Source: an uncultured Acidobacteriota bacterium
GTDB taxonomy: Bacteria > Acidobacteriota > Thermoanaerobaculia > UBA5066 > Gp7-AA6
Assembly: GCA_963764715.1 (NCBI GenBank)
Contig: CAVXTP010000003.1
Span: 64,001-128,000, forward strand
DNA: 64,000 nucleotides
Reading direction: 5' to 3'
Made by a program: the position numbers and the translations under genes. Below, piece by piece: positions 1 through 64,000 of this stretch. The stretch's first letter is position 1. Each line of letters starts with the position of its first letter. The notes beneath the pieces are model-generated. The model did no database searches and was not told the DNA's origin. It saw only the letters and a list, made by a program, of their open reading frames with translations.

Positions 1-200
1 GCCCAGCGGATCCCGGCGTCCGACGAGTAGAACGCCCGGTTGATCGACCACTCGTTGGCGGCGATGCGGGCCTCCGTCGACGTGATCAGCATCAGGGCGA
101 TCCCGATGACCGTCAGGATCGCGAGGACGAGGATCGCGACGACGAGGGCGGCGCCGCGCTCGCGGCGGTTGCGGTCGGTGGAAGTGGAAGTCATGCTCAT
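1..200 (-). CDS. pilX: PilX-like minor pilin, N-terminal part (runs off the window edge)
   Basis: Own translation from ATG at 200: MSMTSTSTDRNRRERG|AALVVAILVLAILTVIGIALMLITSTEARIAANEWSINRAFYSSDAGIRW. Prepilin-like N-terminus lacking Glu5 plus the AFYxxDAG pattern of PilX/GspK. ATGA overlap with the pilW stop. Confidence 0.8.
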   Translation of the reverse strand, partial: MSMTSTSTDRNRRERGAALVVAILVLAILTVIGIALMLITSTEARIAANEWSINRAFYSSDAGIRW

Positions 201-1585
201 CCCTGGAACGCGTAGTTGCGCAGGTTGATCTTCAGGTTCTGGACGCGCCGGCGGAACGTGCCCGGCGTGATCGGGGCCGCGGTGGAGTTCATGATCTGGT
301 AGCCCTGCGACGCCGGTCCCTTGTAGCCCGGATCCGGGTCCTTGGCCTTGGCAAGCAGCGAGATCATCACGCCGTGGAGGCGCGGGCAGTGCATCGCGAA
401 CGACGCGCCCGTGTGCCCGGGGACGAAGGGCTGCTGCTGCTGGAAGTCGGTGTCGACCGGGGCGGCCTCGGTGTCGACGTTGGGAACCCACTCGTCGCCG
501 CCGGCGACCGTCGAGACGTTCGGGTCGACGTTCAACGCGGGCGGGATGGGCGGCTGGACGGTCAGCGCGTTGTCCGTGACGCCGCCGACGATGCCGTCGA
601 TGCCGTAGGCGATCTGCATGTCCTCGACGTCCTCGGCCAGGCGCGTGACCTCGAACGCGTCGCCCCGGCGGATGCCCTGCGCGAGGAACGGGTGAATGCC
701 GGTCGGATCGACCGTCGGGTCCGTCGTGATGAAGAAGACGATGTCGTCGAGGATGCCGGCCCGCCGCACCTTCTGGATCGGCGCGGCGTTGTCGCCGAGG
801 CCCGGCGTCGAAGGAAGCTCGGTGTTGAAGCGCGGGCCGATCGTCCCGCCGAAGTCGACCGTGCCGAAGGTCCCGCCGAGGAGGTTCGTCGGCGCGGTGA
901 TCACGCCGACGTTGTACGCGGCCTGCGGATACCGGGTGACGCCGCCGGGGTTCGGGTCCGAGCAGGCGTAATGCAGGTCGGTGTTGCCGTCCTCGACGAT
1001 CACGAGCATCGGGTTGGCGCCGGCCGTCGCCGTGTACGAGTCGACGGCCGCGAACTGCGGCCGGTTGGTGGCGTCGTCGTTGACGTGCTGGCCGATGACC
1101 AGGTTGCCGACGATCGGCAGAACGTTGAGAGACTGCGAGCCCGTGCACCCGTTGCAGCCGGTCTGCTGATCGAAGCCGATGAGCGGCGACAGGATGACGC
1201 CGCGGATCTCGATCATGTCCGTGCCCGGACGCACCGTCCAGACCGTGCCGCCGGTGTCCGTCACCGTCACGCCGGCGACGTTGTCGTAGGACTGTCCCGC
1301 GGGCGCGATGCCGGGCAGGCCGCGGTCGGCGTGGTTCAGGACGGCCTGCGTCACGTAGAGGCCCCCGGCCCCGGCCATTCGGATGACGCGCGTCATCTGG
1401 TAGATGCCGTAGCGCACGGCGCCCTGGGCGTCGGCCACGTCGGTCTCGTTCTTGTTGATCCGCGCGCTCGCGTCGAAGACCGCGAGCAGGCCGAGCATCG
1501 CGACGGCGAGCAACAGCGACACGATGATCATCTCGATCAGGGTGAAGCCGGCTTCGCGCGAACGCGTCGGGTGAGGAGTCTTCAT
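197..1585 (-). CDS. pilW: PilW-like minor pilin (462 aa)
   Basis: MKTPHPTRSREAG|FTLIEMIIVSLLL class III signal; IRMAG and C-terminal LAEDVEDMQIAYGID motifs typical of PilW; lies between pilV and pilX. Confidence 0.8.
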   Translation of the reverse strand: MKTPHPTRSREAGFTLIEMIIVSLLLAVAMLGLLAVFDASARINKNETDVADAQGAVRYGIYQMTRVIRMAGAGGLYVTQAVLNHADRGLPGIAPAGQSYDNVAGVTVTDTGGTVWTVRPGTDMIEIRGVILSPLIGFDQQTGCNGCTGSQSLNVLPIVGNLVIGQHVNDDATNRPQFAAVDSYTATAGANPMLVIVEDGNTDLHYACSDPNPGGVTRYPQAAYNVGVITAPTNLLGGTFGTVDFGGTIGPRFNTELPSTPGLGDNAAPIQKVRRAGILDDIVFFITTDPTVDPTGIHPFLAQGIRRGDAFEVTRLAEDVEDMQIAYGIDGIVGGVTDNALTVQPPIPPALNVDPNVSTVAGGDEWVPNVDTEAAPVDTDFQQQQPFVPGHTGASFAMHCPRLHGVMISLLAKAKDPDPGYKGPASQGYQIMNSTAAPITPGTFRRRVQNLKINLRNYAFQG

Positions 1586-1589
1586 GGCT

Positions 1590-2114
1590 CTAGTTGCAGA
1601 CCGTCGCCGGGTTCGGGTTGCGGACGAAGCCGCTGACCCTCGCCGTGCGCGCGCCCATGCCGAGATTCGTGCCACCCGAGACCGACCGCACCGTCACGTT
1701 GATGCGCTTGAAGTCGCAGGGCAGCGCCGCGGCGACCGCGTTGAGAACGAACGCGCCCCCCGGAGCGCCCGGGGGCGTCGTCGTGAAGTTGTCGACGGTG
1801 TAGGTCCGCTCGAGCGTGTTCTTCACGCTCGAGGGCGGGATCCCCGTCACCGGGTCGGGCAGCGTCGTCGGCAGGTCGTTGACGTAGGCGCCCGAGGCGA
1901 GCTGCTGGTCTCCGAAGGGCAGGTTCATGAGCTGCTCGAGCCGGTCGCGCGCCAGGTTGTGGATGCTCGTGTACTCGTTGGCGCTGTAGTTCGACCGGAC
2001 GCTCGCGATGAAGAGGGGCGCGATGCCGAGAAGCACGATGCCGAGAAGCGCCAGGGCGATGAGCATCTCGACGAGGGTCAGGCCGGCCTCGCGCCGGCGG
2101 TTCGTCAGTGCCAT
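1590..2114 (-). CDS. pilV: PilV-like minor pilin (174 aa)
   Basis: MALTNRRREAG|LTLVEMLIALALLGIVLLG prepilin motif; LARDRLEQL helix; KRINVTV C-terminal strand; operon order. Confidence 0.75.
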   Translation of the reverse strand: MALTNRRREAGLTLVEMLIALALLGIVLLGIAPLFIASVRSNYSANEYTSIHNLARDRLEQLMNLPFGDQQLASGAYVNDLPTTLPDPVTGIPPSSVKNTLERTYTVDNFTTTPPGAPGGAFVLNAVAAALPCDFKRINVTVRSVSGGTNLGMGARTARVSGFVRNPNPATVCN

Positions 2115-2653
2115 TCCGTTCCCCTCTGCTTGGCGACGGTCGGATTCGGACCGAGGACCTCGATCTTCCCGTTGCCCGAAACCTGCACGGGCAGGTCGTT
2201 GGTCGTCCCGGCACCGATGACACCCCGAATCGTGAACGTCCCGGGCTGGGTCGCGCGGCCGTCCGGCCCGAACATGATCTGGGCCGGCTGGACCGGGTAA
2301 GGATTCGGGGGCGACGGCGGAAAATCGACGAGCGCCGGGAGCCGAAGCTCGGCCACCTTGATCGGCGTCGGAATCGTTTGCTCGAAGGTCTCGATGAGGT
2401 TGAAGCCCTGCGTGCCCGTGGCACGGCTGACGACGACGCGGGCAGGCAGGTTGCGCTTGACCGCGCGCATGCGCGCCGCCTGCAGCGTGATGGCGAGCTG
2501 CGACCCGGCGCTCTTGACCTGGTTGCGCTGCGAGATCTTGGCGAACCACGGGGCCGCCGCGAGCGCGAGGATGCCGATGATCGCCATGACGATCAGCAGC
2601 TCGGCGAGCGAGAATCCGCCGTCCCGGCGGCGTCGACACGATGCACGGAGCAT
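2105..2653 (-). CDS. fimT: FimT/FimU (GspH-like) minor pilin
   Basis: RRDGG|FSLAELLIVMAIIGIL, LQAARMRAVKRN and IMFGPDG motifs of the GspH/FimT family; first gene of the minor pilin operon. Confidence 0.8.
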   Translation of the reverse strand: MLRASCRRRRDGGFSLAELLIVMAIIGILALAAAPWFAKISQRNQVKSAGSQLAITLQAARMRAVKRNLPARVVVSRATGTQGFNLIETFEQTIPTPIKVAELRLPALVDFPPSPPNPYPVQPAQIMFGPDGRATQPGTFTIRGVIGAGTTNDLPVQVSGNGKIEVLGPNPTVAKQRGTEWH

Positions 2654-2668
2654 TTCGGGTGAACAAGG

Positions 2669-2684
2669 AGCGATTCTCGTGCCC
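2669..2684 (-). promoter_or_regulatory. Probable sigma54 (-24/-12) promoter of the minor pilin operon
   Basis: Minus strand GGGCACGAGAATCGCT: GG-N10-GC spacing with a GGCACG core, 15 nt upstream of the fimT ATG. Confidence 0.6.
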
Positions 2685-2772
2685 GCACCCAGGTGTGGGA
2701 CCTAAGCCTTTCGAATGCAACGATATGAGGGCGATGGATCGGGGGTCACAGAGCGCTTTTCGGCCGGTTTTT

Positions 2773-2787
2773 GTTACCCGGGGTAAC
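2773..2787. promoter_or_regulatory. Palindrome, candidate activator or regulator site between the divergent fimT and pilT
   Basis: GTTACCC-G-GGGTAAC perfect 7-bp inverted repeat about 90 bp upstream of the sigma54 motif. Confidence 0.35.
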
Positions 2788-2903
2788 GGATCCTGTCAGT
2801 CGCCCGGGAGCCTCCCGAGACCCCGACTGGAAGCGGAATCGACTCCGTCTCTCGACTCTCGACTCTCGCGCCGCGAGTCCCTACACTGACTCGACACACC
2901 CCC

Positions 2904-5381
2904 ATGTGGCCCACCAAACGCAAGGCATCGGGGCTCGAAGCCCTGTTCGGACGGCTCCGCGCCCGCCACTGGAAAGGCGAGGCCGAACGCGACGAGCTGC
3001 TCAAAACGCTCGCCGCGGCTCCGAATCTCGCGCCGGAAGACGTGGGCTGGATGGCGGTCGAGACCGACGCCGCCCTGCGGCAGGCGGGCCTCGCGCTCCT
3101 GAAGCGGCACCCGTACGAGGCCGCGGCGGCGGGGCTCTTCCCCTTCCTCTCCTCGCAAACCGAGGCGGTCCGCCGGCAGGCGATGCAGGCGCTCGAGCTT
3201 CTCGCCGGAGGCCAGTTTCTCGAAAAGCTCCCGACCCTGCTGTCGAACCCCGATCCGGCCGTCGTCCATGCCGCCCTGGATTACCTCAAGAGATCGCCCA
3301 ACGAGCGGGCCCTCCCCTCCATCGCGAAGGTCCTCGAGGCATCGCACTCGCCGGCGATCCGGAAGAAGGCGTTCGCGATCGCCGAGGCCACGCCGTCCCC
3401 CAAAGTGACGGCGATCGCCCTGGCCGCGCTCGAGGACGACGACGAGGACCTGCGGTACCGCGCCGTCCAGCTCCTCTCGAAGTTCCCGGACGAGGCGCAG
3501 ATCCCGGCGCTTCTGGCCCACTGCCGCAACGACTCGACGCGGGTCAAGGACGCCGCGATCGCGGCGCTCGGACCGGTGCTCGCCAAGTCGCAGAAGTCGT
3601 GGGCGGAGGACGTGCTGCCGCTGCTCTCCGACGGCAACCCCAAGGTGCGGCAGCTCGCCTCGCGCATCATCTCGACGCAGGAGCCCGGCCGCATCGCCGA
3701 CGCGTTCCTCCAGACGTTCAAGGGACAGTACGGCCCCGTCCGCGACCGGGCCGTCGAGGCCCTGCGGGAGCTCTCCCCCGAGTTCATCCGGGCGTTCCTC
3801 GCGCGGGACGCCTCCGAGGACCCCCTCGAGGCCGGGCTCGCGGCCTCGATCGCCGTGACGATGCGCTCCGCGGAGGTCGTCCCGCACTGCCTGCGCTTCC
3901 TGACGAGCGACGACTGGTGGCTGCGGGACCGGGCGGCGATGGCGCTCGCCGAGATCCGCGACGAGTCGGCGCTGCCGCAACTGCTCCAGATGCTCTCCGA
4001 CCCCGAGTCCAATCTCTCGGCGGCCGCGGCCCTGGGGGCCTGGGGATCGCCGAAGGCCCTGCCGGCGCTGCTCGACGCGTACAAGCAGTCGTCGGCGTTC
4101 GCCGACCTGCGCCTGGAGATCCTCGACGCCTTCGCGAAGATCCAGGACCCGAAGGTCGGCCCGCTCCTGCAGAAGATCGTCCAGGTCGACCCGAGCCCAC
4201 TCGTCCGCGACAAGGCCACCCGGCTCGTCCGGCAGCGCGCCGGGGAACCGGACGTCGAGCCGAGCGGGGCCCCGCGCGTCTTCGCCCCGGTCGACTTCGA
4301 TGCGACGCCGAGCCCCTCGCTGTCGGACCTGCTCCGCCACGCGCGGGCCATGTCGGCCTCCGACCTGCACCTGGGGACCGGAACCGTGCCCCGCGTCCGG
4401 ATCCACGGCCGCCTCATTCCGCTCCCGCTCCCGGAGCCCACGGCCGAGCAGATGGACGGGTGGATCCGGCCGATCCTCGGCGACGAACGGTCGGCCGAGC
4501 TCGAGACGCGCCGCCAGCTCGACTTCTGCCACAAGGACCCGGAGCTCGGCCGCTTCCGCACCAACGTCTTCTTCGAGCGCAAGGGCTTGAACGCCGTCCT
4601 TCGGCTCGTGCCCTACGAGATCCCGAACCTCACCGACATCGGCCTGCCGGAGAGCCTCTGGGAGATCACGGGATACTCGCAGGGCCTCATCCTCGTGACG
4701 GGCGCCGCCGGGTGCGGGAAGACGACCACGCTCGCGGCCCTCGTCGACCGCATCAACGAAACCGAGCGCGGCCACATCATCACCGTCGAGGACCCGATCG
4801 AGTACGTCCACACGAGCAAGGAATCGCTCGTGAACCAGCGGGAGATCCCGTCCCACTCGAAGTCCTTCGCGAAGGCCCTGCGGCAGTCGCTCCGCGAGGA
4901 CCCGGACGTCATCCTCGTCGGCGAGATGCGCGACCTCGAGACGATCTCGCTCGCCATCACCGCCTCCGAAACGGGCCACCTGGTGCTCGCGACCCTCCAC
5001 ACGACGACGGCCTCCTCCACGGTCGACCGCGTCATCAACGCGTTCCCGCCCGACCAGCAGGGCCAGATCCGGATGATGGTCGCCGACTCGCTCAAGGCCG
5101 TCATCTCCCAGGCCCTCCTGCCGCGGCGGGACGGATCGGGGCGCGTGGCGGCCTTCGAGATCCTGCGCAACACGCCGAACGTCGCGGGCCTGATCCGCGA
5201 CTCGAAGACGTTCCAGATCCCCACCGCGATCCAGACGGGCTCCGCCTCGGGCATGCAGCTCATGGACGGCGCGCTCCTCCAGCTCGTCCAGGAAGGCGTC
5301 ATCGAGCCCCGGGTCGGCTACGACAAGGCCGTGCGCAAGGAAGCGTTCGAGCCCTTCCTCGAGGAAGGCGGCGCGGCGTGA
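2904..5381 (+). CDS. HEAT-repeat / PilT-PilU family retraction ATPase fusion (825 aa)
   Basis: N-terminal ~440 aa of helical repeats (e.g. LEDDDEDLRYRAVQLL, LSDGNPKVRQLA, LTSDDWWLRDRAAMALA). C-terminal PilT domain: ASDLHL, RFRTNVF, Walker A GAAGCGKTTT, EDPIE, LREDPDVILVGEMRD, TGHLVLATLHT, GMQLMD. Confidence 0.9.
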   Translation: MWPTKRKASGLEALFGRLRARHWKGEAERDELLKTLAAAPNLAPEDVGWMAVETDAALRQAGLALLKRHPYEAAAAGLFPFLSSQTEAVRRQAMQALELLAGGQFLEKLPTLLSNPDPAVVHAALDYLKRSPNERALPSIAKVLEASHSPAIRKKAFAIAEATPSPKVTAIALAALEDDDEDLRYRAVQLLSKFPDEAQIPALLAHCRNDSTRVKDAAIAALGPVLAKSQKSWAEDVLPLLSDGNPKVRQLASRIISTQEPGRIADAFLQTFKGQYGPVRDRAVEALRELSPEFIRAFLARDASEDPLEAGLAASIAVTMRSAEVVPHCLRFLTSDDWWLRDRAAMALAEIRDESALPQLLQMLSDPESNLSAAAALGAWGSPKALPALLDAYKQSSAFADLRLEILDAFAKIQDPKVGPLLQKIVQVDPSPLVRDKATRLVRQRAGEPDVEPSGAPRVFAPVDFDATPSPSLSDLLRHARAMSASDLHLGTGTVPRVRIHGRLIPLPLPEPTAEQMDGWIRPILGDERSAELETRRQLDFCHKDPELGRFRTNVFFERKGLNAVLRLVPYEIPNLTDIGLPESLWEITGYSQGLILVTGAAGCGKTTTLAALVDRINETERGHIITVEDPIEYVHTSKESLVNQREIPSHSKSFAKALRQSLREDPDVILVGEMRDLETISLAITASETGHLVLATLHTTTASSTVDRVINAFPPDQQGQIRMMVADSLKAVISQALLPRRDGSGRVAAFEILRNTPNVAGLIRDSKTFQIPTAIQTGSASGMQLMDGALLQLVQEGVIEPRVGYDKAVRKEAFEPFLEEGGAA

Positions 5382-6514
5382 GCGCGGAGACGCCCGTGGA
5401 AGCCAAGACGAAGCTCGTCGGCGCGCTCGACGTGGTCTCGACCGGGATCAACCGGATCGACCGCTTCCTGACGATCCTTCCCAAGCGCAACGGCTCGGAC
5501 CTGCACCTCTCGGTCGGCTCGCCGCCCGTCGTGCGGATCGACGGCGAGCTCGAGCGCATGCGGTACCGCGTCCTCTCGGAAGGGGACTTCTTCAACCTCG
5601 TCGGCCCGATCACGCCGGGCCGGATCTGGGAGGCGTTCCAGGAGAGCGGAGACATCGACTTCGCGTACCAGATGGGCACCGTCGCCCGCTTCCGCGTCAA
5701 CCTCTTCCGCCAGGAGCGCGGCTCGGCGGCCGTCTTCCGGCTCATCCCGTCGCGCATCCCGACGGCCGAGGACCTGAACCTCCCGGCGCCGATCGCCGGC
5801 CTCTACGCCGAGCGGCGCGGCCTGATCCTCGTGACGGGCCCGACCGGAAGCGGCAAGTCCACGACGCTCGCCGCGGTCCTCGACCGCATGAACAAGCGCC
5901 TCGCCCAGCACGTCGTCACGATCGAGGACCCGATCGAGTTCGTCCACACCAACGACAAGTCCGTCTTCACGCAGCGCGAGATCGGCCCCGACGTGCCCGA
6001 CTTCGCCGCGGGCGTGAAGGCCGCGATCCGCGAGGACCCGGACTGCCTGCTCGTCGGCGAGATGCGCGACCTCGAGACGATGCGCATGGCCCTGTCGGCC
6101 GCCGAGACCGGCCTTCTCGTCTTCGCGACCGTGCACACCAACTCGGCGGCCAAGGCCGTCGACCGGATCATCGACGCCTTCCCCGCGGCCGAGCAGGAGC
6201 AGGTGCGCATCGTGCTGGCGGAGGCGCTTCGCGGAGTCGTCGCTCAGCAGCTCCTGCGCAAGAAGGGCGGCGGCCGCGTGGCATCCTTCGAGATCCTGCT
6301 CGGCTCGACCGCCCTCTCCAACGCGATCCGCGAGGGCAAGACCGCCATGATCAACAACATGATCGCGACGGGGAAGGGCCGCGGGATGATCTCGATGGAC
6401 CAGTCGCTGACCGAGCTCGTCAAGGGAGGGCTCGTCGAGCCGGACGAGGCGCTCGATCGCGCGATCGACAAGGAATCCTTCAAGACGATGCTCGGGGCCA
6501 TCCCGAAAAACTAG
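5378..6514 (+). CDS. pilT: PilT/PilU family type IV pilus retraction ATPase (378 aa, GTG start)
   Basis: GSDLHL, RFRVNLF, GPTGSGKST, EDPIE, REDPDCLLVGEMRD, ATVHTNSA, GMISMDQSL; GTGA overlap with the upstream stop. Confidence 0.9.
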   Translation: MSAETPVEAKTKLVGALDVVSTGINRIDRFLTILPKRNGSDLHLSVGSPPVVRIDGELERMRYRVLSEGDFFNLVGPITPGRIWEAFQESGDIDFAYQMGTVARFRVNLFRQERGSAAVFRLIPSRIPTAEDLNLPAPIAGLYAERRGLILVTGPTGSGKSTTLAAVLDRMNKRLAQHVVTIEDPIEFVHTNDKSVFTQREIGPDVPDFAAGVKAAIREDPDCLLVGEMRDLETMRMALSAAETGLLVFATVHTNSAAKAVDRIIDAFPAAEQEQVRIVLAEALRGVVAQQLLRKKGGGRVASFEILLGSTALSNAIREGKTAMINNMIATGKGRGMISMDQSLTELVKGGLVEPDEALDRAIDKESFKTMLGAIPKN

Positions 6515-6516
6515 CC

Positions 6517-6600
6517 GGGGCCAGGTCTCTCACTCGGATTTCCGCGACGACTTCGCTGGAGCCGGCCGCAGCCGAAATCCGAAAAATGAAGACCTGACCC
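6517..6600. repeat. Degenerate REP/REPIN-like palindromic element
   Basis: GGGGCCAGGTCT...GAAAAATGAAGACCTGACCC; the right arm matches the arms at 58081 and 58144; sits between convergent genes. Confidence 0.65.
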
Positions 6601-6605
6601 TCGTT

Positions 6606-8369
6606 TCAGGTGGGCAGACGCAGCGTGAAGACCGCTCCCCCGCCCGGCCGCTCGGAGACCTCGACGGTCCCGCCGTGGAGCTCGGCGATGCGGGCCACGA
6701 TCGCGAGGCCGAAGCCGGAGCCGCCGGGCTTCGAGGAGTAGAACGGCAGGAAGATCTTCTCCCGGGCCGCCGCGTCCACGCCGGGGCCGCGGTCCCAGAC
6801 CGACAGCGCGACCTCGGTCTCGCCCCGCGCCCCCGCGATCACGACGGCGTCCGGCTCGGGCCAGCGCTCCGGCGGAGTCGCCTCGGCGGCGTTGCGCAGG
6901 AGGTTCGCGAGCGCCCGCCGCAGCAGGACCGAGGACCCGCCGACCGTCGGGAACGCGCCGTCCTGGCCGACCGTGAGGCCGGGATGGGCGCGCTCGGTTT
7001 CCCCTCGCGCCGCCTCGACGACCCCGTCGAGGTCGACCCGCTCCGGCGAGAAGGCCTCCGGCCGGGCGAAGAGCAGGAAGTCGCTCGTGACCCGGCTCAT
7101 CTCCTGCGCCTCGCGGCGGATCGCGCGCACGAACTCGGCGGCCCGCTCGGGCTCCGCCGCGCGCAGGGCGAGGTCGGCGTACCCGTCGATCGCGGCCGCC
7201 GCGTTGCGGAACTCGTGGGCGGCGCCGGCCGAGACGCGGCCGAGGTCGGCGAGGTGCCGCGCGAGGGCGACGCGCCCCTCGAGGCGCCGGATCTCGGTCA
7301 GGTCCGAGAAGAGCGCCACGGCGCCGAGGAACCGTCCGTCGCCTCCCTGCGCGGGCGTGGCGGTGACGCCGAGGGCCCGCTCCTCCTCCCCTTCCCGCCG
7401 CCAGCGGACCTCGCGGCGTCCGGCGACCGTCCGGTCGCGGAGCACGTCGGCGATGAGCGCCAGGAAGTCCGGCGCGTCGGCGAGGAGGCGCTCGTACGAA
7501 TCCCCGCGGCGCTCTCCCTCGAGCTTCAGGATCTCGCGGCCGGCCTCGTTGATGTCGAGCACGCTGCCGCCCGGATCGACCGACAGCAGGCCGGTCGGCA
7601 GGTTGCGCGAGAGCGTGCGGGCCGCCGTCTCGAGATCGTCGGCGCGCTCCTTCTCGCGGCGGGCGAGACGCTCGAGCTCTCGCTCCTTCTCGTGGAGCGT
7701 CTCGATCGTCGACTCGAAGCGGGAGATCAGGAAGTGCCGCTCGTCGCCGTGCTCGGCCCCGCCGCCGGGCGCGCCCCCCGCGGCCTCGAGGAGCCGTTCG
7801 TAGGGTTTCAGGAGCGAGCGCAGGTAGAAGCCGGCGAGCACGATCAGCGCGATGGCCGACGCCGGCACGAAGATCGAGAGCCGCTGGGCGTAGGCGTTCA
7901 GCGCGGCCCCCGCTCCCGGGTCGACGGCGATCGCGTAATAGCGGCGGCCCGTCGCGAAGGTCGAGAGCAGCAGCGGCGGCCGCGACCGCCACTCGTGGAC
8001 CACGCGGCCGGCCGCCGGCCGGGGCTCCGGCAGCAACCGCGGCGCTTCCGGCGGGCCCGTCCCGGCCGAGTTCAGCCGCCGGCCGTTCTCGTCGTAAGTC
8101 GCCAGGTACGCGACGTCCGGCTCGATCGCTCCCCGCTCGAGCGCATCCTCCGATGCGCCCGGGCGCGCCGGCGACAGGGCGACCCGGCGCAGGATCTCGG
8201 CCGTGCGCCGCTCGGCCTCCTCCCGTCCCCAGGCCACCGCGCTGCGGAAGAAGAGAAGCGTCAGGAAGTTCAGGAAGAGGATGAGGAGGAGCGCGACCCA
8301 GAGGAAGAGCCGGGACTCCCGCCGGAAAGTGTGCGGAACGGACGCGGGTGCGCTCGTCGATTCGCTCAT
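6606..8369 (-). CDS. Membrane PAS-domain sensor histidine kinase, PilS/NtrB-like (587 aa)
   Basis: Two TM segments, coiled coil, PAS (LPTGLLSVDPGG..INEAG), H-box AHEFRN, N-box ALANLLRNAAEA, DRGPG, IFLPFYSSK, GSGFGL; ATGA-coupled to pilD. Confidence 0.85.
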   Translation of the reverse strand: MSESTSAPASVPHTFRRESRLFLWVALLLILFLNFLTLLFFRSAVAWGREEAERRTAEILRRVALSPARPGASEDALERGAIEPDVAYLATYDENGRRLNSAGTGPPEAPRLLPEPRPAAGRVVHEWRSRPPLLLSTFATGRRYYAIAVDPGAGAALNAYAQRLSIFVPASAIALIVLAGFYLRSLLKPYERLLEAAGGAPGGGAEHGDERHFLISRFESTIETLHEKERELERLARREKERADDLETAARTLSRNLPTGLLSVDPGGSVLDINEAGREILKLEGERRGDSYERLLADAPDFLALIADVLRDRTVAGRREVRWRREGEEERALGVTATPAQGGDGRFLGAVALFSDLTEIRRLEGRVALARHLADLGRVSAGAAHEFRNAAAAIDGYADLALRAAEPERAAEFVRAIRREAQEMSRVTSDFLLFARPEAFSPERVDLDGVVEAARGETERAHPGLTVGQDGAFPTVGGSSVLLRRALANLLRNAAEATPPERWPEPDAVVIAGARGETEVALSVWDRGPGVDAAAREKIFLPFYSSKPGGSGFGLAIVARIAELHGGTVEVSERPGGGAVFTLRLPT

Positions 8370-9160
8370 CGGGGCCACATCGAACGGTAGCGCGCCACGA
8401 TGGGATCTCCCAGGAACCAGGCCGCGATCGCGCCGAGCGCGAGGAAGACGCCGAAGGGAAGCCGCGTCTTGCCGTCTCCCCCGCGCGTCAGGATGAGGCC
8501 GAGGCCGACGACGCTGCCCGAGATCGAGCCGAGAAGGACGGTCACGACCACGCCCGCCGGACCCAGCAGCGCCCCGATCATCCCCAGCATTTTGACGTCG
8601 CCGAGGCCCATCCCCTCCTGTCCCGCGATCTTTTCGTAGGTGAAGGCCAGCAGGTAGAGCCCGCCCGCCCCGAGCAGGGCGCCGAGCGCGGCTTCGAGCG
8701 GCGTCCGCCGGACCGAGACGAACGCCAGCGCCAGGCCGACGACGATCCCGGGAAGCGTGATGACGTCCGGCAGGATCTGGTGGTCGTAGTCGATCGCGAG
8801 AAGCGCGATCGAAGCCGAGACGAGGAACGCGCCCGTCGCGGCGTCGCCCCAGGACGGCGCCGCCTTCAGGACCAGGACCCAGAGCGCGCCGTTCGAGAGC
8901 TCGACCAGCGGATAGCGGACGGCGATCGGAGCGCGGCAGCTCCGGCAGCGCCCGCCGAGCGCGATCCACGAGAGGACCGGCACGTTGTCCCGGGGCGCGA
9001 TGCGGCTCCCGCAGGACGGGCAGCTCGAGGGCGGCGAGACGACCGACTTCTCGTTCGGGAGCCGGTGGATGACGACGTTCAGGAAGCTCCCGACGACGAG
9101 GCCGAGCACGCCCGCGACGGCGAGGCCCGGGAGCGTCTGCGCCAGCGCGAGCGGCGTCAC
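8366..9160 (-). CDS. pilD: Prepilin peptidase / N-methyltransferase (A24)
   Basis: GSFLNVVIHRLP, CPSC..CRSC zinc motif, IDYDHQILPD, GMGLGDVK, LPFGVFLALG; GTG start overlapping the upstream TGA. Confidence 0.93.
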   Translation of the reverse strand: MTPLALAQTLPGLAVAGVLGLVVGSFLNVVIHRLPNEKSVVSPPSSCPSCGSRIAPRDNVPVLSWIALGGRCRSCRAPIAVRYPLVELSNGALWVLVLKAAPSWGDAATGAFLVSASIALLAIDYDHQILPDVITLPGIVVGLALAFVSVRRTPLEAALGALLGAGGLYLLAFTYEKIAGQEGMGLGDVKMLGMIGALLGPAGVVVTVLLGSISGSVVGLGLILTRGGDGKTRLPFGVFLALGAIAAWFLGDPIVARYRSMWPR

Positions 9161-11370
9161 GACGGCCGCCTCCCGAGGCGGACGGGCTCGCCGAGGTGCC
9201 AGAGGACGAGGATCGTCAGGAGCGCCGCCGCGGAGATCGCGGCGCCGGCGTAGAACGCCGTCGGTCGGTAGCGGAAGACGACCCGGTGGGTCCCGGCCGG
9301 TAGCGCGACCGCGCGAAACCATCCGTCCGCCCGAAGGAGCGGGAGCCGCTTCCCGCCCTCTTCCGCGACCCAGCCCGGATAGTGGAGGTCCGTCAGGACG
9401 AGGAGGCCGGCGTAGCTCGCCGTCACCTCGGCCACGACCTCCTCCGGCTCGTCGGAGGCGAGGTGCGCGACGAGCAGCGGCGTCGCGTCCGGCGGGCCCG
9501 CGGGATCGGGCGCGGGCCGGCGGTCGAGCAGCACTTCGCGCGTCAGGTCGACCTCGCCCGCGGCGACCCGCTTCCACGCGCGCTCCGCGTCCGGCTCGAT
9601 CCGGTAGCCGCGCACGTACGACAGCCGCGGCCGGTAGGGAGCGAGCGGAGCGCGGAAGAAGTCGCCGATCTTGCGCGACGGCAGCCGCGCCGGCGGAAAG
9701 GGCGTCCACAGGGCGCGCGCGCTCGCGGCGCCGGCCGGCAGCGCGTCCTCGGCGGCCCCGACCGATTCCTCGATCGCGGCGGCGGCCGCCGTCTTCAGCG
9801 GCGCCGCCGTGCGGAGCGTCGGGACGCGGCAGCCGAGGTTCGTGTAGCCGAGGAGCGACTCGCGCTGGCGTCGCAGCATCGCGGCGTCGAACGTTCCGTC
9901 GCGGAGCGTCCAGCCCGCGAGAAGCGCCATCGGAGGAGTGACGATGCGGCCGGCCACCCGCGCGAGCGGCTCCACGAGCTCCGGGCAGCGGCGCACGTCG
10001 GCCTCGGGCGCAAACCGCGGAACGTCCGCGAGACCGAGCGCGAGGGCGGCGACGAGGGCCGCGGCCGCCGACCCGGAGAGAAGCACGCCCCACGCCGGCC
10101 GGGCCCCCGGGCCGAGCGCCAGGAGTCCGACGGCCGCGCTGCCGAGGCCGCACGCCAGGCGCACCGGGAGGGGCAGCGGCGCGAGCGTCGCGAGGAGGAG
10201 CGCGCCGACCGCGGCGAGCCCGAAAACCGCACGCGCCCGCACCCCGCGCGCCGAAAACCGGAGGGCGTCGAGCCCCAGCCCCGAGAGCATCGCGAGACCG
10301 AACGCGGTCCAGGCGAGCCCCTTGCCCGCGTAGCGGACGCGATCGAGCGGCGGGATCGCGCGCAGCCACGCGCCCGGCGGCCCGGCCCCCGCGAGGACGA
10401 CGCCCGCGACGGCCACGATCGCGAGAATCACCGCGAGCCGCCGCCGGTGGCCCTCCGAAAACGCCGCCGCCGCCGCGACCAGGACGAACGGCGGCAGGAA
10501 GAGCGAGGCGAGGTAGGCCCCCCCGAAGAAGGGAGGCGAGAAACCCGCGAGCGACAGCGCGTCGCGGACGCCGACCGCGCCGAGGTCGCGCTCGGCCGCC
10601 GGTCGGGCCGAGCGACGGTCCGAGTGGAGGCCGAGCTCCCCCATCGGAACGAGGACCCACGCCGCGAGCGCCAGGCCGAGCAGGATCGCCGCTCCCGAGC
10701 GGCGGAGCGCGGCGAAGCGGGGCGTCGGGGCGACCGGCTCCGGAAAGGGCGCCCGGGGGCTCGCCGCCAGAACGAGCGCGAGGACGATCGACGCCGCGGA
10801 CATCTCCGGGCTGCCCGCCATCGCCTGGAGGCCCACGAGGGCGGCGAGGCCGAGGGTCGACGCCCGCGTCGCGAGGCCCGAGCGGGCGAGCGCGGCGATC
10901 GCCGGCAGGTACGCGAAGGCGCCGAAGTGGTTCCAGTAGACCGAGAACGAGGCCGCGAAACCGGAGGCCGCGAAGACCGCGGCCCCCAGGAGCGCTCCGG
11001 CGTCCGAGACGTTCTCCTCCTTGAGGAACCGGCGCGCTCCCCACGCCGCGATCGCGAAGTGGAGGAGCAGGAAGAGCGCGCCGGCGAGCGCCGCCGAGGG
11101 CAGCAGGAAGAGGAGCGTCGGCGGATAGAAGACGCCGCCCTGGCCGTTGGCGAGCCAGGGCTCGCCCGCGCCCGACAGCGGGTTCCAGAGAGGCAGGGAT
11201 CCCGAGCGCAGCCGCTCGACCGTGTAGAGCTTGAGCGGGTAGAAGAAGTCGCCCTGGTCCCGGAGCGTGGGGGCCTCGCGCCGCAGGAGCGCGGGGGAAA
11301 GCCACATCACGGCGGGAAGGAGGGCCGCGGCCGCGCAGACTCCGGAAACGAGCCGACGGCGCAGCAACAC
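9157..11370 (-). CDS. YfhO-like polytopic GT-C membrane glycosyltransferase (copy 1)
   Basis: RDQGDFFYP..LPLWNPLSGAGEPWLAN..FYPP N-terminal motif, many TM helices, C-terminal LVLTDLHYPGW..RADGWFRAVALPAGTHRVVFRYRP domain typical of YfhO. Confidence 0.75.
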   Translation of the reverse strand: MLLRRRLVSGVCAAAALLPAVMWLSPALLRREAPTLRDQGDFFYPLKLYTVERLRSGSLPLWNPLSGAGEPWLANGQGGVFYPPTLLFLLPSAALAGALFLLLHFAIAAWGARRFLKEENVSDAGALLGAAVFAASGFAASFSVYWNHFGAFAYLPAIAALARSGLATRASTLGLAALVGLQAMAGSPEMSAASIVLALVLAASPRAPFPEPVAPTPRFAALRRSGAAILLGLALAAWVLVPMGELGLHSDRRSARPAAERDLGAVGVRDALSLAGFSPPFFGGAYLASLFLPPFVLVAAAAAFSEGHRRRLAVILAIVAVAGVVLAGAGPPGAWLRAIPPLDRVRYAGKGLAWTAFGLAMLSGLGLDALRFSARGVRARAVFGLAAVGALLLATLAPLPLPVRLACGLGSAAVGLLALGPGARPAWGVLLSGSAAAALVAALALGLADVPRFAPEADVRRCPELVEPLARVAGRIVTPPMALLAGWTLRDGTFDAAMLRRQRESLLGYTNLGCRVPTLRTAAPLKTAAAAAIEESVGAAEDALPAGAASARALWTPFPPARLPSRKIGDFFRAPLAPYRPRLSYVRGYRIEPDAERAWKRVAAGEVDLTREVLLDRRPAPDPAGPPDATPLLVAHLASDEPEEVVAEVTASYAGLLVLTDLHYPGWVAEEGGKRLPLLRADGWFRAVALPAGTHRVVFRYRPTAFYAGAAISAAALLTILVLWHLGEPVRLGRRPS

Positions 11371-11424
11371 CCGACTATTGTAGCGGCCGGTGCGCCTCCG
11401 GGCGGTCCGAGCGCGATCGCCGGA

Positions 11425-11910
11425 TCAGAACTGCGTCCCCTCGGGCCACTGGATGAAGGTGCCGTTGGAATAGTAGATGTCGTCGTTGAAGTTCGTCGTC
11501 GTGCCGCAGTTGATCGCGGTGTTCGACTTGTCGCGGCCGTAGGAGACCAGCACGTAGGAGTCGTTGGGAACGTTGGAGCCGTAGCGGAAGAAGTCGCCCC
11601 AGCCGTCGATCTTCGGGGCCTGGGCGATGTAGGTCGGCGACAGGTTCGAGAACGAGCCCGTCGTCAGCGTCACGCTCGTCGTCGTGTAGATGCCGCCCGC
11701 GCAGGTCGTGGCCGCCGGGTACTGGTTGTTGTCGACGGCGTAGGCCTCGATCGCGGTCGCGAGCGCCCGCATGTCGCTCATGGTTCGCTTCTGCTTGCCG
11801 CGCTGGACCGCGTTCAGCAGGTTCGGAATCGCGATCGCCGCCAGGATGCCGATGATCGCGATGACGATCAGGAGCTCGATCAGCGTGAAGCCGGACTCGC
11901 GCTTTTCCAT
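11425..11910 (-). CDS. Major type IV pilin / GspG-like pseudopilin, diverged copy 3 (161 aa)
   Basis: MEKRESG|FTLIELLIVIAIIGILAAIAIPNL; DGWG and SYGRD GspG-like motifs; two Cys; paralog of the two upstream copies. Confidence 0.9.
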   Translation of the reverse strand: MEKRESGFTLIELLIVIAIIGILAAIAIPNLLNAVQRGKQKRTMSDMRALATAIEAYAVDNNQYPAATTCAGGIYTTTSVTLTTGSFSNLSPTYIAQAPKIDGWGDFFRYGSNVPNDSYVLVSYGRDKSNTAINCGTTTNFNDDIYYSNGTFIQWPEGTQF

Positions 11911-11960
11911 GACGGGCCTCCGGGGACCGATGGTTAGAGCTTGGACTATTCGAAAAGAAT

Positions 11961-11976
11961 TGCAAGAGGGACGCCA
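11961..11976 (-). promoter_or_regulatory. sigma54 -24/-12 promoter of pilin copy 3
   Basis: Minus strand TGGCGTCCCTCTTGCA (TGGC-N7-TTGCA, GG-N10-GC). Confidence 0.75.
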
Positions 11977-12100
11977 GCACGGCGGACGGGTAAACGCCGA
12001 CTGCTCAGTCGCTTGCGGAAGACCCTCCGCGTCGGCCGACAATTCGGGTCGCCGTGCGCTGACAATCCGCGGCTCAACGGGAAGCCGCGGCCGAGCAAAG

Positions 12101-12130
12101 AAAAACGGCCCCGGTTGCCCGGGGCCGTTT
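12101..12130 (-). terminator. Rho-independent terminator after pilin copy 2
   Basis: AAACGGCCCCGG-TTGC-CCGGGGCCGTTT hairpin followed by a U-tract on the minus strand. Confidence 0.8.
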
Positions 12131-12154
12131 CGAGTTCGCTCGAAACCGGGCCGA

Positions 12155-12640
12155 TCAGAACTGGGTGCCTTCCGGCCACTGGATGAACGTGCCGTTGGAG
12201 TAGTAGATGTCGTCGTTGAAGTTCGTCGTCGTGCCGCAGTTGATCGCGGTGTTCGCCTTGTCGCGGCCGTAGGACGCGATCACGTAGTTGTTGCCCGGAG
12301 CGTCCGAGCCGTAGGTGAGGAACGTTCCCCAGCCGTCGATCTTCGGGGCCTGGGCGATGTAGGTCGGCGACAGGTTCGAGAACGAGCCCGTCGTCATCGT
12401 CACGCTGGTCGTCGTGTAGATGCCGCCCGCGCAGGTCGTCGCGGCCGGGTACGAGTTGTTGTCGACCGCGTACGCCTCGATCGCCGTCGCGAGGGCACGC
12501 ATGTCGCTCATCGACCGCTTCTGCTTGCCGCGCTGAACCGCGTTCAGCAGGTTCGGAATCGCGATCGCCGCCAGGATGCCGATGATCGCGATGACGATCA
12601 GCAGCTCGATCAGAGTAAAACCGGACTCCCGCTTCTTCAT
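12155..12640 (-). CDS. Major type IV pilin / GspG-like pseudopilin, copy 2 (161 aa)
   Basis: MKKRESG|FTLIELLIVIAIIGILAAIAIPNL; GGAGG RBS upstream; one residue different from copy 1. Confidence 0.92.
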   Translation of the reverse strand: MKKRESGFTLIELLIVIAIIGILAAIAIPNLLNAVQRGKQKRSMSDMRALATAIEAYAVDNNSYPAATTCAGGIYTTTSVTMTTGSFSNLSPTYIAQAPKIDGWGTFLTYGSDAPGNNYVIASYGRDKANTAINCGTTTNFNDDIYYSNGTFIQWPEGTQF

Positions 12641-12679
12641 TCTGTTTTCCCTCCGTTAAGTGTTTCTGACGGGGACTGG

Positions 12680-12695
12680 AGCAAGACGCGGGCCA
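12680..12695 (-). promoter_or_regulatory. sigma54 -24/-12 promoter of pilin copy 2
   Basis: Minus strand TGGCCCGCGTCTTGCT. Confidence 0.75.
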
Positions 12696-12722
12696 TCGGA
12701 ACCCGACGCACAAGTCATGCGT

Positions 12723-12735
12723 AATCAGACACTTA
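12723..12735 (+). promoter_or_regulatory. Candidate IHF site upstream of the pilin copy 2 promoter
   Basis: AATCAGACACTTA matches WATCAR-N4-TTR, about 30 bp upstream of the -24 element. Confidence 0.45.
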
Positions 12736-12817
12736 TGGCTGCGTCACACGGCCGCATATTCCGCGTTTTGTCAGTCCCATGAGCAAATCGGTGACGAAAT
12801 CTCGACCCGCGAAAAGG

Positions 12818-12844
12818 AAAAAGGCCCCGATCGCTCGGGGCCTT
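12818..12844 (-). terminator. Rho-independent terminator after pilin copy 1
   Basis: AAGGCCCCGA-TCGC-TCGGGGCCTT hairpin followed by a U-tract on the minus strand. Confidence 0.8.
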
Positions 12845-12867
12845 CGTCGAAACGCCGGGGAGAACGA

Positions 12868-13353
12868 TCAGAACTGGGTGCCCTCCGGCCACTGGATGAA
12901 CGTGCCGTTGGAGTAGTAGATGTCGTCGTTGAAGTTCGTCGTCGTGCCGCAGTTGATCGCGGTGTTCGCCTTGTCGCGGCCGTAGGACGCGATCACGTAG
13001 TTGTTGCCCGGAGCGTCCGAGCCGTACCGGAGGAACGTTCCCCAGCCGTCGATCTTCGGGGCCTGGGCGATGTAGGTCGGCGACAGGTTCGAGAACGAGC
13101 CCGTCGTCATCGTCACGCTGGTCGTCGTGTAGATGCCGCCCGCGCAGGTCGTCGCGGCCGGGTACGAGTTGTTGTCGACCGCGTACGCCTCGATCGCCGT
13201 CGCGAGGGCACGCATGTCGCTCATCGACCGCTTCTGCTTGCCGCGCTGAACCGCGTTCAGCAGGTTCGGAATCGCGATCGCCGCCAGGATGCCGATGATC
13301 GCGATGACGATCAGCAGCTCGATCAGAGTAAAACCGGACTCCCGCTTCTTCAT
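12868..13353 (-). CDS. Major type IV pilin / GspG-like pseudopilin, copy 1 (161 aa)
   Basis: Same prepilin N-terminus; ATG at 13353 gives 161 aa like the other copies; GGAAGGG RBS-like sequence upstream. Confidence 0.92.
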   Translation of the reverse strand: MKKRESGFTLIELLIVIAIIGILAAIAIPNLLNAVQRGKQKRSMSDMRALATAIEAYAVDNNSYPAATTCAGGIYTTTSVTMTTGSFSNLSPTYIAQAPKIDGWGTFLRYGSDAPGNNYVIASYGRDKANTAINCGTTTNFNDDIYYSNGTFIQWPEGTQF

Positions 13354-13395
13354 GGACGCCCTTCCTTTCAAATGTTTCTGCTTCGGCAATACCGC

Positions 13396-13411
13396 AGCAA
13401 GCGCTAGGCCA
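13396..13411 (-). promoter_or_regulatory. sigma54 -24/-12 promoter of pilin copy 1
   Basis: Minus strand TGGCCTAGCGCTTGCT, with an AT-rich tract upstream. Confidence 0.75.
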
Positions 13412-13489
13412 GCCCCCATACAGTGAGTTAAGTGTATCGGTTTCAGGGGTTTGAATCAAACTGGCGGGCCGCCGGAACGCCGATTTTCG

Positions 13490-14941
13490 TCAGGGTGCGT
13501 TGTGACGGCTGACACTCTTTGCGAGCGCCCCGTCGCCCCCGGGCGGGGGCGGAAAGAGCGCGAATTCCTCGACGACGTCGGAAAGCAGCGTCACCCCGTT
13601 CAGGTAGTCCCGCAGGAAGACCCGTTCGTCGTTGCCGTGCCGGCGCACGGCGTCGGTGATGTTCATCGGGACGGCCTGGAAACCGTAGGTCGGGATGCCG
13701 CGGGCCCGCAGGAAGATCGAGGTCGTGTAGCCGCCGTAGGTCGGCAGCGGGCCGAACGGGATGCCCGGGTCGGTCGCCTCCGCGACGCGCGCGGATGAGC
13801 TCCGTGAAGGGCGTGGGGTACGGGCTCGCCACGGTCACCTCGGCGTCGATCGACGTGACGACCGTCAGGTGCTCGCGCCGCGCGTCCTCGTCGACCGGCC
13901 GCATGAAGGGCTCGGCCGAGATCCCCGGCGGCACGGAGATCGCGATGAATCGCCTCGGAAAACCCGGGCCGCGCCGGGTGCCGGTAGATGGGCGACCAGT
14001 CGATCCGCGGCTCGAGAAAGCTGCCGTAGCGGTTGGGCAGGATGGCGAGCTCGGCCGGGTTCTTGATCACGCGGTCGAGGTGGCGGAGCGGATCGGTCAG
14101 CGGCGACGCCATGCGGTTGGCGAGCAGGTCGAAGCCCAGCGACGACCTGCGGGTGCGGCGTGACGGGAGGCGACGTCGATCTTGCGGTAGCGGGCGGCGA
14201 GCCTCTCCAGCGGCTCCTCGCTCGAAGCCTCGAACTCGCGCACGATGTAGCCGGCCTGGACGGTCTCGAGCCCCCAGAACACGACGTCCCGCAGGATGAC
14301 CTCCGTCGTGCCGCCCTCGTTCAGGACCTCGCGGACGCCCGCGAACCACTCCGGCCGGTTCGCCATGAGCCAGCGCGCGCCCCACTTGCCTCCGCCCTCC
14401 TCGTCGGCCTCGGCGAGAAACAGGATGTCGTTCTCGGGCACGATGCCGCGCCGCTTCAGGCGCGCCAGGGCGAAGGCCTGGGCCAGGCCGAGCGACTTCA
14501 TGTCGTAGACGCCGCGCCCGTACAGGAAGCCGAGCTTGATCTGGCCGTCGCACGGCTGCGACTCCTGCCAGTACTGCGGGAAGGCGTCGACGACGTCGAT
14601 GTGGTTCAGGAGCAGCAGCGCCCCGTCGCGCCGCTTCCCCGGGAGCCGCGCGAGGACGTTGCAGCGCCCCGGCGCCGGGCAGACCGTCTCGGCCTCGATC
14701 CCCTCGCAGTCGAAGAACCGCTGAAGGAGCGCCGCGCCCTCCTTCTCGCCGTGCGTGTACGAGGTGTTGATCCGGACGTAGTCCCGGAGCCAGCCGGACG
14801 GGCTCCTCGCGCAGCCAGTCCTCGGCCGACCGCTTCACGTCGTCGGAGACGACCCGGGCGGCGGACGGGCGCTCGCTCCGTGCGGGCGCACGCGGCCCAC
14901 AGAAGCGGCAGGGCGAGCCCGACCGCAAGAATCCTTCTCAT
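13490..14941 (-). pseudogene. M20/M25/M40 metallopeptidase, probable lipoprotein, broken by several frameshifts (pseudogene or sequencing error)
   Basis: Pieces in different frames: MRRILAVGLALPLLWAAC lipobox; LLLLNHIDVV; LYGRGVYDMKS; AEADEEGGG; LNEGG; IPTYGF..HGNDERV. Confidence 0.75.
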
Positions 14942-17275
14942 GTCGTCCTCCGGCGCAGGTGCGAAACAACCAGGCCCGCGGCAATCATCCCGAAGAGCAG
15001 GGGCCCGCCCAGGGATAGGGGAAGACCCGGCAGCCGCTCCTCCCAGGCCACCCGGTGGGCCCCGGCCGGCATCGGAACGGCGGAGAACCCGAGCTGCGCC
15101 GGGACGGCCTCGACCGGCCGCCCGTCGAGGGTGACCGCGCGGTAGGGCCAGAAGGCCCGCAGGACGAAGAGCCAGGTCGGGTCCGGCGACGAGACGTCCG
15201 CGACGAGCCGCTCGGGCCGGTCCTCGAGGATGCGGACGGACCCCGGCCCCGCGGCGCCCGCGGCCAGGCGGCCGCTCTCGAGCACGAGCTCGCCTTCGGC
15301 GAGGCCCGCGATCGTCCCGAGGGCCTGGATCGGTCCCGGCGCCTCGCGCCACTTCTCGAGGAGCCGGACGTCGGGAAACGCGCGCACGTGCTCGTCCCAG
15401 GCCTGCAGTGCGTCGCCGCCGACGGGGTGATACCCGGCCAGGGCCTCCTGGTCGCGGAAGCGGATGCCGAAGCGCAGCGCGACCGCGCCGAAGAAGTTGG
15501 CCGAGTCGCGGTAGCCGGTCGCCATGCCCGAGAGGCGCCGCAGGCTCTCGACCCGGGACAGATCGCCGACGTCGAAGTCCTCGTTGAAGACCATGCCGCG
15601 GCCCCAGAAGAGCGGCGTCTGCTGGTACCAGAGGCGGCGGCTGATCTCGGGGCCGGCGAGCGCGGCCGTGTTCTGCTGGAGCTCGAGCGGCGAGAGGCCC
15701 TGGAAGAACGATTCGGAGATCGTCCGGTAGCGGCCCTCCGGGTCGCGGCGCTCGAGGTACCGGGCGAAGGCCGTCGGCCCGAAGATCCGGTCCTCGGCCG
15801 TCGCGACGGCGATTTTCCGGTTCGCGAGGACGGGCACGGCGGTCAGGAGAGCGAGCGCCCAGGCGAGACCCGACGCGCGGCCGCGCCGGGCGAGGGCGTC
15901 GAGCGCGACGACCGTGCCGATCCAGCACAGGCCGGCCTCCGCGAGCGCGAGCGGCAGCGTCCGCGCGGCGTCGGGCGCGCGGGACGGATCGCTTCCGACG
16001 AGCCGTACGGCGAGCCGCGCCGCGCCGTCGCGATCGAGCGCGGCGCCCGCGGCGAGAAGCGTCAGGAGGGCGCCGATTCCGAGGAGGGTCCGGAGGCGCC
16101 CGGGGCGCTCCCGCCACGCGTCGAATGCGATCGCGGCGAACAGGGCGAGAGCGAAGACGACGGCGACCGCGAGCTTCTCGGGGTTGCGGAGCGGCAGCGG
16201 CGAGGAGAGCGGCGGCGATCCGGGCCGGAACGAGGCTCGGCAGGACGCTCGCGGCGAGCGACGCGACGAGGAGAACCCGCGCGAACCGCGCCCCCCGGAC
16301 GCGCGACGCTCCACGCGCGCACGGCGGCGATCGGAGCGAAGGCCCCGGCGTACAGCGTCGGGAAGAGGCCCATCACGCGCCCGCCCCGGATCGCCGGGCT
16401 CCACATCTCCAGCCGCGACATCTCCCAGGCCGCGCCGAAGGGATACGGGACCACGAGCTCGACGAGGCGCCACGGGTGGATCGAATAGGCCAGCACGTCC
16501 CCGAGCCTCATGCCGAGCACGGCGCGGTTCGTCTGCGGGATCCAGAGGGCGGTCGCGACGATCTGCGGCGCCGCCGCCAGCGCTCCGGCCGCGACGGCCC
16601 CGCCGAGCCTCGCCGCGGAGCCGAGGCCCGAGCCGTGATCCTCTTCGAGGGCGATCCAGAGCGCGGCCGCCGCCACGGCGATCGCGATCGTGAAGATGTC
16701 GGCCGCCAGGAAGTCGAGGGCGAACAGGAGCGCGAGCGTCAGGAACCGCGAGGACGGCGAGCCGGACCGGCGAGCCACCGCCCAGACGATCCACGGCAGC
16801 AGCGCCATGCCCGCCTGGATGTGCGAGAAGAAGGCCTCGCCGACGACGACCCCCGAGAGCACGTAGGTCACCGCCGCGATCCAGGCCGCGGCGGCGGACC
16901 GGCCGATCGAGGCCGCGAGCACCAGCATCCCGAGGCCCGCCGCGATCCAGTGAACGAGCGGGAAGATCCGCGCCGAAAGGGGAAACGGCAGAGGCGCCAG
17001 CAGCACGCGGAGCGGGTAGAACGCCCCGACGTTCGGGTTCGGCGCGAGCGGCCGGCCGCCCGAGATCTCCGGCGTCCAGACCGGGAGCTTCCCGCGCGCC
17101 CAGGCGTCGTGGATGCTCTTCTCCATCGGCAGGTTGTAGGCGACCATGTCGCGCCCCGCGAAGTTCGACCGCGAGACGAGCGTGTTGCGCGTAGAGGACG
17201 AGGACGAGCGCCGCGAAGAGAAGCGCGCAGGGCCAGCGACGCGCGGCCGGGCGCACCGGGCGGGCTCGCGCTCAC
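14938..17275 (-). pseudogene. YfhO-like GT-C membrane glycosyltransferase (copy 2), frameshifted
   Basis: GRDMVAYNLPMEKSIHDAWARGKLPVW..SGGRPLAPNPNVGAFYP in one frame; LPLRNPEKL..GDLSRVESLR..VPAQLGFSAVPMPAGAH in another; clear paralog of 19567-21915. Confidence 0.7.
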
Positions 17276-19570
17276 GCCGCCCACCGCACCCGCCGAAGGC
17301 CGACGAGCAGCAGGAAGACCGGCGAGCGGTCCCCAGCGCGACAGCGCGAGGCCCGGATAGCCCTCGCGCCATTCGATCCGGTGCCGGCCGGCCGGGACCG
17401 GGCACGCCGGTGAAGGCGAGCTGCGCCGGCTCGCGTCTCGACCGGGAGGCCGTCGATCGCGACCGAGCGGTAGCTCCAGTCGCCCCGCAGGACGAAGAGC
17501 CAGGACGGGTCGGGGCTCTCCGTCTCGAGCGACGAGGCGCTCGGGGCTCTTCTCGAGGATCCGGAGGCTTCCCGGCCGGGCGCGGCCTTCGGCGTGGCGG
17601 CCGGTCTCGACGACGATCTCCTCCGGCGGCAGGCGCGGCAGCGCGCCGAGGGCCTCCACGGGGCCCGGCACTTCCCGCCAGCGCGGCGAGAGCCGGAGAT
17701 CCGGCAGCGCGTCCGGGTTCTCGTCCCAGGTGTCGAAAGGCGATCGCCTCCGAAGGGACGAAATCCCGCGAACGGCCTTCTGGTCGCGGAAGCGGATCCC
17801 GTAGCGCAGGGAGAGCGTCGAGAAGAACCCGGCCGAATCGGGCTGCGCGGCCGCCACGGAGGAGATCTTGCGCAGGCTCTCGATCCGCGAGAGGTCGCCG
17901 GCGTCGAGATCGCTGTTCAGGACGGTCCCCCGCTTCCAGAGCGTGGGCGTGAAGTAGAACCAGCCCTGGCGGAAGAACTCGCTTCCGCCGAGGTCGCCGA
18001 TCGCCTCGGCGTCGGCGAGCGGGGAGAGCGGCTGGTAGAGCGATTCGTCGACCGTGCGGAACGCGCCGTCCGGATCGCGCCGCGCGAGCGTGCGCGCGAA
18101 GGCGGTCGGCGGAAACACCGTTGCCTCGTGCGCCGTCTGCGCGATCGGGCGATTGGCCGCGACGGGAACGGCCGTCAGGACGAGGAGCCCGGCGCCGAGC
18201 GCCGCCCGCGAGGTCCGGCGGACGAGGTCCGCGCCGATCGCCGTCGCCGCCCAGAGCAGCCCCGCGACCGCGAGCGCCGGAGCGAGCTCGCGGGAAGCCG
18301 ACGCCGCGAGCCGGGCATCGCCGCCCGCCGCGGCGACGACGAACCGGCCCGCCGCGCCGGCGGCGAGGGCCGATCCGCCGGCGGCGAGCGTCAGCACGGC
18401 CGAGACGACGAGGAGGCCGCGAGCCCGCGCCGAGCCCGCCCGCAGCCGGTCGACCGCGAGCCCCGCCGCGACCGCCAGGGCGAAGGACCCGCCGACCATG
18501 AACTTCTCGAGGTAGCGCAGCGGCACCGGAGACGGCAGCCGCCCCCAGGCGGCCGGCAGCAGGTGACCCGAGAGCGCCAGCGCCAGCGCCGCGAAGAAGA
18601 GCGCCCGCGCGAATCGCGCCCCGCGGGGCGTCGTGCCGGCCCGGCCGAAGAGCCCCACGAAGGCGATCGGCGCGACGAAGATCGTCGCGAAGAAGTGGCG
18701 GAAGACCTGGGTGCCCCAGTCCCGCGACAGGTCCATCGACCAGATCGCGCCGAAGGGGTACGGGACGAGGAGCTCGGCGAGGCGGGCCACGGGCAGCGTG
18801 AAGCCGGTGACCTCCGCGAGCGTCAGGCCGCCGACGATCCGCCGGGTCTCGGGCGCGAGCAGCGCCGTGGCGAGCACCTGCGGAAGCGCGAGGAGAAGCG
18901 CCGCGGCGAGCCCCGCGCCGAGGGCGAGCGTGCGGGGCCGGCGCTCCCCCGCCGGCGTCTCGAGGAGGATCCACAGGGCGGAGGCGAAGACGGCGGTCGC
19001 GATCGAGAAGGCGTCGCCCGCGAGGAGCATCGCGCCGTAGACGAGCGCGAGCGGAACGAGGCGTCCGGCCGGTCCCCGCGCGGGCCGCACGAGCGCCCAG
19101 AGCGTCCAGGGAAGCAGGTTCGCGCCCGGCTGGAAGTTGCTGTAGAAGACCTCCGAAACGAGCACGCCCGAGAACGCGAAGGCTCCCGCCGCGACCCACG
19201 CCGCGCCGCGCGAGCCGCCGATCGCCCGCAGGAGCCCGAGCATCCCGAGGCCTCCCAGGATCCAGTGGAAGACCGGGAAGATCCGGACGGCCAGCGGAAG
19301 CGGCAGGATCGCGAGGGCCGGCCGGAGAGGATAGAAAACGCCGGCGTTGGGATTGCTTCCGAGCGGGCGGCCGCCCGAGACCGACTCCCACCACACGGGG
19401 ATTCGCCCCCGCGACCAGGCGTCGTGCACCGCGTGCTCGAGGGGCAGGTTGTAGGGAACGATGTCCCGCCCGACGAAAGTGCGGGGCCCGAAGAGCGGGT
19501 CGGCGTACACCACGACGACCATCGCGGCGAAGAGCGCCGGAAGCAGCCAGCCGCGAAGACGCGCGCTCAC
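17272..19570 (-). pseudogene. YfhO-like GT-C membrane glycosyltransferase (copy 3), frameshifted near its 3' end
   Basis: YADPLF..GRDIVPYNLPLEHAVHDAWSRGRIPVW..SGGRPLGSNPNAGVFYP; GDLSRIESLRKIS; frame disturbances at about 17280-17770; GTGA overlaps at both ends. Confidence 0.7.
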
Positions 19571-21915
19571 GCGGCCCGCGCCGTCCCGGCCCTCGCCCGG
19601 AGGAGGAGGCCGGCCGCGCCGAGAAGAAAGAGCACCGGCCCCCAGCGCGAGACCGCGAGGCCGGGGACCTGCTCTCTCCACTCCAGGCGGTGCTCGCCCG
19701 CGGGGATGGCGACCGCGGAGAACGCGAGCTGCGCCGGCACGGCCTCGACCGCGCGGCCGTCGATCACGATCGAGCGATGGTTCCAGATGCCTCGCAGCAC
19801 GAAGAGCCACGTTGGATCGGGGCTCGCGACCTCGAGCGCCAGGCGCTCCGGCGTATTCTCGAGGACCCGCAGCCGACCGGGAGCGGCCGTCGCCTCGGCG
19901 CGGCGGCCCGTCTCGAGAACGACCTCGCCGGGCGCGAGCCGCGGCAGCGCCTGGAGGGCCGGCACCGCCCCGTCCTCTTCCTTCCAGCTTTCGAGCAGCC
20001 GCAGGTCCGGCAGCGCGCCCGGGTTCTCGTCCCAGATCCGCGTGGCCTCGCGGCCGAACTCGCGAAAGCCCGGAAGCGCGTGCTGGTCGGGCCAGCGGAT
20101 GCCGAAGCGCAGCGAGACCGACGAGAAGAGCCCGGCGCCTTCGGGCGCGGCCGCGGCGAGGCCCGAAACCTTGCGCAGGCTGTCGAGCCGCGAAAAATCC
20201 CCGCGGTCCGGGTCGAGGTTCAGCACGGCGCCGCGGCCCCAGAGGGCCTGCGTCGCGAGCGACCAGTTCTGCCGCAGGCTCTCCGTCAGGTACGGATCTC
20301 CGACGGGCCCGCGGATCATCATCGGCGAGGGCGCCTGGTACACCGTCTCGTCCAGGGCCCGGTACTGCCCGGTCGGATCGCGCCGGGCGACGGCCCGCGC
20401 GAAGGCGGTCGGCGGAAGCACCGACGCTTCGCTCTCGGTGTGCGCGATGCGGCGGTTGGCGGCGATCGGAATCGCCGCCAGGATCGCGACGGCGGCCGCC
20501 ACGCGCGCCCGACCGGGGCCGCGCAGGAGCTCCAGCGCGATCCAGGTCGCCGCCCAGAAGAGGCCTCCCTCGGCGAGCGCGCCCGGCAGCTGCGCTCCGG
20601 CCTCCCGGGCCGCCTCGGGCCCCGCGCCGATCGCCGCCGACGCCGCCCTCCCCGCGGGGGCCGGGAAGCGGCTCGCCGCCGCGGCCGCGATCGCCAGCGC
20701 GGCGGCGACGGCCAGGATCGCGGAGGGAACCCGGCGCGCGCCGCGGAAGCGGTCGAAGGCGAGGCCCGCCGCCACGGCGAGCGCGAGCGCCATGGCGACG
20801 GCGAACTTCTCCGGGAACCGGAGCGGGATCCACGAGGCCCGTTCGCCCCACGCGGCCGGCACGAAGCGAAAGACGGCCGAGAGCGCGAGGCCCGAGAGAA
20901 ACAGCCCCCGGGCGCAGCGCGCGCCGCGCACGCGCGAGCCCCAGATCGCGACGAGGCCGACCGCCGCGAACGCCCCCGCGTAGAGCGTCACGAAGAGGCT
21001 TCGGAAGACCCCGGAGGCCCAGGCCGCGCGATCGTCGAGGGTCCAGAAGTCGCCGAAGGGATACGGCACGACGAGCTCCGCGAGCCGCCAGGGCGACAGC
21101 GTGAAGCCGAGCACTTCGCGGAGCTGGATCCCCGTCACCGCGCGCCGCGTCTCGGGCGCGAGCATCCCGGTCGCGACGATCTGCGGGGCGGCGAGGAGCC
21201 CCGCCAGGACGAGCCCGCCCCCGAGGGCGGCGAACGCCCGCCGCCGCTCCCCCCCGGCCGTCTCGAAGGCGATCCAGCAGAGCGCCGCCAGCAGCGAGAT
21301 CCCGACGGCGAAGACGTCGCCGAGCAGAAACAGCAGGCCGAAGGAGAGCGCCAGCAGGATCGCGCGGACCTCGGGCCGCGTCGCCGGGCGGGCCATCGCC
21401 CAGAGGACCCACGGGTGAAAGGCCGTCGGCGGCTGGTTCGGCAGGTAGAACACGCTCGTCACCAGCACGCCCGAGAAGACGTAGGTCGCCGCGCCCACCC
21501 AGGCCGCCCCGCGCGAGGCGCCGAGGGCGCCGAGAAGCGCCAGCATCCCGGCGCCCGCCAGGATCCACTGCACGACCGGGAACCAGCGCATGGCCGCCGG
21601 GAACGGCAGCCGAGAGAGGGCGAGACGGACCGGGTACAGCGTGCCCGCGTTGGGGTTGGGAAAGAGCGGGCGTCCGCCCGAGAGGTCTTCGCTCCAGACC
21701 GGGATCCGCCCGCGCGCCCAGGCGTCGTGGACCATCTTCTCCATCGGGAGGCCGTACGGCACGAGGTCCCGGCCGACGAAGTTGCGGCCGGTGAAGAGCG
21801 GGTCGCGGTAGACCGCGGCGACGAGGAGGGCGAAGAGGAACGCGGGGAGCAGGCGGCGCAGGATTCGGCGTGACGATGACGGCTTCGAATCCACTCCGGC
21901 GTTAGGATAAGGCAT
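19567..21915 (-). CDS. YfhO-like GT-C membrane glycosyltransferase (copy 4, intact)
   Basis: YRDPLF..GRDLVPYGLPMEKMVHDAWARGRIPVW..SGGRPLFPNPNAGTLYP; many TM helices; C-terminal VPAQLAFSAVAIPAGEHRLEW. Start codon uncertain. Confidence 0.75.
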   Translation of the reverse strand: MPYPNAGVDSKPSSSRRILRRLLPAFLFALLVAAVYRDPLFTGRNFVGRDLVPYGLPMEKMVHDAWARGRIPVWSEDLSGGRPLFPNPNAGTLYPVRLALSRLPFPAAMRWFPVVQWILAGAGMLALLGALGASRGAAWVGAATYVFSGVLVTSVFYLPNQPPTAFHPWVLWAMARPATRPEVRAILLALSFGLLFLLGDVFAVGISLLAALCWIAFETAGGERRRAFAALGGGLVLAGLLAAPQIVATGMLAPETRRAVTGIQLREVLGFTLSPWRLAELVVPYPFGDFWTLDDRAAWASGVFRSLFVTLYAGAFAAVGLVAIWGSRVRGARCARGLFLSGLALSAVFRFVPAAWGERASWIPLRFPEKFAVAMALALAVAAGLAFDRFRGARRVPSAILAVAAALAIAAAAASRFPAPAGRAASAAIGAGPEAAREAGAQLPGALAEGGLFWAATWIALELLRGPGRARVAAAVAILAAIPIAANRRIAHTESEASVLPPTAFARAVARRDPTGQYRALDETVYQAPSPMMIRGPVGDPYLTESLRQNWSLATQALWGRGAVLNLDPDRGDFSRLDSLRKVSGLAAAAPEGAGLFSSVSLRFGIRWPDQHALPGFREFGREATRIWDENPGALPDLRLLESWKEEDGAVPALQALPRLAPGEVVLETGRRAEATAAPGRLRVLENTPERLALEVASPDPTWLFVLRGIWNHRSIVIDGRAVEAVPAQLAFSAVAIPAGEHRLEWREQVPGLAVSRWGPVLFLLGAAGLLLRARAGTARAA

Positions 21916-21925
21916 CGAACCGGAA

Positions 21926-23389
21926 GTGGAAAGCCGCTCGCCCGCGGCGAAGCTCCTCCTTCCCCTCGTCGTCGTCTCGCTCGCCGCGCGGCTCGTCCTG
22001 TGTCTTCGCCGCCCCCTGTGGTTCGACGAGATCTTCACGGCGTGGGCCGCGCGCCTGTCTCCCCGCGTGCTGCTCGAGGCGCTGCGTCTCGATTCCGGGC
22101 CTCCGGGCTTCTACCTGCTCGAGAAGCCGTTCGCCGCGCTCGCCGGGGCGCGGCCCGACGCCGCCGCGCTTCTGCGCGTTCCGTCGTTTCTCGCGGCCCT
22201 TCTCCTCTTCGCCGGCGCCGCCACGCTGCCCCGCGGCCGGTCGCGCGACGCCTTCCTCGGTCTCACGGCCGCCTCGGTCCTCGTGACGCTCTACGCCGCG
22301 GAAGCGCGTCCCTATGCCCTGCTCGCGCTCCTCGGCTTCGCGGCCTTCCGGCTCGCGCTCTCGGGAAGCCAGACGCCGCGGCGCTTGCTCGCGCTCGCGC
22401 TCGTCGCCGCGGCCGCGCTCTACACCCACTACCTCGCGATCCTCGCCGTCGGCGTCCTCTTCGCCCTCGCGCTCGCCGCGCGGCGCTTTCGCTCGAGCGT
22501 GGCTCTCGCCGCGGGCAGCGCGGCGTTTCTCCCGTGGGTCCCGGTCCTGCGCGCGCAGCCTGCGGCGGCGACGGCCTGGATGCTCGAGTCGACGCCCGAC
22601 TCGCTCCTCGGGTTCGTCTCGGCCCTCGGCGGCGTCGGACGCATCCCCGCGCCCTTCGGCGGCCCCGCGCCGAACGCGCTCTTTCTCGCCGGCGCCGCGG
22701 CGGGAGCGTTCCTCCTCGCCGTCGCCGCGGCGCGCGCCCGGGCGGACCGGGAGCTGCGCGCGGCGCTCGTCTTCGTCGCCGGGGTCCTCGCCGCGGCCCT
22801 TCTCGCCGCGCGCTGGCGGCCGATCGCGTTCGCCGGCCGGACCGAGATGGCGGTCCTGCCGGTGTGGTTCTGGGCGCTCGGCCGGGCCGCGTCCGCGCGC
22901 GGAGCGGCGCGCGCCGGGGTCGTCGTGGCGGCGCTCCTCGGCCTCGGCGCGACCGGGGCGGTCGTCGCCGCCGGCAGCCCGCGCACGGAGCCCGCGGACG
23001 TCGCCGCGGCGCTCGCGAACGTGGCGCGCCCGGGGGACCGGATCGTCGCCGCCGCGAGCCTCTACCTGCCGCTCCGCCGCGAGGCCGGCCTCGGCCGGCT
23101 CCCCGGCTCGCTCTCGGCGCTGCCCGCCGAGCTCGCCGCGCATCCGGGGTGGTTCGTTCCGGCCCTGCCGGGCCCGGAGGAGGTTCGCGCCGTCGCGCGG
23201 GCGATCGCGGAGCTCCCGCCCGGCGGCCGCCTCTACCTCGTCATCCCTCCGGCCTACGCGACGCCCGGGCTCTCGGCCGCGCTCGCGGCGCCGGGCGGCC
23301 GCTCGCGCGAGCTCGCCCGCGGCCCCGACGCCCTCGTCATCCTTCGGACGCGGGACCCGGAGCCTCTTCCTCCTCGTTCCGCGCCCTGA
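21926..23389 (+). CDS. PMT/ArnT-like (GT39/GT83-type) GT-C membrane glycosyltransferase
   Basis: PLWFDEIFT loop-1 acidic motif, DSGPPGFYLL, YAAEARPYAL, LYTHY, polytopic. Confidence 0.75.
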   Translation: MESRSPAAKLLLPLVVVSLAARLVLCLRRPLWFDEIFTAWAARLSPRVLLEALRLDSGPPGFYLLEKPFAALAGARPDAAALLRVPSFLAALLLFAGAATLPRGRSRDAFLGLTAASVLVTLYAAEARPYALLALLGFAAFRLALSGSQTPRRLLALALVAAAALYTHYLAILAVGVLFALALAARRFRSSVALAAGSAAFLPWVPVLRAQPAAATAWMLESTPDSLLGFVSALGGVGRIPAPFGGPAPNALFLAGAAAGAFLLAVAAARARADRELRAALVFVAGVLAAALLAARWRPIAFAGRTEMAVLPVWFWALGRAASARGAARAGVVVAALLGLGATGAVVAAGSPRTEPADVAAALANVARPGDRIVAAASLYLPLRREAGLGRLPGSLSALPAELAAHPGWFVPALPGPEEVRAVARAIAELPPGGRLYLVIPPAYATPGLSAALAAPGGRSRELARGPDALVILRTRDPEPLPPRSAP

Positions 23390-24452
23390 CGAGCTCCGCG
23401 CCGAGCCAGACGGCGGCGGCGATCCACGTGCCGAGGGCGGTCGCGCGGACGGGCCACGGCAGCGCGAGGCTCTCCGGCGCCGAGGAGTGATAGAGCGCGC
23501 CGGCGAGCGTGTAGAGACCGTACGCCGCCGAGGGATAGAGGGCCCCGAGCGCGACGGGCCAGACGAGCGACTGCACGGCGTAGGACGGCGCGAAGACGAC
23601 GAGCGCGAGAAAGAGCGCGAGGCTCGCGCGCGACAGCTCCCAGCGCCGCGTCTCGCGGAGGATCCAGGCGACGGCGGTCAGCAGCAGGACCGCGAAGAAA
23701 GCCCGGTGCGGGCCCGACGTCAAGACGAAGGCCTGGAGGCCGCCGGGCTTCTCGAGGACCGGCCCTCCGAGGCGGCCGCCGTAGAGGAGCACCTGGCGGG
23801 CGATGTCGGGCAGCGCTCCGGCGTACGGGAGAAACGAGGCCGCGAAGACGGCGTACGGCGCCAGCACGAGGAGGTCCGGCAGCCCCCCGCGCTCCCGCCG
23901 CCTCGAGAAGAGGAGCGGATGAAACATGGTCACGTGCTTGACGAGGAGAGAGGCCGAGAGCATCGCCGCGACTCCCGCGTGCCGGCGCGGCGACGGCGGC
24001 CGCGACGAGAGCCACAGCGCGGCGAGGAGCCAGAGAACCGCGAGGCCGTCGAACTGGCCGTGCGCGCACGAGATCAGAACGGAGACCGGGTTGGAGAAGA
24101 AGAGCAGCGCCCGCCGCCGGGCCTCCTCCGGCGCGAGGCGCAGGCGGCGGCGGCCGATGCCCGCGAGCAGGCCCGCCGCGGCCGCGTCCCCGGCGGTCTG
24201 CAGGAGGCCCACGAGCAGCACGAAGGTGCCGACGTTTCCGCCCGAGGCCAGCCAGACGCCCGTCGAGACGAACGCCCAGACGGGGCTGTAGTTGTAGCGG
24301 TCCGTCAGCGCGTAGACGTTCTGGCCGGACAGGACGCCGCGGACGACGATCAGGAACGACTGCGTGTCGAAGTTGCCGCGGAACCTCGCCGCGACGGCGA
24401 CGCGCAGGACGAGGACGAGGCCGAAGACGAGAAGGAAGCGGCTCCGGCTCAC
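23337..24452 (-). CDS. GT87/PIG-M-like GT-C membrane glycosyltransferase (paralog a)
   Basis: FRGNFDTQSF, RYNYSPVW, FFSNPVSVLISCAHGQFD, SLLVKH, QSLVWP; GTG start coupled to the upstream stop. Confidence 0.65.
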   Translation of the reverse strand: MSRSRFLLVFGLVLVLRVAVAARFRGNFDTQSFLIVVRGVLSGQNVYALTDRYNYSPVWAFVSTGVWLASGGNVGTFVLLVGLLQTAGDAAAAGLLAGIGRRRLRLAPEEARRRALLFFSNPVSVLISCAHGQFDGLAVLWLLAALWLSSRPPSPRRHAGVAAMLSASLLVKHVTMFHPLLFSRRRERGGLPDLLVLAPYAVFAASFLPYAGALPDIARQVLLYGGRLGGPVLEKPGGLQAFVLTSGPHRAFFAVLLLTAVAWILRETRRWELSRASLALFLALVVFAPSYAVQSLVWPVALGALYPSAAYGLYTLAGALYHSSAPESLALPWPVRATALGTWIAAAVWLGAELVRARNEEEEAPGPASEG

Positions 24453-25615
24453 GCGGCCGACTCTCCGGCCGCGGCGTCCGCGGACTGCGGCCGGCGGCCG
24501 CGCGCGCGCAGGCCCACCGCCTCCTGGGCGAGCCAGAACGCGGCCGCGAGCCAGGTCCCGACCGAGGAGACCTGGAGCGGCCAGGCGAGATCCAGGCTCC
24601 AGGACGAGTGAAAGATCGCCGCCGCGAAGGCGTAGACGCCGAGGCCCGCCGACGGGTAGAGGGCGCCGACGGCGAGCGGCCAGACGAGGTACTGGATCCC
24701 GTACGTCGGCAGCGCCACGAGGACCGCGAGCCAGAGGACGAGCGCGGCGCGCGGCAGCTCCTCGCGGCGGGTCGCGGAGACGGCCCACGCGACGGCCGCG
24801 GCGAGGATCGCGAAGAGCACGAACCGCTGCCCGCGGGGGATCTCGAGCAGGGCCGTCCACGCCGACGGCTTGGCCCCCCGGGCGCCGTACGCCACGACGT
24901 TCGCCCAGATCGCGGGGCCCGCGCCCGCAAACGGCAGGAACGACAGCGCGAGCGCGGCATACGGGACCGCGAGCGCCGCGTCGGAAAGGCCGGGACGGCG
25001 CACGCGCCGCCAGAAGAGAAGCGGGTGAAAGGCCGTCACGTGCTTGACGAGGAGCGAAGCGGACAGGAGGGCCGTCGCCCATCCCTTCCGCCGGCGATCG
25101 GCGAGGCCTCCCGCCTCGATCGTCACGAGGATCGCTCCGAGCAGCGGCACGATCGCGAGGCCGTCGAACTGGCCGTGCGCGCTCGAGGCCAGGACCGACA
25201 CGGGATTCGCGAAGAAGAGAAGCGCCGCCCCGAGCGCCGACTCCCGGGTGCGTCGGAGGCGAAGGGCGATCGCGAAGACGAGCGCCGCCGCGGCGGCGTC
25301 GGCGGCCGTCGCGAGGAGGCCGAGCAGGAAGACGAAGCGCGCGGCATCCGCCCCGGCGAGCGTCCAGAGCCCGGCGACCGTGTAGGCCCAGACGGGGCTG
25401 TAGTTGTAGCGCTCGGTCGCGGCGTAGACGTTCTGGCCCGAGAGCACGGCCTCGGCGGCGATCCGGAACGAGTCGGTGTCGTAGTTGCCGCGGAAGCGGG
25501 CGGCGATCGCGAGGCGAACGAGGAGAACGAGGAGGACGAGGAGGGCGAGGAGGAAGAAGCCGAGGGCGCGGCGCCGGTCGAGGCCCGGGTCGCCGCCCCC
25601 GGGGGGCGGTTTCAC
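24449..25615 (-). CDS. GT87/PIG-M-like GT-C membrane glycosyltransferase (paralog b)
   Basis: FRGNYDTDSF, RYNYSPVW, FFANPVSVLASSAHGQFD, SLLVKH, QYLVWP. Confidence 0.65.
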   Translation of the reverse strand: MKPPPGGGDPGLDRRRALGFFLLALLVLLVLLVRLAIAARFRGNYDTDSFRIAAEAVLSGQNVYAATERYNYSPVWAYTVAGLWTLAGADAARFVFLLGLLATAADAAAAALVFAIALRLRRTRESALGAALLFFANPVSVLASSAHGQFDGLAIVPLLGAILVTIEAGGLADRRRKGWATALLSASLLVKHVTAFHPLLFWRRVRRPGLSDAALAVPYAALALSFLPFAGAGPAIWANVVAYGARGAKPSAWTALLEIPRGQRFVLFAILAAAVAWAVSATRREELPRAALVLWLAVLVALPTYGIQYLVWPLAVGALYPSAGLGVYAFAAAIFHSSWSLDLAWPLQVSSVGTWLAAAFWLAQEAVGLRARGRRPQSADAAAGESAA

Positions 25616-27009
25616 GCCGGCTTCCGTGCGATCGCCAGCAGCGACATGCCCACCGAAGGCGGATTCGCCTCCTCGCGCTTCAGGATCGGGAGGAGAAGCT
25701 TGAAGGCGGCGAGCTGGGAGGCGGGGAGCACGCGGCGCCGGAGGAGCTTGCCGTTGACCCACCAGCCGAGAATGCCGGGACGGTTCAGGAAGCGCACGTC
25801 CTGGAGCTCGAACCCCGCGGCCCGGATCTTCTGCTCGAGCTCGGCCTTTTCGTAGCGGCGGACGTGGTGCAGGTGCTCGTCGAGCGAGCCGTAGAGCCTC
25901 TGGAGCGCCGGCACGATGAGGACCAGGCGGCCGCCCGGAGACAGCAGGGCGAAGAAGTCGGCCAGCGTCTCGGTGTCCTGGGCGATGTGCTCGAGCACGT
26001 TGAGGCACACGACCGTGTCGATCGCGAGCGACCGGATCTCGGCCCGCTCCGCCTCGCCGAGCGGGAAGGAGTACGAGGCGACCCGCACCCCGGGCTCGTC
26101 GCGGAAGGTCCCGCGCAGGTACTCGAGGGCCACCGGATCGAGGTCCGAGGCGACGACGAGCTCCCGGCCCGTCATGTGCCGCGTCATGTTGCCGAAGCCC
26201 GCGCCGATCTCGAGCACGCGCGAGCCGACCGAGCGCTCGAAGAGGCCGGCGAGCCAGCGGTTGTAGCCGTCGAGCCGGCCCATCCGGGCGAGCGTCACGT
26301 GGCCGACGTTCTTCGGGTCCTCGGCCTCGCGCACCGAGTGGCGGACGATCGTCCAGAGCGCCGAGAAGGCGTCCTTCCACCCGATCTTCTTGCCTTCCTC
26401 GTAGGTCCGGCCGTAGTAGGAGATCGGGACCTCGTAGATCCGGTAGCCGCGCCGCGCGACCTTGGCCGTGATCTCGGGCTCGATGCCGAAGCGCCTGGAC
26501 TCGATCCGCATCGAGGAGACGACCTCGCGGCGGAACATCTTGTAGCAGGTCTCCATGTCCGTCAGGTTCAGGTTCGTGAACATGTTGGACGCGAGCGTCA
26601 GGAAGCGGTTGCCGATCGTGTGCCAGAAGTAGAGCACCCGGCGGGCGCCGCCGCCCAGGAACCGCGAGCCGTACACGACGTCGGCGTGGCCCTGCTCGAT
26701 CGGCGCGAGGAGCTTCAGGTACTCCATCGGGTCGTACTCGAGGTCCGCGTCCTGGACGATGACGACGTCGCCGGTCGCGTGGTGAAACCCCGCCGAGACG
26801 GCCGCGCCCTTGCCCTGGTTGAACGGCTGGAAGATCACGCGCACGCCGTCCTTGCCGTCGAGCTCGCGGAGAATGTCCCGCGTTCCGTCCGTCGAGCCGT
26901 CGTCGACGATGACGATCTCCTTGTCGACCGGCACGGCCTGGACCCGGCGCACGATCTCGCGGATCGTCTTGGCCTCGTTGTACGCGGGCATCACGACGGA
27001 CAGCTTCAC
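25612..27009 (-). CDS. Bifunctional GT2 (DPM1-like polyprenyl-phosphate glycosyltransferase) / class I SAM methyltransferase
   Basis: KLSVVMPAYNE, VDDGSTDGT, NQGKG, QDADLEYDP, VYGSRF, DMETCYK; then VLEIGAGFG, VVCLNVLEHI, LSPGGRL, HVRRY. Confidence 0.88.
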   Translation of the reverse strand: MKLSVVMPAYNEAKTIREIVRRVQAVPVDKEIVIVDDGSTDGTRDILRELDGKDGVRVIFQPFNQGKGAAVSAGFHHATGDVVIVQDADLEYDPMEYLKLLAPIEQGHADVVYGSRFLGGGARRVLYFWHTIGNRFLTLASNMFTNLNLTDMETCYKMFRREVVSSMRIESRRFGIEPEITAKVARRGYRIYEVPISYYGRTYEEGKKIGWKDAFSALWTIVRHSVREAEDPKNVGHVTLARMGRLDGYNRWLAGLFERSVGSRVLEIGAGFGNMTRHMTGRELVVASDLDPVALEYLRGTFRDEPGVRVASYSFPLGEAERAEIRSLAIDTVVCLNVLEHIAQDTETLADFFALLSPGGRLVLIVPALQRLYGSLDEHLHHVRRYEKAELEQKIRAAGFELQDVRFLNRPGILGWWVNGKLLRRRVLPASQLAAFKLLLPILKREEANPPSVGMSLLAIARKPA

Positions 27010-28730
27010 GGCGTTACTCGCTCCGGCAGCTCGAAGAGGTAGATCGAATGCCCGACCCGGCCGACCGGCCTCGAGCGCGCGATGACGCGCTGCAGGCCGC
27101 GCTGCGCCTCGGCCATGGCTTCGTCGCCATGATACGCGGAAAACTCGGGGCCCGCCGTCAGCAGGAAGACCGAGATGGCGGCGAGCTTCCCCCGCACGAC
27201 CGGCAGCGCCGAGAAGTCGGGCACGCCCAGCCGGTACGAGACGTTGTCTCCCCCGAAGTAGGAGACCATCAGGTCCTCCCGCTTCACGCCGCGCCGGGAG
27301 AGCTCCGCCCGCAGGCGCCGCAGGTCGAGGCCCCAGTCGATGTTGGAGTCGGTCAGGATCCGCGCCCCGGCCTCCGGCCCGCCCGCGAGCGGGTTGAAGT
27401 AGGACAGCTCGAACGGGTGGATCCGCGCCACCTCGACGAGGCTCGCGAGCGGGAGCACGAGCCAGGCGGCCGCGGCGAGCCGGCGCCTCGGCGACTGCCC
27501 CCGGCGCGCCCACGTCCGCGCGAAGAGGGCGGCACCGAAGAGGGCGAGGAACGGGTACACCGGCAGGAGGTGCCGGATCCCGATGTTGTAGGTCGTCCCG
27601 ATCGACGCCAGGAAGAGGACGAGGACCGGCACGCCGAAGAGGCGCCACTCCTCGGAGAGACCCGGCCGCCGAAGGAGGGCGGCCCCGAGGACGGCGAGCG
27701 CCACGGCGAGGAACGCGAGCGTCGACTTCACGGCGAAGGCCACGAAGAAGTACTGCGGGAAGCCGTCGGTCGACAGCTTCCCGTCGAGGTACGTGATCCC
27801 GCCCCCGACCGCGTTCTGGCGCGCGACCGACGCGAGGCCCCCGACGTAGTGCGCGAGCGGCGCGGAAACGTCGGCGAACGACACGATGCGCTCCGCGAGC
27901 TCCGGCGCCTTCCCGAGCCCGCCGACCTTCTCGCGGATGATCGTCTTCTGGTCGGCGCGGTCCATCCCCGCCGTCACCGGGGCATAGACCGCGAGCACGA
28001 CGAGGAGGGCGCCGGCGCCCACCGCCGCGAGCCGGCCGAGACTCCCGAGGAGCCGCCGGCCGGAGCCTCCGCCCCGCCGGGCTTCGAGGAGCGTCTGGAG
28101 AAGGAGGATCGGCGCGAGGTAGACGGCCGAGAACTTCGTGGTCAGCGCGAGCCCGAGGCACACGGCGGCGAGCGCGACGCGCGCGGCCGAGGGTCGCTTC
28201 TCGGCGGCGTTCCAGGCGAGCACCGTCGCCAGAAACGCCAGCGCGGCGCCGAGGTCCGTGTGCACCACGCCGGCGTGCGCCAGCAGGTTCGGATCGAACG
28301 CCAGCAGCGCCACGGCGAAGAGCGCGGCCGCCGGGCCGTAGCGCGCCTTGCCCGCGAAGAAGACGAGCAGCAGCAGGACCGCCAGGACCCCCAGGAACGG
28401 CGCGCGCGCGGCCGCGATGATCCGGTCGGGAGGGACCCGGTTGCGGTAGAAGAAATCCGGACCGTAGTTGACGAAGAGGTTGCCCATCGGGATCTTCGCC
28501 GGCGGCGGCGCCAGGGGCAGCGCCGCGAGCGAGAGGCCCGCGAGCACCTTCATGAGCGGCGGGTGCTCGATGTTGACGATCGCCGACCGCTTCGCGACGG
28601 CGAAGTACCCCGAGAGGATGTGGATCGGCTCGTCGGCCGAGAGGGCGTCCTCCCGCGTGTGGTCGCGGACGAGGAAGACGGCGGCCCCCGCGAGGAGGAG
28701 CGCGCCGAGGAGGGCCGCGGGGGCTTTCAA
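27006..28730 (-). CDS. ArnT/PMT-like (GT83/GT39) GT-C membrane glycosyltransferase
   Basis: SADEPIH, NIEHPPLMK, FDPNLLAH..VHTD, ALTTKFSA, IGIRHLLP, SYFN, DSNIDWG; TTG start in a TTGA overlap. Confidence 0.78.
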   Translation of the reverse strand: MKAPAALLGALLLAGAAVFLVRDHTREDALSADEPIHILSGYFAVAKRSAIVNIEHPPLMKVLAGLSLAALPLAPPPAKIPMGNLFVNYGPDFFYRNRVPPDRIIAAARAPFLGVLAVLLLLVFFAGKARYGPAAALFAVALLAFDPNLLAHAGVVHTDLGAALAFLATVLAWNAAEKRPSAARVALAAVCLGLALTTKFSAVYLAPILLLQTLLEARRGGGSGRRLLGSLGRLAAVGAGALLVVLAVYAPVTAGMDRADQKTIIREKVGGLGKAPELAERIVSFADVSAPLAHYVGGLASVARQNAVGGGITYLDGKLSTDGFPQYFFVAFAVKSTLAFLAVALAVLGAALLRRPGLSEEWRLFGVPVLVLFLASIGTTYNIGIRHLLPVYPFLALFGAALFARTWARRGQSPRRRLAAAAWLVLPLASLVEVARIHPFELSYFNPLAGGPEAGARILTDSNIDWGLDLRRLRAELSRRGVKREDLMVSYFGGDNVSYRLGVPDFSALPVVRGKLAAISVFLLTAGPEFSAYHGDEAMAEAQRGLQRVIARSRPVGRVGHSIYLFELPERVTP

Positions 28731-29425
28731 CGCTTCGGGCCCGGCCCGAAACGGTGCCGGACGAGCGCCCCGAGCGCCGAGAAGCCGTCCTTCAGGCGGA
28801 TCTTCTTGCCCTCGGCCTGCGAGCGGCCGAAGTACGAGACCGGCACCTCGAAGATCCGGAACCCTCCCCGGGCCACCTTGGCCGTGATCTCGGCGTCGAC
28901 GCCGAAGCCCGGCGACTGGAGGTCGAGCGCCGGTACGACGCGGCGGTGAAACGCCTTGTAGCAGGTCGCCATGTCCGAGAGGTTCAGGCCCGTGACGACG
29001 TTGGAGATGAGCGTCAAAACGCGGTTGCCCTGCTGGTGCCAGAAGTTCTGGACGCGGTGCTCGGAGCTGCCGACGAAGCGCGAGCCGAAGACGACGTCCG
29101 CGCGGCCGGACTCGATCGGCTTGAGCAGTTGCGGATACTCGGCCGGGTCGTACTCGAGGTCGGCGTCCTGGATGATCAGGATCTCGCCCCGGGCGGCCTC
29201 GAGCGCCGTGCGGACGGCCCGGCCCTTGCCGAGGTTCTTCGGCTGCAGGATCACGCGGACCCCGGCGCGGCCGTCCCAGGCGCGGAGCTTCTCGCGGGTC
29301 CCGTCGGTCGAGCCGTCGTCCACGACGACGACTTCCTTCTCCGTCGGCTCGCTCGTGACGAGCCGGAGGATCTCGTCGATGGTCCGCTCTTCGTTGTAGA
29401 CGGGGATCAGGACGGAAAGCTTCAC
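28727..29425 (-). CDS. GT2 DPM1-like polyprenyl-phosphate glycosyltransferase
   Basis: KLSVLIPVYNEE, VDDGSTDGT, NLGKG, QDADLEYDP, GSRF, EVPVSY..R..GKKI; paralog of the GT2 domain at 25612-27009. Confidence 0.88.
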   Translation of the reverse strand: MKLSVLIPVYNEERTIDEILRLVTSEPTEKEVVVVDDGSTDGTREKLRAWDGRAGVRVILQPKNLGKGRAVRTALEAARGEILIIQDADLEYDPAEYPQLLKPIESGRADVVFGSRFVGSSEHRVQNFWHQQGNRVLTLISNVVTGLNLSDMATCYKAFHRRVVPALDLQSPGFGVDAEITAKVARGGFRIFEVPVSYFGRSQAEGKKIRLKDGFSALGALVRHRFGPGPKR

Positions 29426-29452
29426 GGCGCTCCCGGAATGATACGCGAGTCG

Positions 29453-29480
29453 GTAAGCAGTAAGCAGTAAGCAGTAAGCG
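29453..29480. repeat. Heptamer tandem repeat (GTAAGCA)x4 in a divergent promoter region
   Basis: GTAAGCA GTAAGCA GTAAGCA GTAAGCG read directly. Confidence 0.9.
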
Positions 29481-29504
29481 GGGGACGGTCTCATAATCGA
29501 GGGA

Positions 29505-31556
29505 ATGGCTCGACGAGTTCTTCTGGGGCTCGGGGTGTGCGCGGCGGTGGCGATGGGCGTCGCGCTGCGGCTGCATACGCGGGAGCAGGTCGCCGGAAGC
29601 GGGAGAATGCGGCCCTTCGACTCGGATTCGGCGTATCACCTGCGCCGGGCGCGCTTCGCCGCCGAACGCTTTCCGCGCACGATCCTCTTCGACCCGCTGA
29701 TGAATTTTCCCGACGGGGGCGTGCCGATCTGGCCGCCGCTCTACGACGTCGCGCTCGCCCTCCCGGCGCGGCTCGTGCACGGCGCGCGGGCGACCGACGA
29801 GCAGATCGCTCGCGCGGCCGCCTGGGTCCCGGTGACGCTCGCCGCCGGAACGATCGTTCTCGCCGCGCTCCTCGGCCGGCGCCTGCGGAGGCGGTCCGCC
29901 GCGGCCGCGCTCGCCGCCGCCGCATTCTTGGCGGTCTGCCCGGCGCACGTCCTCTGGACGCAGTACGGCCACACGGACCAGCACGCGGCCGAGTCCTTCG
30001 CCGGACTGCTGACGCTCCTCCTCTTTCTCCGCAGCCGCGAGCGGCCCGACGCCCCCGGCAACGCGGGCCGCGAGGCGTGGGCCGGCGTGGCCCTGGCGAT
30101 CGCGGTCCTGACGTGGCAGGGCGCGATCTACTGGGGCGCGATACTCGCGCTCGCCCTCTTCGTCGAGTCGATCCGGCGCAAAGCGAGCGTGCTCCGCGCC
30201 TGCCTGTGGACGCTGGGGCTCCCGGCCGCCCTGACCGCCGCGGCGACCGCGGCCTGGCTCGGCTGGGTTCGGCCTCCCCTGACGTACGTCTCCTTCGGGT
30301 TCTTCCAGCCGCTCTTCCTCGCCGCGCTCTGCGGCGGCACCGCGGCGCTCGCGCTCGCCGTCCGGAGTCTCCGGGGCCGGGCCTCGCGCGGCGAGATCTA
30401 CGGGACCCTCGCGCTCGTCGCGGCGGCGGCCGCGGCGACCCTCCCCTTCGCGGCGCCGCTTTCCGCCGGCGTCGCCAACGGGATCGGCTACGTCGCCGGC
30501 GCGACGCAGGAGGCGGCGGGACAGGGCGGCTACGTGTCGTATCCGAAGGACTGGCTCAAGGGCATCTTCGAGGCGCGCCCGCTCTTCGCCGACGGACCCG
30601 GCCTCGCCTGGCGGCAGCTTTCGGCGGCGTTCTTTCTTGCGCCCCTCGCCGTCCTCGTGTGGGGCGCGCGCGCCCTCCGCGGCGTCCGCCCCGGCGTGCA
30701 CGGCGCGCTCGCGATCTGGGGCGCCGTCACGCTCTTCCTCGCGGTTTCGCAGCGGCTCAACGTCTACTACGCCGCCCCGCTCGCGGCGCTCGCGCTGGTC
30801 GAGGCGGCCCGCTTCTCCGCCGCGCGGGTGCGCGGGCGGGGCCCGTCGCTCTCGGGGCTTCCCCGCCGGCTCGTCGCCGCCGCGGCGGGCCTCGTCCTGG
30901 CGCTGCCGATGGCGCCGGGCCTGAGAGAAGAGCTGGCAAGCACGCCGGTCCCGGGCTCGGACCTCTTCGAGACGCTCGACTGGATGCGCGCGAAGGTTCC
31001 CCACGCGATCGACGCCAGTGACCCCCGGCTTCTGGGCCCGCCGCCCTTCCCCGAGAGCCTCGGCCGCGCCTCCGCGGTGATGGCGCCGTGGTCGCTCGGG
31101 CACATGCTTCTTTACGGGGCCGGGCTCCCGGTCGTCGCGAACAACTTCGGCTACGGCTTTCTCGACTCGATCCGGTTCTTCCTCGCGCCGAGCGAGGAGG
31201 ACGCCCTGGCCATCGCCCGGCGCCACCGCGCGCGCTGGGTCGTGGCGACGGACCTCGTGCCGCGCATGAACGACTACGCCTCGTACCTCGGCAAACCGCC
31301 GCTCCTCGAGAACGGGCCGGAGGGGCCGGTCCCGACGGCCGCGTACTTCGGCACGATGCAGTCGCGGCTCTACGACTTCGAAGCGCGCGGCGGAAGCGTG
31401 CCGGGCCTCGAGATCGCCCCGCTGAAGCATTTCCGGCTGATCCACCGCTCGCAGAGCGCGATCCCCCGGGGAGGACGCTGGGTCGCGCGCTGGGCCGTCT
31501 ACGAGATCGTCGACGAGGCTCAGGGACCCGGCGCGGGAGGCGGCGCAGGCCCGTAG
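29505..31556 (+). CDS. STT3/AglB/PglB-like oligosaccharyltransferase (GT66-like, 683 aa)
   Basis: FDSDSAYHLRR, FDPLMNFPDG..IWPPLYD, GHTDQHAAE, IFEARPL (TIxE-like), QRLNVYYA, LDWMR, and MAPWSLGH..ANNF at the WWDYG position. Confidence 0.75.
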   Translation: MARRVLLGLGVCAAVAMGVALRLHTREQVAGSGRMRPFDSDSAYHLRRARFAAERFPRTILFDPLMNFPDGGVPIWPPLYDVALALPARLVHGARATDEQIARAAAWVPVTLAAGTIVLAALLGRRLRRRSAAAALAAAAFLAVCPAHVLWTQYGHTDQHAAESFAGLLTLLLFLRSRERPDAPGNAGREAWAGVALAIAVLTWQGAIYWGAILALALFVESIRRKASVLRACLWTLGLPAALTAAATAAWLGWVRPPLTYVSFGFFQPLFLAALCGGTAALALAVRSLRGRASRGEIYGTLALVAAAAAATLPFAAPLSAGVANGIGYVAGATQEAAGQGGYVSYPKDWLKGIFEARPLFADGPGLAWRQLSAAFFLAPLAVLVWGARALRGVRPGVHGALAIWGAVTLFLAVSQRLNVYYAAPLAALALVEAARFSAARVRGRGPSLSGLPRRLVAAAAGLVLALPMAPGLREELASTPVPGSDLFETLDWMRAKVPHAIDASDPRLLGPPPFPESLGRASAVMAPWSLGHMLLYGAGLPVVANNFGYGFLDSIRFFLAPSEEDALAIARRHRARWVVATDLVPRMNDYASYLGKPPLLENGPEGPVPTAAYFGTMQSRLYDFEARGGSVPGLEIAPLKHFRLIHRSQSAIPRGGRWVARWAVYEIVDEAQGPGAGGGAGP

Positions 31557-33161
31557 ACCCTCCACATCCCCATGGCCCGGCGCCGCTCTTCCGGCGTCGA
31601 GGCCTCGAGCGCGGTCGCGCGAAGCTCCTGCCGTCCCGGGTCCCGGCCCGAGAAGGCGCCGAGCGCCGCGGCCCGCCACAGGCGCCCCTCGTAGGAGAGC
31701 GCCGGCGGCCGCAGGAGCAGCGCGAGAAGCGGCGCCGCGCCGGCGAGGATTGCGACGGGAACCGCGGGCCGGACCGGCCGCGCCGCCCGCACGACGAGCG
31801 CGAAGGCGAAGAGCGCGACCGCCCACGGAAGGACGAGCGACGCCACGGCGCCGAGGCCGACCACCGTGCCGAGGCTCTGCGCCACCCAGCCGCGGGCGAG
31901 GAACCACGCCGAGGTCGTCACGGCCGGCCAGGCCTGGTCGGGCGAGAGGTGCGCGAAGGTCGAGGTCATGAGCGCGTGGGCGCCGACGGCGCAGACCGTG
32001 GCCGCGACGAAGAGGCCCCGCGAGAGCGCCGACTCCAGAGCCCGTCCCGCCGGAAGGGCGGCCAGGAGGACGGCGGGCAGCAGGTAGCGGCTCCCGAGCG
32101 ACCAGCCGCCGTGCCAGTTCGGATAGCCGGTCAGGGCGAGGGCGAAGAGGCCGGTCGCGGCGAGGACGAACGCGCAGTCGGCCCGGTCCTTCCCGGAGCG
32201 CCACCAGCGCAGGGCGCCGCCGATCGACCAGAGGAGAAACGGCGAGAAGAGCAGCACGCCCCGGGTCGGCCCGAGGAGGAGCTCGCTCGCGACGCGGCCG
32301 TTCGGGGCCCCCAGCCCGAAGACGCCGCGCCCCGCGAGCGCCGCGTAGGCGGGATCGGCTTCGCGCGCGGAGGAGAGCGTGAACGGCGAGCCGAAGCAGA
32401 CCGCGTCGTAGGCGAGGAGAAGCCCGAGCGGCACGGCCGCTCCGACGGCGAAGGCGGCGAGCCGCCGCCGGTCGGGCCGCGCGAGGGCGCGCACGGCCAG
32501 GACGAGGGCGATCGGGGCCACGGTGTACTCCGAGATCACCGCCCAGCCGGCGAAGAGCCCCGCGAGGCCGGCGGCCGCGGCGCCGCGCCGGGACCCGGCC
32601 TCTTCGCTCGCCCGCAGCCGGTCCCACGCGAGGAGGAGCAGCGCCGCGCTCCAGGCGTGCGCGAACAGGGACCGCGCGTAGAAGAGGTACGGGGTGCCGA
32701 AAGCGGCGGCGAGCGTCACGAGCGGCGACGCCGCCGGGTGGGCCCCGGAAGATCGGAGCCGGACGGCCAGGCGCCGCAGGGCCAGGATCGAGACGAGCGA
32801 GACCGTCAGAAGGCGGAGCGCCCACAGCAGCGGCCCGGCGGATGACGGGCGTCGGCGCCGGGAACACGAGGCGCAGCAGCCGGTAGGCCGGATACGCCGC
32901 GAAGGCGAGACCCGGCGCCTTGTTGGAGTAGAACCGCCCGCCCGAGACCGCCTTGTCTTCGTGGTCGCCGAGCGCGGCGACCGCCTGGTCGATCGAGAGC
33001 GTCTTCCACTCCGCCATCGAAACGACGGCCTGGAACCGCGAGAGCTCGTTGGGGTTCCAGAACGGCGGGAAGAGGCCCGTGAACCAGACGCACTGGAAGG
33101 CGAATGCGAAGAGGACCGCCGCCGTCGCCCGCCGCGCGCCCGCCTCCTGCGCGTCGATCAT
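31520..33161 (-). pseudogene. Polytopic membrane protein, probable GT-C glycosyltransferase, with one +1 frameshift near 32848
   Basis: NPNELSR..DKAVSGGRFYSNKAPG in one frame, continuing as PSSAGPLLWALR..GTPYLFYARSLFAH..WHGGWSLGSRYLLP after removing one base; span is 3n+1. Confidence 0.65.
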
Positions 33162-33189
33162 CCGTGGCTTCCACTGTACACTGACCGCG

Positions 33190-35604
33190 ATGCCGTCGCG
33201 CCGCGCGTCGCTCTCGAGCCTCGCGGTCGTCGTGCTCTTCTCCCTGCCCCTCCTGCCCGAGATCCTCGGCGACCGCCGGCTCGTCTTTCGCGACGCCCAG
33301 ATCACGCACTGGCCGTGGCGGCGCATCGCCGTCGCCTCGCTCGCGTCGGGCGAGGTGCCGTTCGTCAACGCCTCGGCCTCGGGCGGCCAGCCGCTCCTCG
33401 CCAATCCCAACGCGGTGCTGCTCTATCCGACGTTCCTTCTGGAGCGCGTGGCCTCGCCCGGCGTGGCGTTCAACCTGCACTACCTGCTCCACGTCGTGTG
33501 GGCGTTCTTCGGCGCGCGCCGCCTCGCCCGCGCGCTCGGCCTCGCCGAGGACGCCGCCTTCCTCTCCGGGGTCGTCTTCGCGTTCTCCGGGATGATGCTG
33601 TCCTACGGCTCGGCGTTCATGAACTCCATCGCCGCGGCCGCGTGGATGCCGTGGTGCGCGGCGGCCGTTCTCGCCCTGGCCGGGTCGCGCGGCCTCGCGG
33701 AGACCTCGCGCGCCGCCGCGGCGGCGGGGCTGGCGCTCGGCCTGCAGCTGCTGGCCGGCGAGCCCGCGATCTCCCTCCTCACGCTCGCGCTCGGCGGCGT
33801 CCTCGCGATCGGAAAGGCCCTGACGCGTCCCCGCGACGAGCGGGCGCGGGCGCTCGCGTCCCTGGCCGGCGGCGGAGCGGCGGCGGGCGCCCTCGCGCTC
33901 GCCCTGGCGGCGCCGCTCCTGCTGCCGCTGGCCGACGTCTTTCCGCTGACCTACCGCGGCCAGCACCTCTACTCCGAGCGTGCGTTCGGCGCGGCGGCCT
34001 TCACCCCGGCGCGGGCAATCGAGTGGCTGCTGCCGCGCTTCGGGGGCGACCCCGGGCTTCTCGGCGGCGGCGAGAACTGGCTCGCCTCCGTCGGCGAGCG
34101 CAGCCTCGTCTACATCTGGGCCGTGACCTTCGGCGTCGTGCCGCTGCTCCTCCTTCTCCTCGCGGCGGTCCGGAGGGAGTTCTGGGGCCGGGTCACGGCC
34201 CTGCTCGCGGCCGGGGGGATCCTGGGTCTCCTCCTCTCCTTCGGCTTTGCCCTGCCTTTCTACCGCCTCGTCTACGCGGTGACGTTCCTCCGGAAGCTGC
34301 GCTACCCGATCAAGTTCTACCTGCCAGCGACCCTCTGCGTCGCGCTCCTCGCGGGGCTGGCGGCGGCGGTCCTCGCGCGGCGGCGCCCGACGCGACGGGA
34401 CGGCGCCATCGTCGGCCTCCTGCTCGTGCTTCTGGCCTCGGCCTGGTGGCTCGCCTCGCCCGGCGGAGCCCTCGACCGCCGATCCGCGCCGGCCGTCGCG
34501 CAGATCTCCGACAACCCGGCGGCGTTTCTCGAGGCCTTCCGCTCGGCGGTCCGCGGCGACGTCCTCGTCGGCGCGCTCGTCATCCTCGCCGCGGCACTCG
34601 TGCTCCGCCGGGGCGGGCGCGAGCCGGGGTACCTGCTCGGGCTTCTCACGCTCCTCTCGGCGCTCGTCTGGGGGCTGCCCCTCTTCGTGGCCGCGAAGGA
34701 GAAGGACCTCGCCCGCCCGCCCGCACTGCTCGCGCGCATGGAGGGGCCCGGGCGCCTCCACGTCTCGGCCCGCCTGCCCCGGTTCGACATGGCGGCTCTC
34801 CCCGCCGATCCTCCGGGGGCGCTGCCGCGCTCCGAGAAGACCGCGCGCGTGATCCTGGAGGAGCTCGTGCCCGCGACCGCCTCCGAGTTCGGCGCGCGCT
34901 ACCTCTTCGAGAACGATCCGGACGGCTCCTACGGGTTCTACAACCGCCTCGCCAGCGAGGCCGCGGACGCGTCGACGCCGGAAGAGCGCGACCGCCTGCT
35001 CCGCCTCTACGGCGGGCGCTGGGCGCTCGCCGAGGAGGGCGAGGAGCACCCGCTCTTCCGGGCGACCACGGGGTTCGCGGTCGCGGGCCGGCGCCTCGTG
35101 CTGTTCGAGAATCCGGATCCGCTGCCGGAGCTCCGCTGGGCGGGGCGGGCCTGGCGACGACGCTCGCTCTCGGGCACGCTCGAGCTCGTCCGCTCGCCGC
35201 GCTTTTCTCCCGAGACCGACATCGCTTTTCCCGGGCCGCGCGACGAGGATCCGCCGGCGGCCCCGGCCTCCTCGGCGAAGCTCGAGGTCGCGTTCGCCAC
35301 CGCCGATCGCGCCGCCGCCGAGGTCGAGGCGGATGCTCCGGGCTACCTCCTCCTCTCGCGCACCTTCTTCCCGGCCTGGCGCGCCCGCCTCGACGGCGCC
35401 AGCGTCCCCGTCACCGTCGCCAACGCGCGGGACCTCGCGGTCGCAGTTCCGGCCGGGCGCCACCGGGTCGAGATCGAGTACGACCGCCGGCCGTTCCGGC
35501 GGGGCGTCGCGATCCAGGCGGCGGCGCTCCTCGCCGCGCTGGCGGTGGCGGCGGCCGCGCGCGCTACGGGGCCGAGCCCGGCGCCGCGATCTTCAGGTGC
35601 ATGA
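33190..35604 (+). CDS. YfhO-like GT-C membrane glycosyltransferase (copy 5, 804 aa)
   Basis: FRDAQITHWP..PFVNASASGGQPLLANPNAVLLYP, LRYPIKF, C-terminal LLLSRTFFPAWRARLDG..AVAVPAGRHRVEIEY. Confidence 0.78.
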   Translation: MPSRRASLSSLAVVVLFSLPLLPEILGDRRLVFRDAQITHWPWRRIAVASLASGEVPFVNASASGGQPLLANPNAVLLYPTFLLERVASPGVAFNLHYLLHVVWAFFGARRLARALGLAEDAAFLSGVVFAFSGMMLSYGSAFMNSIAAAAWMPWCAAAVLALAGSRGLAETSRAAAAAGLALGLQLLAGEPAISLLTLALGGVLAIGKALTRPRDERARALASLAGGGAAAGALALALAAPLLLPLADVFPLTYRGQHLYSERAFGAAAFTPARAIEWLLPRFGGDPGLLGGGENWLASVGERSLVYIWAVTFGVVPLLLLLLAAVRREFWGRVTALLAAGGILGLLLSFGFALPFYRLVYAVTFLRKLRYPIKFYLPATLCVALLAGLAAAVLARRRPTRRDGAIVGLLLVLLASAWWLASPGGALDRRSAPAVAQISDNPAAFLEAFRSAVRGDVLVGALVILAAALVLRRGGREPGYLLGLLTLLSALVWGLPLFVAAKEKDLARPPALLARMEGPGRLHVSARLPRFDMAALPADPPGALPRSEKTARVILEELVPATASEFGARYLFENDPDGSYGFYNRLASEAADASTPEERDRLLRLYGGRWALAEEGEEHPLFRATTGFAVAGRRLVLFENPDPLPELRWAGRAWRRRSLSGTLELVRSPRFSPETDIAFPGPRDEDPPAAPASSAKLEVAFATADRAAAEVEADAPGYLLLSRTFFPAWRARLDGASVPVTVANARDLAVAVPAGRHRVEIEYDRRPFRRGVAIQAAALLAALAVAAAARATGPSPAPRSSGA

Positions 35605-36685
35605 GCAGGCCCTGGTAGATGTCGGGCCGGCAGCCGTTCAGGGGGATCACGCCCCACGCGTAGTACACCGAGAGGGCGGCGAAGACCGGGAACATCCAGC
35701 GGAAGGCCCGCGTGTCGATGAGGTCGTGGTACCCGACGACGAGCGCGAAGGGCGCCATCGCGAGGAAGTAGCGGCTCCAGTCCTCCGTCGAGACCAGGAC
35801 GAGCAGGGCGAGCTCGAAGACGCAGTACCAGAAGAGGACCGGGAACCGGGTCCGCAGGCGCGAGGCGCCCACCGCGTAGACCAGGAACAGCAGGATGTGG
35901 AACTCGACCTGGTGGTACAGGCCCTTCGAGAAGAGGGTCGGCAGGAAGCCGAAGGGGCGCAGGGCCGCGACCTTCTCCCCGTGCGGAGCGAAGTAGGCGA
36001 AGAAGTTCCCGAAGCGCACCGCGCAGAAGACGAAGTAGCCGAAGAGCCCCGCCGGGATGAGCGCGAGCCAGGGCCACGCGCGCCACTTGCGCTCGCGGGC
36101 GAGGGCGACGGCGAAGGCCGGGGCGAGCATCAGGCCGGAGATCCGGGTCAGCGTCGCGAGGCCGGCGGCGAGCGAGGCGCGGCCGTACCGCGCCCTCTCG
36201 AAGAAGAAGACGGCCGAAAGCGTCAGGGCGATCGCCAGCGACTCGGTCGCGCCGGTCGAGCGATAGAGGAGCCAGCGGGGCGGGAGGAAGAGAAAGACGA
36301 GCGAGAGAAACTCCGGCGAGGGCAGCCTCCAGACGTCGCGGGCGAGGCGGTAGAAGAGAAGGACGGCGGCGACCGAGGCGAGCACCGACACCAGCAGGAG
36401 CGCCGCCTCGTACCCCGAAATCCAGGCCAGCGCCCGCACGGCGAGCGGGTAGAGTGGCAGGTGCGTCAGGAAGTACGTCGGCTCGTAGACGTACGCGAGC
36501 AGCGGGTTCCCGGGATCGACCGCGTAGAGCGTCTTCGCGACCGTCAGGTAGTTCGGCCCGTCCCAGAACCGGTAGACGGCGGACATGTCCGCCCGGAACG
36601 GCCAGTACACGAGGAAGGAGCCGGCGACGGAGGCGAGGGTGAGCCAGATCTCCGGCCGGACGCCGGGCCGCGGTTTCTCCGTCAC
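35564..36685 (-). CDS. PIG-V/mannosyltransferase-like GT-C membrane protein
   Basis: RFWDGPNYLTVA, PLYPLAVR, TESLAIAL, LATLTRISG, SRYFL motifs resembling PIG-V (GT76)-type enzymes. Confidence 0.6.
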   Translation of the reverse strand: MTEKPRPGVRPEIWLTLASVAGSFLVYWPFRADMSAVYRFWDGPNYLTVAKTLYAVDPGNPLLAYVYEPTYFLTHLPLYPLAVRALAWISGYEAALLLVSVLASVAAVLLFYRLARDVWRLPSPEFLSLVFLFLPPRWLLYRSTGATESLAIALTLSAVFFFERARYGRASLAAGLATLTRISGLMLAPAFAVALARERKWRAWPWLALIPAGLFGYFVFCAVRFGNFFAYFAPHGEKVAALRPFGFLPTLFSKGLYHQVEFHILLFLVYAVGASRLRTRFPVLFWYCVFELALLVLVSTEDWSRYFLAMAPFALVVGYHDLIDTRAFRWMFPVFAALSVYYAWGVIPLNGCRPDIYQGLLMHLKIAAPGSAP

Positions 36686-46938: not shown

Positions 46939-48051
46939 GTGAGGGCCCGTGGTCGAATTCTGAGCCTTGCTCTCGTCGTAGGGGCGGCCCTTGCGGCCGC
47001 CCTGTTTGGAACGGCGGGGATAAACCCCGCCCCTACGACCGAGGGCATCACGCCGCGAGTCACCGCCGCGACCGGGGGCGCCGGCGCCGCGCTTGCCTTC
47101 CCGCGCGATCATGGCTCGCACCCGGACTCCGCGCTCGAGTGGTGGTACTGGACCGGGCACCTGTCGGGAGCGGGCGGCCGGGCCTACGGCTTCCAGCTCA
47201 CGTTCTTCCGCCTGCGCGACGTGCACCTGGCTCACTTCGCCTGGTCAGACATCGGCGCGCAGCGGTTCGCCTTCGAGGAGAAGACGCACCTGGCGCTGCC
47301 CGGAATCGCGGGCGCCTCGGAAGAACGGCTCGACGTCTTCAACGAAGACTGGTCCGCGCGCGAGGCCGGCGGCGCGCAGAAGCTCTCGGTGCGCACCGCC
47401 GAGGGCCTCCTCACGCTGACGCTGTCGCCCGCCAGGCCCCCCGTGCTCCACGGCGAGGGCGGCATCTCGAAGAAGGGGCCGGGGCCGACCGAGTACTCGC
47501 ACTACGTGTCGATCACTCGCCTCGCGGTCTCCGGCGCGCTCGACCGCAAGGGCAGGACCGAGGCCCTGACGGGGACCGTCTGGTTCGACCACGAGTGGGG
47601 ACCGGGGGGGCTTCCGGCGGGAGTCGCCGGCTGGGACTGGTTCGCCCTGCAGCTCTCGGACGGCTCGGAGCTGATGCTCTACCGCATGCGCCTCGCGGGC
47701 GGCGCGGCCTCCCCGTTCTCCGCCGGCACCTTCGTGCCGGCCTCCGGCCCGCCGCGCGCCGTCGCCTGGAAGGACGTCACGCTCTCGCCGCGGACGCGCT
47801 GGACCTCGCCGAAGTCGAAGGCCGCGTACCCGGCGGTCTGGTCGCTCGCCGTCGCGCCCCTGGGGCTGGAGGTCACGCTGACGCCGCTGCTGGCCGACCA
47901 GGAGCTCGTGACCGCGAAGTCGACCCAGGTCACCTACTGGGAAGGCGCGTGCCGCGTCGAGGGAACGCGCGAGGGCCGGCCGATCGGGGGGCGGGCGTAC
48001 GTCGAGATGACGGGCTACGCGGGCCGAGACGTCCCGGGCTTCTCGCCCTAG
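46939..48051 (+). CDS. Secreted AttH/CrtC-like lipocalin-fold protein
   Basis: Signal peptide, FPRDHGSHP, EWWYWTGHL, GFQLTFFR, WFDHEW, GWDWF, YWEG, YVEMTGY. Confidence 0.85.
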   Translation: MRARGRILSLALVVGAALAAALFGTAGINPAPTTEGITPRVTAATGGAGAALAFPRDHGSHPDSALEWWYWTGHLSGAGGRAYGFQLTFFRLRDVHLAHFAWSDIGAQRFAFEEKTHLALPGIAGASEERLDVFNEDWSAREAGGAQKLSVRTAEGLLTLTLSPARPPVLHGEGGISKKGPGPTEYSHYVSITRLAVSGALDRKGRTEALTGTVWFDHEWGPGGLPAGVAGWDWFALQLSDGSELMLYRMRLAGGAASPFSAGTFVPASGPPRAVAWKDVTLSPRTRWTSPKSKAAYPAVWSLAVAPLGLEVTLTPLLADQELVTAKSTQVTYWEGACRVEGTREGRPIGGRAYVEMTGYAGRDVPGFSP

Positions 48052-48052
48052 C

Positions 48053-48517
48053 TCACGGCGCGGGGGACGGGGCCGGCGTCGCCGCGCCCGGCTTGGGCTC
48101 GACCTCCATCGTGATCATGAAGGTCTTCGCCTTCGAGAGGTTGCGGAAGACGAACGGAAACTTGATCGCCGCCGCGTCCCTCTCCCCGGCCGCGAGCCAG
48201 CCGACGCGCGTGCCCCCGGATCCCGCGGCCACCATGTTTCCCGCCTCGTCGAGGATCGCGACCGCGACCCCGACGGCGACCGGCGCCAGGCCGTCGTTGT
48301 CGATGCGGACGACCGCCTCGCTCGTGGAGCGGCGCAGCCCCGCGCCGACCTCGCCCGAGACCTTGAAGACGATCTGGTTGATCTTGATCTTGTCGAGCGA
48401 CAGACGGATGTCCTGGATGCTGTCGACCGGCTTGAAGTCGAACGTCTTCGTCACCTGCTGGGCCGCGAGGGGAGCCGCGAGAAGGGCCGCGGCGATGAAG
48501 AGAAGGGATCGGCGCAT
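48053..48517 (-). CDS. Secreted hypothetical beta-sandwich protein (paralog of 48601-49131)
   Basis: Signal peptide ending PLAA; VRIDNDG..VGVAVAILDEAGNMVAAGS..FPFVFRNL shared with its neighbour. Confidence 0.7.
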   Translation of the reverse strand: MRRSLLFIAAALLAAPLAAQQVTKTFDFKPVDSIQDIRLSLDKIKINQIVFKVSGEVGAGLRRSTSEAVVRIDNDGLAPVAVGVAVAILDEAGNMVAAGSGGTRVGWLAAGERDAAAIKFPFVFRNLSKAKTFMITMEVEPKPGAATPAPSPAP

Positions 48518-48600
48518 GGCGCGTTCCTCCGTGCGCCGACCATATCAAAGGGATCTCGGACCCGTCTGCGTTCCGCGGTCCGCCGCCTGCCTCCTGCCGC

Positions 48601-49131
48601 CTACGGCACCGGCGTCGGACTCAGGGGCTCGGACTCGACCGACGAGGAAGACGAGGACGACGTCGTCGACGAGCTCTTGGAGGGCTTGGACGACTTGCCC
48701 TGCGTCTCGATCGTGACCATGAACGTCGCGGCCTTTTCGAGGTTGCGGTACACGTACGGGAAGTCGATCGTGTAGTAGGTGCGGTCGCCCTTGGTCAGGT
48801 AGCCCCACTTGGTCCCGTTGGAGCCGGCGGCGACGACGTTGCCCTCCGAATCGAAGACGACGACGGCGACCCCGACCTGCTGATCCGTCAGGCCGTTGTT
48901 GTCGATCCGCACGCGCACGTCCGCGCTCGACTTCCGCAGCGGCGTTCCTTTCAGCGTGCTTCCCGTGTTGAAGGTCACCTGGCCGATCACGACTTCGCCG
49001 GCCGAGATGTTGATGTCCTGGACGCCGTTGACGGGCGCCCAATCGAACTTCTTCGTCGCTTGCTCCGCCGCCAGCGGCGCCGCGAGCAATCCTGCCAATG
49101 CCAGTGCCGAGCCCAGCCTGCCGAATCTCAT
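48601..49131 (-). CDS. Secreted hypothetical beta-sandwich protein with Ser/Thr-rich tail
   Basis: GGAGGT RBS before ATG 49131; signal peptide ending PLAA; VRIDNNG..VGVAVVVFDSEGNVVAAGS..FPYVYRNL; poly-Ser tail. Confidence 0.7.
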   Translation of the reverse strand: MRFGRLGSALALAGLLAAPLAAEQATKKFDWAPVNGVQDINISAGEVVIGQVTFNTGSTLKGTPLRKSSADVRVRIDNNGLTDQQVGVAVVVFDSEGNVVAAGSNGTKWGYLTKGDRTYYTIDFPYVYRNLEKAATFMVTIETQGKSSKPSKSSSTTSSSSSSSVESEPLSPTPVP

Positions 49132-49217
49132 TCCCACCTCCATGTGCGAATCGCCAAACGCGAAGCCGCACCGGACGCTCCGGCGCGGACTTTAGGGAGT
49201 GTAGCAGGCCGCGGCGG

Positions 49218-50741
49218 TTACGCGCCGGGTTTCGCGGCGAGGCGGGAGCGGCGGTACCCGTAGGCGAAGTAGATGACGAGGCCGAGCACGAGCCACACGC
49301 CGAAGCGGATCCACGTCGCGAGCGGCAGCCCGCCGTAGCGGGTGAGAACGAGCCCCGCCGGCGTCGACTGGAGCCACGGCATGCCGACGATGAGGTACAG
49401 GCAGACGGCGATGCCGAGGATCGGCGTCAGCGGGACGAGCGGCGTCCGGAATGCCCGCTTGCGGTCCGGGTCCCTCTTGCGCAGCACCATGATCCCGATG
49501 CACACCAGGATGAAGGCGAAGAGCGTCCCGATGTTCGTCAGCTCGACGAAGACGTCCAGGTTGGCGAAGGCCGAGAGCGCCGCGACGCCGATGCCGATCC
49601 AGATCGTGGTCACGTGCGGCGTCCGGTACTTGGGGTGGATCTTCGCGAACGACGAGGGAAGCAGGCCGTCGCGGGCCATCGAGAAGAAGATCCGGGCCTG
49701 GCCGTACTGGAACACCAGCAGCACCGCGGTCGTCGCGATCACCGCGCCGAACGCCACGATGCCCGCCGCCCAGTTCATCCCGAGGAGCGAGAAGGCCCGC
49801 GCGAGCGGCTCGGAGGAGCCCCGGATCTTCTCGAGGGGGACCATCCCGGTCAGGACGAGGGCCGTCGCCACGTAGAGCACCGTGCAGACGGCGAGGGAGC
49901 CGATCATTCCGATCGGCATGTCCTTCTGCGGGTTCTTGCACTCTTCGGCCGCCGTCGAGACGGCGTCGAACCCGATGTAGGCGAAGAAGATCAGCGCGGC
50001 GCCCGTCCCGATGCCGGCCCAGCCGTTGGGCGAGAACGGGTGCCAGTTGGCCGGCTTGACGTACAGGGCGCCCACGATCACGAAGAAGACGAGGATCGTC
50101 AGCTTCACGAGGACCATGTAGGTGTTGACGCGGGCCGACTCCTTGATCCCGATGACGAGGAGCCACGTCAGCAGCAGGGTGATCGCCGCGGCGGGCACGT
50201 TGAGCACGATGGGTATGCCGAAAACGTGGGGCGCCGAGTCCATGAAGCCCGCCGTCCGCGACGCCGTGTGGAGGTCGGTCGTCAGCCACGGCGGGATCAC
50301 GATGCCGAAGCCCTTCAGGAGCTCGACGAAATAGCCCGACCAGGACACCGCGACGGCGACGTTGCCCATCGCGTACTCGATGATGAGGTCCCAGCCGATG
50401 ATCCAGGCGACGAACTCGCCGAGCGTGGCGTACGAGTACGTGTAGGCGCTGCCGGAAATCGGGACGAGCGACGCGAATTCCGCGTAGCACAGGGCGCAGA
50501 ACCCGCAGCCGATGGCCGTGATGAGGATCGAGATGACGAGCGCCGGCCCCGCGCCGTCGTGGTGCGCGCCACCCGCCGCCGCCGACCCGATGACGGCGAA
50601 GATCCCGGCGCCGATGATCGCGCCGATGCCGAGAGCGACGAGCTCGAGAGGGCCCAGGGCCCGCTTGAGCTGGTGGGAGGGCTCCTCCGCGTCGGCGAGG
50701 ATCGAGTCGAGCGTCTTGGTTCGGAAGAGCTGGCTGCTCAT
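49218..50741 (-). CDS. APC-family amino acid permease (cationic amino acid transporter-like)
   Basis: LGIGAIIGAGIF, YAEFAS..GSAYTY, FFAYIGFD, EECKNPQ, MARDGLLP. Confidence 0.92.
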   Translation of the reverse strand: MSSQLFRTKTLDSILADAEEPSHQLKRALGPLELVALGIGAIIGAGIFAVIGSAAAGGAHHDGAGPALVISILITAIGCGFCALCYAEFASLVPISGSAYTYSYATLGEFVAWIIGWDLIIEYAMGNVAVAVSWSGYFVELLKGFGIVIPPWLTTDLHTASRTAGFMDSAPHVFGIPIVLNVPAAAITLLLTWLLVIGIKESARVNTYMVLVKLTILVFFVIVGALYVKPANWHPFSPNGWAGIGTGAALIFFAYIGFDAVSTAAEECKNPQKDMPIGMIGSLAVCTVLYVATALVLTGMVPLEKIRGSSEPLARAFSLLGMNWAAGIVAFGAVIATTAVLLVFQYGQARIFFSMARDGLLPSSFAKIHPKYRTPHVTTIWIGIGVAALSAFANLDVFVELTNIGTLFAFILVCIGIMVLRKRDPDRKRAFRTPLVPLTPILGIAVCLYLIVGMPWLQSTPAGLVLTRYGGLPLATWIRFGVWLVLGLVIYFAYGYRRSRLAAKPGA

Positions 50742-50784
50742 GCGAAAGTGCGGGCAGGATATCAGACGGCCCGCGCCCCCGGCC

Positions 50785-51477
50785 TCACGGCGCCAGGACG
50801 CGGGAGGCGATCTCGTCCAGGCCCTCGATCCGCTCGGGGACCTGGGGGTACCGGCCCTCGCGATCGATCAGGACGGCCGCGAGCCCGGCGGCGCGGGCGC
50901 CCTCGTAATCGTCGCCGACCGAGTCCCCGACGTGCAGGGCCTCGGCCGGCGCGACGCCGAGGCGGGCGCAGGTGCGGTGGAAGATTTCCGCCCCGGGCTT
51001 TCCGGTCGCCTCGATCGCGGAAACCGACACGACGCGGAAGAAATCGGCCAGGTCCAGGGCCTCGAGCAGGCGCGGCAGGTGCGAGTCCCAGTTGGAGATG
51101 ACGGCGAGGGCGAAGCCGCGCGCCTGGAGATCCTCGAGCGCGGGCCGCACGTCGCCGTACATCGCCCAGGAGCCGGGCCGGCGGAAATGCTCCGCGAGCC
51201 GCGCGAAGGCCTCGGCCGAGACCTCGCCGCCGTCGAGCCGCGACCGGACGCGGCCGAGGAAGCGGCGCCAGAACTCCTCTTCGCCCGACACGCCCCCGTA
51301 CCGGTCGCCCGGGGCGGCCGCCTGCACCTCCGCCCATGTTTCGAGCAGCGCCTCGCGCAGTCGCGGGCCCTCGAAACGCGCGCCGTCCTCGCGGAACACG
51401 CGCGCGTAGACCTCCTCGATCGGAGGGTCCGGATGCAGAAGCGTCGCCCCGGCGTCGAAGCAGACCGCCCGGATCAG
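50785..51477 (-). CDS. HAD-IA family hydrolase (probable CTG start)
   Basis: (M)IRAVCFDAGATL motif I, ISNWD, GKP, HVGDSVGDDYEGA; CTG overlaps the upstream TGA. Confidence 0.85.
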   Translation of the reverse strand: MIRAVCFDAGATLLHPDPPIEEVYARVFREDGARFEGPRLREALLETWAEVQAAAPGDRYGGVSGEEEFWRRFLGRVRSRLDGGEVSAEAFARLAEHFRRPGSWAMYGDVRPALEDLQARGFALAVISNWDSHLPRLLEALDLADFFRVVSVSAIEATGKPGAEIFHRTCARLGVAPAEALHVGDSVGDDYEGARAAGLAAVLIDREGRYPQVPERIEGLDEIASRVLAP

Positions 51478-52154
51478 CAGACGAGCGCGTTCTCCCGCAT
51501 CACGCCGTCGAGCGCGCGGTTCAACGCGTCGCAGCAGCGGCGGGCCGCCGCGAGCGCCTTCTCCCGGGCCTCCGGCGTGTCGGCCACGCGGCCGAGCGCC
51601 TCGCGCTCGACCTGGCGGTGCCACACGTCGGCCTGCTCGTGGACGGAGAAGAACTTCGTGGCGTCGCCCTCGGCGATGCCGTAGAACTCCTTCAGGCCTT
51701 CGCGCTTGGTCTTCGAGACCTCCGGGATCTGCGACTCGTAGGCGTAGAGCGCCGCGAGGCCTTCGGCCGTGGAGCCCTCGCGGGTCGCGCGCCGGAACTC
51801 GGCGATCGTCTGCGCGACCTCGGCCGTGCGGGGCGCGGAGGCGAGGTCGGACTCGGCCGCTCCGAGCGCGCCGGCGAACCTGCGCCAGAGCGCCGGGTGG
51901 TTCTCGGGCCCGCGCTCCTCCTCGATCAGGTTCTCGAGGAGCTCGTGCCGGAGCGCCGCGTCCTCGCAGCCGGCGTGGACGCCCGACACGTAGGTCGGGA
52001 AGGCGGCGACGTGCGGGTAGTACGAGATCGCGTACTCACGCAGGTTCTCGCGGGTGAGACGCCCCTGCGACCAGAGCTGGTAGAAGGGATGCTTGAGCAG
52101 GTGCTTTTCGGCGATCAAGGCATCCAGGGCGGTGAGGAACTCGTCACGGGTCAT
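51474..52154 (-). CDS. CADD/CT610-family (PqqC-like) dimetal protein, putative p-aminobenzoate synthase
   Basis: HLLKHPFYQLWSQG, YYPHVAAFP, ENLIEEE..NH, LYAYESQIP..KREGL, HEQADVWH. Confidence 0.85.
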   Translation of the reverse strand: MTRDEFLTALDALIAEKHLLKHPFYQLWSQGRLTRENLREYAISYYPHVAAFPTYVSGVHAGCEDAALRHELLENLIEEERGPENHPALWRRFAGALGAAESDLASAPRTAEVAQTIAEFRRATREGSTAEGLAALYAYESQIPEVSKTKREGLKEFYGIAEGDATKFFSVHEQADVWHRQVEREALGRVADTPEAREKALAAARRCCDALNRALDGVMRENALVC

Positions 52155-52175
52155 GTCGGCTCCTTGTACGGTCGT

Positions 52176-52224
52176 CAGTCAGCAGTCAGCAGTAAGCAGT
52201 AAGCAGTAAGCAGTAAGCAGTAAG
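52176..52224. repeat. Heptamer tandem repeat (CAGTMAG)x7
   Basis: Two CAGTCAG then five CAGTAAG units; same unit as at 29453. Confidence 0.9.
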
Positions 52225-52249
52225 CGGGGAGATTATAAGTACAACTCGG

Positions 52250-52281
52250 CCTGCCTCCTGCCTCCTGCTTCCTGCCTCCTG
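52250..52281. repeat. Heptamer tandem repeat (CCTGCCT)x4.5
   Basis: CCTGCCT CCTGCCT CCTGCTT CCTGCCT CCTG; shorter copies near 48587 and 58171. Confidence 0.8.
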
Positions 52282-52283
52282 GT

Positions 52284-53063
52284 TTACGGCATGACCTGCC
52301 CGCCGTCGGCCACGATGGCCTGGCCCGTGATCGAGCGGGCGTCGTCCGAGGCGAGGTAGGCGGCCAGGCCTGCGATCTCCTCGGGGTCGAGGACGCGCTT
52401 GAGCGGCGCCATGGCGGCGGCCGTGGCGCGGCCGGCCTCGACCGAGCCGAACCGCGCGAAGCCCTGCCTCGCCATCTCGGTTTCGACCCAGCCCGGACAG
52501 ATGGCGTTGACCGTGATCTTCCGGGGTGCGAGCTCCAGGGCGAGGGCCCGTGTCAGGCCGATGACGCCGTGCTTGGACGCGCAGTACGCGCCATACCCGG
52601 CCACGCCGAAACGGCCGAGCACGGAGGAGAGGTTGATGACCCGCCCGCCGTCGGAAAGGTGCGGCGCCGCAATGCGCGTGACCCGGAAGACGGCCGTCAG
52701 GTTGGTCGCGAGGATCGCGTCCCAGCGGGCCTCGTCCCCGTCCTCGAGGGGCGTCGCGCCTCCGAGCCCCGCGTTGTTGACGAGGACGTCGAGGCGACCG
52801 AACGACCCGACGGCGCCGGCGACCGCGTCCCGCACCGAGGCCCCGTCGGTCACGTCGCAGGGGACGGCCAGCGTTTCGGCCCCTCCGGCCGCGAGCTCGG
52901 CGGCGATCGTCCCGATCGCCCCTCCGTCGCGCGCCGCGAGGACCACCCGCGCGCCCTCCCCGGCGAACCGGCGGGCGATGGCCTCGCCGATGCCCCGGGA
53001 GGCGCCCGTGACGAACGCGACTTTTCCCTTCAGCCGCGCGGCTCCCGGCGTTCCCGTCCCCAT
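52284..53063 (-). CDS. SDR family oxidoreductase
   Basis: TGASRGIG, LVNNAG, YCASK, NAICPGWVET. Confidence 0.92.
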   Translation of the reverse strand: MGTGTPGAARLKGKVAFVTGASRGIGEAIARRFAGEGARVVLAARDGGAIGTIAAELAAGGAETLAVPCDVTDGASVRDAVAGAVGSFGRLDVLVNNAGLGGATPLEDGDEARWDAILATNLTAVFRVTRIAAPHLSDGGRVINLSSVLGRFGVAGYGAYCASKHGVIGLTRALALELAPRKITVNAICPGWVETEMARQGFARFGSVEAGRATAAAMAPLKRVLDPEEIAGLAAYLASDDARSITGQAIVADGGQVMP

Positions 53064-54049
53064 CAGCGCCGCGCCGGCAGCCGCGCTCCGGAGACCTCGG
53101 GCGGCAGCGGGAAGTGGACGTCCTCCTCGACGGTCAGGACCTCCTCGATCTCCACGACGCCGGGCCCGCCGAGCCGGCGGACGATGCCCTGGACCAGGAA
53201 CTCCGGCGCCGAGGCGCCCGAGGTGATTCCCAGGGTCTCGATGCCCTCGAGCCAGCCGAGGTCGATCTCCGCGACGTCGTCGACGAGATAGGCGCGGGCG
53301 CCGGCGAGGACCGCCTCCTCGACCAGGCGGTTGGAGTTCGACGAGTTGCGCGAGCCGACGACGAGGATGACGGGGGCCCTCTTCGCGAGCGCCCGCACGG
53401 CGACCTGCCGGTTCTGCGTGGCGTAGCAGATGTCGTCCCTGGCGGGCACGTGGATTCCGGGAAAGCGCCGCTTGAGCGTCTCGACGATCGGGCGCGTGTC
53501 CTCCATGGACAGGGTCGTCTGGGTGATGAGCGACACGCGGTCCGGGTCGGCCACGGCGATCGCCTCGGCGTCGGCCACCGAGGAGACCAGGCGGATCCGG
53601 CCGGAGGCCTCGCCCATCGTCCCCTCGACCTCCTCGTGGCCGGCGTGCCCGACGAGCAGGATGTCGTAGCCGAGCCGCGCGAAGCGAATCGCCTCCAGGT
53701 GCACCTTCGTCACGAGGGGGCAGGTCGCGTCGATGACCTTGAGCCCCCGCTCGACCGCCGCGGCGCGGACCGCGGGCGAGACGCCGTGCGCCGAGAAGAC
53801 GACCGTCGCGCCGTCGGGCACCTCCGTCAGCTCGTCCACGAATCGCACGCCGCGGGCCTCGAAATCCTTGACGACGTGCCGGTTGTGCACGATTTCCTTG
53901 CGGACGTAGACGGGCGCGTCGAAGCAGTCGAGCGCGAGGTCCACGATCTCGACGGCGCGCACGACGCCCGCGCAGAAGCCCCGCGGCGCGGCGAGCAGGA
54001 TGCGTCGGATGGAGGTGGGAGGGACGGCCGTTTCCGAGGGCGGAGTCAT
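53063..54049 (-). CDS. ispH: 4-hydroxy-3-methylbut-2-enyl diphosphate reductase
   Basis: PRGFCAGV, EIVHN, FSAHG, DATCPLVTKVH, GHEEVEG, DICYATQNRQ, SSNS, GASAPE. Confidence 0.96.
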   Translation of the reverse strand: MTPPSETAVPPTSIRRILLAAPRGFCAGVVRAVEIVDLALDCFDAPVYVRKEIVHNRHVVKDFEARGVRFVDELTEVPDGATVVFSAHGVSPAVRAAAVERGLKVIDATCPLVTKVHLEAIRFARLGYDILLVGHAGHEEVEGTMGEASGRIRLVSSVADAEAIAVADPDRVSLITQTTLSMEDTRPIVETLKRRFPGIHVPARDDICYATQNRQVAVRALAKRAPVILVVGSRNSSNSNRLVEEAVLAGARAYLVDDVAEIDLGWLEGIETLGITSGASAPEFLVQGIVRRLGGPGVVEIEEVLTVEEDVHFPLPPEVSGARLPARR

Positions 54050-54062
54050 GAGGGGCGCGATT

Positions 54063-54242
54063 CTATCGTCCCGGCTTGCCCCCCCGCCCGTTCGTCCGGA
54101 TCTCGGCGGGGTCCTCGCGCCGCTCGCGCAGGAAGAGCGAGCGCTCCAGCCCGCACTCGGCGCAGTAGCGCTCCCCCGTCTCGGCCTCGCGCGGGCAGGT
54201 CTCGTTGGCGCAGCGGCGCGGCGTCGTCTCGTTCTCGGTCAT
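54063..54242 (-). CDS. Small hypothetical protein (59 aa) with a four-Cys zinc-finger-like motif
   Basis: MTENETTPRRCANETC..YCAEC; ATGA overlap with the TetR stop; GAGAAAGGGG RBS-like sequence upstream. Confidence 0.6.
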   Translation of the reverse strand: MTENETTPRRCANETCPREAETGERYCAECGLERSLFLRERREDPAEIRTNGRGGKPGR

Positions 54243-54868
54243 CGCTTGTCCCCTTTCTCGCCGGACGGCGCGAGCAGGTAGTGGAGCAGCTCCCGCTCGC
54301 AGCGCTCCCGGTAGGCGTTGAAGGTCGCTTCCGGGTCCCGTTCCGAAAGCCACTGCATCATCAGTCCGTCGAAGATGGCCCGCATGGTGGAGCCGGCCTC
54401 CTTCGGATCCCTCAGCGCGAAGATGCCCCGGCGCATGCCTTCCTCGACGATGCTCCCGTCGATCTGGCGGCAGCCCGCGTAGAAGCGCTCGTTGACCTCG
54501 CGGAACGCCTCCCGCCGCGCGGCGAGGCCGCAGAAGTCCACGAAGGCCCGGAAAAAGGCGCGGTTCTTGGACGGCGAGGGGAAGATGAGCGCGACGAGCG
54601 CCCGGACCCTGGCGACCGGGTCCGGCTCCTTCGCGACGGCCTCGCGCATCCGGTCGTGGATCGAGTCGATGAGCCAGGAGAAAAGCTCGCGGAAGAGGTC
54701 TTCCTTCGAGTCGAAGTAGTACAGCGTCACGCCCTTCGAGACGCCCGCCCGGCGCGCGATGTCGTCGAGCGTGACCTCGGAAAACCCCTTCTCCGCGACC
54801 TCGCGGAAAGCGGCCTTCAGCAGGGTCAGCCGGCGCTCGGGCTCGGGCGAGGCGGCGAGGCGCGTCAT
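54239..54868 (-). CDS. TetR/AcrR family transcriptional regulator
   Basis: AAFREVAEKGFSEVTLDDIARRAGVSKGVTLYYFDSKEDL HTH. Confidence 0.93.
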   Translation of the reverse strand: MTRLAASPEPERRLTLLKAAFREVAEKGFSEVTLDDIARRAGVSKGVTLYYFDSKEDLFRELFSWLIDSIHDRMREAVAKEPDPVARVRALVALIFPSPSKNRAFFRAFVDFCGLAARREAFREVNERFYAGCRQIDGSIVEEGMRRGIFALRDPKEAGSTMRAIFDGLMMQWLSERDPEATFNAYRERCERELLHYLLAPSGEKGDKR

Positions 54869-54876
54869 GGGCAGGA

Positions 54877-54906
54877 ATCCTAACTGACCAGTCAGTCAGG
54901 AGTCAA
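54877..54906 (-). promoter_or_regulatory. sigma70-type promoter of tetR with overlapping palindromic operator
   Basis: Minus strand TTGACT-N18-TAGGAT ending 8 nt before the ATG; spacer holds the ACTGAC-CA-GTCAGT palindrome (54883-54896). Confidence 0.6.
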
Positions 54907-54956
54907 GGCGATGCGCCGGGGCCGGCTGAAGCCTCGTTTTCCCATAGACTTGCGAT

Positions 54957-55202
54957 GTGAAGATCCGGCTGCTCCACTTCGCCTCCTTCCGCGACGCCGT
55001 GGGCCGCGAGGAGGAGTCGCGCGAGGTCGCCGACGGAGCCCGGGTCGAGGACCTCTGGTCGACGCTCTGCCGGGAAGTCCCCCTGTTCGCCCGATTCCCC
55101 GCCATGCCCCCGGCCGCGGTCAACCGGGAGTACGTCCCGCCGGGGACCCGGCTCTCCGAAGGCGACGAGGTCGCCTTCCTCCCGCCGGTCGCCGGGGGCT
55201 GA
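54957..55202 (+). CDS. moaD: Molybdopterin synthase sulfur carrier subunit
   Basis: LHFASFRD, AVNREY, GDEVAFLPPVAGG C-terminal di-glycine. Confidence 0.92.
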   Translation: MKIRLLHFASFRDAVGREEESREVADGARVEDLWSTLCREVPLFARFPAMPPAAVNREYVPPGTRLSEGDEVAFLPPVAGG

Positions 55203-55207
55203 CGGCC

Positions 55208-55618
55208 GTGTTCGTCACTTCCTCTCCGATCGACCTCCCGTCCTTTCTCGCCGAAGCGCGGGCGAGCGACGGCGCCCTCTGCCTCTTCATCGGCGTCGTC
55301 CGCAACGAGCACCAGGGGCGCGCGACGATCTCGATCGAGTACCAGGCCTACGGCCCGATGGCGGAGTCGGAGTTCGCGAAAATCGCGGAAGGCCTCGAGC
55401 AGGAGTTCCCCGCGGTGAGCGTGCGGATGCAGCACCGCGTCGGCCGCCTCGCCGTCGGGGACGCCTCGGTCGCCATCGCGGCGGTCTCGCCGCACCGCGC
55501 CGAGGCCTTCGCCGCCTGCCGCGCCGCGATCGACCGGATCAAGACGACCGTGCCGATCTGGAAGAAGGAGTTCCATCCGGACGGCTCGAGCGACTGGGTC
55601 GATCCGACGAGGCCTTAG
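55208..55618 (+). CDS. moaE: Molybdopterin synthase catalytic subunit (start may be CTG 55199)
   Basis: GALCLFIGVVR, YQAYGPMA, HRVGRL, SPHRAEAF, KTTVPIWKKE. Confidence 0.92.
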   Translation: MFVTSSPIDLPSFLAEARASDGALCLFIGVVRNEHQGRATISIEYQAYGPMAESEFAKIAEGLEQEFPAVSVRMQHRVGRLAVGDASVAIAAVSPHRAEAFAACRAAIDRIKTTVPIWKKEFHPDGSSDWVDPTRP

Positions 55619-55636
55619 ACGTATACTGGAACCGCG

Positions 55637-56584
55637 ATGAGCGGCCGGGCGGCGCACCTCGCCCTGTGGACCGGCGTCCTGCTGATGATCGTCCGCGTGT
55701 CGGGCGCGCAACAGGTCCTGTACGGCGGCAACCAGTGGCTGCAGGTGGAATCCGCCAATACGGGCTGGCTCGTGCGCGTAGACCCGGAGACCGGCGCCTC
55801 GACTCCGATCGGGAAGCCGGCGGGTGTGGCTCGACTATCGGGTCTGGCGTTCGACGAGGCCGGAACGCTGTGGGCGTCGACCGTCACCGGAACTCCTTCC
55901 GGCACGCTGCGCACCAGCACCCTCATCACGCTCAATCCTGCCGACGGATCCCTGCTTTCGACGATCGGCCCGATCCTCGACGGCCCCGGCGGAGCGCCGA
56001 TGGGCATCGAAAGCCTCGCCATCCAGCCGGGCACGGATGCCCTCTTCGGAACGCGGGGCATCTCCGACCAGAATCTCGTTCACGCGGCCGACATCTATCG
56101 CATCGACAAGGCGACCGGAGTGGCCACCCTGTACATCGACAACAACAACGCCAACAGGGAATCCTCGATCGCGTTTGCGCCCGACGGCTCGCTCTATCAG
56201 ACGGTGTCGACCTGCTGCGCGGTCTTCGGCGGTAATCCCCGGTTCCAGATCCTCGAGCCGTCCTCGGGTGCCGTCCAGAAGACCTGGCCCGCCCCGAAGT
56301 ACTTCAAGGCGCTGGCGGTGGGGGAAGACGGAGTTCTCTTCGGGGCCGCCCCGAAAGACATCCTCGGAACCGACGTCTCGGAGCTCTACCGGATCGACCC
56401 GGGAACGGGCGTCGCCGACCTGATCGGCGAAACCGGCCACAATCCGATCGGCGCGCTCGTCTTCGGACCGAATGCCGCGCCGTCCTGCACGCTCGACGAC
56501 TCGTGCTCCGAGCCGAGATCCCCCGTCCTCCGGACCGGCGCCGAGCACCCCGGCCCGCGCGGGGTCGTCCGGCCGCCGCCCTGA
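55637..56584 (+). CDS. Secreted hypothetical protein, probable beta-propeller
   Basis: Signal-like N-terminus; repeated (L/Y)RIDPxTG..IG and GLAF/IAF blade motifs; Pro/Arg-rich tail. Confidence 0.65.
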   Translation: MSGRAAHLALWTGVLLMIVRVSGAQQVLYGGNQWLQVESANTGWLVRVDPETGASTPIGKPAGVARLSGLAFDEAGTLWASTVTGTPSGTLRTSTLITLNPADGSLLSTIGPILDGPGGAPMGIESLAIQPGTDALFGTRGISDQNLVHAADIYRIDKATGVATLYIDNNNANRESSIAFAPDGSLYQTVSTCCAVFGGNPRFQILEPSSGAVQKTWPAPKYFKALAVGEDGVLFGAAPKDILGTDVSELYRIDPGTGVADLIGETGHNPIGALVFGPNAAPSCTLDDSCSEPRSPVLRTGAEHPGPRGVVRPPP

Positions 56585-56664
56585 CGCACGCCTCGTTTCG
56601 TTCGGCGTCGCCGTCTCGACTTCTCCTCGCGAACGCCGCGCGTCCGATGCCACAATAGCCGCGC

Positions 56665-58023
56665 ATGTCCCTGGCGAAAGTCATCGGTCCGGACATCGAG
56701 GAGCTGATCCGCGACCATCCGGAACAGCTGCCGGCGGCGCTCGCGAACATTCACCCGGCCGACATCGCCGAGCTCCTCGACGACCTTCCGCGCGAGGACC
56801 GCCTCGTTCTCTTCGAGGCGTTGCCCGTCGAGCAGGGCGCCGCGCTCCTCTCCGAGCTCAAGGGCGAGACGCTCCGCCTCGTCCTCCACAGCGCCTCGCC
56901 GGCGAAGCTCGGCTCGATGCTCGACCGGCTCCCGGCCGACGAAGTCACCTTCCTCCTCGAGCACCTGACCCAGCGCCAGCGCGAGGCGATCCTCGCGAAG
57001 ATGTCGCCGCGCGACGCCGCGGAGGTCGAGCGCCTCCAGCGCTACCCGCCGCAGACGGCGGGCCGCATCATGACCGAGAAGTTCGCCAAGATCCGGCCCG
57101 ACTGGACCGCGGCGGAGACGCTCGATCACCTCAAGCGCATCGACCCCGAGGTCGAGACCGTCCAGAGCCTCTACGCCGTCGACGACGCCGGCCGGCTCGT
57201 CGGGTACGTCGCGCTGCGCAAGCTCTTCCCCGCCCCGCCGGACCGGAAGATCTCCGACCTGATGGAGCGGCGCCTCCTCACCGTCCGCTCCGACGCCAGC
57301 CAGGAAGAGGCGGCGAGGCTCGTCTCCAAGTACGACGTGCACGCGATCCCCGTCATCGACGCGGACAACAAGCTGCTCGGAATCATCACCGTCGACGACG
57401 TCATCGACATCCTGATCGAGGAGCAGACGAAAGACGTCCTGCACCTCGGCGGCGTCTCGGCCACCGAGGAGGAAGTCGAGCAGGGCTACTTCGCCTCGAA
57501 GCCGTGGAGGAACGTGCGCCTGCGATTCAACTGGCTGCTCCTCCTCTTCGTGACCGAGACGCTCACGGGCACGGTGCTCCGGCACTACGAGGACGAGATC
57601 GCGAAGGTCGTCGCCCTTTCCTTCTTCATCCCGCTCCTGATCGGCACGGGCGGCAACTCCGGCTCCCAGACGGTCACGACCATCGTCCGCGGCCTCGCCG
57701 TCGGCGAGATCCGGCTGCGGGACTTCGCGCGGGTCCTGGCGCGCGAGGGCGGCAGCGGCCTCGCCCTCGGGATCCTCCTCGGGTTCGTGGGGTTCGGCCG
57801 CGCCCTGCTCTGGGGCTCGACGACGCCGCTCGCCATGACCGTCGGGGTCTCGATCCTCGTCATCTGCACCTGGGCGAACACGGTCGGCGCGATGATCCCC
57901 ATGCTCGCCACCGTCTTCAAGATCGACCCGACGGTGATGTCCGCGCCCCTGATCGCGACCCTGGTGGACGCGACCGGCCTGATCATCTATTTCACGATCG
58001 CCAAATCGTTTCTGGGGCTGTAG
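56665..58023 (+). CDS. mgtE: Magnesium transporter MgtE
   Basis: HPADIAE, TAGRIMT, CBS pair, GIITVDDV, PLLIGTGGNSGSQ, DPTVMSAPLIATLVDATG. Confidence 0.95.
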   Translation: MSLAKVIGPDIEELIRDHPEQLPAALANIHPADIAELLDDLPREDRLVLFEALPVEQGAALLSELKGETLRLVLHSASPAKLGSMLDRLPADEVTFLLEHLTQRQREAILAKMSPRDAAEVERLQRYPPQTAGRIMTEKFAKIRPDWTAAETLDHLKRIDPEVETVQSLYAVDDAGRLVGYVALRKLFPAPPDRKISDLMERRLLTVRSDASQEEAARLVSKYDVHAIPVIDADNKLLGIITVDDVIDILIEEQTKDVLHLGGVSATEEEVEQGYFASKPWRNVRLRFNWLLLLFVTETLTGTVLRHYEDEIAKVVALSFFIPLLIGTGGNSGSQTVTTIVRGLAVGEIRLRDFARVLAREGGSGLALGILLGFVGFGRALLWGSTTPLAMTVGVSILVICTWANTVGAMIPMLATVFKIDPTVMSAPLIATLVDATGLIIYFTIAKSFLGL

Positions 58024-58032
58024 GACGGGTCT

Positions 58033-58168
58033 GGGGTCAGGTCTTCATTTTTCGGCTCTCGGAAACAGTGAGCGACGGCAGAAAAATGAAGACCTGACCC
58101 CGCTTTGCCTTTTTTCGGCTCTCGGAAACAGTGAGCGACGGCAGAAAAATGAAGACCTGACCCCGCTT
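58033..58168. repeat. REP/REPIN-like element: perfect 21-bp inverted repeat plus 58-bp direct duplication
   Basis: GGGGTCAGGTCTTCATTTTTC (58033-58053) pairs with GAAAAATGAAGACCTGACCCC (58081-58101); 58048-58105 is repeated at 58111-58168. Confidence 0.85.
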
Positions 58169-58225
58169 CGCCTCCTGCCTCCTGCCTTTGATACCATCCC
58201 CCGCTCGATCAAGCATGGAGGCCTC

Positions 58226-59062
58226 ATGAGCACACCCGCCAAGACCCGCGACTGGACGAGCCCGGAGCTCGACCACCCCGTCATCAACTACCGCGCCGCC
58301 GACGGCATCGCGGTCATCGAGATCGACGATCCGCCCGCCAACACCTACACCTACGCGATGAACCGCCAGCTCGACGAGGCGATCCTCAAGGCCCGCTTCG
58401 ACGACGACGTCCACGTCCTCGTGCTGCGGGGCAAGGGCGACCGCTTCTTCTCGGCCGGGGCGAACATCGGCATGCTGAACGCCGTCTCGCCCGGCTTCAA
58501 GTACTTCTTCTGCCTGCACGCCAACGAGACGCTGCTGCGCCTCGAGCACACCCCGAAGCTCGTCATCGCGGCCCTCAACGGCCACACCGTCGGAGGCGGC
58601 CTCGAGATCGCGATGGCCTGCGACCTCCGGATCGCCCGCAAAGACGCGGGCAAGATCGGCCTGCCGGAGGTCACCCTGGGCGTCCTTCCGGGCACGGGCG
58701 GCACGACGCGACTGACCAAGATGGTCGGCAAGTCGAAGGCGATCGAGCTCATGATCACGGGCAACACCTTCTCCTTCGAGGAGGCGCTCGAGATGGGCAT
58801 CGTCAACCAGGTCATCGACGCGACGCCCGAGGAGTGGTGGGAGCAGGTCATGGACTACGCCCGCCAGTTCGTGCCGCCGAACAAGGCCTCGAAGGCCGTG
58901 GGTCGCATCAAGCGGTCGGTCAATGCCTCCTGCGACCTCCCGATCGAGTCGGCGCTGGCCGTCGAGCGCGAGCTCCAGCAGCTCCTCTTCCAGAGCGACG
59001 ACGCGAAGGAAGGCATCGCCGCCAACCAGGAGAAGCGGGTGCCGAAGTTCAAGGGGAAGTGA
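58226..59062 (+). CDS. Enoyl-CoA hydratase/isomerase (crotonase) family protein
   Basis: FFSAGANI, ALNGHTVGGGLEIAMACDLR, GLPEVTLGVLPGTGGT; GGAGG RBS. Confidence 0.92.
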   Translation: MSTPAKTRDWTSPELDHPVINYRAADGIAVIEIDDPPANTYTYAMNRQLDEAILKARFDDDVHVLVLRGKGDRFFSAGANIGMLNAVSPGFKYFFCLHANETLLRLEHTPKLVIAALNGHTVGGGLEIAMACDLRIARKDAGKIGLPEVTLGVLPGTGGTTRLTKMVGKSKAIELMITGNTFSFEEALEMGIVNQVIDATPEEWWEQVMDYARQFVPPNKASKAVGRIKRSVNASCDLPIESALAVERELQQLLFQSDDAKEGIAANQEKRVPKFKGK

Positions 59063-60507
59063 GTCCCCTGAAGACCGAGCTCTTCATCGACGGGAAGTTT
59101 TCTCCCGCCGAATCCGGAAAGACGTTCCCGACGGTCAATCCCGCGACCGGCGAGACGATCGCCGAGGTCGCCGAGGCCGGCACGGCGGACCTCGACCGGG
59201 CCGTCGCGGGCGCCCGCAAGGCCTTCGCGTCCGGGCCGTGGGCCGCGATGAAGCCCCGGCAGCGCGGCCGGATCCTCGTCCGCGCGGCCGAGCTCCTGCT
59301 CTCGCGCGCCGACGAGTTCGGGAAGGTCGAGACGCAGGACAACGGCAAGCCCATCTTCGAGTCCGCCAAGATCGACATGCCGGCGGCCGCCGAGTGCCTC
59401 GCCTACTTCGGCGAGTCCGCCGACAAGCTCTACGGCGACACGCACCCGGGCCGGCCCGACGCGTTCCTGATGACCGTGCGCGAGCCCGTCGGGGTCGTCG
59501 GCGCGATCACGCCCTGGAACTTCCCGCTCCTCCAGGCCATGTGGAAGATCGCCCCCGCGCTCGCGCTCGGCAACGCCGTCGTCCTCAAGCCGGCGTCCGC
59601 GACCCCGCTGACGGCCCTCCTCTTCGCCGAGCTCCTGACCGAGGCGGGCCTGCCCCCCGGCGCCTTCCAGGTCGTTCCGGGGCCCGGCGCCCTCGTCGGC
59701 CAGGCCATGGCGGAGCACCCCGGCATCGACAAGATCTCGTTCACCGGCGAGACCGAGACGGGCAAGTCGATCCTCCGGGCCGCCGCCGGGACGGTCAAGC
59801 GCGTGTCCATGGAGCTCGGCGGCAAGTCTCCCAACGTCGTCTTCGCCGACGCCGACCTCGACGCCGCCGCCCGGGGCGCGATCAACGCGATCTTCTACGG
59901 GAAGGGCGAGCTCTGCTCGGCGGGCTCGCGCCTGCTCGTCGAGGCGTCGATTCACGACGCGCTCATGGAGAAGGTGGTCGAGCGGGCGAAGAAGATGGCC
60001 CCGGGCGACCCGATGGACCCGAAGACCCGCCTCGGCGCCCTCGTCTCCGAAAAGCAGCGCGACAACGTGGCGCGCTACGTCGAGGCCGGAAAGAAGGACG
60101 GGGCGAAGCTCGTCGCCGGGGGGAACCGCGCCTCGGTCAACGGGAAGGGCGCGTTCTTCGAGGCGACCGTCTTCGACGGCGTGACGCCGCAGATGACGAT
60201 CGCTCGCGAGGAGATCTTCGGCCCCGTCCTCGCGACCCTCACGTTCGAAGGCGAGGAGCAGGCCGTGACGATCGGCAACTCCACGATCTACGGCCTCGCC
60301 GCGGCGGTCTGGTCGAAGGACATCAAGAAGGCGCTCCGCACCGCGAAGGCGCTGCAGGCCGGCACGGTCTGGATCAACGCCTACAACCTCTACGACCCGG
60401 GCCTGCCCTTCGGCGGCTACAAGGAATCGGGCTTCGGCCGCGAGCGCGGAAGGTACGCCCTCGAGGAATACACGCAGGTCAAGAGCATCTGGGTGGATCT
60501 GACGTAG
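59059..60507 (+). CDS. Aldehyde dehydrogenase (GTG start)
   Basis: ITPWNFP, LKPA, SFTGET, MELGGKSP, GELCSAGSR, EEIFGPV, PFGGYKESGFGRE. Confidence 0.95.
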   Translation: MSPLKTELFIDGKFSPAESGKTFPTVNPATGETIAEVAEAGTADLDRAVAGARKAFASGPWAAMKPRQRGRILVRAAELLLSRADEFGKVETQDNGKPIFESAKIDMPAAAECLAYFGESADKLYGDTHPGRPDAFLMTVREPVGVVGAITPWNFPLLQAMWKIAPALALGNAVVLKPASATPLTALLFAELLTEAGLPPGAFQVVPGPGALVGQAMAEHPGIDKISFTGETETGKSILRAAAGTVKRVSMELGGKSPNVVFADADLDAAARGAINAIFYGKGELCSAGSRLLVEASIHDALMEKVVERAKKMAPGDPMDPKTRLGALVSEKQRDNVARYVEAGKKDGAKLVAGGNRASVNGKGAFFEATVFDGVTPQMTIAREEIFGPVLATLTFEGEEQAVTIGNSTIYGLAAAVWSKDIKKALRTAKALQAGTVWINAYNLYDPGLPFGGYKESGFGRERGRYALEEYTQVKSIWVDLT

Positions 60508-60514
60508 AACTCCT

Positions 60515-60554
60515 CCCTCTCCATCCTTCGGGGGGAGAGGGCCGGGGTGAGGGG
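60515..60554. repeat. CCCTCTCC/GGAGAGGG-GGGGTGAGGG type REP-like hairpin element
   Basis: CCCTCTCC..GGAGAGGG stem followed by CCGGGGTGAGGGG, a widespread bacterial intergenic repeat shape. Confidence 0.65.
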
Positions 60555-60559
60555 GGAGA

Positions 60560-62518
60560 ATGGTCTCGTCGGTCCTCTTCCTGACCGCGCTCCTCGCGTC
60601 TCCCAACGCGAGCGCGCCGCCGGCGATCGAGACGGTCTTCGCGTCGCTCGAGAAGGTCCGCGGGTTCCACGACGCCTCGATCTCGCCGGACGGCCGGCGG
60701 GCCGCGTGGTCGGAGAAGCTGCCCGATACCTCCGGCATCGCCCGCCTGGGAACGATCCGGGTGGCGGACCTCGCGACCGGCGCCTCCCGGCCCGTGTCGG
60801 CGGCCGCGGACGGCAAGCCCCGGCGCGAGATCGAGCCCGTCTTCTCCCCCGACGGCCACTCGATCGCGTTCCTTTCCGACGCCGCGACCCGCGGGCAGCT
60901 CCAGGTGTGGGTCGCGCCGGCCGCCGGCGGCGCGGCACGGCGACTGACGACGGTCAAGGGGCAGCTCCAGGAGCTGCGGTGGTCGCCGGACGGGCGGTCG
61001 CTCTCGTTCCTCTTCGTCGAAGGCTCGACGCAGGAGACCGGCGCCCTCGTCGCCCACGCCCGCGACGCCGGGCCCGTCGAGGAGAAGCCCGAGATCCAGC
61101 GCATCGCGGTCGTCGAGGCCGCGACGGGCCGGACGCGATCGGTCTCGCCTCCCGCGCTCTTCGTCTACGACTACGACTGGTCCCCCGACGGGAAGACCTT
61201 CGCGGCCGAGGCGGCCGTCGGCTCGGGCACCAACAACTACTGGACCGCCGAGCTCTACCTCGTCGACTCCGCCACCGGAAAAGCCGACTCGATCTGGAAG
61301 CCGCCCCTCCAGATCGCGTGTCCCCGCTTCTCGCCGGACGGCCGGGCGATCGCCGTGATCCACGGGATCATGAGCGACGAAGGCTCCAACGGCGGCGACG
61401 TGTGGGAGGTCCCGGCCTCGCGCGGCGGCGGCTCCCCGCGCAACCTGACGCCCGGCATGCGCTGGTCCGCGGCGAGCCTCGCCTGGCGCTCCGCGGGCGA
61501 GCTGCTCTTCGCGGGGCCCGTCGACGGCGGATACGGCCTCGCCTCGATCGACCCGGCGACGGGCCGGCTCACGGTCCGGTTCACGGGCGCCGAGAAGCTC
61601 GGCCATTTCGGGACGGCGACGCGGGGCGAGGCGACCGTCGCGATCCGCGAGTCGTTCCAGGACCCGCCGGAAGTGTGGGCCGGCCCGATCGGGGGCTGGA
61701 AGAAGCTCTCGTCCGCCAACGCGAAGGCTCCCCGGTTCTGGGGCGAGGCGCGGTCGCTCCACTGGCAGAGCGACGGCGCGAACGTCCAGGGCTGGCTCCT
61801 CTACCCGCCGGACTTCGACCCGTCGCGCAGATACCCGATGATCGTCGTGGCGCACGGCGGGCCGTCGGGCGCCGCCACGGCGTCCTGGCCCTCGCGCTGG
61901 CAGGGAACGCTGCCGTCCCGCGGCTACTTCGTCTTCCAGCCCAATCCCCGCGGGAGCTTCGGCTTCGGCGAGGCGTTCGCCGAGGGGAACGTCAAGGACT
62001 TCGGCGGCGGGGACCTGCGCGACATCCTCGCGGGCGTCGACGCGGCCCTCGCGGCCGCTCCGATCGACGACCGCCGGCTCGGCATCACCGGCTGGAGCTA
62101 CGGCGGGTACATGACGATGTGGGCCGTCACGCAGACCGACCGCTTCGCCGCGGGTGTGGCGGGCGCGGGGATCGCGAGCTGGCAGAGCTACTACGGTCAG
62201 AACAAGATCGACACGTGGATGCTGCCGTTCTTCGGCGCGTCCGTCTACGACGACCCGAAGGTCTACGCGAAGTCCTCGCCGATCGAGTTCATCAAGAAGG
62301 TGAAGACGCCGACGCTCGTGCTCCACGGCGAGCGCGACTCCGAGGTCCCGACGCCCCAGGGCTACGAGTTCTGGCACGCGTTGAAGACGCTCGGCGTCCC
62401 GACGCAGCTCGTCATCTACGCCGACGAGGGCCACGGCATCCGCAAGCCCGAGAACCAGCTCGACATCCTGCGCCGGAGCGCCGACTGGTTCGACCGGTAC
62501 CTGCGCCCGGGCCGCTGA
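60560..62518 (+). CDS. Secreted S9 family (acylaminoacyl/dipeptidyl) serine peptidase
   Basis: Signal peptide, PD40-like SPDG repeats, HGGP, NPRGS, GWSYGG, HGERD, EGH catalytic motifs. Confidence 0.93.
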   Translation: MVSSVLFLTALLASPNASAPPAIETVFASLEKVRGFHDASISPDGRRAAWSEKLPDTSGIARLGTIRVADLATGASRPVSAAADGKPRREIEPVFSPDGHSIAFLSDAATRGQLQVWVAPAAGGAARRLTTVKGQLQELRWSPDGRSLSFLFVEGSTQETGALVAHARDAGPVEEKPEIQRIAVVEAATGRTRSVSPPALFVYDYDWSPDGKTFAAEAAVGSGTNNYWTAELYLVDSATGKADSIWKPPLQIACPRFSPDGRAIAVIHGIMSDEGSNGGDVWEVPASRGGGSPRNLTPGMRWSAASLAWRSAGELLFAGPVDGGYGLASIDPATGRLTVRFTGAEKLGHFGTATRGEATVAIRESFQDPPEVWAGPIGGWKKLSSANAKAPRFWGEARSLHWQSDGANVQGWLLYPPDFDPSRRYPMIVVAHGGPSGAATASWPSRWQGTLPSRGYFVFQPNPRGSFGFGEAFAEGNVKDFGGGDLRDILAGVDAALAAAPIDDRRLGITGWSYGGYMTMWAVTQTDRFAAGVAGAGIASWQSYYGQNKIDTWMLPFFGASVYDDPKVYAKSSPIEFIKKVKTPTLVLHGERDSEVPTPQGYEFWHALKTLGVPTQLVIYADEGHGIRKPENQLDILRRSADWFDRYLRPGR

Positions 62519-62728
62519 CTACGCCTTCAGCGCGTCGGCCCCGCGGAACGGCGCCCCGAGCAGGGGGGCGAGCAGGCACCGGTTGAAGGCACCGGCCGTG
62601 AGCGGGACGAGTCCGGCGAGCATGAGACGCGCATCGGCGTGGAGCAGGCCCCAGAAGATCAGGGAAAGTCCCAGGACGATCCGGATCCCGCGGCCCGCCG
62701 CGGTGGCCATGAACTTCGCGAACGCCAT
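62519..62728 (-). CDS. Small membrane protein, DUF2892/YgaP-like
   Basis: GRGIRIVLG..GLVPL..G..CLLAPLLG two-TM pattern; GGAGG RBS. Confidence 0.65.
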   Translation of the reverse strand: MAFAKFMATAAGRGIRIVLGLSLIFWGLLHADARLMLAGLVPLTAGAFNRCLLAPLLGAPFRGADALKA

Positions 62729-62835
62729 GGGGATCCTCCGCTCCCCAGTCTGACCGAGGAGCGTCTCCGGGCGAGCGATGCACTTGCATCAGTTCGGCCG
62801 GCGTTGCGGTATCGTCGGCGCCGACGGAGACCCCG

Positions 62836-63696
62836 ATGTTCCAACCGACGCTTCTCGCCAACCGATCCATCGTCGTGACCGGCGGCGGGTCCGGCCTCGG
62901 CCTCGCGATGTCGAAGGCCTTCGCCGCCCACGGCGCGAAGGTGACGATCGCCGGCCGCCGCGCGGAGCGCCTGGAGGCGGCTTCGCGGGACATCGCGGCC
63001 GCGGCGCGCGAGGGCGGCGCCGTCGAGACGTTCGCCGCCGACGTGCGTCAGCCCGACGCCTGCGCGGCCCTCGTCGCCCGCGCGGCCGAACGCTTCGGAT
63101 CGGTCGACGGCCTCGTGAACAACGCCGCGGGCAACTTCCTGGCCTTCTCCGAAGAGCTGACCCCGAACGGCTTCGACGCCGTCGTCCGCACCGTCCTCTA
63201 CGGAACGGTGAACTGCACCCTGGCCTTCGGCAAACACCTCCTCGAGCGCCGGGCCCCGGGCGCCGTCGTCTCGATCCTCGCGACGTACGCCTGGACGGGC
63301 TCCGCGTTCGTTCTGCCGTCCGCCTGCGCGAAGGCCGGCGTCATGGCCATGACGCGCTCGCTCGCCGTCGAGTGGGGCCACGCCGGCATCCGCTTGAACG
63401 CCATCGCCCCCGGGCCGATCCCGACCGAGGGCGCGTTCTCCCGTCTCATGGCGAACCCCGCCGCCGAGAAGGCGGCGCTCGGCCGCGTGCCGCTCGGGCG
63501 TTTCGGGAAGCCCGAGGAGATCGCCAACCTCGCGACGTTCCTGATCTCGGACCTGTGTCCGTACCAGACCGGGGACGTCGTCACGATGGACGGCGGGGAG
63601 TGGATCGCGGGCGCCGGCGAGTTCTCCGACTACCGCCGCGTGCCGCGCGAGGCGCTGAAGACCGCGTTCGACGCGATGAAGCCCCGGAAGGGCTGA
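62836..63696 (+). CDS. SDR, 2,4-dienoyl-CoA reductase-like
   Basis: TGGGSGLG, NNAAGNF, PSACAKAGV, NAIAPGPIPT, DGGEW. Confidence 0.88.
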   Translation: MFQPTLLANRSIVVTGGGSGLGLAMSKAFAAHGAKVTIAGRRAERLEAASRDIAAAAREGGAVETFAADVRQPDACAALVARAAERFGSVDGLVNNAAGNFLAFSEELTPNGFDAVVRTVLYGTVNCTLAFGKHLLERRAPGAVVSILATYAWTGSAFVLPSACAKAGVMAMTRSLAVEWGHAGIRLNAIAPGPIPTEGAFSRLMANPAAEKAALGRVPLGRFGKPEEIANLATFLISDLCPYQTGDVVTMDGGEWIAGAGEFSDYRRVPREALKTAFDAMKPRKG

Positions 63697-63706
63697 GGAG
63701 AAAGCG

Positions 63707-64000
63707 ATGCGACACCTCGTTCTGGGCGGAACCGGTACGGTCGGCAGCCTCGTCGTGCAGGGACTGCTCGCGAAGGGCGAGGCCGTGCGGGTCGTGACGC
63801 GCAGCGCCGACCACATCCCGGCGCTCCCGAAGGGCGTCGTCGGGGTCGTGGGCGACCTCGCCGATCCCGACACCTACGAGGGGATCTTCCAGGACTACGA
63901 CCACCTGTTTCTCCTGGCCGCCAACGGGCCATCGGACCTGCTGGAGGGGCTCGCCGCCGTCAACGAGGCGCGGCGAACGGGCGCCCGGCGCGTCGTCCAC
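63707..64000 (+). CDS. NmrA/NAD(P)H-binding atypical SDR, truncated by the window end
   Basis: Own translation MRHLVLGGTGTVGSLVVQGLLAKGEAVRVVTRS..GDLADP; GAGGAG RBS. Confidence 0.8.
   Translation, partial: MRHLVLGGTGTVGSLVVQGLLAKGEAVRVVTRSADHIPALPKGVVGVVGDLADPDTYEGIFQDYDHLFLLAANGPSDLLEGLAAVNEARRTGARRVVH

Follow-up and report, generated by a model that had tools for sequence, protein, structure and literature searches.

We analysed a window of 64,000 nucleotides from an uncultured Acidobacteriota bacterium, in which a gene that joins a HEAT-repeat solenoid to a PilT-family ATPase (HEAT-PilT) is followed by a second PilT-family gene (PilT2). The features of the locus are given below in window coordinates, with the basis of each assignment in brackets.

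197..1675, minus strand: PilW-like minor pilin (N_methyl and PilW)
2105..2653, minus strand: GspH/FimU-like minor pilin, divergent (N_methyl and GspH)
2904..5381, plus strand: HEAT-PilT fusion gene (P0001), 825 aa (open reading frame; HEAT_2 and T2SSE; TIGR01420)
2931..4238, plus strand: HEAT-repeat solenoid, residues 10–445, about 13 hairpins (Pfam matches and AF2 model)
4239..4319, plus strand: linker, residues 446–472 (composition; AF2 model without secondary structure)
4320..5378, plus strand: PilT-family ATPase domain, residues 473–825 (TIGR01420; sequence and fold likeness)
4701..4727, plus strand: Walker A, GAAGCGKTT, residues 600–608 (sequence)
4788..4805, plus strand: Asp box, EDPIEY, residues 629–634 (sequence)
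4905..4934, plus strand: atypical Walker B with catalytic Glu, DVILVGEMRD, residues 668–677 (sequence)
4968..5003, plus strand: His box of HEAT-PilT, ETGHLVLATLHT, residues 689–700, both histidines present (sequence)
5378..5381, plus strand: GTGA overlap, PilT2 start over HEAT-PilT stop (sequence)
5378..6514, plus strand: PilT2, 378 aa, a PilT-family ATPase of normal size (T2SSE; TIGR01420)
6104..6139, plus strand: variant His box of PilT2, ETGLLVFATVHT, first His replaced by Leu (alignment)
6606..8969, minus strand: PAS-HisKA-HATPase_c histidine kinase, convergent (Pfam domains)

The first-pass annotation of this DNA had described an intact PilT/PilU domain preceded by HEAT repeats and a Pro-rich linker, and this architecture was borne out over a single 825-aa frame by profile matches, catalytic motifs and an AlphaFold2 (AF2) model. 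The start codon was backed by close homologues that also open with MWPTK. Pfam HEAT_2 matched in four stretches (128.7 bits; cut-off, 27.7), HEAT_PBS scored 35.4 bits (cut-off, 20.9), HEAT was also matched, and T2SSE scored 149.4 bits at residues 575–741. The NCBIfam profile of the PilT/PilU family, TIGR01420, gave 417.1 bits against a cut-off of 319.1, and its match at residues 473–811 spanned positions 2–340 of the 343 in the profile. By contrast, the extension-ATPase profiles scored 123 bits (TIGR02538; cut-off, 675.65) and 137 bits (TIGR02533; cut-off, 630), and Pfam revealed no MshEN or N1 domain in the protein. In the AF2 model, which was built on an alignment of 41 rows and had a mean pLDDT of 87.3, the solenoid was all-helical, with 27 predicted helices at residues 10–445 and block pLDDT means mostly of 77–94. 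The linker, with 6 Pro in its 27 residues, included a stretch of pLDDT below 50 at residues 450–456, and a two-domain PilT fold occupied residues 473–818. Foldseek aligned this fold with Geobacter metallireducens PilT4 (6OJX_A; TM 0.95, rmsd 1.7 Å) and with 3JVV_C (TM 0.95), and the closest solved sequence was Pseudomonas aeruginosa PilT (3JVU, 315 bits, against 242 bits for PilU 9N32). The pTM of the whole model, 0.50, says that the HEAT arm would not be fixed in position relative to the ATPase domain it is joined to. At 825 aa, HEAT-PilT is outside the single-module PilT size of about 340–400 aa; the solved PilT and PilU chains are 356–402 residues long, in agreement with the earlier statement that model members are of about 350–380 aa and lack such an extension. 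That annotation also knew of no characterised example, and our literature searches likewise gave no paper describing the architecture.

Using motif definitions after PMC5424180 (as given in the part of that article consulted), we found Walker A, the Asp box, the atypical Walker B with its catalytic Glu and the His box in P0001 (4/4). Among 42 HEAT-PilT (gene-1) proteins, the Walker A Lys and the Asp box residues E629, D630 and E633 were invariant, and the position of E674 was occupied by Glu in 38 proteins and Asp in 4. The two His-box positions behaved differently: the first (H692) was His in all 42, and the second (H699) was His in 25, Asn in 14, Ser in 2 and Asp in 1, so that the γ-phosphate histidine was missing from the fusion in 17 of the 42 pairs. 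In the clade to which the HEAT-PilT of the window belongs, every catalytic motif was intact, both histidines included. What we take to be the counterpart of the PilT motif AIRNLIRE reads VAGLIRDSK in HEAT-PilT. On its sequence, HEAT-PilT is predicted to be a catalytically complete hexameric ATPase of the PilT type, which would carry a solenoid of about 440 residues per subunit on a flexible linker.

PilT2 starts with a GTG at 5378, and the HEAT-PilT stop codon lies at 5379–5381. It scored 425 bits against TIGR01420, its closest solved sequence was again 3JVU (334 bits; PilU, 216 bits), and it was 43% identical to the HEAT-PilT ATPase domain. A PilT2-type gene on the same strand followed the fusion in 41 of 45 related loci, and in 36 of these 41 the PilT fold of the second gene began no more than 180 nt past the fusion stop. 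One exception, L097, has unfused HEAT and ATPase parts and no second PilT, and another, L090, has only a distant ATPase 1.9 kb away; in L109 and L111 the locus sequence ends too early to judge the second gene. All 42 PilT2 proteins were more alike one another than like any gene-1 protein, and in the tree they formed one clade, the Myxococcales copy included, with a support of 93. Their Walker A was GPTGSGKS in 42/42, in contrast to the variable loop of gene 1, and both genes retained the Walker A Lys, the Asp box and the acidic residue of Walker B. The His box of PilT2 had His at the first position in 0/42 and at the second in 42/42. Elsewhere in the PilT family of our set, the first His was present in 57 of 59 N-extended proteins, 13 of 14 plain ones and 5 of 5 paralogues from the same genome. 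The His box is therefore split reciprocally: the fusion always retains the first histidine, and PilT2 always retains the γ-phosphate histidine and never the first. At the locus in the window, HEAT and ATPase lie in one frame and the same-strand partner lacks the first His. The gene-1 and PilT2 identity matrices of the 42 pairs were correlated (r = 0.92; shuffled maximum, 0.15), but co-inheritance and a correlation of this size are also expected from shared descent and are thus no proof of physical contact. The HEAT-PilT gene opens a module of two genes that is ancient and co-inherited, and the pairing is conserved across two phyla. The first-pass annotation had hinted that the fusion cooperates with the downstream PilT; the conserved pair and its reciprocal His boxes give this strong comparative support, whereas structural prediction gave none, the complex of the HEAT domain (1–460) with PilT2 scoring 0.01 in both runs, which were made without controls and speak neither for nor against it.

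The fusion itself was widespread. HEAT and ATPase shared one open frame in 44 of the 45 loci, which come from independent assemblies of Acidobacteriota and Myxococcota, and HEAT_2 and T2SSE occurred together in 120 of the 120 close homologues listed, all full-length at 776–831 aa. The HEAT domain occurred in frames of 748–947 aa in 19 of 301 sampled Acidobacteriota genomes, a tally that takes in the unpublished genome G024, and a related HEAT domain occurred in 41 of 301 sampled Myxococcota genomes. We used the HEAT-domain search for this count because a full-length search at E ≤ 1e-150 gave 9/301, an undercount of the family. Among the best 150 cluster representatives at 50% identity, about 69 combined HEAT with T2SSE. 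The protein collection has 33 short HEAT-only proteins, a few on long contigs, from which mis-assembly of a HEAT gene with pilT, or a lost stop codon between them, could be suspected. Most of these proteins, on the other hand, carry a partial domain or come from contigs only a few kb long, and the fused loci and full-length homologues refute an artefact, to which we assign a negligible probability; the fusion is genuine, although rare true split forms may exist among the short HEAT-only proteins. PilT–PilT double-domain representatives were considered as fusions of the two genes of the module and mostly rejected: their second domains group with canonical PilTs, and P0159 alone has a second His box like that of gene 2. 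The two-gene unit and its widespread occurrence had not been part of the first-pass annotation.

In its own lineage, the module lies amid minor-pilin and pilin genes and adjoins a PAS histidine kinase. The GspH/FimU-like minor pilin is kept beside it in loci L001–L005, L007 and L081, and the PilW-like one in L001–L004, L006 and L007. The kinase is kept downstream in L001, L002, L004–L007 and L081, and at about 35% identity in L082, L084 and L085; L082 and L084 also have a prepilin peptidase beside the module. The genome encodes seven PilT paralogues. A canonical pilB–pilT cluster lies on another of its contigs, and the HEAT-PilT/PilT2 module is therefore accessory; a phylogeny against PilT, the check suggested earlier, placed HEAT-PilT in a clade distinct from the canonical PilT of the genome. 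In the 38 loci beyond the close relatives, the flanking genes were heterogeneous (transporters, peptidases, a tRNA synthetase, PBPs), a Pkinase gene came immediately after the module in one of the 38 (L117), and outside the own order no pilus genes were found in flanks of 1.5–3 kb. Because these flanks are short and ORF picking was crude, such absences are weak evidence, and the link to a pilus thus rests on homology and on the context in the own lineage. A promoter scan of 2600–6700 found no sigma-70-like promoter, and all three terminator-like matches in this interval (1.6 expected) fell on the minus strand. Three runs labelled as metatranscriptomes gave 10–20 reads, mostly of 90–95% likeness and all on the regions of conserved ATPase motifs; these reads probably come from other organisms.

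Compared with PilT (3JVU/3JVV, 6OJX and Aquifex 2EWV), which its ATPase resembles in sequence, fold, the four motifs and family score, HEAT-PilT adds about 470 N-terminal residues, made up of solenoid and linker, and is obligately paired with a PilT2 of variant His box. PilT–PilU systems (V. cholerae, P. aeruginosa, A. baylyi, M. xanthus) likewise have two adjacent PilT-family genes, presumed to serve one machine. As described in the consulted part of bioRxiv 10.1101/2025.10.30.685630, one motor in these systems bridges the other to the platform, and an extended C-terminal domain of PilU wraps PilT. By contrast, neither HEAT-PilT, the fold of which ends at residue 818 of 825, nor PilT2 has such an extended domain, both score higher against PilT than against PilU (see above), and the HEAT arm of the fusion sits where the PilU C-terminus docks on PilT. 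In the excerpts of the literature that we searched, we found no counterpart to the division of the His box between HEAT-PilT and PilT2. A tandem pair with one long N-terminus is also known from the Myxococcales, across which the PilT paralogues MXAN_6705/MXAN_6706 are conserved; deletion of MXAN_6706 in M. xanthus caused a partial S-motility defect (PMC13584747, excerpts). The likeness of that pair to ours is one of layout, and the extension of MXAN_6705 is described there as intrinsically disordered, not HEAT. In a Myxococcales MAG (L008), HEAT-PilT is followed by a PilT2-type gene with a low-complexity N-terminus of 530 residues. PilB/GspE extension ATPases also combine a PilT-like core with an N-terminal accessory domain (N1, MshEN), of which the HEAT repeats are a different fold. 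The solenoid matches HEAT_PBS, HEAT_2 and designed alphaRep chains at E values of about 1e-22. PBS-lyase-type HEAT proteins and alphaRep proteins are stand-alone binders or lyase subunits, and we know of none joined to a motor ATPase.

We propose, with a probability of about 0.5 for the explanation as a whole, that HEAT-PilT and PilT2 form a paired accessory retraction-type motor in which the HEAT arms are a docking scaffold. The two proteins would act jointly on the machine of a type IV pilus, as rings stacked in the manner of PilT–PilU or as a mixed ring, with PilT2 as the constant hydrolytic engine and HEAT-PilT as an adaptor or regulated subunit. The solenoid arms would leave the ring at its N-terminal face, which in V. 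cholerae PilT is the face that docks PilU and points away from PilC, and could there offer a platform on which a partner with a localising or regulatory role docks; we infer that the solenoid is a scaffold or a regulatory module. PilU docks on PilT residues D2, E53, R35 and K36 and is bridged to PilC by PilT, according to the same part of the bioRxiv report. The His box of PilB has the ETGH threonine between its two histidines; the second histidine binds the γ-phosphate, and the box has been proposed to mediate inter-chain cooperativity (PMC5424180, excerpts). Twitching was abolished in the P. aeruginosa PilT mutant H229A (PMC6858323, excerpts). The excerpts searched gave no role in PilT for the first histidine of the box. 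It is possible, but doubtful, that the pair forms an obligate heteromeric PilT-type motor (a mixed or double ring) in which the His-box triad, the coupler of neighbouring ATP sites, is divided between the paralogues and the HEAT arms gate the time and place of engagement with a pilus platform. If true, at least two phyla would have a second answer to two-motor retraction, one that does without PilU. His-box residues work mainly inside the nucleotide site of one subunit, so reciprocal loss alone need not mean a mixed ring.

The same pair could instead comprise two independent motors, a HEAT-PilT homohexamer that retracts a particular pilus, for example that of the neighbouring pilins, with the arm tuning or localising it, and a PilT2 homohexamer that is a retraction ATPase merely co-transcribed with it. 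Both proteins of the window have complete Walker A, Asp box and Walker B motifs, the minor-pilin and pilin setting is local to the own order, and several PilT paralogues per genome are common, as in the present genome, in G. sulfurreducens (four; PMC5065972, excerpts) and in M. xanthus (PilT plus four; PMC13584747, excerpts). We nonetheless consider independence unlikely: it does not lead one to expect adjacency in 41 of 45 loci across two phyla or reciprocal, lineage-wide changes of the His box, and the histidine needed for twitching by P. aeruginosa PilT is missing from the fusion in 17/42.

Two further readings were considered. PilT-like proteins have been proposed as traffic ATPases in G. 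sulfurreducens (PMC5065972, excerpts), and the pair might drive another type IV filament-like or trafficking system, its pilus neighbourhood being lineage-local, as the heterogeneous flanks of the 38 more distant loci would allow. This appears quite unlikely, given that both ATPases are well above the PilT/PilU cut-off and nearest to solved PilTs, that minor pilins, pilins and the prepilin peptidase of L082/L084 lie beside the module in the own family and order, and that the absences come from short flanks and crude ORF picking. HEAT-PilT might also serve chiefly as a brake or regulator: its ring would bind ATP but hydrolyse it weakly, and would compete with PilT2 or the canonical PilT, or cap one of them, while the arm senses a signal. 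Replacement of the γ-phosphate His in 17/42 (Asn, Ser or Asp), a Walker A loop that varies in gene 1 but not in PilT2, and the sensor kinase adjoining the module in the own order all fit a brake; its catalytic motifs and both histidines, intact in the clade of the window's protein, and the family-wide invariance of the Walker A Lys and the Asp box make it decidedly improbable.

Type IV pilus biology has yet to settle how motors of the PilT family are recruited, regulated and combined, and the stacking model of PilT and PilU dates only from 2025–26. HEAT-PilT is a natural variant in which an accessory module is covalently attached to one motor, and PilT2 carries a conserved change in an element believed to link the ATP sites of different subunits. 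Among Acidobacteriota and Myxococcota of soil and sediment the module is widespread, but its annotation there goes no further than 'PilT/PilU family ATPase'. It therefore offers a testable case both for retraction motors that are heteromeric or regulated by an arm and for what the first histidine of the His box does. In summary, a conserved pair with a subtly altered second motor points to an undescribed two-part retraction engine.

The window has a G+C content of about 70% and therefore contains many long spurious frames. The frame that encodes HEAT-PilT (protein P0001) nevertheless carries a coding signature, with GC by codon position of 0.70, 0.47 and 0.94, and it is followed by the gene for a normal-sized PilT-family ATPase, PilT2. 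Solenoid, linker and fold boundaries below come from an AlphaFold2 model built on an alignment of 41 family members (mean pLDDT 87.3).

Features of the two-gene module
Window 2904-5381, plus strand: HEAT-PilT (gene 1), translation of 825 residues
HEAT-PilT residues 10-445: HEAT solenoid, 27 helices
HEAT-PilT residues 446-472: linker, unstructured, 6 Pro in 27 residues
HEAT-PilT residues 473-818: PilT fold
HEAT-PilT residues 600-608: Walker A
HEAT-PilT residues 629-634: Asp box
HEAT-PilT residues 668-677: Walker B with catalytic Glu
HEAT-PilT residues 689-700: His box
Window 5378-6514, plus strand: PilT2 (gene 2), 378 aa, GTG start overlapping the HEAT-PilT stop codon

The first-pass annotation had described HEAT-like repeats and a Pro-rich linker ahead of an intact PilT domain with Walker A, Walker B and His box, and each of these elements was recovered. 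Pfam matches comprised HEAT_2 (128.7 bits in four stretches), HEAT, HEAT_PBS and T2SSE (149.4 bits), and residues 473-811 covered nearly the entire NCBIfam profile of the PilT/PilU family, TIGR01420, scoring 417 bits where the cut-off is 319. Models for PilB, GspE, DotB and VirB11 scored far under their cut-offs. The ATPase half superposed on Geobacter metallireducens PilT4 and Pseudomonas aeruginosa PilT with a TM of 0.95, and its sequence was nearer to PilT (3JVU, 315 bits) than to PilU (9N32, 242 bits). By score, motifs and fold, this half belongs to the PilT/PilU family and is neither a PilB nor a GspE; it is not a PilU, because PilU has a C-terminal extension whereas HEAT-PilT has none. 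The whole protein, by contrast, exceeds the single-module size of the family. Together, these data show that HEAT-PilT is a complete PilT-type ATPase covalently joined to a solenoid, and the model indicates that the two halves hold no fixed mutual pose (pTM 0.50).

The fusion is genuine and widespread. Had HEAT and PilT been separate genes in homologues, an assembly error would have been suspected, as the first-pass annotation noted; a single open frame encoded both in 44 of 45 loci, the exception being L097. These loci comprise L001-L008 and 37 regions cut from Acidobacteriota and Myxococcota genomes with HEAT-domain matches. All 120 homologues listed contained both domains (776-831 aa, 64-94% identity), the named ones being annotated as 'PilT/PilU family type 4a pilus ATPase' from Thermoanaerobaculia or Acidobacteriota. 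Among species-representative genomes, end-to-end matches were found in L001-L007 (Thermoanaerobaculia/Acidobacteriota MAGs, 65-76% identity) and in a Myxococcales MAG (L008, 35%), and the remaining 72 kept loci matched the ATPase half only. A search of 1.84 billion cluster representatives gave 54,830 PilT-family matches, the best 150 of which were sorted by coverage of the 450-residue HEAT region. Coverage was at least 350 residues in 30 and 100-349 residues in 35; HEAT_2 and T2SSE occurred together in 34/34 scanned members of the latter class (the scan left out P0131, a 274-aa fragment). In the 85 with less than 100 residues, HEAT_2 was found in 7 of 76 scanned (nine proteins of at most 437 aa without an extension were left out), and most of the others had N-terminal extensions without any Pfam family. 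Of 301 Acidobacteriota genomes sampled, 19 (16 of 185 genera) gave collinear matches to the HEAT domain alone, in frames of 748-947 aa; this count includes the unpublished genome G024, which supplied no other data. With the L008 HEAT domain as query, 41 of 301 sampled Myxococcota genomes gave matches, some of them incomplete and possibly from other HEAT proteins. Separately, nine of the best 150 representatives (P0159-P0161, P0163, P0166, P0178, P0179, P0195 and P0259; 708-1024 aa) had two PilT domains per chain, mostly a divergent first domain without a recognisable His box and a canonical second one.

In a FastTree phylogeny of 171 ATPase domains, HEAT-PilT fell in a 45-row clade with support 92, in which 40 rows carry HEAT repeats, and the canonical PilT of the same genome lay outside it. 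A second HEAT clade contained 26 rows of 910-960-aa forms (support 99).

A second same-strand PilT-family gene followed the fusion in 41 of the 45 loci, and in 36 of these its PilT fold began no more than 180 nt past the stop codon of the first gene. The gap was 318-1580 nt in L008, L096, L098, L100 and L112. Among loci without a partner, L097 also lacked the fusion, L090 had as its sole downstream candidate a distant ATPase 1.9 kb off, and L109 and L111 reached the contig end within 548 nt. The PilT2 proteins, 42 with that of the window, each resembled every other PilT2 more closely than any ATPase domain of gene 1, and the pairwise-identity matrices of the two genes correlated with r = 0.92 (maximum 0.15 over 500 shuffles), a value also expected from shared descent alone. 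These results show that PilT2 is an ancient, co-inherited partner, arising from an old duplication and passed on with HEAT-PilT as a unit. The L008 gap corresponds to a low-complexity N-terminus of the second gene (L008:8549-11221, plus strand), about 530 residues of SAIRRTGQMRSPLRQSGDQGS-like repeats, which recalls the 'disordered' N-terminus ascribed to Myxococcus xanthus MXAN_6705 in PMC13584747.

Comparison of the 42 pairs revealed a reciprocal divergence in the His box, the element proposed to couple sites.

Catalytic residues in the 42 pairs
ETGH histidine (P0001 H692), gene 1: His 42/42
ETGH position, gene 2: Leu 25, Thr 5, Val 5, Ile 3, Met 2, Phe 2; His 0/42
TLHT histidine (P0001 H699), gene 1: His 25, Asn 14, Ser 2, Asp 1
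TLHT histidine, gene 2: His 42/42
Walker A loop: variable in gene 1; GPTGSGKS 42/42 in gene 2

The Walker A Lys and the acidic Asp-box residues were invariant in both genes, and the Walker B Glu was present in 38/42 gene-1 proteins (Asp in 4) and 42/42 gene-2 proteins. Both His-box histidines of the fusion were intact throughout the window's clade. Since the first histidine was kept in 57/59 other N-extended PilTs, 13/14 plain ones and 5/5 of the genome's other paralogues, its loss is peculiar to the lineage of the partner. P0244, P0266 and P0272, the three exceptions, adjoin the PilT2 clade in the tree. In PilB, the ETGH threonine is described as sitting between the two histidines (PMC5424180). 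By our reading of the motif alignment, H699 would correspond to P. aeruginosa PilT H229, reported as the gamma-phosphate-coordinating His, whose H229A substitution abolishes twitching (PMC6858323); PilT H229A is also described as partly functional, helped by PilU (PMC12607626). Position 699 is Asn, Ser or Asp in 17/42 HEAT-PilTs, mostly more distant Acidobacteriota and Myxococcota forms, and part of the family may, as predicted from this position, be impaired in hydrolysis.

What the pair does, we infer entirely. The reading that we favor, at a probability of roughly 0.5, is a paired motor with a docking arm, in which HEAT-PilT and PilT2 would both act on one machine, whether as a mixed ring, as stacked rings or as separate rings. 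In bioRxiv 10.1101/2025.10.30.685630, Vibrio cholerae PilT residues D2, E53, R35 and K36 dock the PilU C-terminus, and a different interface is modelled on PilC. An arm leaving from residue 1 of the PilT fold would therefore project on the cytoplasm-facing side, in PilU's place, where it would be accessible to a localising or regulatory partner. Two independent motors seem unlikely, a non-pilus function for the module somewhat more so, and least probable is that HEAT-PilT works as a brake-like regulator. The nearest described system to this putative paired motor is PilT-PilU, and the nearest described gene pair is M. xanthus MXAN_6705/6706. PMC13584747 presents both as PilT paralogues that lie in tandem and are conserved in the Myxococcales; the long N-terminus of one is called disordered, and deletion of MXAN_6706 is reported to cause a partial S-motility defect. 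Full-text searches, with subscription journals outside their coverage, found no literature on a HEAT-armed PilT architecture.

Divergent genes upstream of the module encode GspH/FimU-like and PilW-like minor pilins; downstream, convergently, lie a PAS-HisKA-HATPase kinase, a YfhO-like membrane protein and two pilin genes. Close relatives retain the minor-pilin/kinase/pilin arrangement. The kinase is retained within the same order at about 35% identity, and in two same-order relatives a prepilin peptidase (Peptidase_A24; L082:3-1046 and L084:2-985, both plus strand) lies just past it; more distant loci had unrelated genes within the short flanks examined. A Pkinase gene stood directly downstream of the module in only 1 of the 38 loci whose short flanks were surveyed (L117). 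Seven proteins of the window's genome exceeded the TIGR01420 cut-off, just one of them with a HEAT arm, and the canonical pilB-pilT pair is on contig 9; the Myxococcales genome likewise has the module and a separate canonical PilT beside a PilB-like gene. These data show that the module is accessory relative to the canonical motor.

The same genome carries two nearly identical PilT-family paralogues (G000:C22:9504-10532, minus strand; G000:C6:36861-37889, plus strand), a duplicated PilT with another kind of extension: in each copy, about 130 C-terminal residues form a tail resembling a coiled coil (EEQEEKWKLRLTEKDEELNKY...). Near the pilin genes (12155-13455), window frames 9157-11370 (-), 28727-29635 (-), 29478-31556 (+), 40606-41571 (-) and 38663-39697 (-) encode YfhO-like and STT3-like membrane proteins, two GT2 glycosyltransferases and an NAD-dependent sugar epimerase/dehydratase, which may form a candidate protein (possibly pilin) glycosylation cluster. 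Frames 19567-22110 (-; 847 aa) and 32932-35604 (+; 890 aa) have a strong coding signature and matched no Pfam family at E <= 1e-6.

We consider HEAT-PilT and PilT2 to be of moderate interest, because this real feature defines a putative two-gene motor unit that can be tested, and because nature has here varied the His box as an experiment would.
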